This document shows positions 1 through 64,000 of a DNA stretch of 64,000 nucleotides, piece by piece. How positions within the stretch are numbered: the first letter of the stretch is position 1; every line of letters begins with the position of its first letter. The notes below the pieces were generated by a model. That model was given only the letters and a program-made list of their open reading frames with translations. It was not told where the DNA came from and did not search any database. This stretch comes from Macrostomum lignano (Eukaryota), in the NCBI GenBank assembly GCA_002269645.1, contig NIVC01000441.1:356406-420405 (forward strand). The letters are read 5' to 3'. The translations under genes and the position numbers were made by a program.

Positions 1-69
1 TGTGTTTAAAATAGCATGTTTAAAATTGACCAACAAAAAATACACAAAATTAAAAGACAATGTTTATAT

Positions 70-858
70 CAGGGATGTCCCAAAAGTAGTGTTACTTTTC
101 ACTATATCTCCTGTTCTGCTGATCCAAATAGCATCATTTTGCACAGATTTACAGCAACAACTCTCTTCTTTATATTAACTTCAACATCATTAAAAACAGA
201 CAATGGAAACAAAAGTTATAAACTAAAATGTAGCAGGACCTCGACCATAGACTTACAGTAAATAAACAAGTTAACAAAATTTTAAAAGTGTTAGCTCACA
301 AATGGGTAATTGGCTGTAATGAATACTGCAAAATGACTGTGGTGAATGACTTCAATAGACCCATGAGCCGATGAAAGTTGAACATGAATCTTAGTTAAAC
401 TGTGCCCTATCCTCCAAAGGGTATATAACACACTCCTCTGATCAACACTTGAATGCACATCCAGGACTTTTAGTGCATTAAAAGAAGAGAACAAAAAGCA
501 ATAAAGCTGAAGCCTAGTTTGAAATATTCTGTTGCTTTAAAAGCTATATGCTTCTCCAAGTTTTTCCATAGATATCACTTTGTCATAGCAACCTAACAAA
601 GAAGTCTAAGTTCATTCAATCCAAAGTACTTTTGCTACTTTCTGCTAGCTTGTCAAATTACTATAACTCTATGGTTGAGGTCCTGCTACATTTGAGTTCA
701 TAACTTTTGTTTCTATTAATCCATTGTTTGTTTTTAATAATTTTAAAGTTAATATGAAGAAAAGAGTTGCCACTATAAATCTGTGCAAAATGATTTTATT
801 CAGATCAGCAGAACAAGAGATATAATGAAAAGTAACACTACTTTTGGGACACCCCTTG
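70..858. mobile_element. Tc1/mariner-like non-autonomous element (MITE) with ~200-bp terminal inverted repeats
   Basis: 70..~270 is the reverse complement of ~650..858. Ends read CAGGGATGTCCCAAAAGTAGTGTTAC and CAAGGGGTGTCCCAAAAGTAGTGTTAC, both next to TATA. ORFs 16..261(+) and 669..983(-) give near-identical peptides (GCPKSSVTFHYISCSAD), confirming the inversion. No transposase. Confidence 0.8.
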
Positions 859-1861
859 TATATCACTATCAACTTTGGTTTACAATATTTGAGTATATAA
901 TGCACATAAAAATGATTATAAACCAAAGCTAGGTAAAAGTTAATATTGTAAAGGTAATCCCTATGTATTCCTTGTAAAGGCAAAAGTATTGCCAGCTTTA
1001 GTTTGCAATCATTTCAATAGAATACATGTATAGAAATGATCATAATAAACTAAAGGTAAAAGGATATAGCACTAAAGATTAATTTTAATAAGGCTAAGAG
1101 CTTCCATTTCCATTATGTTTCTATTTGAAAGTTTATAGATAAATAACATGGAATTGGAAGCCACAGTATAGTGGTCTCAATATTTCATATTTGCCCTTGA
1201 TCTAGAATGAGTAGCAGTTTTCTATGACTATTTGATATGCTTTTCTATAGCCAGCTTTGGTTTGCAATCATTTTAATAAAAAATGTATATTTGGATGATC
1301 ATAAAGCAAAGGTGATTATGAGCTACTAGCAAACTGATGTTTGAAAACATTTGACATTAAAAAACATTTACAATCATTTAAAACTACTGTTAGTTTTTAT
1401 GTTTTACAATGAGCAAAAATGGCCTATAATGTGATCATAAACTGAAATTAGCAAAATAGAAAATGATTGTAAACTGAAAGATTGCCCCTAATCTTACATT
1501 GACATTTTATCTCACATTTTAATTTTAATTTTAATTTTTGTCTTTTTTAGGTATTTCTACTTTGAATTAGATTTTTAGCTTCTAGACATATTTTAAAAAA
1601 GCAGGCTAGGCATAAAAGGTAAGCAGCCAGGCCTTATTACTTTAATTGAGATAGATAGAAAATGATCAGATAAAATATTTTGCTCTTTGATTAAATATGA
1701 TTAAATATCTTTGATTAAATATCTAATCAGCTAATTCCTTAGGAACATAAGGTAATAAATGGTCAAAGTGACTTAGAGAAAAAGAGAAGAAAAAAGTATA
1801 TAATCTTTAAATTAAAATACCAATAAATTATTTTTTTACTAAATAATATTCATACATATTA

Positions 1862-2650
1862 TCTCTACATATAAAAATTAAAACTCTGTCTGTTTATGTG
1901 TCTGTGTACAAATTTGATCGCTATGGACTCCCAAACCACTCAACCAAATGATACCAAGTTTTATACCCACCCTAAACTCACTATGGAGAATGTCTTAGGC
2001 TACCTTTAAATTTCCTAAATTTGAGTCTTCCCACCTAAAAGTGCAAAAAACTGCTCGAAATGCGAGATTTTTTTACTAAATCCTCCATAGCACTGCTCCA
2101 CTTCTACCGATCCTCTTCAAATTTGACACAATCAATTTTCAACTATTTTGACACAATCGTGTAAAATTTTGAATCTGAAAGTTAATCCTGAACGGCACTG
2201 TGCACTTTTAAAGTTAGGCTGTTTTTATTAGCAAGGTAGCCATCCCAACCTCCGCCCGCCTGCCTCTCTTTCCTGATCTGGGCAAAGGGTATAAGTAGGT
2301 TTTAAAATGCCTAACTTTCGGCTGCCATAGTTTTGCTCCACGTGAAGCGATTGACTTCAAATTTGACACAATTCTTTATTGACTCATTCTCTGCCTACAT
2401 GTAAAGTCTCAACTCTGTATCTCAATCAGGACAGAAACTGTAAGCATGTGAAGTTTGTCTGCTTTTTCTGTTGTTTGTGCCGCTCACTCACTCATTCCCC
2501 CAGCCAAGACAAAGGGTCAAGCAATAGGGCTCAATGTACTTAGCGAATGTACAGTGTTTTGGAATAACTTTTTAATAGCCTTCTTGGCACCCCACACGCG
2601 GAGAGGCTATGTTTAGACATGATGACAGTTTAGCCAGAGATTCAAACTAG
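1862..2650 (+). mobile_element. Non-autonomous Helitron-like element (degenerate)
   Basis: Starts A|TCTCTACATATAAAAAT followed by a TCTGTCTGTT-type motif and ends CTAG|T, i.e. inserted in AT. A motif (CATAG..GCTCCAC..CTTCAAATTTGACACAAT) is duplicated at ~2085 and ~2325. No clear subterminal hairpin. Confidence 0.5.
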
Positions 2651-3064
2651 TGTCTTCTGTATAGACAAGTATATAGCCGTTTAACAGTGGATGGCAAATC
2701 AAGGCGATATGGGATGGTTTGTAAAAATAGCGAAAAATTAATGAATAACTGATTAGTAGTGATTACAATGCAATCCTACTAAATTAGTTACACCATGAAA
2801 ATTTTAACATCAAGATTCGCATAAGGTACTTTAAAATTTAAATGGCTCCTAAGAAATATGTATTTCCTTGGTTGCTAGACTACTGTAGACTGTGGTGGTG
2901 GAGCTGGGCTAGAGGGAGATACGCAAATTCCTCTCAGGGCTGCTAATTGGCCAGAAATATGATGTGATTAAAGCATAACAACTATGAGAGTACTATGTCC
3001 CACAAACGCTTTCGAAGCGGGGATTGACAGACTTTAACCTCAAATGGCAGATAAAGAATCAAGC

Positions 3065-4425
3065 TCATGGCTGATGAGATGAGAGTGAAAAGGAGAAGGA
3101 ATAGACTATAAGAAAAGAGGAGAAGTGAGAGAAGGATAAGAGAAAAGATAGAAGACAAGAAGAGAGATGATGGGATAAGGATAAGGAGTGAGCAGATAAT
3201 ATTGGAGTAAGAAGCGAGAGGAAGGGAGAGAGAAGAGAGAGGAAAGAGTAGAAGTGAGAAGAGGGAGAGAGAAGATGGGAGAGATGAGACAGGATCGATG
3301 ACAGAGGAGAGCAGAGAAGAGTGAGAAGAGAGTAGAGATGAGAGATGAAAGAGGGGAGAGCAGAGTGCAGAAAGGCAAGAGAAGAGAATAGAGGGGAGAG
3401 GGTATAGAAGAGAGAAGAGAAGAGGAGTAAGGAAAGAGAGTAATCAGAAGAGGGTAAAGAGAAGAGTACACTGAAGATTAGAGAGTACAGATGGCAGAAA
3501 AGAGAGGGGATGAGAGTGAACACGATATCTAAGAGGAGAGAGGAGAGAGGAGTCAGATGAGGGGAAAGAGAAGAGTACAGAGGAGAGAGGTGAGAACATA
3601 CGAGTATACGAGAGTAAAGATGACAGATGAGAGAGGGAAGATAAGACTGGGAGAGCAAAGACGAGAGTGAACACACGAGAGATAGGAGAGTAGAGAGAAA
3701 AGAGGATTAGATAAGAAATAAGAGATGAGAGATGAAAGGTGAGACAAAGGGGGAGAGAGAGAGAGAAGTGAGTGAGGAAAGAGGAGGGGAAGGGAGAGAA
3801 TCAAGAGGACAGGGGAAAGAGGGGAAAGGATGAGAAAGGGGTGAGGAGAGAAAGGTAGAGAGCATGCAGAGAGAAATGAGAAGAGATAAGAGAGAAAAGA
3901 TAAAAGAAGAGAAAGGAGAGATAGATAAGAGAGCAAAGACAAGAGAGGAGAGGTGAAGGAAAAGATGATAGAAGAGAGGAGAGGAGAGAGACGAGAGAGT
4001 ACAGAGTACAGAGGAGGGAGGAGAGGAGAAAGGAGAGAGGAGAAGTGTTCAGAGAGGGTAGAGTAAGGAGTGAGAAGAGGGGAGAGGGAAGAGAGAATAG
4101 AGAGTAGAGAGCAGAGAGAAGATAGAGCAGAGAGCAGAGGGAAGATAGAGTAGAGAGCAGAGAGAAGAGAGAGTAGAGAGCAGAAAGAAAATAGAGTAGA
4201 GAGGAGAAAGTAGAAAGCAGAGAGAAAATAGAATAGAGAGCAAAGAGAAATGGGAAGAGATAAAACAGGAGAAAGGGAGAGATAAGAGAGCAGAGACGAG
4301 AGAGGAGAGGAGAGGAGAGAAAATAATAAGAGGGAATAGACAAGAGAAGAGGGTATAGAGGAGAGAGAGAAGAGCCCATAGACCAGAGAGAAGAGAGAAA
4401 ACAGAAGAGAAGGTAGAGATAGAAG
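3065..4425 (+). repeat. ~1.36-kb purine-rich (GA) low-complexity tract
   Basis: Overwhelmingly G/A on +. The Leu/Ser/Phe-rich minus-strand ORFs here are compositional artefacts. Confidence 0.9.
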
Positions 4426-4996
4426 TTTCTAAGGATCCAACTTCCAAGGGACACAAGGAGAGGCAGAGGCCATGAGTTTGCCTGACATTCTGTGCAGCAC
4501 CCCAATCAACAATATTAATGTTTGCTTCAAATACTAATTGTACATGAATGTACTCTATTTTATGTTTAACTCTATCCTAAATTCCTAACTATTAAAAAGT
4601 TTTTGTTTAAGTATGGGCTCAGATTTCAGAATACATGCAAAAATAGTTCCGGGGTTGGAATTCCCTGGGTTCAAATTCTGCGGGTTTCAACAGCTTGTAG
4701 CTATATATAGGCTTTCTAATTTAATTTAATTTGTAATTATAATAGTTGATAAAAAGACTAGCAAATCTTAAAAATTGAACTGCTATATAACAAATATAAA
4801 TATAAGATATCTTTTATCAAAATATTTGGAATCTAGTTAATGCTTTAAAAAAGAACCAAGTCAAGATATTAAACTAGATCATAGTCAACATGTTAAAACC
4901 TATCCTTACTAGTATATTGCAAATCAAATCAACATATTAAAACTAAAACCTAATATGCTAAGTCTTACATTGAGAGTTTAATATAGGGGTTTAATA

Positions 4997-5428
4997 CAGG
5001 ATTGGCAACCTTTTCAGAGCAAGGGCCAAAAGGCTATTTTTCAAGGGCTTAGTGGCCAATAAAAAAAATTGAAAAACTAAAATTGTTTCCTGCCAGTTTA
5101 AACAAACATTTTTCTAAATAGATGATGATAAAAACCTTAATCTCATCCAACCATTTAGGTTCCCTTACCCCAAAACCTACCTTGTTCTATCTCTTCTTAT
5201 TTCAACCCCAATAACTACCCCCTAGAAACACTTAGTGCACCTATCTTTCCCCCATAAAAGGCCAATATATGGATAAGAAAGGTGAGTATGAGAAAGAGAA
5301 AAAGAAAGAAGGTGGATTGAAATAGCAAGGGGCCAGATGCAATCCTATATCATTAAGGGCCTTAGGAGCCAGATTGGAAGGCTTCAGAGGCTAGATCTGG
5401 CCCTAGGGCCAAAGATTGCTAACCCTTA
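4997..5428. mobile_element. Degenerate hAT-like MITE
   Basis: Ends CAGGATTGGCAACC and GATTGCTAACCCTTA, subterminal GGGCCA/GGCCAGAT motifs, and imperfect 8-bp flanking duplication GTTTAATA/GTTTAGCA. Confidence 0.5.
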
Positions 5429-6059
5429 GTTTAGCATAAAATTAAACTAGTCTTAGCTTTCATTCTTTATATTGGCAATATAACTAGAAATTCAATGAAG
5501 TTGAAACTCTAGAGTGTTAAAACTAAAAGGGAGAGTAGAAAGAGACAAGCTTATATTTTGATAATAATTTGGATTTATATATTAGACCCATACATTTAGT
5601 CATTAGTGATTTACCCTGGCTATGCTACTTACTTATGAAAAAACCAAAGCAAAAATTAAATTTTTTTTGAATAAATGGCATTAGTAACTATGACTTTATA
5701 ATTAGGAATAAACACTTAGTCATCTAATTAGTACTTTGCCTATATTTTTGGGTGGGAGTTTTTGCAACTTACCTTGGCCAGATTGGTCACTATATTGTTA
5801 AACTGCAATCTTAAATATTACTTTTCACTAATATAAAGTCAGTCCATCTCATTGTATAAAGCATTTTTGTATCTTTCTGTGCTGATTGTTATTACTTTCC
5901 CAATTAACTACTTGCAGTAGTCAATTGATATTTGCTTGGGAACATTTTTGCAGAGCTGATTTAGAAAGCAAAATAGAATGTTTATTTTCTAGTGCTGCAT
6001 CCCTAGGCAATGTGAATAAGTCTTTTGTGACTCTCGGTTATATATTGTTGATCTCAGCT

Positions 6060-6387
6060 CTCTCTTGCCAACCTGATCTCGGGTCAAACATCTGGCTCAC
6101 TCAAGGTTTGTGTCTCTTCTCAGATCCCTTCTCTCTTATCTGCTCATCTCCTCTCCTCTCCTCATCTCCTCTCCCTCTCTTCACTCCTTTCCTCTCTCCT
6201 CTTCTCTCCCTTATCTCTCTCTTCTCCCCTTTTCGATTTAATCCCTCCTCTCGTTGCCTTGATTCCCTCGCCTCCTTTCCCTAACTCTTCTCTCTTCTCT
6301 ATTCCCTCTCCTCTCTCTCCTCTGGCCCGCAGTCATGCTTTAGGTTCTCTATCTGGCACTTGAGGTAAACAAGTTTGCCGACCCCTG
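6060..6387. mobile_element. hAT-like MITE remnant with CT-rich core
   Basis: Right end GTTTGCCGACCCCTG resembles hAT (Charlie/MER58-type) termini, with GGCCCGC upstream. Left end is degenerate. Pyrimidine-rich core ~6110-6320. Confidence 0.4.
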
Positions 6388-6908
6388 ATATAGATAAACG
6401 TTCCCTTTATGCTTGCTCCAAGTTTGCACACCTTGAGACTGAATTTCTGTCGGTTTTATCGTAATTCGCCTATAAATTACATTATCAATCGTAACGGGGA
6501 TTGAAATTGGGCTCAAAATCTAGCTATATACAAAATTTCCACTTGTGTGCGCATATAGGCTCTGTCGCATTTGTCGACTCTTGACAGCAGTGGATAGAGG
6601 GATAGAGAGTCAGCAGCTGCTTCTTTGCAAAGCAGTCGTCAAAAAAATGGACTCCCATTCAGTTCATTTTTTCTTATTGTCTTACTCCCTTCTATTCTGT
6701 CTCTGCTCCTTATATTCTTTTATTGGTTCAACCGGCTTAGTAAAGTAATACACACTAGTAGTAATATGCATGTAAGCGATCCATTCTGTCTCTCATATGC
6801 CATGCACACTGCATGCGATAGTCGATAAGTTATAACCGGCAACTCGCCAACTGCACCGCGTATTTCCAGCCGGCGGGAGAAAAGGTTCCGCAGTTTTCAC
6901 ACTGAGCA

Positions 6909-9900
6909 ATGAACGGCTGTCTGGGCGCTACCACCCAACAGCGGCGGTCGCATCACAGCCGACTGTCGCAGCTAGACGGAGCTGGCGCAAGCGGCTCTGA
7001 CTACTACAGCTATGTGGCCTCCTTCTCACCTGCTGCGGCTGCCGCTAGCAGGTTGGGCTTATTGCGACAGCGGCTGATTGCTAGGATTGGAGACCTGACT
7101 CTGCGTCAGGTGCATATCTGGTTAGTGCAGACTGGGCTATCCGGTTTTTATTCGAAGCTTGGTATTGATCTTGTAGCACTGTGAGATTGTTGCTCATCTG
7201 ATTGAATCATTGAGATTATTGCTCATCTGATTGCAGCACTGTGCGATTATTGCTCATCTGATTGCATCACTGTGCGATTGTTGCTCATCTGATCGAATCA
7301 CTGAGATTGTTGCTCATCTGATTGAATCATTGAGATTATTGCTCATCTGATTGCATCACTGTGAGATTGTTGCTCATCTGATTGCATCACTGTGCGATTG
7401 TTGCTCATCTGATCGAATCACTGAGATTGTTGCTCATCTGATTGAATCATTGAGATTATTGCTCATCTGATTGCAGCACTGTGCGATTATTGCTCATCTG
7501 ATTGCATCACTGTGCGATTGTTGCTCATCTGATCGAATCACTGAGATTGTTGCTCATCTGATTGAATCATTGAGATTATTGCTCATCTGATTGCATCACT
7601 GTGAGATTGTTGCTCATCTGATTGCATCACTGTGCGATTGTTGCTCATCTGATCGAATCACTGAGATTGTTGCTCATCTGATTGAATCATTGAGATTATT
7701 GCTCATCTGATTGCATCACTGTGAGATTGTTGCTCATCTGATTGCATCACTGTGAGATTGTTGCTCATCTGATTGAATCATTGAGATTGTTGCTCATCTG
7801 ATCGAATCACTGAGATTGTTGCTCATCTGATTGCATCACTGTGAGATTGTTGCTCATCTGATTGCATCACTGTGAGATTGTTGCTCATCTGATTGCATCA
7901 CTGTGAGATTGTTGCTCATCTGATTGCATCGCTGTGCGATTTTTGCTCACCTGATTGCATCAATGTGATTGATATAATTTTTGTTGTGCTTTTGTCACAG
8001 TATAATATTTAAAATATATTTCATGGATAATATGTGTTAGTCTGTGCCCTACGCAACTACTAGAATTAGCGAAAAAATCAATTATTTTCTTTATAAAACA
8101 TTATTTTTAGTTCTTTCCGCCCAAATTGAAAACTAAACCAGCCAGTGAGTTGTTTTCTGCATGGCATATTTTTATTCATATTTTTGTGTAGTAGATTAGC
8201 TCAGTTATTCCTAGATTAATCATGTTGTTACCTAGAAACTGCGGTGTTACTATTCAGTGTTTGAGAGAAACTTTCATACTATCTTTGTTTAATTTTGTTA
8301 TTTGGTCAGTTGCTGTGTACTTTAGCCTATTTATCTATATTGTGTATATACTGACCTATAGTATATGGTATATACCAAGGACAACTTAAAAACTTGAACT
8401 TTATCAAGTTGTCCTTGGTATATACTGAATATAGCTTTTTGCAGCCCATTAGGGCTTACGCGCATTGAATTGAATCCGAGATACGTTTGCCAATGTAATG
8501 GAGCTTTTGTCTATGGTGGCAGGGCTGGCACAGCGGCATTTCAAAAAGCATCAATTTGGTCCATAGCTTCATTTGCAACTGCTGCGGAGGAGCAAGATCA
8601 GCCCCAGAATTGTGGACCATGTGCCATTGGCTTGTGATCGAAGCACTCGACAGAGGTGAACACCTAAAAGACATTGCAAGGTTGCTGAATGTAAAAGAAA
8701 AGATGGTTTACAGCATCCATCAGCGCGTTGAAACTCTGCCGGCAGAGATTGCCTGCAAAGGGGTGGCAATCGCCAAGGCAACAACCCGCAGACGGTTTCA
8801 AGGGGGCCAGGAGTTTCTCCAATGGCTCACGAGCGTTTGGACCAAATTGATGCTTGTTGGACCGAATTGATGCTTGTTGGACCAAATTGATGCTTGTTGG
8901 ACCGAATTGATGCTTGTTGGACCAAATTGATGCTTGTTGGACCAAATTGATGCTTGTTGGACCAAATTGATGCTTGTTGGACCGAATTGATGCTTGTTGG
9001 ACCAAATTGATGCTTGTTGGACCGAATTGATGCTTGTTGGACCAAATTGATGCTTGTTGGACCAAATTGATGCTTGTTGGACCGAATTGATGCTTGTTGG
9101 ACCGAATTGATGCTTGTTGGACCAAATTGATGCTTGTTGGACCAAATTGATGCTTGTTGGACCGAATTGATGCTTGTTGGACCAAATTGATGCTTGTTGG
9201 ACCAAATGGATGCTTGTTGGAAATTGATGCTTGTTGGACCAAATTGATGCTTGTTGGACCAAATTGATGCTTGTTGGACCAAATTGATGCTTGTTGGACC
9301 AAATGGATGCTTGTTGGACCGAATTAAATGCTTGTTGGACCAAATTGATGCTTGTTGAACCGAATTGATGCTTGTTGGACCGAATTGATGCTTGTTGGAC
9401 CAAATTGATGCTTGTTGGACCAAATTGATGCTTGTTGGACCAAATTGTTGCTTTTTGGACCAAATTGATTCTTGTTGGACCAAATTGATGCTTGTTGGAC
9501 CAAATTGTTGCTTGTTGGACCAAATTGATGCTTGTTGGACCAAATTGTTGCTTGTTGGACCAAGTTGGTGCTTGTTGGACCAAGTTGATGCTTGTTGGAC
9601 CAAATTGATGCTTGTTGGACCAAATTATTGATTGTTGAACCAAATTGATGCTTGTTGGACCAAATTGATGCTTGTTGGACCAAATTGATGCTTGTTGGAC
9701 CAAATTGATGCTTGTTGGACCAAATTGTTGCTTGTTGGACCAAATTGTTGCTTGTTGGACCAAGTTGATGCTTGTTGGACCAAATTGATGCTTGTTGGAC
9801 CAAATTGTTGCTTGTTGGACCAAATCAAATGTCGCTGTGCCAGCCTTGCTACCATAGACAAAAGCACCGTTACATTGGCAGACTTATCTTGGATTAGATT

Positions 9901-12900
9901 TAATGTATGCGCACGACTACTAAATATACTTCAATCTATCTTAGGCCGTTTCTATTGGCAACACACACATGTAAGTCGCTATTGGCTGAGAGCAGTCACG
10001 TGACTACTATTCCGTCCAATAGCGACTTACATGCGTGTGTTGCCAATAGAAACGGCCGGGTGAATCCCTAGGTTGCGCCCAAGCATGCACGTAAGCCCCA
10101 ATTGACTGAAAAAGCTATATTCTCTGCAGTGCCATTGAAATATGTCATTTCCAATTGGACATTCTAGGGCAACGGTTCAACTCAGCTGGGCTACTCTAGT
10201 AGAATTTTTTGGCCCATTACGCGAAAAGCCGGGGGTTTTGGCCTTAGACAGTGGCTTCTGCAGCTCTCAAGCACTAGCACTAGAAGAAAAAACTGACTGT
10301 CAGCAGCAGCTAGTTGTCTCTGGCTCTAACCCCGGGGTTTTCGGGGTTAGGCGACGGTCGCTAAATACATTAGCAAATGCTGTAGTGACAGAATATAGTA
10401 CATAGATCTCTATTCTTGAGCGGGCCGGATTGCTATTGAGAAGTTTCAATGGCCGGATAGAGAGGCCTCGGGGGGGGTGGTCTCTTCATGGTTTGTTCGA
10501 CCAGTGACTCAAAACGGTAAGGTTAAAGGTACTAAAGCAGACAGAAACATATAGGACCTGATTTCTGCCATGGACTTGAGCTTTAACTCCTATTTTCAAT
10601 AATAATTGAATTGAAAATAATTAAATTAAAAAACGACTTAGTTATTTCGTGCATTTTTCTAGTATTCATTACAGTAGAGTGTAGCGAATTGATATTCGCA
10701 TTATCAATTTTGCACATTTTGTAATTTAGCATATGTTTCAACACCAACAATTTTCTGATGTCTTCATTGTTTCTGCTGTTTTGGCTATTAATCAGCTTTT
10801 TTGTTGGATTGGATAATAAGTTATCTATTCTCAGAGTTGTCTCACAGAATCACTGTTTCTTACAATTTGAAAACCTGTGCTTTCTGGTTTGCTATCTGGT
10901 CTATCAAAGTAATTTCACTACCCTAATCTATTGGATGGTATCTCTGGATCCCACACCCCATCGGATGGTATCTCTGGATCCCACACCCAATCGGATGGTA
11001 TCTCTAGATCCCACACCCAATCAAATGGTATCTCTGTATGCCACACCCAATCGGATGGTATATCTGGATCCCACACCCAATCGGATGGTATCTCTAGATC
11101 CCACACCCAATCAGATGGTATCTCTGTATGCCACACCCAATCGGATGGTATATCTGGATCCCACACCCAATCGGATGGTATCTCTGGATGCCAAAACCAA
11201 TCGGATGGTATCTCTGGATCCCACACCCAATCAGATGGTATCTCTGTATGCCACACCCAATCGGATGGTATCTCTGGATCCCACACCCAATCAGATGGTA
11301 TCTCTAGATCCCACACCCAATCAGATGGTATCTCTGTATGCCACACCCAATAGGATGGTATATCTGGATCCCACACCCAATCGGATGGTATCTCTGGATG
11401 CCAAAACCAATCAGATGGTATCTCTGGATCCCACACCCAATCGGATGGTATCTCTGGATGCCACACCCAATCGGATGGTATCTCTGGATCCCACACCCAA
11501 TCAGATGGTATTTCTGTATGCCACACCCAATCGGATGGTATATCTGGATCCCACACCCAATCGGATGGTATCTCTGGATGCCACACCCCATTTTAAACGA
11601 TATATATACTCAAAAAATCATAACTGATCCCCATACGTAAGCAATGCATTTCGTCTAACCTAAATTAAAAAATCCAGTGTCGTCGGCCTGTTGCTAAGCG
11701 CCTGCGCTTTTGTCTGCCTGCCAGCCCTGCTTGGCTACCTGCTGCACTCGGGCGCTGGCGAAGCTGCTGGGTCTCACAGTAACGGCTGGTGGCTGGGCCG
11801 CCTTCTGGCTAATCTGATTGGCTACGGGTCTGTGCTGCTGCCTCTGGGCGGCGTTGTGCAACTGGCTCAGGTGTGGGATTACGAAAGTCGCGGGCCAAGG
11901 TGAGTTTGATGAATCTGGATATTTTGCTGTTCATTTTTGTCTGATATTTAGTACTTTGATTATCGGGATAAAGTTTCAGCTCAAAATGAATTATCGGGAT
12001 ATTAAACTACCAGGGATTATCGGGGTGTTAAACTGCAAGGGATTATCGGGGTATTAAACTGCAAGGGATTATCGGGGTGTTAAACTGCAAGGGATTATCG
12101 GGTATTAAACTGCAAGGGATTATCGGGTATTAAACTGCAAGGGATTATCGGGTATTAAACTGCAAGGGATTATCGGGTATTAAACTGCAAGGGATTATCG
12201 GGTATTAAACTGCAAGGGATTATCGGGTATTAAACTGCAAGGGATTATCGGGTATTAAACTGCAAGGGATTATCGGATATTAAACTGCAAGGGATTATCG
12301 GGTATTAAACTGCAAGGGATTATCGGGTATTAAACTGCAAGGGATTATCAGGTATTAAACTGCAAGGGATTATCAGGTATTAAGCTGCCATGGATTATCA
12401 GGAGTATAAGGCTACTGTTGATTATCAGGAGTATTAGGCCTCTGTTGATTATCAGGAGTATTAGACTACTATTGATTATCAGGAGTATTAGGCTACTGTT
12501 GATTATCAGGAGTATTAGGCTACTGTTGATTATCAGGAGTATAAGGCTACTGTTGATTATCAGGAGTATTAGGCTACTGATGATAATCAGGAGTATTAGG
12601 CTACTGTTGATTATCAGGAGTATTAGGCTACTGATGATTATCAGGAGTATTAGGCTACTGATGATAATCGGTGGTAGAATGGGTGATAATTGGGGAAAAA
12701 TAACTAGCCACTTGGTTATTAATTATATTTAAGATTATTAAACTAGTGATTAAAGGGAATAATAGTCTACTGGTGATTATTGTGAATAATAATGACAGAC
12801 TGTCAGAGATTAGTCAGTCTAAATTATCTATACTAAGGATTAAGGCGGTTCGGGTCAATCATACAGCTGTATTTAGTAGGCACATTTTTTCCACGTTTGC

Positions 12901-15331
12901 AGGCGCAGTCAGCAGGGCTGCGCCGGCGGCTGCCTGGCCTGGCTAATCCGCCTGCTGTCAGTGGGCGCCGAGCCCCAGTCCGATTTGGAGGCCGAGCTGG
13001 GCAAAGCCGCTGCCGAGCGGAAGCCTGAGCCGGCGGCTCAACAGCAGCCGCACAGCCGGCAGTGGTACGCCAGCCTAGCCGCCTGCGCTCTTGGCCTGCA
13101 GGTTAGTAACTCCTGCCTGATTATTGCACTCCAATATGCTCATGTTTTTCTATGGTCACAGTCGTACCCTTTGTCATCGGTAAGCTTTTCACGATTCACT
13201 GTCCTTACTATTACGCATCCCATTTTCACGAATTCCGGATTCACAGTTCTCACTGTCTATCACAGATCCCAAATTCACAGTCCCCATTGTGAGTCACAGA
13301 TCCCGAATTCACATTCCCCCCAATGTCAGTTACAGATCCCACATTCACAGTCCCCATTGTCAGTCACAGATTCCACATTCACAGTCCCCACTGTCAGTGA
13401 CAGATGCCAAATTCACAGTCCCCATTGTCAGTCACAGATCCCAAATTCACAGTCCCCACTGTCAGTCACAGATCCCAAATTCACAGTCCCCACTGTCAGT
13501 CACAGATCCCAAATTCACAGTCCCCATTGTCAGTCACAGATCCCAAATTCACAGTCCCCACTGTCAGTGACAGATCCCGAATTCACAGTCCCCACTATCA
13601 GTCACAGATTCCACATTCACAGTCCCCACTGTCAGTCACAGATCACAAATTTACAGTCCCCATTGTCAGTCATAGATCCCAAATTCGCAGTCCCCACTGT
13701 CAGTCACAGATTCCACATTCACAGTCCCCACTGTCAGTCACAGATCCCAAATTCACAGTCCCCACTGTCAGTCACATATCCCAAATTCACAGTCCCTACT
13801 GTCAGTCACAGATCCCAAATTCACAGTCCCCACTGTCAGTCACAGATCCCAAATTCACAGTCCCCACTGTCAGTCACAGAACCCAAATTCACAGTCCCCA
13901 CTGTCAGTCACAGATCCCAAATTCACAGTCCCCACTGTCAGTCACAGATCCCAAATTCACAGTCCCCACTGTCAGTAGCGCCTGAAACTACATGAATTGC
14001 TGCCCCAACCCGCCAGGCCGCCTATCTAACCTGGGGCGTGCTTCAAGAGCGCATGGTCACAGCAGACTACGGTCATGGTGAACGCTTCCGTGACTCGCAG
14101 TTCCTGGTGTTCGCCAACCGGTTGCTTTCCGGCCTGCTGGCTGTGGTGGCGCTCCGCCTTATCAGCCGGACGCCGCATCGGGCGCCAGCCTTTGAGTACA
14201 CTTGGAGCTCTCTATCTAACGTGCTCAGCTCCTGGTGCCAGTACGAGGCCCTGCTCTACGTTAGCTTTCCAACCCAGGTGTTGGCCAAGGCTTGCAAAAT
14301 TATACCAGTGATGCTGATGGGAAAACTGGTGTCAAGGAAGTCATATCGATGGGACGAATATGCTACCGCCGCCCTAATTAGCGCAGGTCTGCGACTGCCG
14401 CTTATTTATGAGTACCTCATGGGTTCAGTAGGGAACTTGTGCCGTAATAGACACCCTAATCTCCAAAAAAATCCTCATTATGACCCAATCCAAATCCTCA
14501 ATATGACACAATTAAAATCCTCATTATGACACAATCCAAATCCTCATTATGACACAATTAAAATCCTCATTATGACCCCAATCAAAATCCTCATTATGAC
14601 CCCCTTTAAAATCTTCATTATGACCCCCTTTAAAATCCTCATTATGAAACAATCCAAATCCTCATTATGACCCCTAATCAAAATATCCATAATGACCCCC
14701 CAATTTAAATCCTCATTATGACCCCCAATCAAAATATCCATAATGACACCCCAATCCAAATCATCGTTATGACTATATCCCCGCAGGCACCAGCACATTT
14801 CTACTCGCCTCCGAATCGGATGAGCACGCAACGTCGGCCGCGGCCACGACGCTCAGCGGCGCCGCCCTCCTAGCCGGCTACATGGCCTTCGACGCATTCA
14901 CCAGCACCTGGCAGAGTGTGCTGTTCACCCGCCACGGCGTCACCACCCTGCAGATGATGGCTGGCACCAGCGTGCTGTCCTGCGTGCTCACGGTGGCCGC
15001 CCAGCTTGAGCAGGGCTCCCTGCCTGCGGCTGTAGCGTTCGCTTGTCGGCATCCGCAGTTCCTCATGCATCTGGGCCTGTTGTCAGTGTGCTCCACAATT
15101 GGCCAGCTGGTCATCTTCCAGACCATCGCCAGGTTCGGCTCGGTCACTTTTATCATCATTATGACCGTCAGGCAGGCTTTCGCCATCCTGCTGTCCTGCC
15201 TCATCTACCAGCATCGGGTGCCGCCGCTTGGCTACCTGGGCGTTGCCGTTGTTTTTCTGGCTCTGTTTCTTAGAATCTACCTGGGCCAGCGAATGCGACA
15301 GCAGCCCAGGACTGGCCGACCTTCTGGTTGA
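6909..15331 (+). CDS. SLC35B2: PAPS transporter 1 (SLC35B2/slalom-like), 5 exons, ~515 aa
   Basis: join(6909..7120,11678..11899,12903..13101,14017..14386,14787..15331); all GT-AG, phases 2,2,0,1, total 1548 nt. Motifs [62 protein letters not shown] and [17 protein letters not shown] match SLC35B2. Exon 1 is assigned by phase compatibility with a GTTAGT donor at 7121 and is less certain. Confidence 0.93.
7180..7960. repeat. Intronic minisatellite, 29/31-nt units (TGAGATTGTTGCTCATCTGATTGCATCACTG), 120/240-bp higher-order period
   Basis: 7201-7440 recurs at 7441-7680. SLC35B2 intron 1. Confidence 0.95.
8368..8425. repeat. Perfect 20-bp inverted repeat with 18-nt spacer
   Basis: GTATATACCAAGGACAACTT (8368-8387) and AAGTTGTCCTTGGTATATAC (8406-8425). 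Confidence 0.9.
8459..9914 (+). mobile_element. Decayed Tc1/mariner-like DNA transposon: ~100-bp TIRs, HTH remnant, internal 20-nt satellite
   Basis: 8459..8563 is an imperfect reverse complement of ~9810..9914 (GCCAATGTAA.GG.GCTTTTGTCTATGGT.GCA.GGCTGGCACAGCG.CATTT). ORF 8556..8870 contains [28 protein letters not shown], resembling a transposase N-terminal HTH. No DDE domain seen. Confidence 0.65.
8837..9825. repeat. Tandem array, 20-nt unit TTGGACCAAATTGATGCTTG (~49 copies)
   Basis: Three units per 60-nt line over long stretches. Confidence 0.97.
9944..10057. mobile_element. 114-bp foldback/MITE-like element with 42-bp inverted arms
   Basis: GGCCGTTTCTATTGGCAACACAC(A/G)CATGTAAGTCGCTATTGG inverted with one mismatch. 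Loop holds palindrome AGTCACGTGACT. Left flank TTA; no matching right TSD. Confidence 0.65.
10925..11590. repeat. Intronic minisatellite, 30-nt unit (ATCGGATGGTATCTCTGGATCCCACACCCA)
   Basis: Two units per 60 nt. Ends ~90 nt before the 11677 acceptor. Confidence 0.95.
11990..12670. repeat. Two abutting intronic minisatellites: 25-nt (GGGATTATCGGGTATTAAACTGCAA) grading into 27-nt (TTGATTATCAGGAGTATTAGGCTACTG)
   Basis: Direct inspection; transition near 12350-12420. SLC35B2 intron 2. Confidence 0.93.
13240..13975. repeat. Intronic minisatellite, 34-nt unit (CACAGATCCCAAATTCACAGTCCCCACTGTCAGT)
   Basis: Fills SLC35B2 intron 3. Confidence 0.95.
14465..14772. repeat. Degenerate ~21-nt intronic minisatellite (AAATCCTCATTATGACCCC core)
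   Basis: SLC35B2 intron 4, running up to the acceptor region. Confidence 0.85.
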
Positions 15332-15409
15332 GATGTTGCTTTAGGGGTCAGAGAGTGGCGATTGTTGTCTGAAGTTTACCGCGTGACCATATTTAAGCCC
15401 TCCGATTCG

Positions 15410-16225
15410 AATTGTTGGGATTCGAGTGACTAATTGTGGGGATTCGAGTGGCTAATTGTGGGGATTCGAGTGGCTAATTGTGAGGATTCGAGTGGCTAAT
15501 TGTGGGGATTCGAGTGGCTAATTGTGGGGATTCGAGTGGCTAATTGTTGGGATTCGAGTGGCTAATCTTTGGGATTCGAGTGACTAATTGTGGGGATTCG
15601 AGTGGCTAATTGTGGGGATTCGAGTGGCTAATTGTGGGGATTCGAGTGGCTAATTGTTGGGATTCGAGTGGCTAATCTTTGGGATTCGAGTGAATAATTG
15701 TGGGGATTCGAGTGGCTAATCTTTGGGATTCGAGTGGCTAATTGTGAGGATTCGAGTGGCTAATTGTGAGGATTCGAGTGGCTAATTGTGGGGATTCGAG
15801 TGGCTAATTGTTGGAATTCGAGTGGCTAATCTTTGGGATTTGAGTGGCTAATCTTTGGGATTTGAGTGGCTAATCTTTGGGATTTGAGTGGCTAATCTTT
15901 GGGATTTGAGTGGCTAATTGTTGGGATTCGAGTAGCTAATTGTTAGGATTCGAGTGACTAATTGTTGGAATTCGAGTGGCTAATCTTGGTGATTCGAGTG
16001 GCTAATTGTTGGGATTCGAGTGGCTAATCTTTGGGATTCGAGTGACTAATTGTTGGAATTCGAGTGGCTAATCTTGGGGATTCGAGTGGCTAATTGTTGG
16101 GATTCGAGTGACTAATCTTAAGGATTCGAGTGGCTAATTGTGAGGATTCGAGTGACTAATTGTTGGGATTCGAGTGGCTAATTGTGAGGATTCGAGTGGC
16201 TAATTGTGGGAATTCGAGTTGCTAA
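15410..16225. repeat. 22-nt minisatellite (GATTCGAGTGGCTAATTGTGGG) downstream of the SLC35B2 stop
   Basis: Begins ~80 nt after TGA 15331. Confidence 0.95.
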
Positions 16226-16659
16226 CCGTTCCTTATTAACTGACATTTCAATAACTATTTTGAATGTTCTGGCATTTCTATGCTAAAAATCTAAATATTT
16301 TCATTATTAATTATTACACGCATTAATCATTATAGATGCTTTTTGAATTGCCGCGCAAATTGTATTTCGCTTTAATGTGCTGTGCGTGTGTGTGCCGAGC
16401 TGTCTTTCCCGTGAAAGTCAAAGTGGTAATAACTTACCAGCAAGTTTAATTACATTTATAGTTCTCATTTTGTTACAGTAACACACAGTAACAGTTCAGC
16501 TCTGTTTGTTCCCGCGTGTTCGACCAATCAAAGTTTATTTGTTTTATTTTGTTATTTTTAAGTATTCGAATCTGCGCCCTCTGTGCTGTGCGATGAATTA
16601 ATTGTTTTTAGCTAAATTTATAAATGATGCTACTCTTGCTGATTATTGTATTTTAAATA

Positions 16660-17707
16660 GAGTGAGTAGGGTGAATGGGGAGAGTGAGGGTGAATGGGGC
16701 AGAGTGAGGCTGAATGGGGGAGAGTAAGGGTGAATCGGGGAGAGTGAGGGTGAATGGGGGTGAGTGAGGGTGAATTTGGAGAGTGAGGGTGAATGGGGGA
16801 GAGTGAAGGTGAATTGGAGAGAGTGAAGGTGAATTGGAGAGAGTGAAGGTGAATTGGAGAGAGTGAAGGTGAATTGGAGAGAGTGAGGGTGAATGGGGGA
16901 GAGTGAGGGTGAATGGGGGAGAGTGAGGGTGAATGGGGGAGAGAGGGTGAATCGGGGAGAGTGGGGGTGAATGGGGAGAGTGAGGGTGAATGGGGGAGAG
17001 TGAGGGTGAATGGGGGAGAGCGAGGGTGAATGGGGGAGAGTGAGGGTGAATCGGGGAGAGTGAGGGTGAATGGGGGAGAGTGAGGGTGAATGGGGGAGAG
17101 TGAGGGCGAATGGGGGAGAGTGAGGGTGAATGGGGGAGAGTGAGGGTGAATGGGGGAGAGTGAGGGTGAATGGGGGAGAGTGAGGGTGAATGGGGAGAGT
17201 GAGGGTGAATGGGGGAGAGTGAGGGTGAATGGGGGAGAGTGAGGGTGAATGGGGGGAGAGTGAGGGTGAATGGGGGAGAGTGAGGCTGAATGGGGGAGAG
17301 TGAGGCTGAATGGGGGAGAGTGAGGGTGAATGGGGAGAGTGAGGGTGAATGGGGAGAGTGAGGCTGAATGGGGGAGAGTGAGGGTGAATGGGGGAGAGTG
17401 AGGGTGAATGGGGAGAGTGAGGGTGAATGGGGGAGAGCGAGGGTGAATGGGGGAGAGCGAGGGTGAATGGAGGAGAGTGAGGGTGAATGGGGGAGAGTGA
17501 GGGTGAATGGGGAGAGTGAGGGTGAATGGGGGAGAGTGAGGGTGAATGGGGGAGAGTGAGGGTGAATGGGGGAGAGTGAGGGTGAATGGGGGAGAGTGAG
17601 GGTGAATGGGGGAGAGTGAGGGTGAATGGGGGAGAGTCAGGGTGAATGGGGGAGAGTGAGGGTGAATGGGGGAGAGTGAGGGTGAATGGGGGAGAGTGAG
17701 GGTGAAT
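16660..17707. repeat. G-rich 20-nt minisatellite (GAGAGTGAGGGTGAATGGGG)
   Basis: About 50 copies with G3-G5 runs. Confidence 0.95.
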
Positions 17708-18404
17708 TTTAGTTAAAGAGTTGAGCTAGTTGAAGATGCTAGAATATTTAATAGTTTAAGCTTTACGCTACAATGCGAGTAACCATTATGATAATTAATA
17801 GATCTGTGATCTTATGTGCTCATATCTTCAGATAACGTTTTAGCATATGCGGATTATGATATAATTATTGTATGAGGCACATTGGCTATTTCTATTGTTA
17901 GTCTGTGCTTGGCTCTTCCCATATTTGTGGAATTCTTGTGTATTTGATTATCCTATTTTGTCTGCATTTACATATTACCAATATGTACCGTATGCTGATT
18001 TGTTCGTTTGATAGACTATACGGCTTAACAAGCGGTCGCTGTTATCTCAAATTTTATTATTTATATTGTTTTCACACTTTTCCTCTGGTTTTTCCTTCCT
18101 TTGGATATTTCTGACCTTTTTTATCTCATTTCTTCTGGGCATTGTTCGGCCTGGACTGTTTTATGATCTCTGCACTCTGTTAGATTCTTTATGATTAACT
18201 GTTGTTCCATTTTACAGTCCTCTCTGCGTATGTTGTCTTAATTCTATATTTTCTCTGTGAGATTTTCAGACTCGATAGAATCTCAAGAAATTCTGACCAG
18301 CTAGCAAGATGGAATTGATTTACTATATCAATAACTTTAATATTAGTCACTGTCACTATATAGTGTTATTTAAGCATTGGCTATTGCGTTTTTCACTACA
18401 CTAA

Positions 18405-19155
18405 TGCCATTTTGGTACCTATGGGCGTCATTCTGGCATTGGTTGATGCCATTCTGACACTTTCTGGTGCCATTTTGACACTTTCTGGTGCCATTTTGAC
18501 ACTCTCTGGTGCCATTTTAACACTTTCTGGTGCCATTTTGACACTTTCTGGTGCCATTTTGACACTTTCTGGTGCCATTTTAACACTTTCTGGTGTAATT
18601 CTGACACTTGTAGGTGCCATTTTGACACTTGTAGGTGCCATTTTGACACTTTCTGGTGTTATTTTGACACTTGTAGGTGCCATTTTAACACTTGTAGGTG
18701 CCATTTTGACACTCGCTGGTGCCATTTTAACACTTTCTGGTGCCATTTTGACACTTTCTGGTGCCATTTTAACACTTTCTGGTGTCATTCTGACACTTGT
18801 AGGTGCCATTTTGACACTTGTAGGTGCCATTTTGACACTTGTAGGTGCCATTTTGACACTTTCTGGTGTTATTTTGACACTTGTAGGTGCCATTTTAACA
18901 CTTGTAGGTGCCATTTTGACACTCGCTGGTGCCATTTTGACACTTTATGGTGCCATTTTAACACTTTCTGGTGCCATTTTGACACTTTCTGGTGCCATTT
19001 TAACACTTTCTGGTGTCATTCTGACACTTGTAGGTGCCATTTTGACACTTGTAGGTGCCATTTTGACACTTGTAGGTGCCATTTTGACACTTGTAGGTGC
19101 CATTTTGACACTTGTAGGTGCCATTTTGACACTTTCTGGTGTTATTTTGACACTT
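18405..19155. repeat. 21-nt minisatellite (GGTGCCATTTTGACACTTTCT)
   Basis: Source of the (GAILTLS)n and (MAPESVK)n ORFs. Confidence 0.95.
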
Positions 19156-19895
19156 GTTTGTGTACTGTTTTGGCTATCATAAAAAGCTGTCTAATAAGTT
19201 CATGCATCATTACGCCGCTGCTTGACTGCTTTTGCTAAGTGTTTATCACTATATTTTGAAAGCGCACTGTTTTAGTTATTTCTTTGCTCGAGTTTAAGAT
19301 TCCATTGTACTGAATACGTGCAGCTCTATCCTCAACTTCTGCGAGGTGTTTTGCAAACATGAAAAGAATGAGCTGAAAAGCACAAAATGAACGCTGGTGT
19401 GAGGACTATGACTAAAAGTGCACCATAGCGCTGCTACAGACTTTGTCGTCTGTCGGTGCGGGCCTTTTAAGTTTTTATTTTTATTGAGGGCATTGATGCG
19501 GCAAATTCTTTGTCTTGGTTATTTGATGCAACTAATTAATACAATATCTAATAACGATAATGACACCGATTACAAAAAGGCTTTTCGTTGGTAGATGATA
19601 ATGTGACCTTATCTTAAATTATTACCTTATCTTTTATGGTTACCCTATCTTTAATTACTACCTTATCTTTAGTGGTTACCTTAATGACCGGCGGTTCATG
19701 CATGCAAGAACGTATTGAAAAAAAACATGTTGACAATGGACTCGTCATTGATGCCAGCACACAATCAAAATGAAATATCGCTGAGCAATGTATTGCCGTA
19801 CATGTACATGCATTTCATGTGCAAGGTTGACAGCTTAATTGCTTACATACAAGTTCATTGGAAATAAACAATCGGCATCGCTGCCCAATTAATGC

Positions 19896-20675
19896 ATGCT
19901 CACCCGCTCGCTCTGCTCTCATTGGCTGCGGCTGCCAGCCAATAGCCGGCCGGCCGGCTCCAGCCTGCTGATTGTAGGCAGAATGGCCGCCAGTCAGTTA
20001 GCAAGCACAGACGAGGCCAGCCAGCGCCGCAATCGGGTGTACACGGTGCCTAACGCCATCACTGCCGGCCGCCTTGTGGCTGCCCCGTGCGTAGCGGCCT
20101 GCGTGCTCTCCGGCAGCTACGCGCCCGCCGCCGCCATCACTCTGGCCGCCGGCCTGTCCGACGGTCTGGATGGTTGGGTTGCCAGACGGTGGCCGAGTCA
20201 GCGCTCGCTACTGGGCAGCCTGCTGGATCCGCTGGCCGACAAGACTCTGGTTGCGGCGCTGTCTCTGTCACTCGGCTACGTTGGACTGCTGCCAGCTCAA
20301 CTGGTTGCTCTGTACATCGGCCGGGATCTGCTTCTGATTGGCGGAACCGTTGCTGCCACTGTGACCGGCGGCGGCTCCGACTTGCTGGCCAAGGCGCAGG
20401 AAGTGCAGCCGCTGACCATCAGCAAGGCTAACACGGCGCTTCAGCTGGCCACCCTTGGCGGAGCTCTCTGCTGCCCGCTGATCGGCGCACCGTTCGATGC
20501 CGCGCCTCTCCAGCTGCTCTGGTGGATGTCCGCCTTCACCACCGGTTTGTCCGGGCTTGGCTACGCGCTGCACAGCCGGGTGCTGGAGGCTCAGCAGAGA
20601 CTGTCTGCTAAGCCAGTAAAATCCGCTGCGCCTGAGGCTGAGGCGCCTGAGCCTGCGGTCAAGACACCGGCTTGA
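19896..20675 (+). CDS. CRLS1: Cardiolipin synthase (CDP-alcohol phosphatidyltransferase), single exon, up to 259 aa
   Basis: VYTVPNAITAGRL, family motif DGLDGWVARR...GSLLDPLADK, IGRDLLLI and PLTISKANTALQL. The Arg/Ser/Leu-rich N-terminus could be a mitochondrial presequence. A downstream ATG at ~19983 is an alternative start. Confidence 0.92.
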   Translation: MLTRSLCSHWLRLPANSRPAGSSLLIVGRMAASQLASTDEASQRRNRVYTVPNAITAGRLVAAPCVAACVLSGSYAPAAAITLAAGLSDGLDGWVARRWPSQRSLLGSLLDPLADKTLVAALSLSLGYVGLLPAQLVALYIGRDLLLIGGTVAATVTGGGSDLLAKAQEVQPLTISKANTALQLATLGGALCCPLIGAPFDAAPLQLLWWMSAFTTGLSGLGYALHSRVLEAQQRLSAKPVKSAAPEAEAPEPAVKTPA

Positions 20676-20729
20676 TTGCACGCTAATGTCAAGCTTAGCA
20701 CTACCGTCAAAGATATTTGAAAGAGTGGA

Positions 20730-21147
20730 GATGCTGCTCAGAGTGTGAAGGAGATACTGCTCAGAGAGTGAAGGAGATACTGCTCAGAGTGTGAGGGAGA
20801 TACTGCTCAGAGAGTGAGGGAGATGCTGCTCAGAGAGTGAAGGAGATACTGCTCAGAGATTGAAGGAGATACTGCTCAGAGAGTGAGGGAGATACTGCTC
20901 AGAGAGTGAGGGAGATGCTGCTCAGAGAGTGAGGGAGATACTGCTCAGAGAGTGAAGGAGATACTGCTCAGAGAGTGAAGGAGATACTGCTCAGAGAGTG
21001 AAGGAGATACTGCTCAGAGATTAAAGGAGATACTGCTCAGAGATTGAAGGAGATACTGCTCAGAGAGTGAGGGAGATACTGCTCAGAGAGTGAAGGAGAT
21101 ACTGCTCAGAGAGTGAAGGAGATGCTGCTCAGAGAGTGAGGGAGATA
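20730..21147. repeat. 23-nt minisatellite (GAGATACTGCTCAGAGAGTGAAG) after the CRLS1 stop
   Basis: Direct inspection. Confidence 0.93.
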
Positions 21148-21399
21148 TTTTCATTTTCTAATGATATCATATGTTTCTGCTACTGCGAGTAGTGTCTGAA
21201 TTGATTGTAAATCGCTTTTGGTCGTATAGCATTTTTAAAAATAATAATGGTCCCGTGAAACGGCGGGCCGTTAAAACATGGTGTGTTTCTTTGTTTTCTA
21301 TTACAAGCAAATGATTTATTTTATTGAAACCTTAATGAAAAATTAACCCTGTCTTTCTTTTCTTCATTTTCTGAATCGCTTTCAAAATTTCCCTGGCAA

Positions 21400-22330
21400 T
21401 AGAACTATGCTCTTTGCCTGTTGCTATGGTGAACTATGCTCTCTGTCTGTTGCTATGGGGAACTATGCTCTTTGCCTGTTGCTATGGGGAGCCATGCTCT
21501 TTGCCTGTTTCTATGAGGAGCTCTATGCATGTTGCTATGTGAACTATGATTTGCCTGTTGCTATGGGGAACTATGCTCTTTGCCTGTTGCTATGGGGAAC
21601 TATGCTCTTTGTCTGTTGCTATGGGGAACTATGCTCTCTGTCCGTTGCTATGGGGAACTATGCTCTTTGTCTGTTGCTATGGGGAACTATGCTCTTTGCC
21701 TGTTGCTATGGGGAACTATGCTCTTTGTCTGTTGCTATGGGGAACTATGCTCTTTGCCTGTTGCTATGGGGAACTATGCTCTTTGCCTGTTTCTATGAGG
21801 AGCTCTATGCATGTTGCTATGTGAACTATGCTTTGCCTGTTGCTATAGGGAACTATGCTCTTTGCCTGTTGCTATGGCGAACTATGCTCTTTGTCTGTTG
21901 CTATGGGGAACTATGCTCTTTGCCTGTTGCTATGGGGAACTATGCTCTTGGCCTGTTGCTATGGGTAACTATGCTCTTTGCCTGTTGCTATGGGTAACTA
22001 TGCTCTTTGCCTGTTGCTATGGCGAACTATGCTCTTTGTCTGTTGCTATGGGGAACTATGCTCTTTGCCTGTTGCTATGGGGAACTATGCTCTTGGCCTG
22101 TTGCTATGGGTAACTATGCTCTTTGCCTGTTGCTATGGGGAACTATGCTCTTTGCCTGTTGCTATGGGTAACTATGCTCTTTGCCTGTTGCTATGGGGAA
22201 CTATGCTCTTTGTCTGTTGCTATGGGGAACTATGCTCTTTGCCTGTTGCTATGGGGAACTATGCTCTTTGTCTGTTGCTATGGGGAACTATGCTCTTTGT
22301 CTGTTGCTATGGGGAACTATGCTCTTGGCC
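21400..22330. repeat. 29-nt minisatellite (ACTATGCTCTTTGCCTGTTGCTATGGGGA)
   Basis: Direct inspection; between CRLS1 and NT5C3. Confidence 0.95.
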
Positions 22331-22519
22331 GGTTACCGTGGGAAAAGTAAGCCTATATAAAAATAAATCTAGACAATGAAGGCCCTTTATCAGGTACTAT
22401 TTATGCATCACTGCCAGGTACATATATATATGCATATGAAATAAACACGGTAAAAATCTTTCATGCCATCCACAGCGCCCTACACAGGCTCATAGATCCT
22501 CTCATTCCGCCACCGTACA

Positions 22520-25500
22520 ATGCTGACCGACACTTTCTTCAGCCGGCTGGGCGGGCTGGCCGCTTCGCCTCGCCGTCTGTCTCTGCTGCTCGCTGGGGCC
22601 GGAGCCGCCGCCGCGGCCGCCTACTTGCTGTCGGTCGCCTATCGACGTCGCCGCGGCGGCGGCAGGTCGATCCGGGGAGCTGGCGGGGCCGCGCGGCGCC
22701 GGGCTTTAAGACTTTCGGTGACCTCCGCCGAGCCGCTGCTGCGCCTCCTGGAGCAGACGTGTCGCGATGAGCCTAGCGAACTGCCCGTCGTGTGCCAGTT
22801 CGGCGATACGAAGGTGCGTCGGTCGAGGCAATGAGACTATTTATACTGGTGATCGCCTGAGCACACTTTACTCATCCTCAGGCAGTGTGCTTACTCTGCC
22901 TTGACATACAGAGCTCCCAATATGCAGAGCTTAGCTGACCCACCAACTCAATATGCAGAGCTTAGCTGCCCCACCAACTCAATATGCAGTGCGTAGCTGC
23001 CCCACCAACTCAATATGCAGTGCATAGCTGACCCACCAACTCAATATGCAGAGCATAGCTGACCCACCAACTCAATATGCAGAGCATAGCTGCCCCACCA
23101 ACTCAATATGCAGAGCATAGCTGACCCACCAACTCAATATGCAGAGCATAGCTGCCCCACCAACTCAATATGCAGAGCATAGCTGCCCCACCAACTCAAT
23201 ATGCAGAGCTTAGCTGCCCCACTAACTCAATATGCAGTGCATAGCTCTGACCCACCAACCCAATATGCAGTGCATAGCTGACCCACCAACTCGATATGCA
23301 GAGCATAGCTGACCCACCAACTCAATATGCAGAGCGTAGCTGACCCACCAACTCAATATGCAGAGAGTAGCTGACCCACCAACTCAATATGCAGAGCGTA
23401 GCTCTGAGCCACCAACTCAATATGCAGAGCATAGCTGACCCACCAACTCAATATGCAGAGCGTAGCTGACCCACCAACTCAATATGCAGAGCATAGCTGA
23501 CCCACCAACTCAATACCCAACTCAATACACGAAGCACAGCTCTGACCCACCAACTCAATATGCAGAGCATAGCTGACCCACCAACTCAATACCCAACTCA
23601 ATACGCGAAGCACAGCTCTGACCCACCACTCAATATGCAGAGCATAGCTGACCCACCAACTCAATACCCAACTCAATACGCGAAGCACAGCTCTGACCCA
23701 CCACTCAATATGCAGAGCATAGCTGACCCACCAACTCAATACCCAACTCAATACGCGAAGCACAGCTCTGACCCACCACTCAATATGCAAACCCAGCTGA
23801 TCCAAATTAGCTCCCAATGCAAAGGATATCGAACCCCCTTACCTTCCCAGTGCCGCCTGGTGATGAAGAACCGACGCCGGGTGCTGGAGAAGCTGCAGTC
23901 GTTGATGAGCGGCGGCCCGGACGCCCTGGAAGTGATCACGGACTTCGACCACACGCTGAGCAAATTCAGCGAGAACGGCCGCCGGGTGCCCTCCTCGCAC
24001 GGCATCATGGAGTCCTACCCTGACCTGTCTGCCGAGGACCACAAGTACTTCCGCGAGCTGTACACCAAGTACTACGCCATCGAGATCTGTCCGGACATGT
24101 CCGACGAGGAGAAGCTGCCGCACATGATCGAGTGGTGGACCAGATCGCACGATCGCATGGTGCTGGCCGGGTTTCAGAAATCTGTGCTGGCACAGACTGT
24201 GGACGTGTCTGGCGTGGCTTTGCGGTGAGTTGCTGTCTGAGCTGACTGTCATTCTCCACTTCTCATCCTAAAATGATCCCCCAGTTCTGATCCCTAATTT
24301 ATGACTCCCAGTTCTGATGCTCAATTTATGACCCCTAGTTCTGCTCCCCAATTTATGATCCCCCAGTTCTGATCCTCAATTTATGATCCCCCAGTTCTGA
24401 TCCCCAATTTATGATCCCCCAGTTCTGATCCTCAATTTTTGATCCCCCAGTTCTGATCCCCAATTTATGATCCCCAGTTCGGATCCTCAATTTATGATCC
24501 CTCAGTTCTGATCCCCAATTTATGATTCCCAGTTCAGATCCTCAATTTATGATCCCCCAGTTCTGATCCCTAATTTATGACTCCCAGTTCTGATGCTCAA
24601 TTTATGACCCCTAGTTCTGCTCCCCAATTTATGATCCCCCAGTTCTGATCCTCAATTTATGATCCTCCAGTTCTGATCCCCAATTTATGATCCCCAGTTC
24701 TGATGCTCAATTTATGACCCCTAGTTCTGCTCCCCAATTTATGATCCCCCAGTTCTGATCCTCAATTTATGATCCTCCAGTTCTGATCCCCAATTTATGA
24801 TCCCCAGTTCGGATCCTCAATTTATGATCCTCCAGTTCTAATCCCTAATTTATGACCCCCAGTTCTGATCCTCAATTTATGATTCCCCAGTTCTGATCCT
24901 CAATTTATGATTCCCCAGTTCTGATCCTCAATTTATGATCCCCAGTTCGGATCCTCAATTTATGATCCCCCAGTTCTGATCCTCAATTTATGATCCCCCA
25001 GTTCTGATCCTCAATTTATGATTCCCCAGTTCTGATCCCCAATTTATGATCCCCCAGTTCTGATCCCCAATTAATGACCCCCAGTTCTGATCCCCAGTTT
25101 ATGATCCCCCAGTTCTGATCCTCAATTTATGATTAGTTGACAGTTGACAGTTGACAGTTATGATTAGTTAACTCTGAATTTATGGCTCTCCAGCGACGGC
25201 TGGCATCAGTTCTTCGACCGCCTCGAGGAACTCGGCATACCCTGTCTGATCTTCTCCGCGGGCATCGGCGACATCATCCAGGAGATTCTGGTGCACTTCG
25301 ACATTCGCGGCAAGCTGATCAGAGTGGTCAGCAACTTCATGCTGTACAATGAGAAGGTGAGACTCGCAGACATAAATTCGGGGCGAGGCTTACAGCAACG
25401 CGTCCGACTCTGGGGTCAAAGTGAGGTTTTACTGCTACTATCGCAGAGAGACTTTTACAGTCATCGTATCATATAAAGAACCTTAGGGAGAGATATCAGG

Positions 25501-28095
25501 AATTTCAGGGCGGGATTTATGGCTATCATATTAGGGTTTGTATATCAAGAATCCCAGGGAGAGATATCAAGCATCTCAAAGTGAGATATCAATAATCTTT
25601 GGGTGAGAGATTGAAGAGTTTGATCCGGTGATGATCAGTCACTGGAAAACTCCCACTCCCAGCCCTTAAGCCTGGGAATTCAGTGATCACTTACTGATGC
25701 GGGCTCCTCTTCTTTGTCGGGCAGGTTCCTAGAGCTCGTCTCCTTTATGTGATCTTCCTCCGGAGTTGGAAGTCTTCTTGAATCCTAAAGTCGGCCGAAC
25801 TTAGTCCGTCGACGTCAATATATTCTTCGAGTGCAGAAATCAATATATTCCTCGAGTGCAGAAATCAATATATTCTTCGAGTGCAGAAATCAATATATTC
25901 CTCGAGTGCAGAAATCAATATATTCTTCGAGTGCAGAAATCAATATATTCCTCGAGTGCAGAAATCAATATATTCCTCGAGTGCAGAAATCAATATATTC
26001 CTCGAGTGCAGAAATCAATATATTCTTCGAGTGCAGAAATCAATATATTCTTCGAGTGCAGAAATCAATATATTCCTCGAGTGCAGAAATCAATATATTC
26101 CTCGAGTGCAGAAATCAATATATTCCTCGAGTGCAGAAATCAATATATTCTTCGAGTGCAGAAATCAATATATTCCTCGAGTGCAGAAATCAATATATTC
26201 CTCGAGTGCAGAAATCAATATATTCTTCGAGTGCAGAAATCAATATATTCTTCGAGTGCAGAAATCAATATATTCCTCGAGTGCAGAAATCAATATATTC
26301 CTCGAGTGCAGAGATCAATATATTCCTCGAGTGCAGAAATCAATATATTCCTCGAGTGCAGAGATCAATATATTCCTCGAGTGCAGAAATCAATATATTC
26401 CTCGAGTGCAGAAATCAATATATTCCTCGAGTGCAGAAATCAATATATTCTTCGAGTGCAGAAATCAATATATTCCTCGAGTGCAGAAATCAATATATTC
26501 CTCGAGTGCAGAGATCAATATATTCCTCGAGTGCAGAAATCAATATATTCCTCGAGTGCAGAGATCAATATATTCCTCGAGTGCAGAAATCAATATATTC
26601 CTCGAGTGCAGAAATCAATATATTCCTCGAGTGCAGAAATCAATATATTCCTCGAGTGCAGAAATCAATATATTCTTCGAGTGCAGAAATCAATATATTC
26701 CTCGAGTGCAGAAATCAATATATTCCTCGAGTGCAGAAATCAATATATTCCTCGAGTGCAGAGATGCGCCCTAATAACAAAGTCAACTCTATCACTTTAA
26801 CGAGGTCCTCCAGAAATGGCGTCTTCTAGAAATAACGGAATCGGAGTCGTGTGCTCCTATCGGTTACTCTAAGGTACCGAAATCAATCAATCAGTAATCG
26901 ACTAAGAGTATCGGAATCGGTCCGCAGATCCTATCCAATCCCCCTAGGAATAGGGAGGCCTCAAATTCAATAACTCAATTGAAATCAACTGATCAGAAAC
27001 GGCCGGCAAATAACACAGCTCTCAATAATCAAATAACAAAGACTCAAATAACAAAGACTCTGACAAAGGCTTACCAATTGGTGTTTGTCTCTCACAGAGA
27101 TATAGCCTTACTTGGCTGCTCTGGCTAAGCCCAAGATTTCTTAAGGCTGCGCCGAGTCTGAGGTTTCAGCTCGGATTTTCGCTTGTATTTTTATACACAA
27201 TTTTATTCGACCTTGAGCCCCAAACCGGTTTTACTGATAAGAATCAAGAAATGGACTTTGTCCTTTGACCGGTGGGGTTTTGAATAGAAGTGTGAAGCTT
27301 GGTCGCATTTAAGTTAAAATTTACCATATTTGGAAATATAGGTTGAAAACCGGTTTTTCGGACTATGAAATGATCACTTGTTGTTTTCGTGTTATTACAA
27401 GTATTACTGAAAATAGAGTATGACGCATGCTATTCTTAAATTTGCCTTCGTAATTTTATCTTACTACTTCTAGTAGGCGACCAGGCTTAAGGATCTCTAC
27501 AAGATCAAAAATCTCTGGGTGATATATCAAGAATCTTAGGGTGAGAGATCAAGAATCTCAGGGTGAGATATCAGGAATCGCAGGGTGAGATTTTCAGCAG
27601 CCATAATCTCGAAGGGAGATCTATAAAGTCTCATAAGGTGAGATCTATGACAGTATAATATATAGGCCTGTTATCTCACGGTGCGGCATCGCATGCAGTC
27701 GCATCAATGCCGTGTACCAGTTGTCGCCCATCAAGCAGACTTGTTCCTGTCAATCAACCCAACCGCAGGGCGTTCTGCGCGGCTTCTCCGAGCCGCTAAT
27801 CCACACCTTCAACAAGCGTTTCTCCGCCTTCGCCTCCAGCGAGGCCAGCGCCAACGACCTTGTGGGCGCTACGGACAGGCGGCACGTCCTGCTGATGGGC
27901 GACACGATGGGCGACCTGCGCATGTCCGAGGGCTGCAACGCCGACCTGGTGCTCACCGTTGGCTACCTCAACGATCGAGTGCAAGACCGGTTGTCCGGCT
28001 ATGCTGACAAGTTTGACATTGTCTGCCTGGAGGACCACAGCCTGTGTGTGCCACTGGCCGTTATTGAAGCTGCTGCGACTGGCGGCACGGCCTGA
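22520..28095 (+). CDS. NT5C3: Cytosolic 5'-nucleotidase III (HAD family), 4 exons, ~385 aa, with N-terminal hydrophobic anchor
   Basis: join(22520..22813,23851..24224,25194..25356,27769..28095); GT-AG, phases 0,2,0, total 1158 nt. Motifs ITDFDHTLSK, SSHGI, EKLPHMIEWW, IFSAGIGD, VVSNFM, LLMGDTMGDLRM, VGYLND. Confidence 0.93.
22920..23790. repeat. 31-nt intronic minisatellite (CAGAGCATAGCTGACCCACCAACTCAATATG)
   Basis: NT5C3 intron 1. Confidence 0.93.
24270..25135. repeat. 28-nt intronic minisatellite (TGATCCCCCAGTTCTGATCCTCAATTTA)
   Basis: NT5C3 intron 2. Confidence 0.93.
25670..27486. mobile_element. ~1.8-kb probable transposon-derived insertion carrying its own 25-nt array
   Basis: Interrupts a degenerate ~21-nt repeat (GGGTGAGATATCAAGAATC-like) present on both sides (25480-25620, 27490-27600). 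Bounded by TTAA|GCCTGG and CCAGGC|TTAA. Family not identified. Confidence 0.4.
25815..26765. repeat. Highly homogeneous 25-nt array (TCGAGTGCAGAAATCAATATATTCC), ~38 copies
   Basis: Only two recurrent single-base variants; open in all three + frames. Confidence 0.97.
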
Positions 28096-28199
28096 TGGAG
28101 GCGCCTGCCTCTCGTAGTCCGCTTTTAAACAGGCATAGTCATTGGGCACGGATACTGATTTAATTTTATAATAGAGAGAATTGGATCCAGCACTCAACA

Positions 28200-28712
28200 G
28201 AACCACCACCCCACAGCACCCACCACTTCACAGCACCCACCACCCCACAGCACCCACCACCCCACAGCACCCACCACCCCACAGCACCCACCACCTCACA
28301 GCACCCACCACCTCACAGCACCCACCACCCCACAGCACCCACCGCCCCACAGCACCCACCGCCTCACAGCACCCACCGCCTCACAGCACCCACCACCCCA
28401 CAGCACCTACCACCCCACAGCACCCACCACCCCACAGCACCCACCACCCCACAGCACCTACCACCTCACAGCAGCCACCGCCTCACAGCACCCACCACCC
28501 CACAGCACCCACCGCCCCACAGCACCCACCGCCTCACAGCACCCACCGCCTCACAGCACCCACCACCCCACAGCACCTACCACCCCACAGCACCCACCAC
28601 CTCACAGCACCACCACCCCACAGCACCCACCACCTCACAGCACCCACCACCCCACAGCACCCACCACCCCACAGCACCCACCACCTCACAGCATTCACCA
28701 CCCCACAGCATA
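28200..28712. repeat. ~17-nt minisatellite (CCACAGCACCCACCACC) downstream of the NT5C3 stop
   Basis: Direct inspection. Confidence 0.92.
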
Positions 28713-29487
28713 AGGTACTTATCATACTCATAGTATTATCGAGAGTGCATAAAAATTAAAAATCAAATTATTTGGCCGCCAAATCTATTCAAATGTGACA
28801 TTTGCGATATGTTGCGCCATTGGAAAGTCGTTAATTACATGCTATTTTAGTTTATACGCTCGTATTTTCAACTAATAGCTTATTACACATATCTGCCCCT
28901 ATTCACCCAATTGCCAGTCACATTTGTTCATCGCATGCGCCAACTCTGAATCAGTCCAGACTTTTCTTTCAACTTGTTTTCTTAACTACGAGCGTACTTG
29001 GCCGATGTTATTTAAAAAAATATAAGTTCGGTGCCTTGCCTATTGTCGTAGCAACTAACCAGTTTATTCGTGTCTCTCAGTCTCTGGCAGACTACTTCAA
29101 GTAGCAATCTTGTATTCAATTTTTATTTTGAAGCTTAATTATCCAACATTTCAAATTTGCGCCTAATTTGCTTCAACTACTACTGCTTTTAATTTGATTC
29201 CGTTTTGCATGTACTCCTAATTCTGCAATCTCGTTTGCACACCCTACTACTAATTCTAATACTACTGCCGCTTCTAAGTGTCCATTGCCATTTACCTTAA
29301 AATTAAATAGCCTAGAAGGTGTATATTGATTATATGCCTTATATGATGATCAGATTTGTGATCCCAAGTTGTATTCAAGTCTAATACAAATTTCCTTCTC
29401 AACCGAAATTTAAAATCCTAGTTTAACTGTATCATTTACTCGTCTCGAATTGTCTCTTGCTTTCTGCTCACCGAACTGACAGTGTGC

Positions 29488-29810
29488 AGACATACAGACA
29501 GACAGACAGACAGACAGACACACAGACAGACAGACAGACAGACACAAAGACAGACGCACTGACAGACAGACAGACACAAAGGCAGACAGACAGACAGACA
29601 GACAGACAGGCAGACACACAGACAGACAGGCAGACGCACAGACAGACAGGCAGACAGACAGACAGGCAGACAGACAGACAGACAGACACACAGACAGACA
29701 GACAGACAAACTGACAGACAGACAGACAGACAGACAGACACAGACAGACAGACGCACAGACACACAGACAGACACACAGACAGACAGACACACTGACAGA
29801 CAGACACACT

Positions 29811-29874
<64 letters not shown>

Positions 29875-30179
29875 CAAAGACAGACAGACAGACAGACACA
29901 CTGACAGACAGACAGACACAAAGGCAGACAGACACAAAGGCAGACAGACAGACAGACAGACAGGCAGACACACAGACAGACAGGCAGACGCACAGACACA
30001 CAGACAGGCAGACAGACAGACAGGCAGACAGACAGACAGACAGACAGACAAACTGACAGACAGACAGACAGACAGACACAGACAGACAGACGCACAGACA
30101 CACAGACAGACACACAGACAGACAGACACACTGACAGACAGACAGACAGACAGACACAAAGGCAGACAGACACAAAGGC

Positions 30180-30220
<41 letters not shown>

Positions 30221-30478
30221 CACAGACAGACAGACACACAGACAGACATACACACTGACAGACAGACAGACACAAAGGCAGACAGACACAAAGGCAGACA
30301 GACACAAAGGCAGACAGACAGACAGACAGGCAGACACACAGACAGACAGGCAGACGCACAGACAGACAGGCAGACAGGCAGACAGACAGACAGACAGACA
30401 CAGACAGACAGACGCACAGACACACAGACAGACACACAGACAGACAGACACACTGACAGACAGACAGACAGACAAACT

Positions 30479-30522
<44 letters not shown>

Positions 30523-30555
30523 CAGACAGACAGACGCACAGACACACAGACAGGC

Positions 30556-30604
<49 letters not shown>

Positions 30605-30711
30605 CAGACAGACAGACGCACAGACACACAGACAGACACACAGACAGACAGACACACTGACAGACAGACACACTGACAGACAGACACACTGACAGACAGA
30701 CAGACAGACAC

Positions 30712-30742
<31 letters not shown>

Positions 30743-30780
30743 CAGACAGACAGACGCACAGACACACAGACAGACACACT

Positions 30781-30816
<36 letters not shown>

Positions 30817-30867
30817 CAAAGACAGACAGACAGACAGACACACTGACAGACAGACAGACACAAAGGC

Positions 30868-30916
<49 letters not shown>

Positions 30917-30944
30917 CAAAGACAGACGCACTGACAGACAGACT
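29488..30944. repeat. ~1.45-kb (GACA)n microsatellite with variants
   Basis: Direct inspection. Abuts a minus-strand GTTAGT donor-like site at 30947. Confidence 0.97.
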
Positions 30945-31399
30945 AACATGAACAGGCGGCTGGAAAAGAGCAGGAGAGGCGCAAAGCCGGAGAGCCGGCC
31001 AATGCAGCCTCGGTGAGGCTCCAGTCCGCACAGCCTCAGCATCGGCTGTCGGCAGTAGCTAGGCAGAGTTTCTCATAGAAAAGCTTCAGTAAGTGAGTGT
31101 AGAAGAGCCGTCGGCTGCACTGTTCTTCTTGCTCCAGTCCGCAGCTTCCACGAGCAACACCGAGTTGATTAAAGTGACCGTTGGCAAACACCAACTCAGA
31201 ATTGTGTGCTCAACTCAATACAGCAGAAGCAAATTATTGTTTTGCGCGTGTGTTTGCTCAGCCACTTGACGATAACAGTCGCCTATGCAGTTTTCTCTCT
31301 GCTCTCTAAATAGTCGCGGCTAAGCTAAGAAAATCTTTGTGCGGAGGCTGGACAACTGTGCGAGCTCTGGAATTGCTCTGCATCAAAAGCTGTCTGTCT

Positions 31400-31900
31400 G
31401 TCCGCTTATTCTGAGCCGCGATGCCGGGCGAACCTCCACGGCGACAACTGCGGCGCCCACCTGTGCTGGAGATCGGCCGGCCGCCTTTTGTTAGCCTGGC
31501 CTGGCAGCCGGCGACGACTCGAACCCGCGACCACTTCCAGCTGATTGGTGCGCGATCATCGCGCGGACCTGCGCCGAAAGTTGAATGTACTTTTCAATCC
31601 GGGTCAATCGTAGCAGACGGATTTCGCCTCTCCGCGCGACCCCGCAGCCTCGGCTGCCGCCGGCGCGACAGCGGGGTTAATCGAACTTTTGTCTCCATGG
31701 CAACGGATCGGAGGCACAAGCCTAAAGAGTTGGAAAGGGCGGCGGACGATCAGCGTTCGCTGGCGCTAGACTGGCGGCTCCTGACTCTGGTGGGGCGCCG
31801 TCTCGGCCCGCCCGCCAACCGGCCGACCGAGGTGGCGGCCTTAGCAACAACGCCCGGTCGCCATGGCAACATTAAGCGCGGTCGGTCTGGTCTACGCTAG
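31400..31900. promoter_or_regulatory. CpG-rich putative promoter/enhancer with two RFX X-box motifs
   Basis: GTCTCCATGGCAAC (31691-31704) and GTCGCCATGGCAAC (31857-31870) fit the X-box consensus GTNNCC-N-RGYAAC. Half site CCTTAGCAAC near 31840; ATTGG box near 31545. No convincing ORF. Confidence 0.55.
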
Positions 31901-32084
31901 GCACGGGGCTCTCTGACCTGGCATTGTGCATATAAATATACATGTGTAAATACGAGTACATAGCTAACCATAGGGACCACTGTGTGACAGCTTTTTCCAA
32001 CTGTTGATTTCAAAATCCGCAATCGTTAAATTGATAAAAATTTCTGACATTTATCTGTTTATCAGTTTATTAAGCAATGCTAGC

Positions 32085-32690
32085 TTGGCACCCAACCCCT
32101 CATTTTGGCACCCAACCCCTCATTTTGGCACCCAACCCCTCATTTTGGCACCCAACCCCTCATTTTGGCACCCAACCCCTCATTTTGGCACCCAACCCAT
32201 CATTTTGGCACCCACCCCCCTCTTACCACACAACCCCAATCTTGGCACCCACCCCCCTCTTACCACCCACCCCAATCTTGGCACCCACCCCCTATCTCGG
32301 CAGACCCCATCTTGGCACCCACCCCCATCTTGGCACCCACCCCTATCTTGGCACCCACCCCCATCTTGGCACTCACCCCTATCTTGGCAACCACCCACTA
32401 TCTGTTTGCAATCAACCACCACCCACCCACTGTTGCCCTATCTCGGCACCACCCCATCTTGGCACCCACACCCTATCTCAGTACGACCCCATCTTGGCAC
32501 CCACACCCTATCTCGGTACCACCCCATCTTGGCACCCAACCCCATCTTGGCACCCACCCCCATCTTGGCACCCACACCCTATCTCGGTACCACTCCATCT
32601 TGGCACCCACCCCCATCTTGGCACCCACCCCAATCTTGACACACACCCCCATCTTGAAACCCACCCCCATCTTGACACTCACCCCCTGGT
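32085..32690. repeat. Minisatellite: 20-nt (TTGGCACCCAACCCCTCATT) shifting to 18-nt (CTTGGCACCCACCCCCAT) units
   Basis: Direct inspection. Confidence 0.92.
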
Positions 32691-33556
32691 GCCAACGCAT
32701 AGCTCCCAACACTGTTTCAGGAAGCGAATCCAAGCTTTTCATTACTGCTAAAAGTAGTCATTAATGCAATGCTATGCGAAGTCTTTAGGCAGTGTATGCG
32801 CATTGCTACTACTCAAAGCGCTAGTAGTAACACAGATCAGATGTGTTCATCATTTATTGACTGCCCTGCATGGTCAGGTAGCAGTTTTAAGAGGCAATAA
32901 AGGCGGCTCACATTGCCGCTAATTGCTCTGCGCGGGTCCTGAACTGCTCAAATTAATCTTAAAATGTTTCTGAACCAACTGTAGATTGAGTTGAGCTGTC
33001 TTGGACTTGCGAAGCCACAGTCGGTAATGCGAATCGGCCTTTAAATGAATACAAGCGTTTGCAGTTTGTGAGGCAATGATATAAAATGAAATTATAAATT
33101 ATAAAATTGTTCATTAAACAATTGTTACTACATGTACATGTAGATTGGAAAATAAAAAAATTGTTTCTTAAATAAAAAATTACGGATAAATAATTAGTTT
33201 GTACTAATTTAATAGCATCGCATTTGTGTGACTGGGTGAAAACTGCAAATAATTAATTAGCTTAGCTCATCAACTGGTTCTGTTTGCGAAACGGGCAAGA
33301 ACTCGCTGATAAAACAAATTTTATCAATGAAAAAATTCTGTAAAAAAATTCTGGTAAATAAAACAGCAACAGGGGACTGCCAACTGTCACAAGAAGACAA
33401 AGTCAGCAGTTGACGGGCTAGCGAGCGAATCAATAATAGGGGTCTGTCGGGTAGCGCAATAGCTTCTGTGTCATAGCAGTTGCCTCTGTGGTGAGCAGCA
33501 GGACTGACTAGAGGACACTGGCGGAGTGAGCACATGCGGCCAGCCGATGCCCCTCA

Positions 33557-36500
33557 TCAATGCGATTTTGGCTCCCCGTCTTCGTCATAGTCGTCAAGGA
33601 ATCCCAGGTGCTCGGCTGTTGCCTCCTCGACTACGGCGGCCGCGGCACCGCGCGGTTGGCTCACCTGGATGGGTGAGTGGGCGAAAGTCAGGGTTATTCC
33701 CAGATCCTCAGTTGCTGGGCCACAGCCTCCCAGATCCTCAGTTGCTAGGCCAGCCTCCCAGATCCTCAGTTGCTGGGCCACAGCCTCCCAGATCCTCAGT
33801 TGCTGGGCCACAGCCTCCCAAATCCTCAGTTGCTGGGCCAGCCTCCCAGATCCTCAGTTGCTGGGCCACAGCCTTTCAGATCCTCAGTTGCTGGGCCACA
33901 GCCTTCCAGATCCTCAGTTGCTGGGCCACAGCCTCCCAGATCCTCAGTTGCTGGGCCACAGCCTCCCAGATCCTCAGTTGCTGGGCCACAGCCTCCCAGA
34001 TCCTCAGTTGCTGGGCCACAGCCTCCCAGATCCTCAGTTGCTGGGCCAGCCTCCCAGATCCTCAGTTGCTGGGCCAGCCTCTCAGATCCTCAGCTGCTGG
34101 GCCAGCCTCTCAGATCCTCAGCTGCTTACGCAACTCTCCCAAAATCAGCCACCTGGCCCCCGCTCACGTCGGGCACAGACAGCCGATAGTCCTCCTCGCT
34201 TCCAGGCAGAGACGGCGACCTCGGCAGTTCGTCTTCGTCCTCCTCCTCGTGCGGCGGGCGAGGCACGCTGAGCAGGAAACGCCTGTCCGGCGCCGGGTGG
34301 CTGCCGCGAATCCTGACGCCGCCGCTGCCGCTTTCGCTGGCCGCCGCCAATGCCGCGGTGTCCTGCAGCAGGTGGCCGCTGCTGAGCACCTTCTGCTGCC
34401 ACTTCTTCTGCCTGTTCAGCTCCACCCAGCGGCGCCGCTCCGCCTCCTGTGCATTGAGGAAGAGTGTGCTCAGACTGTGCTCAGACTGTGCTCAGAGTGT
34501 GCTCAGAGTGTGCCAGAGTGTCCTCAACTGTGCTCAGGGTGTGCTCAGAGTTGGTCATTGGGCGGAATGGATGGGATTTTAAGTGACTCGAGTTTAACTA
34601 TATTTGAGGATCTGAGGATATTAGACGACCAGAAATAATGAGATAATTAAGGAATCAGAATCTGGGTTGTGTGGGATCAGAAAGCAATCTCAAAGATGGA
34701 TTGTTAAAAGCGGGCGACATGGGGATTTGATGAAATATACAATCTCGAGATTAAACGCTGTAAAAAATGGCTACGAGCGTAGTTCTAATAGCTAACCTCT
34801 TCCTTCTGGTGCTGCACGAGGTCTTTCACGTTGCTAAGCAGTTCGTCAATTTTTGAGTCAGTTGAATCCTCGTCCTTAGCCGACAAGCAGAGGGCTCGGT
34901 TGAGCGGAAAGAATTCAAACCTTTCCTCTTTTAACTGAAAATTGTGGTTTTAACGAGATTTCCCTTGACCTTTACGATTTTTGGCGACATGAAATTACAA
35001 AACAGTAAGGCTTGAGACATTGATTTAAATGCACAAGCGTTTTCTGGGTGTGCAGGGGTGGCTGGCGGAGTGAGGGGTGTGGAGGGGTGGCTAGCGGAGT
35101 TGAGGGGTGTGGAGGGGTAGCTGGCGGAGTGAGGGGTGTGGAGGGGTAGCTGGCGGAGTGAGGGGTGTGGATGGGGTGTCTGGCGAAGTGAGGGGTGTGG
35201 ATGGGGTGGCTGGCGGAGTGAGGGGTGTGGATGGGGTGGCTGGCGGAGTGAGGGGTGTGGAGGGGTAGCTGGCGGAGTGAGGGGTGTGGAGGGGTGGCTG
35301 GCGGAGTGAGGGGTGTGGAGGGGTGGCTGGCGGAGTGAGGGGTGTGGATGGGGTGTCTGGCGGAGTGAGGGGTGTGGATGGGGTGGCTGGCGGAGTGAGG
35401 GGTGTGGATGGGTAGCTGGCGGAGTGAGGGGTGTGGAGGGGTAGCTGGCGGAGTGAGGGGTGTGGAGGGGTGGCTGGCGGAGTGAGGGGTTCAGACGGGG
35501 CCGAAATGAGAAGTACATGCTTACTGAGCTACAAAAAACTGAGCTACAAAGGCCCTACCATCTTGTGGACGTGCAAATCCAATGAGGTATAGTCATTAGT
35601 TGCCGTGTCCTCCAGGTGGATGAAGAAGAAAATATAGGCCCACATGTTGTGCTCAGTGCGCACGTGATGGTCGAAGCCCTGACCGTGGTGCTCGAAGTCA
35701 TAGTTGTTGCGCGAGCAGATGAAGCAGCAGTTGCGCATGTCGGTCTCGGCCAGCCACTTCTTGTCTCTGTGGGTGAAAGAATTGAAAGAATGGTAAGGAA
35801 AGAGTTAGGGGTGTGGAGGAGTGAGGGGTGTGGAGGAGTGAGGGGTGAAGAGGAGTGAGGGGTGTGGAGGAGTGAGGGGTGTGGAGGAGTGAGGGGTGTG
35901 GAGGAGTGAGGGGTGTGGAGGAGTGAGGGGTGTGGAGGAGTGAGGGGTGAAGAGGAGTGAGGGGTGAAGAGGAGTAAGGGGTGAAGAGGAGTGAGGGGTG
36001 AAGAGGAGTAAGGGGTGAAGAGGAGTGAGGGGTGAAGAGGAGTAAGGGGTGAAGAGGAGTGAGGGGTGAAGAGGAGTAAGGGGTGAAGAGGAGTGAGGGG
36101 TTGAAGGAGTGGGGTATTATCTCACCTGAGCTGACTAAAAGTATCCACAATGATGCCAAAGATAATGTTCAAGCCGATGGTGCTAATCAAGACAAAGAAT
36201 GTGATGCTGAACAGGGCCATCCAGACGTACTCGTCAAAGTTTCTGTGGCTGGATGGCGGCACAAGATTCTGAAAAGAATTTAGCAAGCAAAGTTTTACTG
36301 TTTTAACATCAAATTACGTTATTGGTATGTTTCAGTTTTTCAGTTTTGAGCTCGAACTTCAAAGTTTCAAGCTTGTTTCGAGCAGAGTTCGAGTGTCGAA
36401 CTCGGAGAGCCGCTCACCTCGAACAAGTCGCCAATCAACCCGAAGCGCAGGATGGTGACGAAGCACTGGTAGAGTGTGCCGCAGAACATCAGACTGTCGT

Positions 36501-39500
36501 CTGGACGGAAGGCGATTCGGAACTTAGCGAAGCCGATCACCGCGTACAGGTACATGATCGCGATGCCCAGCACCGAGACCCACACCAGCGACAGGCCTGC
36601 AGGGTTGAGCGGCCGGCTTATAAACTAATTCATAGATAATTTTGAAACTAATTGTGGCATTTTACTTATCATACGTATGTGCACTGTTAGCCTTGCATAG
36701 CTATCGGCTCTGTATGTGAGAGAGTGACATTCCGTGTTAGAGAGTGACAATCCATGTTAGAGAGTGACAATCCATGTCAGAGAGTGACATTCCATGTTAG
36801 AGAGTGACCTTTGATGTTAGAGAGTGACCTTTGATGTTAGAGAGTGACAATCCATGTTAGAGAGTGACATCCATGTTAGAGAGTGACCTTTGATGTTAGA
36901 GAGTGACCTTTGATGTTAGAGTGACCCTTTCATGTTAGAGAGTGACAATCCATGTCAGAGAGTGACATTCCATGTTAGAGAGTGACAATCCATGTTAGAG
37001 AGTGATATCCATGTTAGAGAGTGACCTTTGATGTTAGAGAGTGACATTCCATGTTAGAGAGTGACAATCCATGTCAGAGAGTGACATTCCATGTTAGAGT
37101 GACAATCCATGTTAGAGAGTGACAATCCATGTTAGAGAGTGACATCCATGTTAGAGAGTGACCTTTGATGTTAGAGAGTGACCCTTTCATGTTAGAGAGT
37201 GACATTCCATGTTAGAGAGTGACAATCCATGTCAGAGAGTGACATTCCATGTTAGAGAGTGACATTCCGTGTTAGAGAGTGACAATCCATGTTAGAGAGT
37301 GACATTCCGTGTTAGAGAGTGACAATCCATGTTAGAGAGTGACATCCATGTTAGAGAGTGACCTTTGATGTTAGAGAGTGACCCTTTCATGTTAGAGAGT
37401 GACATTCCATGTTAGAGAGTGACATTCCATGTTAGAGAGTGACATTCCGTGTTAGAGAGTGACAATCCATGTTAGAGAGTGACATTCCGTGTTAGAGAGT
37501 GACAATCCATGTTAGAGAGTGACATTCCGTGTTAGAGAGTGACATTCCGTGTTAGAGAGTGACATTCCGTGTTAGAGAGTGACATTCCGTGTTAGAGAGT
37601 GACCTTTGATGTTAGAGAGTGACAATCCATGTCAGAGAGTGACATTCCATGTTAGAGAGTGACAATCCATGTTAGAGAGTGACATTCCGTGTTAGAGAGT
37701 GACCTTTGATGTTAGAGACTGACAATCCATGTTAGAGAGTGACATTTCATGTGAAAGAGTGACCTTTCATGTTAGAGAGTGACATTTCATGTGAGAGAGT
37801 GACATTCCATGTTAGAGAGTGACATTTCATGTGAGAGAGTGACATTCCATGTTAGAGAGTGACATTTCATGTGAGAGAGTGACCTTTCATGTTAGAGGGA
37901 CATTCCATGTTAGAGAGTGAACTTTGATGTTAGAGAGTGACCCTTTCATGTTAGAGAGTGACCTTCCATGCTAGAGAGTGACATTCCATGTCAGAGAGTG
38001 AACCTTCTGTGTTAGAGAGTTATCTTCCATGCTAGAGAGTGACATTCAATGTTACACAGTGAACTGTTATGCTGGACACAGACCAAACGCAATGCCGACG
38101 CAACCAATGCTCCCCCAAAACGGCTCACCATTGGTGGTGACGGCCTGAATGACGCCCCTCAGCATCTGGTTGTTGTTGACAATGTTGAGCAGGTGGAAGG
38201 CAAAGAAATACGGACTGTAGAAGGTGCCCGCAAACGCGCAGCCGACAAACACGATGTAGTAAAAGGTGGCGATGGAGAACAGGCGCACGGACAGCTTGTC
38301 CTGACCGCCGGACTCGCGCACCTCGTTCTCCTCTTCCTGGTCCTTCTGCCGCAGCTGCCGGAGCCGCCAAGCCAGCCTGGCCAGGTCTGGCGGCCTCGGA
38401 TGATTGGCAACGAAGAAGGCCAGCAGGATGATGATGGACAGGGCGTCAAGGATGTAGGCGAAGGCCATCAGCCAGTCTGGCAGGCTGGGATAGTCCGCCT
38501 TCCACTGCCCGGTGGTGCTGCGGGAGAGAGAGATGATGCAATCACGTGACATGATACAGTAACATTATGAGAGATGATGCAACAGCACGATCACATGATG
38601 CAACAACATGATCACATGATGCAACAACATGATCACATGATGCAACAACACGATCACATGATGCAACAACACGATCACATGATGCAACAACACGATCACA
38701 TGATGCAACAACACGATCACATGATGCAGCAACACGATCACATGATGCAACAACACGATCACATGATGCAACAACACGATCACATGATGCAACAACATGA
38801 TCACATGATGCAACAGCACTACTCGGTGACTCACTTAAAGAAGGCGTCGGGCACTGGCGCGGACTCGTCCGCCGAGATGTCAAGCGACGGTGTGTTGGCG
38901 CCGCCTGGCGGAGCCTCCAGGCCGATGAGCATGATGAGGTTGATGATGACGGCCACCAGGGTGGCAGAGTGGTTCCAGATCAGCCACAGCCGGGTCAGGG
39001 CGATGGTCAGAGGGTTGGACAGCACCTTCTTCTGGTAGTGGATGTCGTTCAGTATGGCCTTGGTCCAGTCCATGAAGTCGCGGATCTTCGTGCTGGACGA
39101 ATTTCGGTCTACGTTCCACTTCAGCTTCTCTTTGACCTCCTCCCTCAGCACGTTCTGGGGTGCGGCGGGATTGGGAATGCTGAACAGTGATGCAGGAGTA
39201 CCTGATAGCTAATGCTGACTCCTAGATGCCCAATACCCGCTTCCCAATACCCGATACCCGATTCCCCAATACCCGATACCCGCTTCCCAATACTCGATAC
39301 CCGATTCCCCAATATCCGATACCCAATACCCGATACGCAATACCCAATACCCAATACCCGATACCCAATACCCGATACCCAATACCCGATACCCAATACC
39401 CGATACCCAATACCCGATACGCAATACCCAATACCCAATACCCGATACCCAATACCCGATACCCAATACCCGATACCCAATACCCGATACCCAATACCCG

Positions 39501-42500
39501 ATACCCAATACCCGATACCCGATACCCGATACCCGATACCCGATACCCAATACCCGATACCCAATACCCGATACCCAATACCCGATACCCAATACCCGAT
39601 ACCCAATACCCGATACCCAATACCCGATACCCAATACCCGATACCCAATACCCGATACCCAATACCCGATACCCGATACCCAATACCCGATACCCAGTAC
39701 CAGATACTCAATATCCGATGCCCAGTACCCTCTTAATACCCGATTCCCCCTGGCGTTGCCCAATACCAAATATTCAAATACACCACTAAGCTCATATTAA
39801 GAAGAGCGCAGCTAAGCCTGGTGCAGCCCTCACTAACCTTATTCCGAACTCTAAAGTGAATCTTCTGCAGGTTAGAGTCTTTCACAATCTCAATAGTCAT
39901 TGAATTCTTCTTGAAAAACTTGAACGCTTTCATCTGCGAGTCGGAAATTCTGAGCTCTGCGGGCGAGGCGTTTGAAATGGAGATCATCGTTAAAACATGC
40001 TTACTTTGTGAGACAAAATGCAGTGTTTTGATTTGTGAGGAAAATCATTCTGAATGCCAAAGCCTTGCTGTCATTTGCCGCTCGAATTGCGCGAATTTGG
40101 CGCTGTTAAAACAATGTAAAAAAATCCGGATGCCAATCCGACGCAACGAACCGTCACCAAGCGCTTATTTATGTTTTAGGCTTGTTTAATTAATGAAATA
40201 ATTAGCCAAACAATGCAAATATTAACAAACCAATTCTGTATAAAACTTTGTGCAGACTTGATTTGATATACCGTCCCAGTTAGTCGCTTTTGGAATATGT
40301 TATTGGGTATCGGGTATTGGGTATCGGGTATCGGGTATTGGGTATCGGGTATCGGGTATTGGGGAATCGGGTATTTGGTATCGGGTATTGGGTATTGGGT
40401 ATCGGGTATCGGGTATTGGGTATCGGGTATTGGGTATCGGGTATTGGGTATCGGGTATCGGGTATTGGGTATCGGGTATCGGGTATTGGGGAATCGGGTA
40501 TTTGGTATCGGGTATTGGGTATTGGGGAATCGGGTATTTGGTATCGGGTATTGGGTATCGGGTATTGGGTATCGGGTATTGGGTATCGGGTATCGGGTAT
40601 TGGGGAATCGGGTATTTGGTATCGGGTATTGGGTATCGGGTATTGGGTATCGGGTATTGGGTATCGGGTATCGGGTATCGGGTATTGGGGAATCGGGTAT
40701 TTGGTATCGGGTATTGGGTATCGGGTATTGGGTATCGGGTATTGGGTATCGGGTATCAGGTATCGGGTATTGGGTATCGGGTATTGGGTATCGGGTATTG
40801 GGTATCGGGTATTGGGTATCGGGTATTGGGTATTGGGTATCGGGTATCGGGTATTGGGTATCGGGTATTGGGTATCGGGTATTGGGTATCGGGTATTGGG
40901 TATCGGGTATTGGGTATCGGGTATTGGGTATCGGGTATTGGGTATTGAGAATTGGTTATTGGGTATTAGGTACTGGGAATCGGGTAATGGGTATCGTGTA
41001 TTGAGAATTGGGTAATGGGTCTTTGGGTATTAGGAATCGGGTATTGAGAATTGGGTATTAGGTATTTGGTTATTGGATATTGGGAATCGGGCACTGGGGA
41101 TCAGTTCAGATATCGGAACAGTCTGATCATAAACAAATTAATATCGGTATGATAAGATATGCCAATAATTCCATTCCAATTGCAGAGAAGGAAGGCGGTA
41201 TTGGAGGAGTGCTTGCAAAATTAGGTCGGGTCGAATCCCAATAGCCAATTTAGAAGGCTTGGACAGAAATACTCTACTTAGCAAAATTATTACCTAGTAG
41301 TATTCAGCGCAACAAAAATTTAAGGCTAATGCCATTATGGTAAGGATTATCCACACAACAAAGCTTAAGTATTCCTTAACACGTATCAAACTCAGTTTCA
41401 ATAAGTAGTTGGTGTCCTGGGAAGGATGTTCGTCCCGAACCGGGGACAACCGGCTGAGTCCGGAGTCCTCTTGCCCTGGGTGCCTCTTCTCCCGACCCCT
41501 TGGCCTGGCCCCCAATAATGAGCTGGATAGGCGATGCCCTTGGGCTGGTAGCAATAGAGGTGTGCATTCTCCGCCTAGAGTCTCCCCCTCGGATACAAGC
41601 CTTCCAGACTCACTCCAAAATAGAGCTGGGTAGTGAAAAGCCTTGAGGCTCGAGACCTTCAGGGGACCACGACCCTGTTTTAGGATCGCTCTTGGTAATA
41701 AGCTGCCCAGACTCGCTCCAATAGCTTAAGCCATTTCCAAGGTTTAGGAGTAGTTCCTCACTTGGACCGCTTTCAGTAGTATCCCAAACTTTTCGTTTTC
41801 AAATTTCTCTGCGCACACCCAAAAGACTTGCTGGCTGGGGGGATGGTCTGGGTGGATTCGGTCCTAGCACCGTCCCTGATTCCACTGTTGGTTTGGCGGT
41901 GTCTTGTACCATAGGCTTGAAGTCCCTCGCCCTTTCCCTAGCTTTAAGCTGGGGCCCAACTAAATTGGTGACTGGGTATCTCGGGTACACAGTCTTATCT
42001 GTGCCCTTGGCAGTGCCCTCTGCGGCAGAGCCCCTCCCAGGGCTGATCCGCGGGTAGCAAAGCTTCCCACCCCCGTTTAACAACAAGTAGTTTAAACACG
42101 CATTCTTAGTAGCATGAAAGCGCATAAAATGGTTAATTTTTTGTTTATTTCAAAAATATATAGCCCGTAATATTTTCATTTAACTACTACTGACAATAAG
42201 TTTTGTAAGTAGTTTGTAAGCGTGTTTTTTCTGTCAACTCATTATTACAGGTTAAAAACTGCTGCGCCTTTCAAAGTTCTGGGGAGAAGGGGGTGGAGGC
42301 AGCTTCAACATACCTCGTCCGTAGGGATCTGAGTCTGTAAGTTGAAGTTATATGAGCAGTTGTCTTATCTTGGCTAGCAATAAATTAATTAAAGTTGCTA
42401 AAATACCTACTGGCTACAGAATCATATTTATTAATACATGCACAGAGATGATCACCTTTCTTTCCCATCGCGGGGTCGATGTCGTACAGGCGGGCGATGA

Positions 42501-45500
42501 TGGTGTAAAATGAGAAGCCAACATCGAATATGGCGTCCTTCAGCTCCTTGTTCTCGTCCTTCTTCTGCGGATTGAGTGCCAGCGATGCTATGCGGTAAAC
42601 TGTTCGTTAATTTTTTAGGCCGCTGATCCAACCCACACTCGACTAAGCCGCTAATCCAATTCAACCAACACTCTACTAAGCCGCTAATCCAGCCCACACT
42701 CTACTAAGCCGCTAATCCAATCCAACCCACACTCTACTAAGCTGCTAATCCAACCCACACTATACTAAGCCGCTAATCCAATTCAACACACACTACTAAG
42801 CCACTAATCCAATCCACCCTCTACTAAGCTGCTAATCCAATCCACCCTCTACTAAGCCGCTAATCCAATCCACCCTCTACTAAGCCGCTAATCCAATCCA
42901 CACTCTACTAAGCCGCTAATCCAATCCACACTCTACTAAGCCGCTAATCCAATTCAACCAACACTCTACTAAGCCGCTAATCCAATCCAATCCACACTCT
43001 ACTAAGCTGCTAATCCAACCCACACTATACTAAGCCGCTAATCCAATTCAACACACACTACTAAGCCGCTAATCCAATTCAACACACATTCTAGTAAGCC
43101 GCTAATCCAACCCATCATTCGCTAAGCCGCCAATCCAACCCACCCTCTCCAAGCCCAGCCAGCGCTCACCAGCAGGCGCCGCAGCCAGCCCTCCTTGCCG
43201 GAACTGTCCCTCTGGCAGTATTCGTAGCACTCGGTCATGACTCGGTACAGCGCCTCCTTGTCCAGGGTGTCCTTGACCTCCCGGCCAATCACCGCCGCCT
43301 CGGGCGAGTTCTCCTCAATGAGGGACACAACCAGATTGGCGATGGCCTGCCGCAGGCTGGCAATCTGGTCCAGCTCGCAATTCTCAAAATCGGAAGTGCG
43401 CAGTATAAAATTAATGTAATCTATGATTTTGTTGTCGTAGACTGCGGCCCGATTCTCTTGGTTGCCCTGCGGTAGCAAAGTGTGAAAATTAATATTAAAC
43501 AATCTGCGGCTATTGAGCGCTTTTTTCTACTTTTAGTAGTGAAGCGCCTGGCTAACAGAGAAAATGTTCCTACAAATATTTGCAAGACAGGTTTTAATGT
43601 TAAAATAGGCTATTGAGACAGGACTATTATCTAATTGGATTCCCCGAAACCCGGAATTGAAATCAGATTTTAAAGTTAATGAGAAACTGTTTAATGCTCT
43701 ACAATGAGTAGGCGGCACGGTTATTGCAACTGATAAAACTAAGATTAACATCAAGATTGATTTCAATATCGTGAGCGAGCTAGATAAATAAATTTTCAAA
43801 TATCATCATAAGAATCTATGTGAGCCACTCAGCTCATTTGTGTGTAAGCTACTGTCAGTAGAAAGTTAAATGGAAGAATTTTATCAGATAATTTATTTTA
43901 GGGCAAGACATTCGCTCCCCCCTCAAAATCTTTAACCCTGGGCACAGATTCCATATGCTCGTATAGAATCAGCGCCCCACCCCGCCGTCTAATTTTTATT
44001 GCCTTCCCCGGTTGTGTTCCAGCCTAAAGTTGCCAGACATGTACATTCTTAGTAGCGCTGGCTAATGTACATTGAGGCTGCACCAATAGCGAATTGTTTA
44101 CGTCTGCAAGTCACTCCAAAACAGGCTTGGCTTTTCTTTTATTTTCATAAAATAGCGCACGCATTCTTCATTGCTACTGAACTGAAAGTTGCAGAGACGG
44201 CTATTCAAATCAAATATGCCTACATTTAAGTGGCCCTTCTAGTTACTATAGTATCTGCGCTCGCTCAATACACGACGTACATCATGTACATGTATGAAAA
44301 AGGCCAAAATAAGTTTTAACATCTCGCGCACAAACCTATCCAGAGAAACTCTAAACAGACACGCAATTTGAAACTAGCTTTCAAAACTGTTAAAACCTCA
44401 TCTTACCGCACAGAATTCATTCACAGTGGTGAACAGCTGCACCAGCAACTCGATAGTTTCGCTGTTGATGTTGGAGTAGGCCACGTTGATGAATTGCGAC
44501 ACCTCGGCCACGAGGTTGAACGACTTGATATTGTCCGGCTGTTCTCGCAGGTAGTTCTGCAGGCCCTTGTGTTGTCCGTCACAGATCCTGGCCAGGACCT
44601 TCAGCACCAGGCCCACGTAGCCATCATCCTTCATGGAGATCTTCTCAGCCTCCAGGTGGTGCGCACTTGACTGGTCTCCGTCCTGCTGGGTTTCAAAGTG
44701 TATATGACAGTGTGTGTCACAGTGTACATGACAGTGTGTGTCACAGTGTACATAACAGTTTGTGTCACAGTGTACATAACAGTTTGTGTCACAGTGTACA
44801 TGACAGTGTGTGTCACAGTGTACATGACAGTGTGTGTCACAGTGTACATGACAACATGACAGTGTGTGTCACAGTGTACATGACAGTGTACATGACACAT
44901 GACAGTGTGTGTCACAGTGTACATGACAGTGTGTGTCACAGTGTACATGACAGTGTGTGTCACAGTGTACATGACAGTGTGTGTCATAGTGTACATGAAA
45001 GTGTGTGTCACAGTGTACATGACAGTGTGTCACAGTGTACATGACAGTGTGTCACAGTGTACATGACATGAGTAGATACCATGTGTCAGGAAGTCAGAGA
45101 AATTTACACACCATCCTGTCAGTTCCGTTGCTGCCTTTCATCAGGCCGTCAGCGGCGTCCTTCCCACCTTTGATGCCGTTAGCAAAGGCGACTTGCCGAC
45201 CAGCAGCTGACGTGCTGCCGCCGTTGCTGCCGCCGTTGCTGCCGCCGTTGCTGCCGCTGGCGACGCCTCCAACGCCGGACTTTTTCTTGGTGATGGACGC
45301 CGACTGCATCTGGGTGAGGCTGACCCGGCGCTGCAGGCGTTTAATTTTAAAATAAAAAAATTCAATCATACTACTGATTAGTAGGCAAGTGGAGAATATC
45401 TCCGTTTACATTTAATATCTGTTTGGTAACTAAGTGTACATTAAATTAGCAAACCTTGGTGGTGCGTACTCGTAAACTGGAGTTTCAAGCTAATTGTTAG

Positions 45501-48500
45501 ACAAAAAACATGCAATTATAATTTATTGAGTACATATTTGAGTACATTCACTGATCGACTTTGTTTTAATCAGTATAAAATAAATAAGCAAGTTTTAACT
45601 CGAAAGCGCTCGAGTCCCTCTGGAAAGTTTCTTAGGACAGCTGAAGCAGAAGGCATCACACTCCAAATCGTGCAATTTCGCTGGAAGCAGCAGGTGTATG
45701 AGTGCTTGCCTGTATACAGGCTCAGAAACGTCCTTCTGAACCAAAATCGGAAGGATATCCGAGCCCTTGTCATGACCCTCACCGGCCATGGCAACCTCGC
45801 CAGGCACTGCTTCCTCCGAGGCGACCTCGAAAGTGAACTTTTGCCCTTTTGGCGAGTACGACAATGAAGATGCTCAGCACTTTGTCTGTCACTGCCCTTT
45901 CTTTACCAGAGACCGGCTATGCTACCTCGGCCGAACCCGTTCATTGACGAGGTCTGCCAGCCCGACAGCATCCCACGGCTCATCCAGTTCCTTCGGGCAA
46001 CAAGACGAGCCACTTTCTTCCCCACGGAAGATCAAGCTGCAGGACGGACCGGCGGACGGCTAGCGGAATGGGCTGGTTAGAGGACAATGTCCCCGAAGGC
46101 GCTGCTCCAGGGTTTCCCGCAACCAATCCTTTAATAGGTGCCCCAAAGAAGCCAAATAATTTAACTGACTCCTGCTTTGCAGTCTTTCACCCTGACTTAT
46201 ACCCCCGAAAGCAAAGATTCGAGCACTGGGTAACAGGAGCTATAGACCTTGGAAATATGCAGATGCTGTCTCCCTACATCACGCATGAGTGCGATGTGTT
46301 GCTGGTGCATTTCTAAATATTTATAGTAACTAAGAGGACTTGAGGTTACAGGAAATACGATCATCAATGTCAGTAACACAAACTATATGAGCAAATCTAT
46401 GCTGCAACTAATGAGCAAATTAAATTTATAAATTGTGCAACAAAAAGCTAATTTGCACAGAAAAGCTACTGTAAGTAGTTTACCATACCATCAGTTTTCC
46501 ATTGTTCTGCAAACACGGATTATTGTAGTTAAACAACGGATGCTTGGACAGCCAAGATAAATAAAGGAAAAGTAAAAAACACTTATGGTGAAGTACTTAG
46601 AGTATAAATGTCATTTATCAATTGTAACAAAATAAATATGAGGGATGTGCAGGTGACCCCCAACACCATTATTACATACGTATTGACGAAGTGAAGGTGG
46701 ATATGCAGCTTTTTTTATTATTTTCACTTCAAGAAAAAGTGCATTCTCTCCAAAATTAGGATAAATTAATTTCAGTTTTACCATTGCTTGCTGCGTGGTG
46801 GGCGAAGTTTTTTTGTTGAACTGATTAGTCATTTTTCATGGAGCTTGGAATATATTTAACATAAAGATTCTACTTTCCTAGACATTACTCTAAGTAGGAT
46901 ATAAGTTCATGCAGGAAAAAATTATTTTATTATTGATAACTTAACTTAATTGATAATAAACTTAATAAAACTCACAGTTAAATCACTGTTGGCCTGCTCA
47001 ATCTTCATCTCGACGTGATACTGCTGGATTTGCTGCAATTCGGATTTGAATAATTATCTGTACGATACTTTTCCATTTATAGTTTAATCTGATAACTAGC
47101 TCATTAGTTCATGAACTCACTCATGAACATACTCATGAACTCACTCATGAACAGACTCATGAATTCACTCATGAACTCAGTCATGAACTTATGAACTCAC
47201 TTATGAACTCACACATGAACTCATGAACTCACTCATGAACTCATGAACTCACTCATAAACTTATGAACTCACTCATGAACTCATGAACTCACTCATGAAC
47301 TCATGAACTCACTCATAAACTTATGAACTCACTTACGAACTCACACATGAACTCACTCATGAACTTATGAACTCACTCATGAACTTATGAACTCACTCAT
47401 GAACTGATGAACTCACTCATGAACTTATGAACTCACTCATGAACTTATGAACTCACTCATGAACTTATGAACTCACTCATGAACTTATGAACTCACTCAT
47501 GAACTTATGAACTCACTCATGAACTTATGAACTCACTCATGAACTTATGAACTCACGCATGAACTCACTCATGAACTTATGAACTCACTCATGAACTCAT
47601 GAACTCACTCACCTGAAGCGCTTTCACCCCGAGAGTCATGGTGGCCTTAAGATCGTCCGCCTGGCTCCTGGCGTCCATCTGCCGCGCCTTCTGCTGCGAG
47701 ATGAGCAGCCGCTTCTCCTTGATGTTTGCGGTGGACACCTGCAGCCGGTTGCGCACAGCAAAGAAGAACACTTCTTCTTTCGTGTTCAAGAAGTACTTGA
47801 GCATGCTCTGTTGGACTTTCTCGTTGGCATTAAATAGCATGATGCCAAGGAGTGAAAGAACCTCCTTAGCAACTAAGCCGCTCGTGGAAGCCAGGTGTGG
47901 CAGCGCGTGCTTCATCAAGTCGAATGAGTTCAGCGTATTCTGGATTTCCGCAATGTTCTTCAGACCTCTGAAGATTAAGGGAGTGAGGGGTGAGTTGTAG
48001 TTACACGTAGCAACCAATCAACACAAATTACAACCAACACACCGCAACCAATCAACACAAATTACAACCAACACACCGCAACCAACACACTGCAACCAAC
48101 CAACACACTGCAACCAACCAACACACCGCAACCAACACACTGCAACCAACCAACACACCGCAACCAACACACTGCAACCAACCAACACACTGCAACCAAC
48201 CAACACACCGCAACCAACACACCGCAACCAACACACTGCAACCAACACACCGCAACCAACACACCGCAACCAACACACCGCAACCAATCAACACAAATTA
48301 CAACCAACACACTGCAACCAACCAACACACCGCAACCAACACACCGCAACCAACACACTGCAACCAACCAACACACTGCAACCAACCAACACACCGCAAC
48401 CAACACACCGCAACCAACACACTGCAACCAACACACCGCAACCAACACACCGCAACCAACACACCGCAACCAATCAACACAAATTACAACCAACACACTG

Positions 48501-51500
48501 CAACCAACCAACACACCGCAACCAACACACCGCAACCAACACACTGCAACCAACCAACACACTGCAACCAACCAACACACCGCAACCAACACACCGCAAC
48601 CAACACACTGCAACCAACACACCGCAACCAACACACCGCAACCAACACACCGCAACCAATCAACACAAATTACAACCAACACACTGCAACCAACACACTG
48701 CAACCAACACACTGCAACCAACCAACACACTGCAACCAACCAACACACCGCAACCAACACACCGCAACCAACACACTGCAACCAACCAACACACCGCAAC
48801 CAACACACCGCAACCAACAAACCGCAACCAATCAACACAAATTACAACCAACACACTGCAACCAACCAACACACCGCAACCAACACACTGCAATCAACCA
48901 ACACACTGCAACCAACCAACACACCGCAACCAACACACCGCAACCAACACACTGCAACCAACACACTGCAACCAACACACTGCAACCAACACACTGCAAC
49001 CAACACACTGCAACCAACACACTGCAACCAACCAACACACTGCAACCAACCAACACACCGCAACCAACACACCGCAACCAACACACCGCAACCAACACAC
49101 CGCAACCAATCAACACAAATTACAACCAACACACTGCAACCAACACACTGCAACCAACACACTGCAACCAACCAACACACTGCAACCAACCAACACACCG
49201 CAACCAACACACCGCAACCAACACACTGCAACCAACCAACACACCGCAACCAACACACCGCAACCAACAAACCGCAACCAATCAACACAAATTACAACCA
49301 ACACACTGCAACCAACCAACACACCGCAACCAACACACTGCAATCAACCAACACACTGCAACCAACCAACACACCGCAACCAACACACCGCAACCAACAC
49401 ACTGCAACCAACACACTGCAACCAACACACTGCAACCAACACACTGCAACCAACACACTGCAACCAACACACTGCAACCAACCAACACACTGCAACCAAC
49501 CAACACACCGCAACCAACACACCGCAACCAACACACTGCAACCAACACACTGCAACCAACACACTGCAACCAACACACTGCAACCAACACACTGCAACCA
49601 ACCAACACACTGCAACCAATCCCTGCAATCAACAATCACATGTAAAGAAAGCCGCCTCTAACCAAAGCAAGAAGCATGCATGCATCAGTGTTAAGATGCC
49701 GAGACTGACCGTTTCACCCGAAACTCGGACATCCGCACCTCCCAGTCCTCGGGCAGTTTGCGCTCCTCATTGTGAATGAATGCGCGCAAAATCTGCAGGA
49801 TTCGAATGGCCAGCCGTTCTGTGTCGCCCCGACCCCCGGCGCCGGGGTCAGCGGCTGCAGCAGCTGCGTGAGACGCGCTAGCAGTGCTGGAGACGGCGGT
49901 GATTCTGGAGGGGGGAGAGGAGAATGCGGTGCTCCATGGAGTAACTGTGAGTGAGTTGGTGTCAGCTTTCAGACAGGTTTTTTCCCTGTCTATAAGCGAG
50001 TTGGTGACAGATTTCTGTCAGGTATTTCACCTGTCTATAAGCGAGTTGGTGACAGATTTCTGTCAGGTGTTTTCCCTGTCTATAAGCGAGTTGGTGACAG
50101 ATTTCTGTCAGGTGTTTTCCCTGTCTATAAGCGAGTTGGTGACAGATTTCTGTCAGGTGTTTTCCCTGTCTATAAGCGAGTTGGTGACAGATTTCTGTCA
50201 GGTGTTTTCCCTGTCTATAAGCGAGTTGGTGACAGATTTCTGTCAGGTGTTTCACTTGTCTATAAGCGAGTTGGTGACAGATTTCTGTCAGGTGTTTCAC
50301 CTGTCTATTATAAGCCAGTTGGTGACAGCTTTCTGTCAGGTGTTTCACCTGTCTATAAGCGAGTTGTTGACAGCTTTCTGTCAGGTGTTTCACCTGTCTA
50401 TAAGCGAGTTGTTGACAGCTTTCTGTCAGGTGTTTCAACAGGCTATTTGAATTTTTTGCAGAAATTTCAGGCAACTAATGCATTGTAATATTGCACACGC
50501 AACCGTGAATTCACTCTTAAATAATCCTTGTCACCTGCAATGTAGCAGAAACTAGATAGATACCTACCTACCGACAGACCATTTTTACTAATACTAAAAC
50601 TGACGCGATGTTTGTCTGTTTGTTTGTTGCAACTTTTCTCCTAGACTACTGGCAACTCAGCGTCGAAACTTATATGGGAAAATTGCAAATTTTCTGTAAG
50701 TGGCTATAGGCTATTTTAATTTTCTATTTTCACATTTTTAAATCTCTAAAAAGGCAGAAAACAGCTTTTAACCTTCTTTGGCCCTTCTGTGGCCACTGAC
50801 TCTCTAGTGGAGGGGTTGCAGGTTGCAGCCTGTTTGTAAAAAAGCCACCCCAACCTCTGCCCGCGGGTCGCTGTGTATTGGGGGGATGGGTGCACGTATT
50901 CCACATTCAAGGCAAATGTTGGGGTGCAATTAAAAGAAAAGAGAGAGAGGGTAGAAGAGAGACAATATATAAGTGAGTAGATATGAAATATGAGACAGGA
51001 GAGAAGAGGGTGAGATGAGGGGAGAAATAAGAGAGAAAAGAGGAGACAGGAGAGGGTACAGACGAAAGACAATGGAGAAGAGATAAATAAGGGAGGAGAG
51101 ATGAAAGGAGAGAGAGGAGAGAGAAGAGAGTAATGATGAGAGCGCAGAGAGGAGAGAAGAGACACGAGAGTCTGAGTCTGGACAATGGCAGCCAGTTTTT
51201 GCAAACAGGGAAATCAATGAATGGACTATGCTATGGTATTTGAAAGATTTTGTAAAGAATTTATTTGGAGACAATTTGAAAGATGGGGTTCAAGGCATGG
51301 AGTTTTAGCTGATGGATTTCAGGGAATGGAATTCCGCGGATGGGAGTTCTCCTTTCTCCTCCAAAGGAGGAGTTCCACTCGTTTAGTATATGGATGTAAA
51401 AATGTCGTAGAATTTCCATAAAACAGCACGCAGCCGTGTCCGTCATTTTCAGTCACTATTTTATGAGGCAAGTTTGAAACAAAAAACAACGAAAACTAAA

Positions 51501-54500
51501 AGTAGAGAAAATGTTTTTGGGGGGGGGGGCTGGGCAAGTCAGAAGTCGAACTTGAGCAGCTCCTGCAGGTAGTTCTCGTCGCATTGGTCATTTTCGAAGC
51601 TGAACAGCGAATTGGCGGCCCGGCTGGCGCTCAGCATTGTCTGCTTCTTTGATTGCGTGCCCAGCACGGAGGTGTCCCTGATAGACTTCAACAGGCTTCG
51701 GTGGACGGCCTTCTCGATCTGGACGGACAAATCCGCCTCCTTCGGCTGCGGCGACCGGAGCCCGATGGTGGACCCGGGCGGAGTTGAGCCGCTGTCTTCG
51801 ATAATGGTGCCGGCCGTGATTGTGGTGCAGTCGTCTCCCTCGTTCTCGTCGATGTCGACAATGATGGTCGTCTCGGCGGCTGAGGACGAACCGCGCGCGC
51901 CGACTTCATCGATGCTGTCGGTGTCCGAGCCGATGGAGGTGTCGTCGCTGATATCGTCCGGGCAGTCGTCCAGGACGGTCGGGAGGTCGTGCTCTTCGGC
52001 GTACTCTCGCTCGAGACCGGGCGCTTGGCCAACCTCGGTCAAGTCGAAGGCGCGCGCGCTGATGATGGAGCCGAGCATCTGCTTGGCACCGCGGCGCCCC
52101 GGCCGGATGCACAGGCTGGCGCCGCACAGCAGCTCGGTGACGGCCGTCTCAGGCGCGCTGACCAGGATGTTGCCGATTGTACGTATCGAAGCCGAGGATG
52201 AAGACGACTCGTCAGAGGGCTCGGCAGCGTTTTGCTGAGCTGGGAGACTCGCATCCGACATCTCAACTCCTGCTTTGCGAATGCTGTCTTCAATTCCGCT
52301 CTTGGCTAATTTGCATTATTTCTATTCAAAGCATTCCTTGGAATCCTCTTTGATTCGGACAATCCGTTAAACATTGGGCCAGCCAGCCATAGACACTTGG
52401 CTTTTGAGCACGAAATTATTGCTATACCGTGCTCATGCTATTTATAATGGCTGCTAGTGAACATTTCAAACTTTAACTTGCCAGGGGCGGACCCAGGATT
52501 TTATCGAGGGGGGGGGGGGCAAGCCTCACGTCTGGTCAGGCCAGAGCTGCAATTAGGGTACCATGATACCAATACAGCATGATACCAATACATCTGAGGA
52601 TTTTTTTGGCAGAGCTGAGGGGAGGGGGGCCATGGCCCTCTTGGCCCCCCTCCTCGGTCCGCCCCTGTTGAAACTTGCATGCAATTGAAAAAATTGTTGG
52701 TAGGATTGCTGCGAACGTTGATTGATTAGAAGGTAGATTATTGAGAAGGATGGGAAGGAGGCAGGTGGGGGAGGAGGCAGGTGGGGGAGGAGGCAGGTGG
52801 GGGAGGAGGCAGGTGGGGGAGGAGGCAGGTGGGGGAGGAGGCAGGTGGGGAGGAGGCAGGTGGGGGAGGAGGCAGGTGGGGGAGGAGGCAGTTTCTGAAT
52901 CAAGCTGCACAGCGAACTGCCAGAAGCCTCACCGCAGCCCGTTGACCAGCAGGCCGGCCAGCCTGTAGCGGCCCTCCGGTTTGCGACTGCCGGCGCTGAT
53001 GAAGCACCGCACGTGATCCTGGAACTCTTCGTCCAGCGGCAGGGACTCTTCGCCGCCGATGACCGTGTACTCTGCGACAGGCAGCGGCGGATCGGGGTTG
53101 TTGAAATGAAGCCAATGATTGCATATTGAAGTGTTACACGCAATGACCAATCATAGAAGACAGTCAGAGCTAGCGTGTGTGATTTCTTTGAGATGGTTTC
53201 ATAAATTTATCCACTTAAATTCAGGAAAAATACCACTGCAGACTGTCCTACATGCAAAGTTGAAGACGTAAAACCCAAAACTGCCTACAGTAAAAGCCCG
53301 TTTGATGCTGTGCATTCTGCAGAGGATCCGCTAAGAGTACACAATGTACTTTGGATTGTTTCCACTTCAGCAAATCGTATTGGAAAGACAATAATTCAAC
53401 AAACTAATACATCAACTTCCAATGAAACACATATCGGCTTCATGGCAGACTACTAAAGTCGTCCTTGCTTTACATTTATATTGGACACACTGAAGGTGAG
53501 ATATTGACAAAAAACTGCAACCCTTCCAATCTTGCCAATGCCAATGATCCTGATACAACCTCCTCATCTGGTCCGGGAACTCCTCACCTCGATCCGAGCT
53601 ATACTTCAACTGTGCCCTGACAGTGTTCTGGCCGCCCCACAGCAGACTCATGTTCACTGCCAGCGTTTTCAGCTTAGAGTTGAGAATGATCTCCTGCTCA
53701 TAGTACTCCTTGTTGCCCTGAGTTGTGTTTGGAAAGTAAAGTAAAGTTAAAGTTAGTTTTGATTTTTCTTAGAAATGTTGTTTAGAAATTCGAAACCATG
53801 CAGAAGTCACTACTCGTACTTACCGATTTCATTTGAGACACTGTGTCCTGCAGTTTGGTGCCCTTGCCGATATTCTCCACTACTGGCTCCATGATCTGTG
53901 ACAAAAGTATCGAACAAAAGGCAGATATGTAAACCCCGTTTGAAGTGCTTAGCTAGCTTTATGCTGTCAGATAAAAAAACTAGACTATGATCCTGTAGAA
54001 CAGGGAACCTTGGTAACCAGGAGCCCGCAACTTTAAATACCTAGCCACATTTTTCTCAAATACATCTACACTAATAATAATAATAATAGATCTCATAAGC
54101 AGTAAGAAAAATTAGCAGTTCTTCCAGATCCCATCTGCTAACAAACCATTCTAAGAAACATTTAAATAGAACCCTGCAAATTCAACTTTGATTCTTAGAA
54201 ATATTCTTCTTTTTCTATTAGAGGAAGTCGAAGAATGATTTATAATAAGTTTATATTAACAACTTGTACATAATTGCTTTACATAACAGTTTCCCTACTT
54301 TCAGTTCAGTAGCAATAAAGAATTTGTAAGCTATTTTAAGAAAAGAAAAGCCAGCCAGTTTTAGAGTGACTTGCGATCGTAAACAGCTTGCTATTGGTGC
54401 AGCCTCAATGTACATTAGCCAGCGCTACTAAGAATGTACATGGCAAGCATTTTAGGCTGGAATACACCGCGGAAGGCAATAAAAATAATTGGGCGGCAGG

Positions 54501-57500
54501 GCGGGCACGGATCCTATATATATCGTAGAATCTGTGGGCGTGGGGTAGAGATTTTATGCGGAAAGACCATGGAGGAAAGAATAGAATGGAGTGCTAATCT
54601 GAGCCAGTTATTTTTATCTCGCTCGATCTTAACTTTTAACATCCCTTTCCCCCCGTTCTTTCCTATTGGCTCGTGACTGCCATAGACAAAGTATTTTTCG
54701 TCTCGTTTTCGTTTTCGTTCCCCTCTGAAAGGAGTATGAGCTCGCATCAAAATATGCTTTCAGCCAATAGGAAGGAACGGGGGGAAAGGGATGTTAAAAG
54801 CGAAAATCGAGCTAGATAAAAATAACTGGCTCAGATTAGCACTCCATTCTATTCTTTCCTCCATGGGAAAGACGCGGTCTGAGGGGTAAGAGGATCAATA
54901 AGCGTCCTGAAAATGAATTAGAATTCTTCTACCTCAACTTTCTACTAACAGTAGTATAAACGCAACCGTGCTGAATGGCCCATCGGCCATCACCTACAGT
55001 AACTCGTATTGTAGTATTTGAGATATTAATTAGCAAAAGTAGAAGCAAAAGTATACAAACGCTCACAGTGGGCCGATGCGAGCTCTTGCGCACCAGGGCG
55101 CTCAAACAGGCCACCATCTGAGTGAGAATGCGCGGTTCCACCACGATGGCAGCCAGCTCGCTGCACAGCCCGATCGCCGACAAGGTCAGCCGGTCGAACA
55201 TATCCCGCTCCGACTGGGTGTCCTTGTCCTCCTCGGTCTGGTAGAACTTGTTGGCGAATGCCTGCAGAAACGGCAGCACCGCGTCGAACACGTAGTGAAG
55301 TGACGCGTGACCGCGGAAATCGTCTTCGCGCATCCTCACCACGGCGCTGCGAGAGGCGGTCAGGGGCTAGTAACTCATCGGTTAAGACTAAAAAATCCTA
55401 ACACCTTTCGCCCTCAATCTTGCTATGCTTTCCTTGACTATTACGTTATCTTAAATTAGAACTCCTTAATACATCAGCCTAACGATTTCTGAACATGCAG
55501 ACTTTGACAAGTTATTTAGAATGATCCTGAAGACAACCAAAAACTTCATACTAATGAGCAACATGTTAATTCCCTTTGTAGCATCAATAAAAGGCAGTCA
55601 GAATTATCTAGACAAGATCAGAGTCTTTGATTTTTCGCGGAGACGACATTAAGCAAAATCGTACTTTTCCAAGTTAAGTTTCAGCGGCTGGGTCTCGTCC
55701 TCGGCAACCAGTGTAGAGCACAGTGGGCAAGCGTCGTGCAGTCGCAGGCTGAAATTCAATTAAACAATATAGAATTAGCAATCAAAATTGAACGCACGGA
55801 AGTTTCCCAGAAGTTACGAGCGTAAAACCTACATGACTGATACAATGTAGAACGATGTCTATCTCTATTTTGCTTCTATCGCGAACATCAAATAACACTT
55901 ACACAATTGCTTGTTTTGCAATTCGATATTTACATGGAAATCGATATTCTATATTTAGTTACTATAAGTAAACGCCTCATACATGTATGTACAATGATTC
56001 ATCTCACATTTTAGGGAAAGGCCGCATCGACATGAAGTACACGGTGTCCCGAGCTGCGTCATTTCTTATCCAACGGGTGAGGCCGTCGAATTCGAGCGTC
56101 AAGTGTCTCACGTACTCCCAGACGAGTCTGTTGATTTGAAGTGATGTTAAATCATAAAAAGAGTTAATGACTGACGCGAATACTTGCGCCGGCACAAGCC
56201 GCTACAGCGTTTAAGCTCAAAACCTGCGAGCTTTGGCCTCCAACAGTGAGAGAGTTGATCCACAACTCCGAATAATGAATTTTGTTTAAACAGAATCGCG
56301 ATAACATTGTTTTAAAACGATTAAGCAGTTGACAGGTGAGAAAGAGCATCCATCCGGCAGTGAGAAATATATTGTGCCGAGTAAGTGAATTTTACGAAGC
56401 ATTACCAAAATGTACGACTCAGGCAGACAACACTTTTGTTACAAAATGTAGCACCGATTCAAAAGAATCGGAGAAAAACATTTTGATGCTTTTATCTATC
56501 CTGCGATTTTTCGAGCGAAATGGTTTGCTAAAAACCACAACATGATTTTTTCAGCACATGAACTGAATATAAATAAACTTTAAAATGTTAACAATTAGTT
56601 TGATTTGATGCGGCAAAACTATTGATTAACTTACTTTTGATATCTGAAAGTTTGGGCGTTTAAGCGGTGTTTTAAAGTGAGAAATTGGATATATTTAGTC
56701 AGCATAACCACCACCATAACCAGCACCAAGTACGGGCTAATTAACTAAAAACTGGTAATAAATATATGATTAAAATCTGGAACATTTTCAAATTGTCAAT
56801 TGCTAAAGCTAATAAACAATACATGGGTTTTAATTGTCATGCGAGCGTCTCTAGCATTTTATGTCAATCATCTTTTGCATGGACTGCTAGTCTGGTCTAA
56901 AAGATAAAAAATTCAGCAATTTGATTGGAAGCTACATCACTTCAGCCATTTATTCTATTCGGGACGAGGAAGAGGTCATGGGAGGTACAGAAATCGTGAC
57001 GATCTTCGCGAAACTTCGGATGCAGTAAGAAATAATAAATAAATACTTTTTTCTTCTGTAGCTCTTCTTTCAATATGCTTTAAGCTTGCAATATTCCGCA
57101 GCTATACTTTGTTATAAAAATTTACTACTGTATTTCTTCAACTTTCCGGAGAGTAGTACCTTTCGAACTACTCGTATAAATATAAGGTACCTGCTGTGCC
57201 AATCCTCACTGAATCTTAATTCAGGAACTTAATAATTGATAAATACCCAAATAATTAATCAATTACAGTTAGTCGAAATACCAACCGACCAAATCTCCAT
57301 CTGCCTTTATTTCCTTACAAAATAACGGTAGATACCTCGTATATGTACAGTATATATGTACATAATTTATCAATACTCTTTGCTAATTGGGCAAAGTGGG
57401 TTAGAAAAGATCTGTACGATGGAATGTACATCACATCGGAAAGAAATCTCTTCCTAACCCACTTCACCACCAGTTCTGGGGAAGGAAAAAAGAATGTACA

Positions 57501-60500
57501 TACATATACGCTCTGTACCTTACCCAACCCTTTGAACGGCTTTCTCCCATTATCGCGCGTCATTTAATTCTAGGACACTAAATACAGTACAATGTACGTA
57601 AACACGTACGTGTTGATTAAGTATAGATAAAGTTCAGTTGGATTAAATTACGCATGTGCACTAGCTAATAAAACGATTTTAAAAAGTAATAAATCCTTAT
57701 TGAGTGGAACATTGGAAATTAAAACTACACTCGTATGATCATTATCATTAATCAGTACTGGCTGCATCGGGCCAATGTACTGTTAATTTCAGGCCCGCAT
57801 TTAAGCCACTAAGAATGAGCTTACAGGGTACAGCCTTTATACGATCTATCACTGAAGGGATTAGCAGAGCAGTTGTCAAACTGTCTTGCTAGTTGATTGC
57901 TAACGAGCCAATAGACAACCTGTAAAATGAAGGCTAGCAGTCCAAGCCAAAATTCAAAAAGTCGAATAACAACAATGCTTAAAAGCATAAGCTCATAATG
58001 TATAAGTAATATAAGCAAGGGCTATGTCTGCTGCAAATAAATAACGCAGTTATTCGCTAAATAGCCTTTAGCAATAAGCACAGTAAATTACCGCCGCTTC
58101 AATGCTCTATCAAGCAGCAGAGAAGGATGCCTGCCGACCGGCTGGGCTGAGAAGTCAGCCGCCAAGAAGTAAAACTCCCGTTTTCCAACCGCCTCTCCTG
58201 GGATACCCTGCTTCATGCGCTGCTCGCGCATCCCCTGTCGCTGCTCCTGCTTTGCTCGACGTCGCAATGCTCTAAGTGAGAGGTCCCCGTTCGGTTTTGT
58301 ATTGGATACTTGTAACTACTCATTGCTAGAAGCAATATTTTCAACAATGGAATTAATATTATTACATTAGGCGCAAAACAAAAGAAAGTTAGTGCATGAA
58401 AATGGTGGTGCGTCTATCTATAACACTTTCAAATAATGTGCTGTGCGCTGTAAAGAATGGAAAGAATTTTAATTAGAAAGTTCTAATGCATACGCTCATT
58501 ATTTACATTTTACATGTACATTCTCGAAAAGAATAAGCTGTGAGGCCAGTCTGAACTCGATGGAAGACATAAAAATATCAGAAAAAGAAAAACTAGAAGA
58601 AAGGTTGATGCCTAAGCTGCTTTCGATTGGGCAAGTATTTCAGCTTTATTGGTTGTACGTCAAGTAAAGTTTATTCTAGCGCGTGTGTAGATCATTTAGA
58701 CTTTAACTTTGGGTAGGCTGTGTGTATTTCTTCCCCTCTTTCCCTTTGCCTTTTTCTATTGGCTCACTTATCGATCGATCTCTTACCCCCTTAGCCCATC
58801 ATCTCTTACCCCATCCGACCACGTCTTTAGTGAACTCTACCCCCCTGTCCCACTTTATAGCCTTCCGCAGCGATGTACATTTTCAGTTGCGTCATTAACT
58901 AATGTACATTCGACGACAACACTTGATAATCGAGCTGCTTAACTTTGATATAACGTCTATCGAGCCACTCCCAGAGAGAAAAAATGATCAGAGTGAGCAT
59001 ATATACGTTTTTAAAAGTGCATCGGGTTTCCCCACAGACTAATTTTAGAATAAATCGACGATAGTATCCATCGTCAGGATTTCCCTTGAGCAAAACTCGA
59101 CACAATTTTTACCATAGATTCAATGAGGCATATGACTACTCTCTTCATTATAACTCTCTGAGCCGCTTCAGCAGCCGATCTTTTTCGAAATCTAATTATG
59201 TCTAAAAGAACTTAGCCTCTGCATTTTGATGAGATCTACTTTGCAGACTTAAGGGAAGTTGACTGGCATGATGAGGCACTGATTTGAGGAACACCGAAGA
59301 TACTGAAGCTTCTTTACAACTTTTGAGTCAAATAGATATTAGTTAAATGAACAGGGGTAAGCGGACAACTCACCTGTCCTGGATAATGTCGGGTGACCGG
59401 TTCTCAGCTGTGCTGCCGCTGGTCTTCATGTAAGCGTAGAACATGTAGCGCAGGAACGGCTTCTTCAGGTGGTTCTCCACGTTGGGATCGTTGAGAATGC
59501 AGAGGATCTCCTCGACGCTGATTATTGTCTGGCAGAGCGACTCAATGTAGCGATTCTCCCCCTCGGCACAGGTGGCTAGGAGGTCCACTAGGCTGATCAG
59601 GTACTGGCAATGACTGGCGCCTCTGTTACCGTTGAGCACCTCCATGCTGAAAGATCCGGGCCATTTTCAATGCTTGATGGTAATTAGCTCGCACTTTGGG
59701 GAGACTGGCACTTCTTCGGCCTGAGATTTCTGTTTTGATAACCAGTTTACAGCTGTTCCTCCCCCTTTTCTTTCCTTTTGTTCGCCTTCATTTCGTCCGT
59801 TGCTCTCACTAGAGTTTGAATTCTCCTCTCTTGAAACGATTTCCCCGTCTCAAACTCGATTTCCTTCTCTGTGATATGCACTTCGATTTCCCCTTTATCA
59901 GAGCCCCCGGCAGTTCAGTCAGCCTTACCGGTCTTTGGTTGTACACTGCTCCAGAACGTAGCCAACCTTGCTATAGTTCTGCATAATGTACTTCATCACC
60001 AGGGTCTGGTTTCGCTTCAGCGCCAGTCCCGGCCCTTCCACTTTGACGATGGCAGAAAGCAGTTCGAGAAACTCCGGCGCCCGCTCCTGATTCTCGGCCA
60101 CCAAGCCGACTATTCGGGAGATCTGCCTCGGCAATATTTTCAGGCATAGCTCCTGGTTGTTTACGAACACTTCCTTCAGTGCCAAAGCCAGGTCCGGTTC
60201 AACTAGGCGAACCCGGAGCATGCTGTCCAGGTTGTTGAACACCTGGTTTTGTACGTCTTCGTAGCGAATAGTTAGTGCTTTCATCAGTCGTACAGCTTTG
60301 CGCAGTACGCCCACCGTCTCGTGGTACTTCTCCGTTAGTTGGACATCCGTTTCCGTTGAAAGGATGTCGAATACCACGCCTAGGACGTCTGTGCAGTGCA
60401 GGATATGGGAATTATCGACTGCAGTCGCATAAAATGGATAAAGGATTGATTGGCTGGCGGAGTGAGGCAGGTAAGGAGTGAGGTGGGTGGAGCAGTGAGG

Positions 60501-63155
60501 TGGTGAGTGAGTGAGGCGGGTGGAGAGTGAGTCGGATGAAGAATGAGGTGGTGAGGAGTGAGTGGGTGGAGGAGTGAGGTGGGTGGAGGAGTGAGGTGGA
60601 TGGAGTGAGGTGAGTGGAAGAGTGGGCGTGTAAAAAGTAAAGGTGAGCGATGGGGAAACATTTATTTTGAAGCATACTGTGTACAATAATAAAGATCCCA
60701 TTTTAATGAGTATTTGGAAATCACATTATTCAATAAAAGTAATAGAGACAAGTTAAACCTAAAGTACATAGCGTGGCTTTCTAGTTTACCAGTCCAGTTC
60801 GGCTTGGCACAGTAAAAGTACAGACGTGTTGCCAAATATAGAAGTGCATCACCACTGTTTGCGCTTCTTTGATTGTTCTTTCTTGCTTTTTCTGTCTGAG
60901 TCTCTGGAGGGCTCCGAGACAGAACAAATACTGTATGCATTCTTGCTGTAGCTTGACAAAAGATGCCAAATAAGAAGTATACAGAAAGGGGCAATCTTGA
61001 TTAACTAGCGAGTTTGCTCAGGTAAGCTAGAGTAGAGAAGATTTTTTAACTTCTAGACAGGTTGGGCAACTCACTGTGACTCAGCATCAACCGCTGGTTC
61101 ATGGGGTGAGGTTCCTCCTCAGCCTTGGGCAGGTGGCACAGCTCCCTGAGCTCGCTAAGAATAGTCTCAATCTTCACCGCCTGATCAGACGTCCACTTGC
61201 TCCTGATCATCATCTTGAGCAGCGGCACCTGCTTGCCGACCTCCCGGTGCACCCGGCAGGAGTCCGGCGTGATCAGTACCAGAGAATTCACAGCCAGATT
61301 GAACATCGAGCTCTTGGCCGAGTGCAGCTTGTTGAGCAGCTGGAGAGAGAGCTGCACCATGGGGTCGTATTCGTAGTGGGCAAGGTCCTGCAGAGGGTTG
61401 GTTAGGCAATCAGTACAGTCAGACGCGTACAGTCAGAGCCAAACTTGACAACTGACAAGTCAGCAGCAGCTTACGATTAGGATTGACGTCAGGGCTATGT
61501 TGTCCACGTGGCGGGACGACTCTTCAAACATTATTCTCAGCTCTTTCTTCATCCTCTTTTGCACTTGCAGCGCGCTTCTGCGGGAGCAGTTTTGACACGA
61601 ATTTACTTCAAGAAGCAGCTCCATCGATTCTGCTTTAAACACTCCTTATGACCTAAATCACAGATCACTCAGATCCCCGCTCACTCGGATCCCTAAAATT
61701 CGATGCTCCTCACAATTCAGTCAGGGTTGAGGGGGAGGAACGTTTCCAAGGTGTGGGTGAGATGCGACTCACTTTCTCGTGTCGAATGGGTCGAAGGAGT
61801 CGTACAGGGCCGGCACCAGCGGGTGAATATGCTTCCTTCTGGTGGCGACTTCGCTGATCTCGCTGTCTTTGAACTTCTTGATAAACGACTGTGGGATGAG
61901 GAATGGATAAGCATTCCAGTGTGCTAAGTGACTATATTTTCTATTTTGCTTACAAGCATCGCGTTCAGAAGCATGAGTTTCAGCGGTAAACACGTCTGAC
62001 TCTCACGCCACGACCCCTGGTTCCATTCCAGTTGCGCAATTGTTCCTATCGCTAGGTATCGTTGGGCATTATGATGACATAACAAAGTCAACAGTAGATT
62101 TTTTTGTTTCAAAGATACATGAAGGGAGATTTTATTTTTTAATACTGAATAAGAAATTATCTGAGCACACGAGGTGCAGATGTGTTCGGCCAAATATTGT
62201 AGCGTGCCTGTCTTCTGAACGGATTTACATCGAACGAGTCAAAACTCACTCGATTACTAATGATACGATTTGGGATAGGATATGCATCATATATTAGTAA
62301 TAGTGTTGGCAGTAGGAATTAAACTGATGCTGAGGCGAGAGTCGGAAGTGTCTACCGCTGAGCTCGCTCCACCCCAAAGAATATGGGGGCTACTCACCGC
62401 CAGCCGGGCGTTCTCCTGAAAAGTCATGACCAAGTCCAGCACCTGCAGGGCGGCGTGCTTGGCCCGCACGATGGCCTGCGTCTCCGGACTGCGCCGGAAC
62501 CGCTCTGTTTGCTTGAAGCGCAGGACCGCCTTCTTGCGCTCCTTAGAGAATTCTGCCGATTAGTGGTGGCGAAGCTTTTGAGCTAACGGCGCTGTCAACT
62601 TGAGAATCGTGATTTCAGAACTGGTTTTGCTGGCTAACTAACATCTTCATTTTGGGGTCTTACCGAGCTACTTGCCTTTATTCGGAAATCCTAGCATCAG
62701 TTTTCCCTATCCGTGTGAACCCGTACACACGATTCATCCGATTCTGATATCCCATCGAGATCGCACCCAGATCCCGTCCTAGAGGTCACATCCAAGATCT
62801 CGATCATTAGATCTCCGATTCCAAGATCCTGTCTCAGAGATCAAGAGACAGATCCCTGTAGGAGATGGGGATTAAATTATTTGAGTCGAGTCTCACCCCT
62901 GGCCGGCATCCTGTCAGGCGGGAACGGGATATCGTTCTGTCCGTCCAGAAGATTTCTAAGCGCAGGCAGCAGCCTGGCCAGATCGTGCACTTCACCGTAG
63001 TAACCAAACTTGACCAGGTAGTGCAGCAGTTTCAGCACCTGCTCGATCAGAATATTATTAGCCACCTGCGAGGCCACCATCATGCGATTTTGGTCGAGGA
63101 ATTCGGCAATCCAATCCCGGATGACTGGGAATATCGTCACCAGGTCTTTGGCAGC
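33557..63155 (-). CDS. ITPR: Divergent IP3 receptor-family Ca2+ release channel; 5'-partial, ~30 exons, ~1970-2030 codons in window
   Basis: Minus-strand exons, GT-AG and phase-consistent: 63155-62897, 62552-62398, 61888-61773, 61577-61475, 61387-61075, 60418-59929, 59646-59374, [58271-58092], 56127-56008, 55748-55665, 55346-55067, 53895-53824, 53717-53588, 53071-52933, 49886-49710, 47967-47613, 47032-46976, 45330-45112, 44685-44407, 43466-43170, 42564-42456, 39956-39838, 39154-38835, 38517-38129, 36596-36418, 36268-36126, 35766-35559, 34934-34797, 34446-34168, 33664-33557 (stop). Motifs: [64 protein letters not shown], six TM segments, S6 [16 protein letters not shown], zinc finger CFIC...[11 protein letters not shown]. 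Confidence 0.92.
33700..34125. repeat. 30/28-nt intronic minisatellite (CAGATCCTCAGTTGCTGGGCCACAGCCTCC)
   Basis: Fills the last ITPR intron. Confidence 0.93.
35050..35490. repeat. G-rich 29-30-nt intronic minisatellite (GGCGGAGTGAGGGGTGTGGATGGGGTGGCT)
   Basis: Direct inspection. Confidence 0.92.
35805..36105. repeat. G-rich 17-nt intronic minisatellite (GAGGAGTGAGGGGTGTG)
   Basis: Direct inspection. Shares a GGAGTGAGG core with 35050-35490 and 60455-60625. Confidence 0.92.
36715..38050. repeat. 20-nt intronic minisatellite (GTTAGAGAGTGACATTCCAT), ~65 copies
   Basis: Direct inspection. Confidence 0.95.
38570..38820. repeat. 21-nt intronic minisatellite (GATCACATGATGCAACAACAC)
   Basis: Fills most of intron 38518-38834. 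Confidence 0.93.
39225..39720 (+). repeat. 7-nt array (CCCGATA/CCCAATA)n
   Basis: Reverse complement of the array at 40305-41090. Confidence 0.95.
40305..41090 (-). repeat. 7-nt array (TATCGGG/TATTGGG)n, inverted relative to 39225-39720
   Basis: Direct inspection. Confidence 0.95.
41150..42125 (-). mobile_element. Possible retroelement 5' fragment
   Basis: Unique ~1-kb block of higher GC inside an ITPR intron, with short ORFs and no recognisable domain. Assignment rests on general appearance only. Confidence 0.25.
42620..43140. repeat. Variable 27-32-nt intronic minisatellite (CTCTACTAAGCCGCTAATCCAATCCACA)
   Basis: Fills intron 42565-43169. Confidence 0.9.
44705..45068. repeat. 24-nt intronic minisatellite (ACAGTGTACATGACAGTGTGTGTC)
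   Basis: Fills intron 44686-45111. Confidence 0.92.
45590..46150 (+). mobile_element. 3' fragment of a non-LTR retrotransposon (R1/LOA/I-type), frameshifted, antisense in an ITPR intron
   Basis: [21 protein letters not shown] in one frame continues as CPF....[11 protein letters not shown]...RDRLCYLG in another. This is the LTGH..L..H plus C-terminal zinc-knuckle pattern of LINE ORF2 ends. Confidence 0.7.
47105..47611. repeat. Composite 12+8-nt intronic array (ATGAACTCACTC/ATGAACTT)
   Basis: Runs directly into the donor at 47612. Confidence 0.93.
48015..49620. repeat. 14/18-nt intronic minisatellite (CAACCAACACACYG) with 186- and 450-bp higher-order blocks
   Basis: Identical ORFs recur at 48288/48474 (186 apart) and 48660/49110 (450 apart). 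Confidence 0.95.
49950..50440. repeat. 45-nt intronic minisatellite with an internal hairpin (TGACAG-ATTT-CTGTCA)
   Basis: Unit CTGTCTATAAGCGAGTTGGTGACAGATTTCTGTCAGGTGTTTTCC, ~11 copies. Confidence 0.93.
50935..51175 (+). repeat. GA-rich low-complexity tract
   Basis: Composition resembles 3065-4425. Confidence 0.8.
51539..52261 (-). CDS. Hypothetical acidic, low-complexity 240-aa protein nested in an ITPR intron (same strand)
   Basis: 723-nt ORF in non-repetitive GC-rich sequence with exon-like codon use, open upstream to 52315 and ending [13 protein letters not shown]. Not needed for the ITPR frame, since 52933 splices in phase to 49886. Confidence 0.5.
   Translation of the reverse strand: MSDASLPAQQNAAEPSDESSSSSASIRTIGNILVSAPETAVTELLCGASLCIRPGRRGAKQMLGSIISARAFDLTEVGQAPGLEREYAEEHDLPTVLDDCPDDISDDTSIGSDTDSIDEVGARGSSSAAETTIIVDIDENEGDDCTTITAGTIIEDSGSTPPGSTIGLRSPQPKEADLSVQIEKAVHRSLLKSIRDTSVLGTQSKKQTMLSASRAANSLFSFENDQCDENYLQELLKFDF
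52482..52667. mobile_element. 186-bp MITE with CAGGGGCGGACC/GGTCCGCCCCTG termini
   Basis: Perfect 12-bp TIR, internal poly-G and GGCCATGGCCC motif. No clean TSD. Confidence 0.65.
52757..52890. repeat. G-rich 17-18-nt array (GGAGGAGGCAGGTGGGG)
   Basis: Just inside the donor at 52932. Confidence 0.9.
54568..54865. mobile_element. Young 298-bp MITE with ~105-bp TIRs and a perfect 8-bp TSD (GGAAAGAC); P- or hAT-type
   Basis: TSD at 54560-54567 and 54866-54873. TIR starts CATGGAGGAAAGAATAGAATGG and is perfect for the first ~52 bp. Confidence 0.9.
60455..60625. repeat. G-rich degenerate intronic repeat (GGAGTGAGGTGGGT)
   Basis: Adjacent to the acceptor at 60419. Confidence 0.8.
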
Positions 63156-63269
63156 CTGGGCGTGAGTTAATACAGGGAACGAGCTTCTTATAATTTTGAA
63201 AGATTAAAAAACAGCTTTGATAGAAGCGTCTGCCAGTAACAAGTTAGCTATAGAAGTTTTTATCTCCTG

Positions 63270-63540
63270 GGATGCTAGACTTGGTCTCCGGATGGGGCTA
63301 GACTTGGTCTCCGGATGGGCTAGACTTGGTCTCCGGATGGGGCTAGACTTGGTCTCCGGATGGGGCTAGACTTGGTCTCCGGATGGGGCTAGACTTGGTC
63401 TCCGGATGGGGCTAGACTTGGTCTCCGGATGGGGCTAGACTTGGTCTCCGGATGGGGCTAGACTTGGTCTCCGGATGGGGCTAGACTTGGTCTCCGGATG
63501 GGGCTAGACTTGGTCTCCGGATGGGCTAGACTTGGTCTCT
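63270..63540. repeat. 22-23-nt intronic minisatellite (GCTAGACTTGGTCTCCGGATGGG)
   Basis: About 12 copies. Confidence 0.93.
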
Positions 63541-64000
63541 GGAGGGCTAAGTTGTTTATTATGTATAATTAAATTAGCTCGTATATTAATCAAAACAGAG
63601 AATCCATGCACTTTACGGTCGCTCTCGGGCCCCTAAAAATTCGCGCAAATATGCAATGCTGCTGGCACAGCTGAGATTCAAAGCGCAAATGAAAGGCGCA
63701 AGCTTGTCAACAGAGATCGTTGCTACTAAAGTACATTTCTTTTGTTATCGGTAAGACTTGTAAAATTGCGACTCAATACGTTAAACTAATTAGTAAGACT
63801 ACCATCGCCGCTCGCAAACATTTCAATCTGCATTAAGGAGTTATTTTGCAACTCTCAACTGTATGGTCGAACAGATGAAAGAATGGGGAAGCATCGAACC
63901 AGCGACCTTCTCCTTCTAATATCTTTGTCCTTAGACCTTTTGATTGCCTATAGAATTGATAATTAGTTTTTACTAATTATGCGCGCTGATTAAAGAAATC

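Follow-up and report, generated by a model that had tools for sequence, protein, structure and literature searches.

The GGGxGD selectivity filter is held to be a hallmark of IP3R and RyR pores, and changes of single glycines within it cause human disease by way of dead pores. A locus of Macrostomum lignano raises the question whether a member of this superfamily from which the glycine triplet has disappeared altogether is still maintained as a channel, or whether its unusual pore reflects decay of the gene, a missed exon, a different family or a subunit that no longer conducts. The window analyzed here, a stretch of 64,000 nucleotides of contig NIVC01000441.1, carries on its minus strand a gene whose pore segment had been predicted from the letters alone to read LRFGLIGD. 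Our main reading, to which we give a probability of about 70%, is that most of a gene lies within the window, that this gene is intact and maintained by selection, and that it encodes a subunit of an intracellular cation channel, tetrameric and of the IP3R/RyR superfamily.

Gene structure and coding integrity

The IP3R-like channel gene is partially contained in the window (34126..63182, minus strand, as are all exons given below), its extent being traced by tblastn matches colinear with an M. lignano paralogue (P0185) and with a Tubulanus protein (P0056). The part within the window corresponds approximately to residue 774 through the C-terminus of the 2674-aa Tubulanus homologue. In a model of 24 exons (61387..34126; 5199 nt, 1732 aa), all introns are of the GT-AG type, the reading frame is carried across every junction, and no stop interrupts it. 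The model is preceded by at least four additional exons (approximately 63182-62892, 62553-62392, 61891-61772, and 61579-61469), and the 5′ end, encoding the N-terminal ligand-binding region, is located beyond position 64000, off the window. On the 3′ side of the model, P0185 gives a weak 15-aa match at 33610-33566, and another M. lignano protein, P0045, maps to 31916-30950. Several exons in the window are 98-100% identical to P0045, and the gene appears to come from M. lignano or a very close relative.

Pfam recognizes RIH_assoc (PF08454; 69 bits, the cut-off being 28.5, and E=3e-19) and Ion_trans in the window model. The former covers two RIH_assoc/ARM3 exons (44685..44407 and 43466..43170, within 43170..44685), which carry the residues of the cytosolic Ca2+ site as aligned to 6dqj. 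They are followed, further downstream, by an exon for the pre-TM region and S1 (38835..39154), supported by tblastn, the model, and alignment, and by an exon for the transmembrane helices S2-S4 and the S4-S5 region (38129..38517), supported by alignment and the model. A single exon (36418..36596), which contains GLSLVWVSV and is bounded by the acceptor ccctgcag and the donor gtgagc, encodes S5 together with the short loop on the luminal side, the pore helix, and the filter. The next exon (36126..36268), placed by translation and the model, encodes the luminal turn that follows the filter and also S6, in which the gate motif is conserved, and the one after it the linker and zinc finger (CFIC...H...H; 35559..35766), which aligns to CFICGLERDKF...EEHIKSEH of ITPR2. 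A C-terminal exon (34797..34934), supported by alignment and the model, is homologous to the IP3R ERNLDWFPRMRAMSL segment, and the last modelled exon (34126..34446), a poorly conserved tail, ends with TAA at 34126-34128, and there may be another exon on its 3′ side.

In comparison with a paralogue locus of the same genome (L001), dN/dS was 0.13 over 1558 codons, with a dS of about 1.5, which is near saturation, and 0.22 in the S5-pore-S6 part. The original prediction had named relaxed selection as an outcome that would count against it; the value of 0.13 instead indicates that the window gene is under purifying selection. As to expression, two relatives were found on Logan contigs, P0047 with 663 aa on 2154 bp and P0002 with 555 aa on 3252 bp, and these contigs are probably spliced transcripts because they leave little or no space for introns. 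When an annotated, transcript-supported M. lignano protein identical to the window copy was sought in the homologue search, only a 77%-identical fragment was found.

These data bear on the reading of the locus as a pseudogene, that is, a decaying duplicate or one under relaxed selection in a duplicate-rich genome, which we regard as very improbable. M. lignano does have several copies, and the public protein models of this gene (P0001, P0040, and P0045) are frame-shifted, the shift in P0001 lying at the pore so that the filter itself is mistranslated. However, the shifted residues of P0001 (DWRLVR) match another reading frame of the same codons in the window, which fits indel errors in an older assembly, though a real frameshift in another copy is possible. 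The 24 intact in-frame exons with canonical splice sites and the dN/dS of 0.13 led us to reject the pseudogene reading, which is also opposed by conservation of the filter across phyla and is largely refuted.

The pore and its filter

The eight codons L-R-F-G-L-I-G-D, which encode the end of the pore helix and the non-canonical filter, occupy exactly 36427..36450 (minus strand) inside the clean S5-pore exon, and the reading continues as LFE to 36418; minus-strand translation thus confirms the predicted pore. S6 and the CFIC/H/H zinc finger, for which conservation and open frames had been claimed, were indeed found in the next two exons, all joined in frame. The reference motifs given for the two known families are borne out by solved structures, which give GLRSGGGVGD for rat IP3R1 (3jav) and GVRAGGGIGD for RyR1 (8vjj). 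The luminal loop is short, as had been noted. Counted between the conserved NG that precedes S5 and the Cys of the pore helix, it has 37 residues in the window gene, compared with 89 in IP3R1 and 41 in RyR1.

One claim of the original prediction, that the filter is one residue shorter, did not stand, as the spacing from the pore-helix GL to the D(TF) of S6 is unchanged; the window gene, rat IP3R1, and Salpingoeca rosetta all have 48 residues there, and RyR1 has 47. In the HMMER and MAFFT alignments, a gap of two residues falls within the filter (GLIG--DLFE vs. GLRSGGGVGD) and is compensated for downstream, and the local alignment of LRFG-LIGD with LRSGGGVGD would need a shift of the conserved pore helix. 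A clean 5-residue deletion (GL-----IGD) was also considered and dropped, since the spacing counts give no net change in length. The GGGxG(D/E) filter is absent from the window gene, in which GLIGDLFE stands in the 48-residue loop instead, and to judge from the spacing the filter has been rewritten in place to G-L-I-G-D-L-F-E with the loop length kept.

A further reading is that of a canonical IP3R whose true pore exon was missed, whether as an alternative exon or by mis-assembly; a different pore exon had been named in the original prediction as an outcome that would refute it, and nothing in favour of this reading came to light. No GGGxG[DE]-type peptide in a plausible context emerged from a six-frame scan of the whole 64 kb, and neither the pore exon nor the S6 exon had a second copy in the window by tblastn. 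Moreover, this filter recurs in independent genomes as well as in contigs that resemble transcripts. The alternative-exon reading was rejected after these searches, and we consider it extremely improbable.

Around the filter, canonical IP3Rs (3jav, 6dqj) and the window gene have in common the pattern CxxLxxCxVTxLxxGL in the pore helix, the motif of S6, a zinc finger of the form CxxC..H..H, and, near the C-terminus, the segment FFP.NRA, and N223, G227, I228, I229, D231, F233, and L236-R237 of S6 are invariant in our alignment A1. An AF2 model locates the pore helix in the S5-pore exon, but this model is a monomer of moderate confidence (pLDDT 69.9) and is uninformative on pore radius or geometry. 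With the AF2 monomer, Foldseek returned IP3R3, IP3R1, and RyR as the top matches at a low TM of about 0.4, and the modelled monomer was confirmed to have an IP3R/RyR channel fold.

Distribution and affinities of the lineage

The filter is not confined to one locus. R[YF]GLIGD-type filters are present in Macrostomum paralogues, Tubulanus (a nemertean), Octopus, Candidula, Lymnaea, Biomphalaria, Patella, and Capitella, and the motif R[YF]G[LV][ILMV]G[DA] occurs in 26 retrieved sequences; the filter D is found in 24 of these 26 listed motifs, and the position three residues later is acidic in 25. A simple NJ tree of 228 columns with an arbitrary root joins the flatworm, nemertean, mollusc, and annelid sequences into a GLIGD clade with a bootstrap of 94. 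This clade is united, at a bootstrap of 89, with a sister clade and Saccoglossus sequences into a bilaterian clade without GGG, whose members come from flatworms, nemerteans, molluscs, annelids, and hemichordates. The sister clade carries HHG[LF]V(E/D)xxY, comprises molluscs, annelids, an orthonectid, and a Macrostomum protein (P0029), and is considered here along with the ITPR1-like proteins of Saccoglossus (P0057 and P0186). Together with Saccoglossus, it resembles the GLIGD clade in architecture, in the loss of GGG, and in having an aromatic residue at the same loop position, but it does not consistently retain the GD pair or the acidic position after it.

Outside the Bilateria, the sequences closest to the clade in the tree, and its nearest outgroups, are IP3R-like proteins of Capsaspora (CAOG_04510) and of choanoflagellates (Salpingoeca), although the joint grouping with Capsaspora and choanoflagellates has weak bootstraps of 5/100 and 42/100. 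The choanoflagellate members retain GGGLGE, whereas the bilaterian members lack GGG. Rat IP3R1 lies far from the clade of the window gene, a placement that is only indicative given the simple method. No vertebrate was found among about 40 clade members that were looked up or bear names, and the solved vertebrate IP3Rs score below the 150th match in the homologue search. Rather than a defect, the altered pore is a trait conserved within an ancient lineage of invertebrate genes. That the gene belongs to a functional, non-canonical paralogue lineage, as originally predicted, is supported by the intact gene, the dN/dS of 0.13, and the cross-phylum filter with its bootstrap of 94.

Whether this lineage is of IP3R or RyR type can be addressed by its architecture. 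RyRs are about 5000 aa long, contain SPRY domains and RyR repeats, and carry GGGIGD. Full-length relatives of the window gene are 2473-2674 aa long, about half the length of RyR, and consist of Ins145_P3_rec, MIR, RIH, RIH_assoc, and Ion_trans in Pfam, as seen for example in Tubulanus and Saccoglossus; the N-terminal beta-trefoil (Ins145_P3_rec/MIR) and RIH domains were also found in the upstream exons of the M. lignano paralogue locus L001. No SPRY domain or RyR repeat was detected by Pfam in the window model or in the full-length relatives. The C-terminal domain scores higher with ITPR2 (135 bits, E 1e-38) than with RyR2 (112 bits, E 1e-31), the ARM3 region matches IP3Rs only, and the N-terminal scores of the relatives as well as the channel-region scores favour IP3Rs over RyRs.

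A divergent channel of RyR lineage, and not of IP3R type, would nevertheless share several features with the window gene: RyRs (RyR1 8vjj, RyR2) have the same fold of the channel domain and the zinc finger, their luminal S5-P loop is short as well, and acidic residues follow their filter. IP3R-B, an IP3R-like family, is also said to group with RyR. Against this stand the length of 2.5-2.7 kaa and the IP3R-type domains of full-length clade members, the lack of GGGIGD, and a similarity to RyR below that to IP3Rs, so that a RyR origin seems quite improbable. The clade appears to be separate from both canonical IP3Rs and RyRs, with the architecture of an IP3R. Its likeness to canonical IP3Rs lies in the overall architecture, as seen in full-length relatives, and includes RIH_assoc, the 6-TM channel, and the 48-residue loop from the pore helix to S6; the differences lie in the filter, GLIGDLFE instead of GLRSGGGVGD, in the luminal loop, in the Ca2+ site, and in the separate position in the NJ tree.

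It had been suspected that such a lineage might already be known from other invertebrates, and its recurrence in nemertean, mollusc, and annelid sequences agrees with this. IP3R-B is reportedly distinct from IP3R-A, present in unicellular holozoans and invertebrates, and lacking in vertebrates. The lineage described here is most likely this IP3R-B family of Alzayady et al. (2015, Mol Biol Evol 32:2236), lost by vertebrates, and hence partly known. A full-text literature search for "GLIGD" with "IP3R" found no paper, and the available literature on IP3R-B, the selectivity filter, and lophotrochozoans yielded no description of a GLIGD pore. Schistosome IP3R and RyR homologues have been described with a conserved GGGXGD (Prole and Taylor, 2011), which places them outside the GLIGD lineage. 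A paper on a scallop "RyR-like" channel was rejected as a precedent, as it concerns an ordinary RyR.

Ligand sites and expected permeation

In the alignment to 6dqj, the cytosolic Ca2+ site of the window gene has D in CDGQH where hIP3R3 has E1882, whereas NEFC keeps the equivalent of E1946; one of the two glutamates is retained and the other replaced by Asp. CDGQ[HN] recurs across the clade. The N-terminal region of the window gene itself is off the window, and IP3 contacts were scored in its relatives. These keep R265, R506, K508, R511, and K569 and mostly R568, have K for R504, and have lost T266, T267, G268, R269, and Y567, so that 5 of the 12 basic and polar IP3-contact positions are not conserved. 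Capsaspora IP3R-B was reported not to bind IP3, according to a secondary source (PMC9113742).

The gene may alternatively encode a non-conducting subunit that has been retained as a scaffold, a ligand buffer, or a modulator, for instance through co-assembly with canonical IP3R subunits or through ER tethering without passage of ions. In mammalian IP3Rs, a single G-to-S, G-to-A, or G-to-R change in GGGxG abolishes function and leaves a dead pore (PMC7939385), and therefore conduction by a filter without GGG is not guaranteed. The window gene has lost the whole triplet, and its loop contains the bulky residues L and F. Furthermore, CO.IP3R-B reportedly gives no IP3-evoked Ca2+ release and does not behave as an IP3-gated release channel (secondary note in PMC9113742). 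However, conservation in the protein is among its highest in the parts that would matter only for a pore that opens and conducts: the S6 gate residues and DTF..LR (invariant in A1), the pore helix, and the acidic positions of the filter. The dN/dS of S5-pore-S6 is 0.22, and a scaffold would have no need of these parts. A dead pore is accordingly judged unlikely.

For the preferred reading, that of a maintained cation channel, the parts retained are the pore helix, an acidic residue at each of two positions (D and E), the gate in S6 (F...I/V and DTF), and the zinc-finger linker, and IP3R/RyR-like gating would still be expected because the gating parts are conserved. Cations would pass through a differently built luminal mouth, which would combine an acidic ring with an aromatic residue where canonical channels have glycine. 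Conductance and selectivity probably differ from those of canonical IP3Rs, and altered permeation or gating, as proposed in the original prediction, may reasonably be inferred. A more tentative proposal is that bilaterian invertebrates possess, beside IP3R and RyR, a third class of giant ER channel lost in vertebrates, which would have a filter without the glycine triplet, a selectivity and conductance unlike those of the characterised release channels, and possibly a ligand other than IP3.

A clade in which the triplet has been replaced, and in which purifying selection still preserves the gate along with the pore helix and the acidic positions, can be regarded as a natural experiment on how cations are selected and passed. 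RNAi and transgenesis are available in M. lignano, a flatworm used in the laboratory, which makes the physiological role of the lineage directly testable. In public annotations of molluscs, nemerteans, and hemichordates, automated names such as "ITPR1/2/3-like" mask this distinct family.

The channel gene and its pore exon

The channel gene, which lies on the minus strand of the window, was modelled on two guide proteins, P0185 (a paralogue from M. lignano) and P0056 (full-length, from Tubulanus polymorphus), and splice junctions were picked by frame and similarity. The model consists of 24 exons (61387..34126; 5199 nt, 1732 aa), with GT...AG borders at all introns, no internal stop codon and a terminal TAA at 34126-34128, in agreement with the open frames first reported. 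Four further upstream exons are located at approximately 63182-62892, 62553-62392, 61891-61772 and 61579-61469 on the same strand. The window covers the Tubulanus protein (2674 aa) from about residue 774 onwards, and the N-terminal beta-trefoil and IP3-binding region therefore lie outside it; Pfam assigns RIH_assoc (E=3e-19) and Ion_trans to the window model.

The pore exon (36596..36418, minus strand), preceded by ccctgcag and followed by gtgagc, translates to 60 residues, and the eight codons of LRFGLIGD occupy exactly 36427-36450, where the original prediction had placed them. The next two exons on the minus strand encode the luminal turn and S6 (36268..36126, with a 17-residue stretch) and the zinc finger (35766..35559, with a 42-residue stretch), both as described before; the CxxC and both His residues of the finger are retained. 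A scan of the whole 64 kb detected neither a canonical GGGxG[DE] exon nor a second pore or S6 exon, which leaves no candidate there for the different pore exon once considered as an alternative.

For this gene, the public M. lignano models P0001, P0040 and P0045 are frame-shifted, whereas the window copy is clean; indel errors in an older assembly are the likely cause. Several window exons are 98-100% identical to P0045 (A0A1I8FAF2), which identifies the source of the window as M. lignano or a species very close to it. At the pore, P0001 reads RFGFDWRLVR; since DWRLVR is a different frame of the window codons there (36418-36450), this model mistranslates the filter. The C-terminal part of P0045 maps with 83-100% identity to three segments within 30950-31916 (minus strand), 2-3 kb past the modelled stop, representing either further 3′ exons or fusion of the public model to a downstream gene.

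Comparison with the 70%-identical paralogue Mlig033347 (NIVC01000260.1) over 1558 aligned codons gave a pN of 0.174, a pS of 0.655 and a dN/dS of 0.13 (0.22 for S5-pore-S6), dN/dS being approximate because dS is about 1.5 and near saturation. The window gene is clearly under strong constraint, and the relaxed selection that would have spoken against a functional gene was not seen. In the paralogue, S6, the zinc finger and the following exon are contiguous without introns (41312-41680 of its locus), whereas the window has two introns across 36268..34797; introns were lost or gained between the two genes.

The filter and its distribution

The original prediction regarded the filter motif as one residue shorter than usual, but this impression came from a local motif alignment that would displace the pore helix. 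Measured between the conserved pore helix (CxxLxxCxVTxLxxGL) and S6 (DTF), the loop has 48 residues in the window, most GLIGD-clade members, S. rosetta, Lentomonas and rat IP3R1 (47 in RyR1; 46 in the Capsaspora/P0018/P0068 group), and therefore no net indel has occurred. Within the loop, the alignment register could be any of three: the ungapped one pairs GGG with D-L-F; HMMER and MAFFT align GLIG--DLFE with GLRSGGGVGD of rat IP3R1, placing the conserved Glu on D2551 and Phe on G2550; and the motif-based one pairs IGD with VGD, which relocates five residues downstream. Under every register, the glycine triplet is lost, an aromatic or bulky residue is gained and two acidic positions are conserved. 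An AF2 monomer (mean pLDDT 69.9) predicts a 14-residue pore helix followed by a turn of three residues, the single-turn helix FENL, a loop and a long S6.

Relatives were sought with a word-indexed search and, exhaustively, with HMMER against 1.84 billion representatives; HMMER gave 5147 matches with E<=1e-3, of which 399 had E<=1e-30. R[YF]G[LV][ILMV]G[DA] followed by x-x-acidic is common to all the closest relatives (n=26); the filter Asp occurs in 24 of the 26 listed motifs and the acidic residue three positions later in 25. GLIGD-type pores, for which the original prediction proposed a search across Metazoa, were found in Macrostomum paralogues, molluscs (Octopus bimaculoides, Candidula, Lymnaea, Biomphalaria and Patella vulgata), the annelid Capitella teleta and the nemertean Tubulanus, whose protein is annotated 'ITPR2-like'. 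The 13-residue motif of P0009, a metagenomic or transcriptomic sequence, is near-identical to that of the window. A sister group carries HHG[LF]V(E/D)xxY and includes Patella, Sinanodonta, oysters, Mya, Elysia, Paralvinella, Capitella, the orthonectid Intoshia and Macrostomum P0029; the Saccoglossus filter is RYGLLESFHE.

In a neighbor-joining tree of the S5-to-zinc-finger region (140 sequences, 228 well-occupied columns, 100 bootstrap replicates), anchored by PDB-verified rat IP3R1 and RyR1, support was 94 for the GLIGD clade, 85 for the HHG clade and 89 for the bilaterian clade lacking GGG as a whole. Closest outside this clade are Capsaspora owczarzaki CAOG_04510 (GLENGLASVG) and a number of uncultured sequences (joint support 5), followed by the choanoflagellates Salpingoeca and Hartaetosiga, which still keep GL[LM]xGGGLGE (joint support 42). 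Rat IP3R1 is placed elsewhere, together with GLRxGGG[IV]GD sequences from fungi and protists. All of the top 150 representatives outscore the vertebrate channels of solved structure (135 bits for IP3Rs, 112 bits for RyRs). Clade members available at full length (P0056 of Tubulanus, P0186 of Saccoglossus, and P0048) contain Ins145_P3_rec, MIR, RIH, RIH_assoc and Ion_trans without SPRY or RyR repeats, an architecture that is IP3R-type by domain content, and the C-terminal domain, Tubulanus N-terminal region and ARM3 are closer to IP3Rs than to RyRs. No vertebrate was seen among the approximately 40 members looked up or named. The window lineage is thus IP3R-like but non-A, has outgroups among holozoans and showed no vertebrate member, a pattern that matches the 'IP3R-B' family reportedly described by Alzayady et al. 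in 2015. It is very probably this barely studied family, so that the gene would be a further member of a family already known from other invertebrates, as the original prediction had allowed.

Conduction and ligand binding

The window gene is intact, constrained and part of a conserved clade, and the interpretation as a functional non-canonical paralogue lineage was largely right. Its product would be a tetrameric ER cation channel gated through the usual IP3R/RyR machinery, with a luminal mouth made of an acidic ring and an aromatic residue in place of the glycine-lined loop, and conductance and selectivity should therefore differ. The main rival is a subunit that does not conduct, because single glycine substitutions abolish mammalian IP3R pores (PMC7939385); however, gate and filter positions are strongly conserved, which makes this rival less likely, the S6 gate residues and DTF..LR showing no variation in the alignment. 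As a putative channel with a conserved filter lacking the glycine triplet, the protein is a worthwhile lead for experiment.

Of the Ca2+-site glutamates of human IP3R3, E1946 is retained (NEFC) and E1882 (CENHN) is replaced by Asp at 44600-44640 (RICDGQH); the surrounding motif CDGQ[HN]..LQNYLR is common to Macrostomum, Tubulanus, Octopus and Saccoglossus and thus constitutes a second clade signature. In relatives carrying the N-terminus, equivalents of the IP3 contacts R265, R506, K508, R511 and K569 are kept, R504 is changed to K, and T266, T267, G268, R269 and Y567 are lost. Judging from these residues, binding of a phosphorylated ligand by the relatives is possible and canonical IP3 binding doubtful.

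Surroundings of the gene

Window composition is eukaryotic (GC 29-57%), with abundant minisatellites. Arrays with a period of 14-34 bp and a length of 0.3-1.6 kb occupy nearly every intron and the flanking DNA between 7177 and 63543 (47 TRF rows at score >=200), for example at 36714-38062, 35802-36106, 39243-39695, 40301-41102, 48031-49619 and 29487-30943, and many yield long spurious ORFs in several frames. A (CAGA)n tract of 1.4 kb is also present. Downstream of the channel gene, an exon-like ORF of the UAA nucleotide-sugar transporter family (13996-14526, plus strand; PF08449, E=4.5e-20) represents a distinct gene, opposite in strand to the channel gene. Two exon-like ORFs for pyrimidine 5′-nucleotidase UMPH-1 (25168-25473 and 27637-28092; PF05822, E=6e-15 and 6.5e-25) belong to another plus-strand gene.
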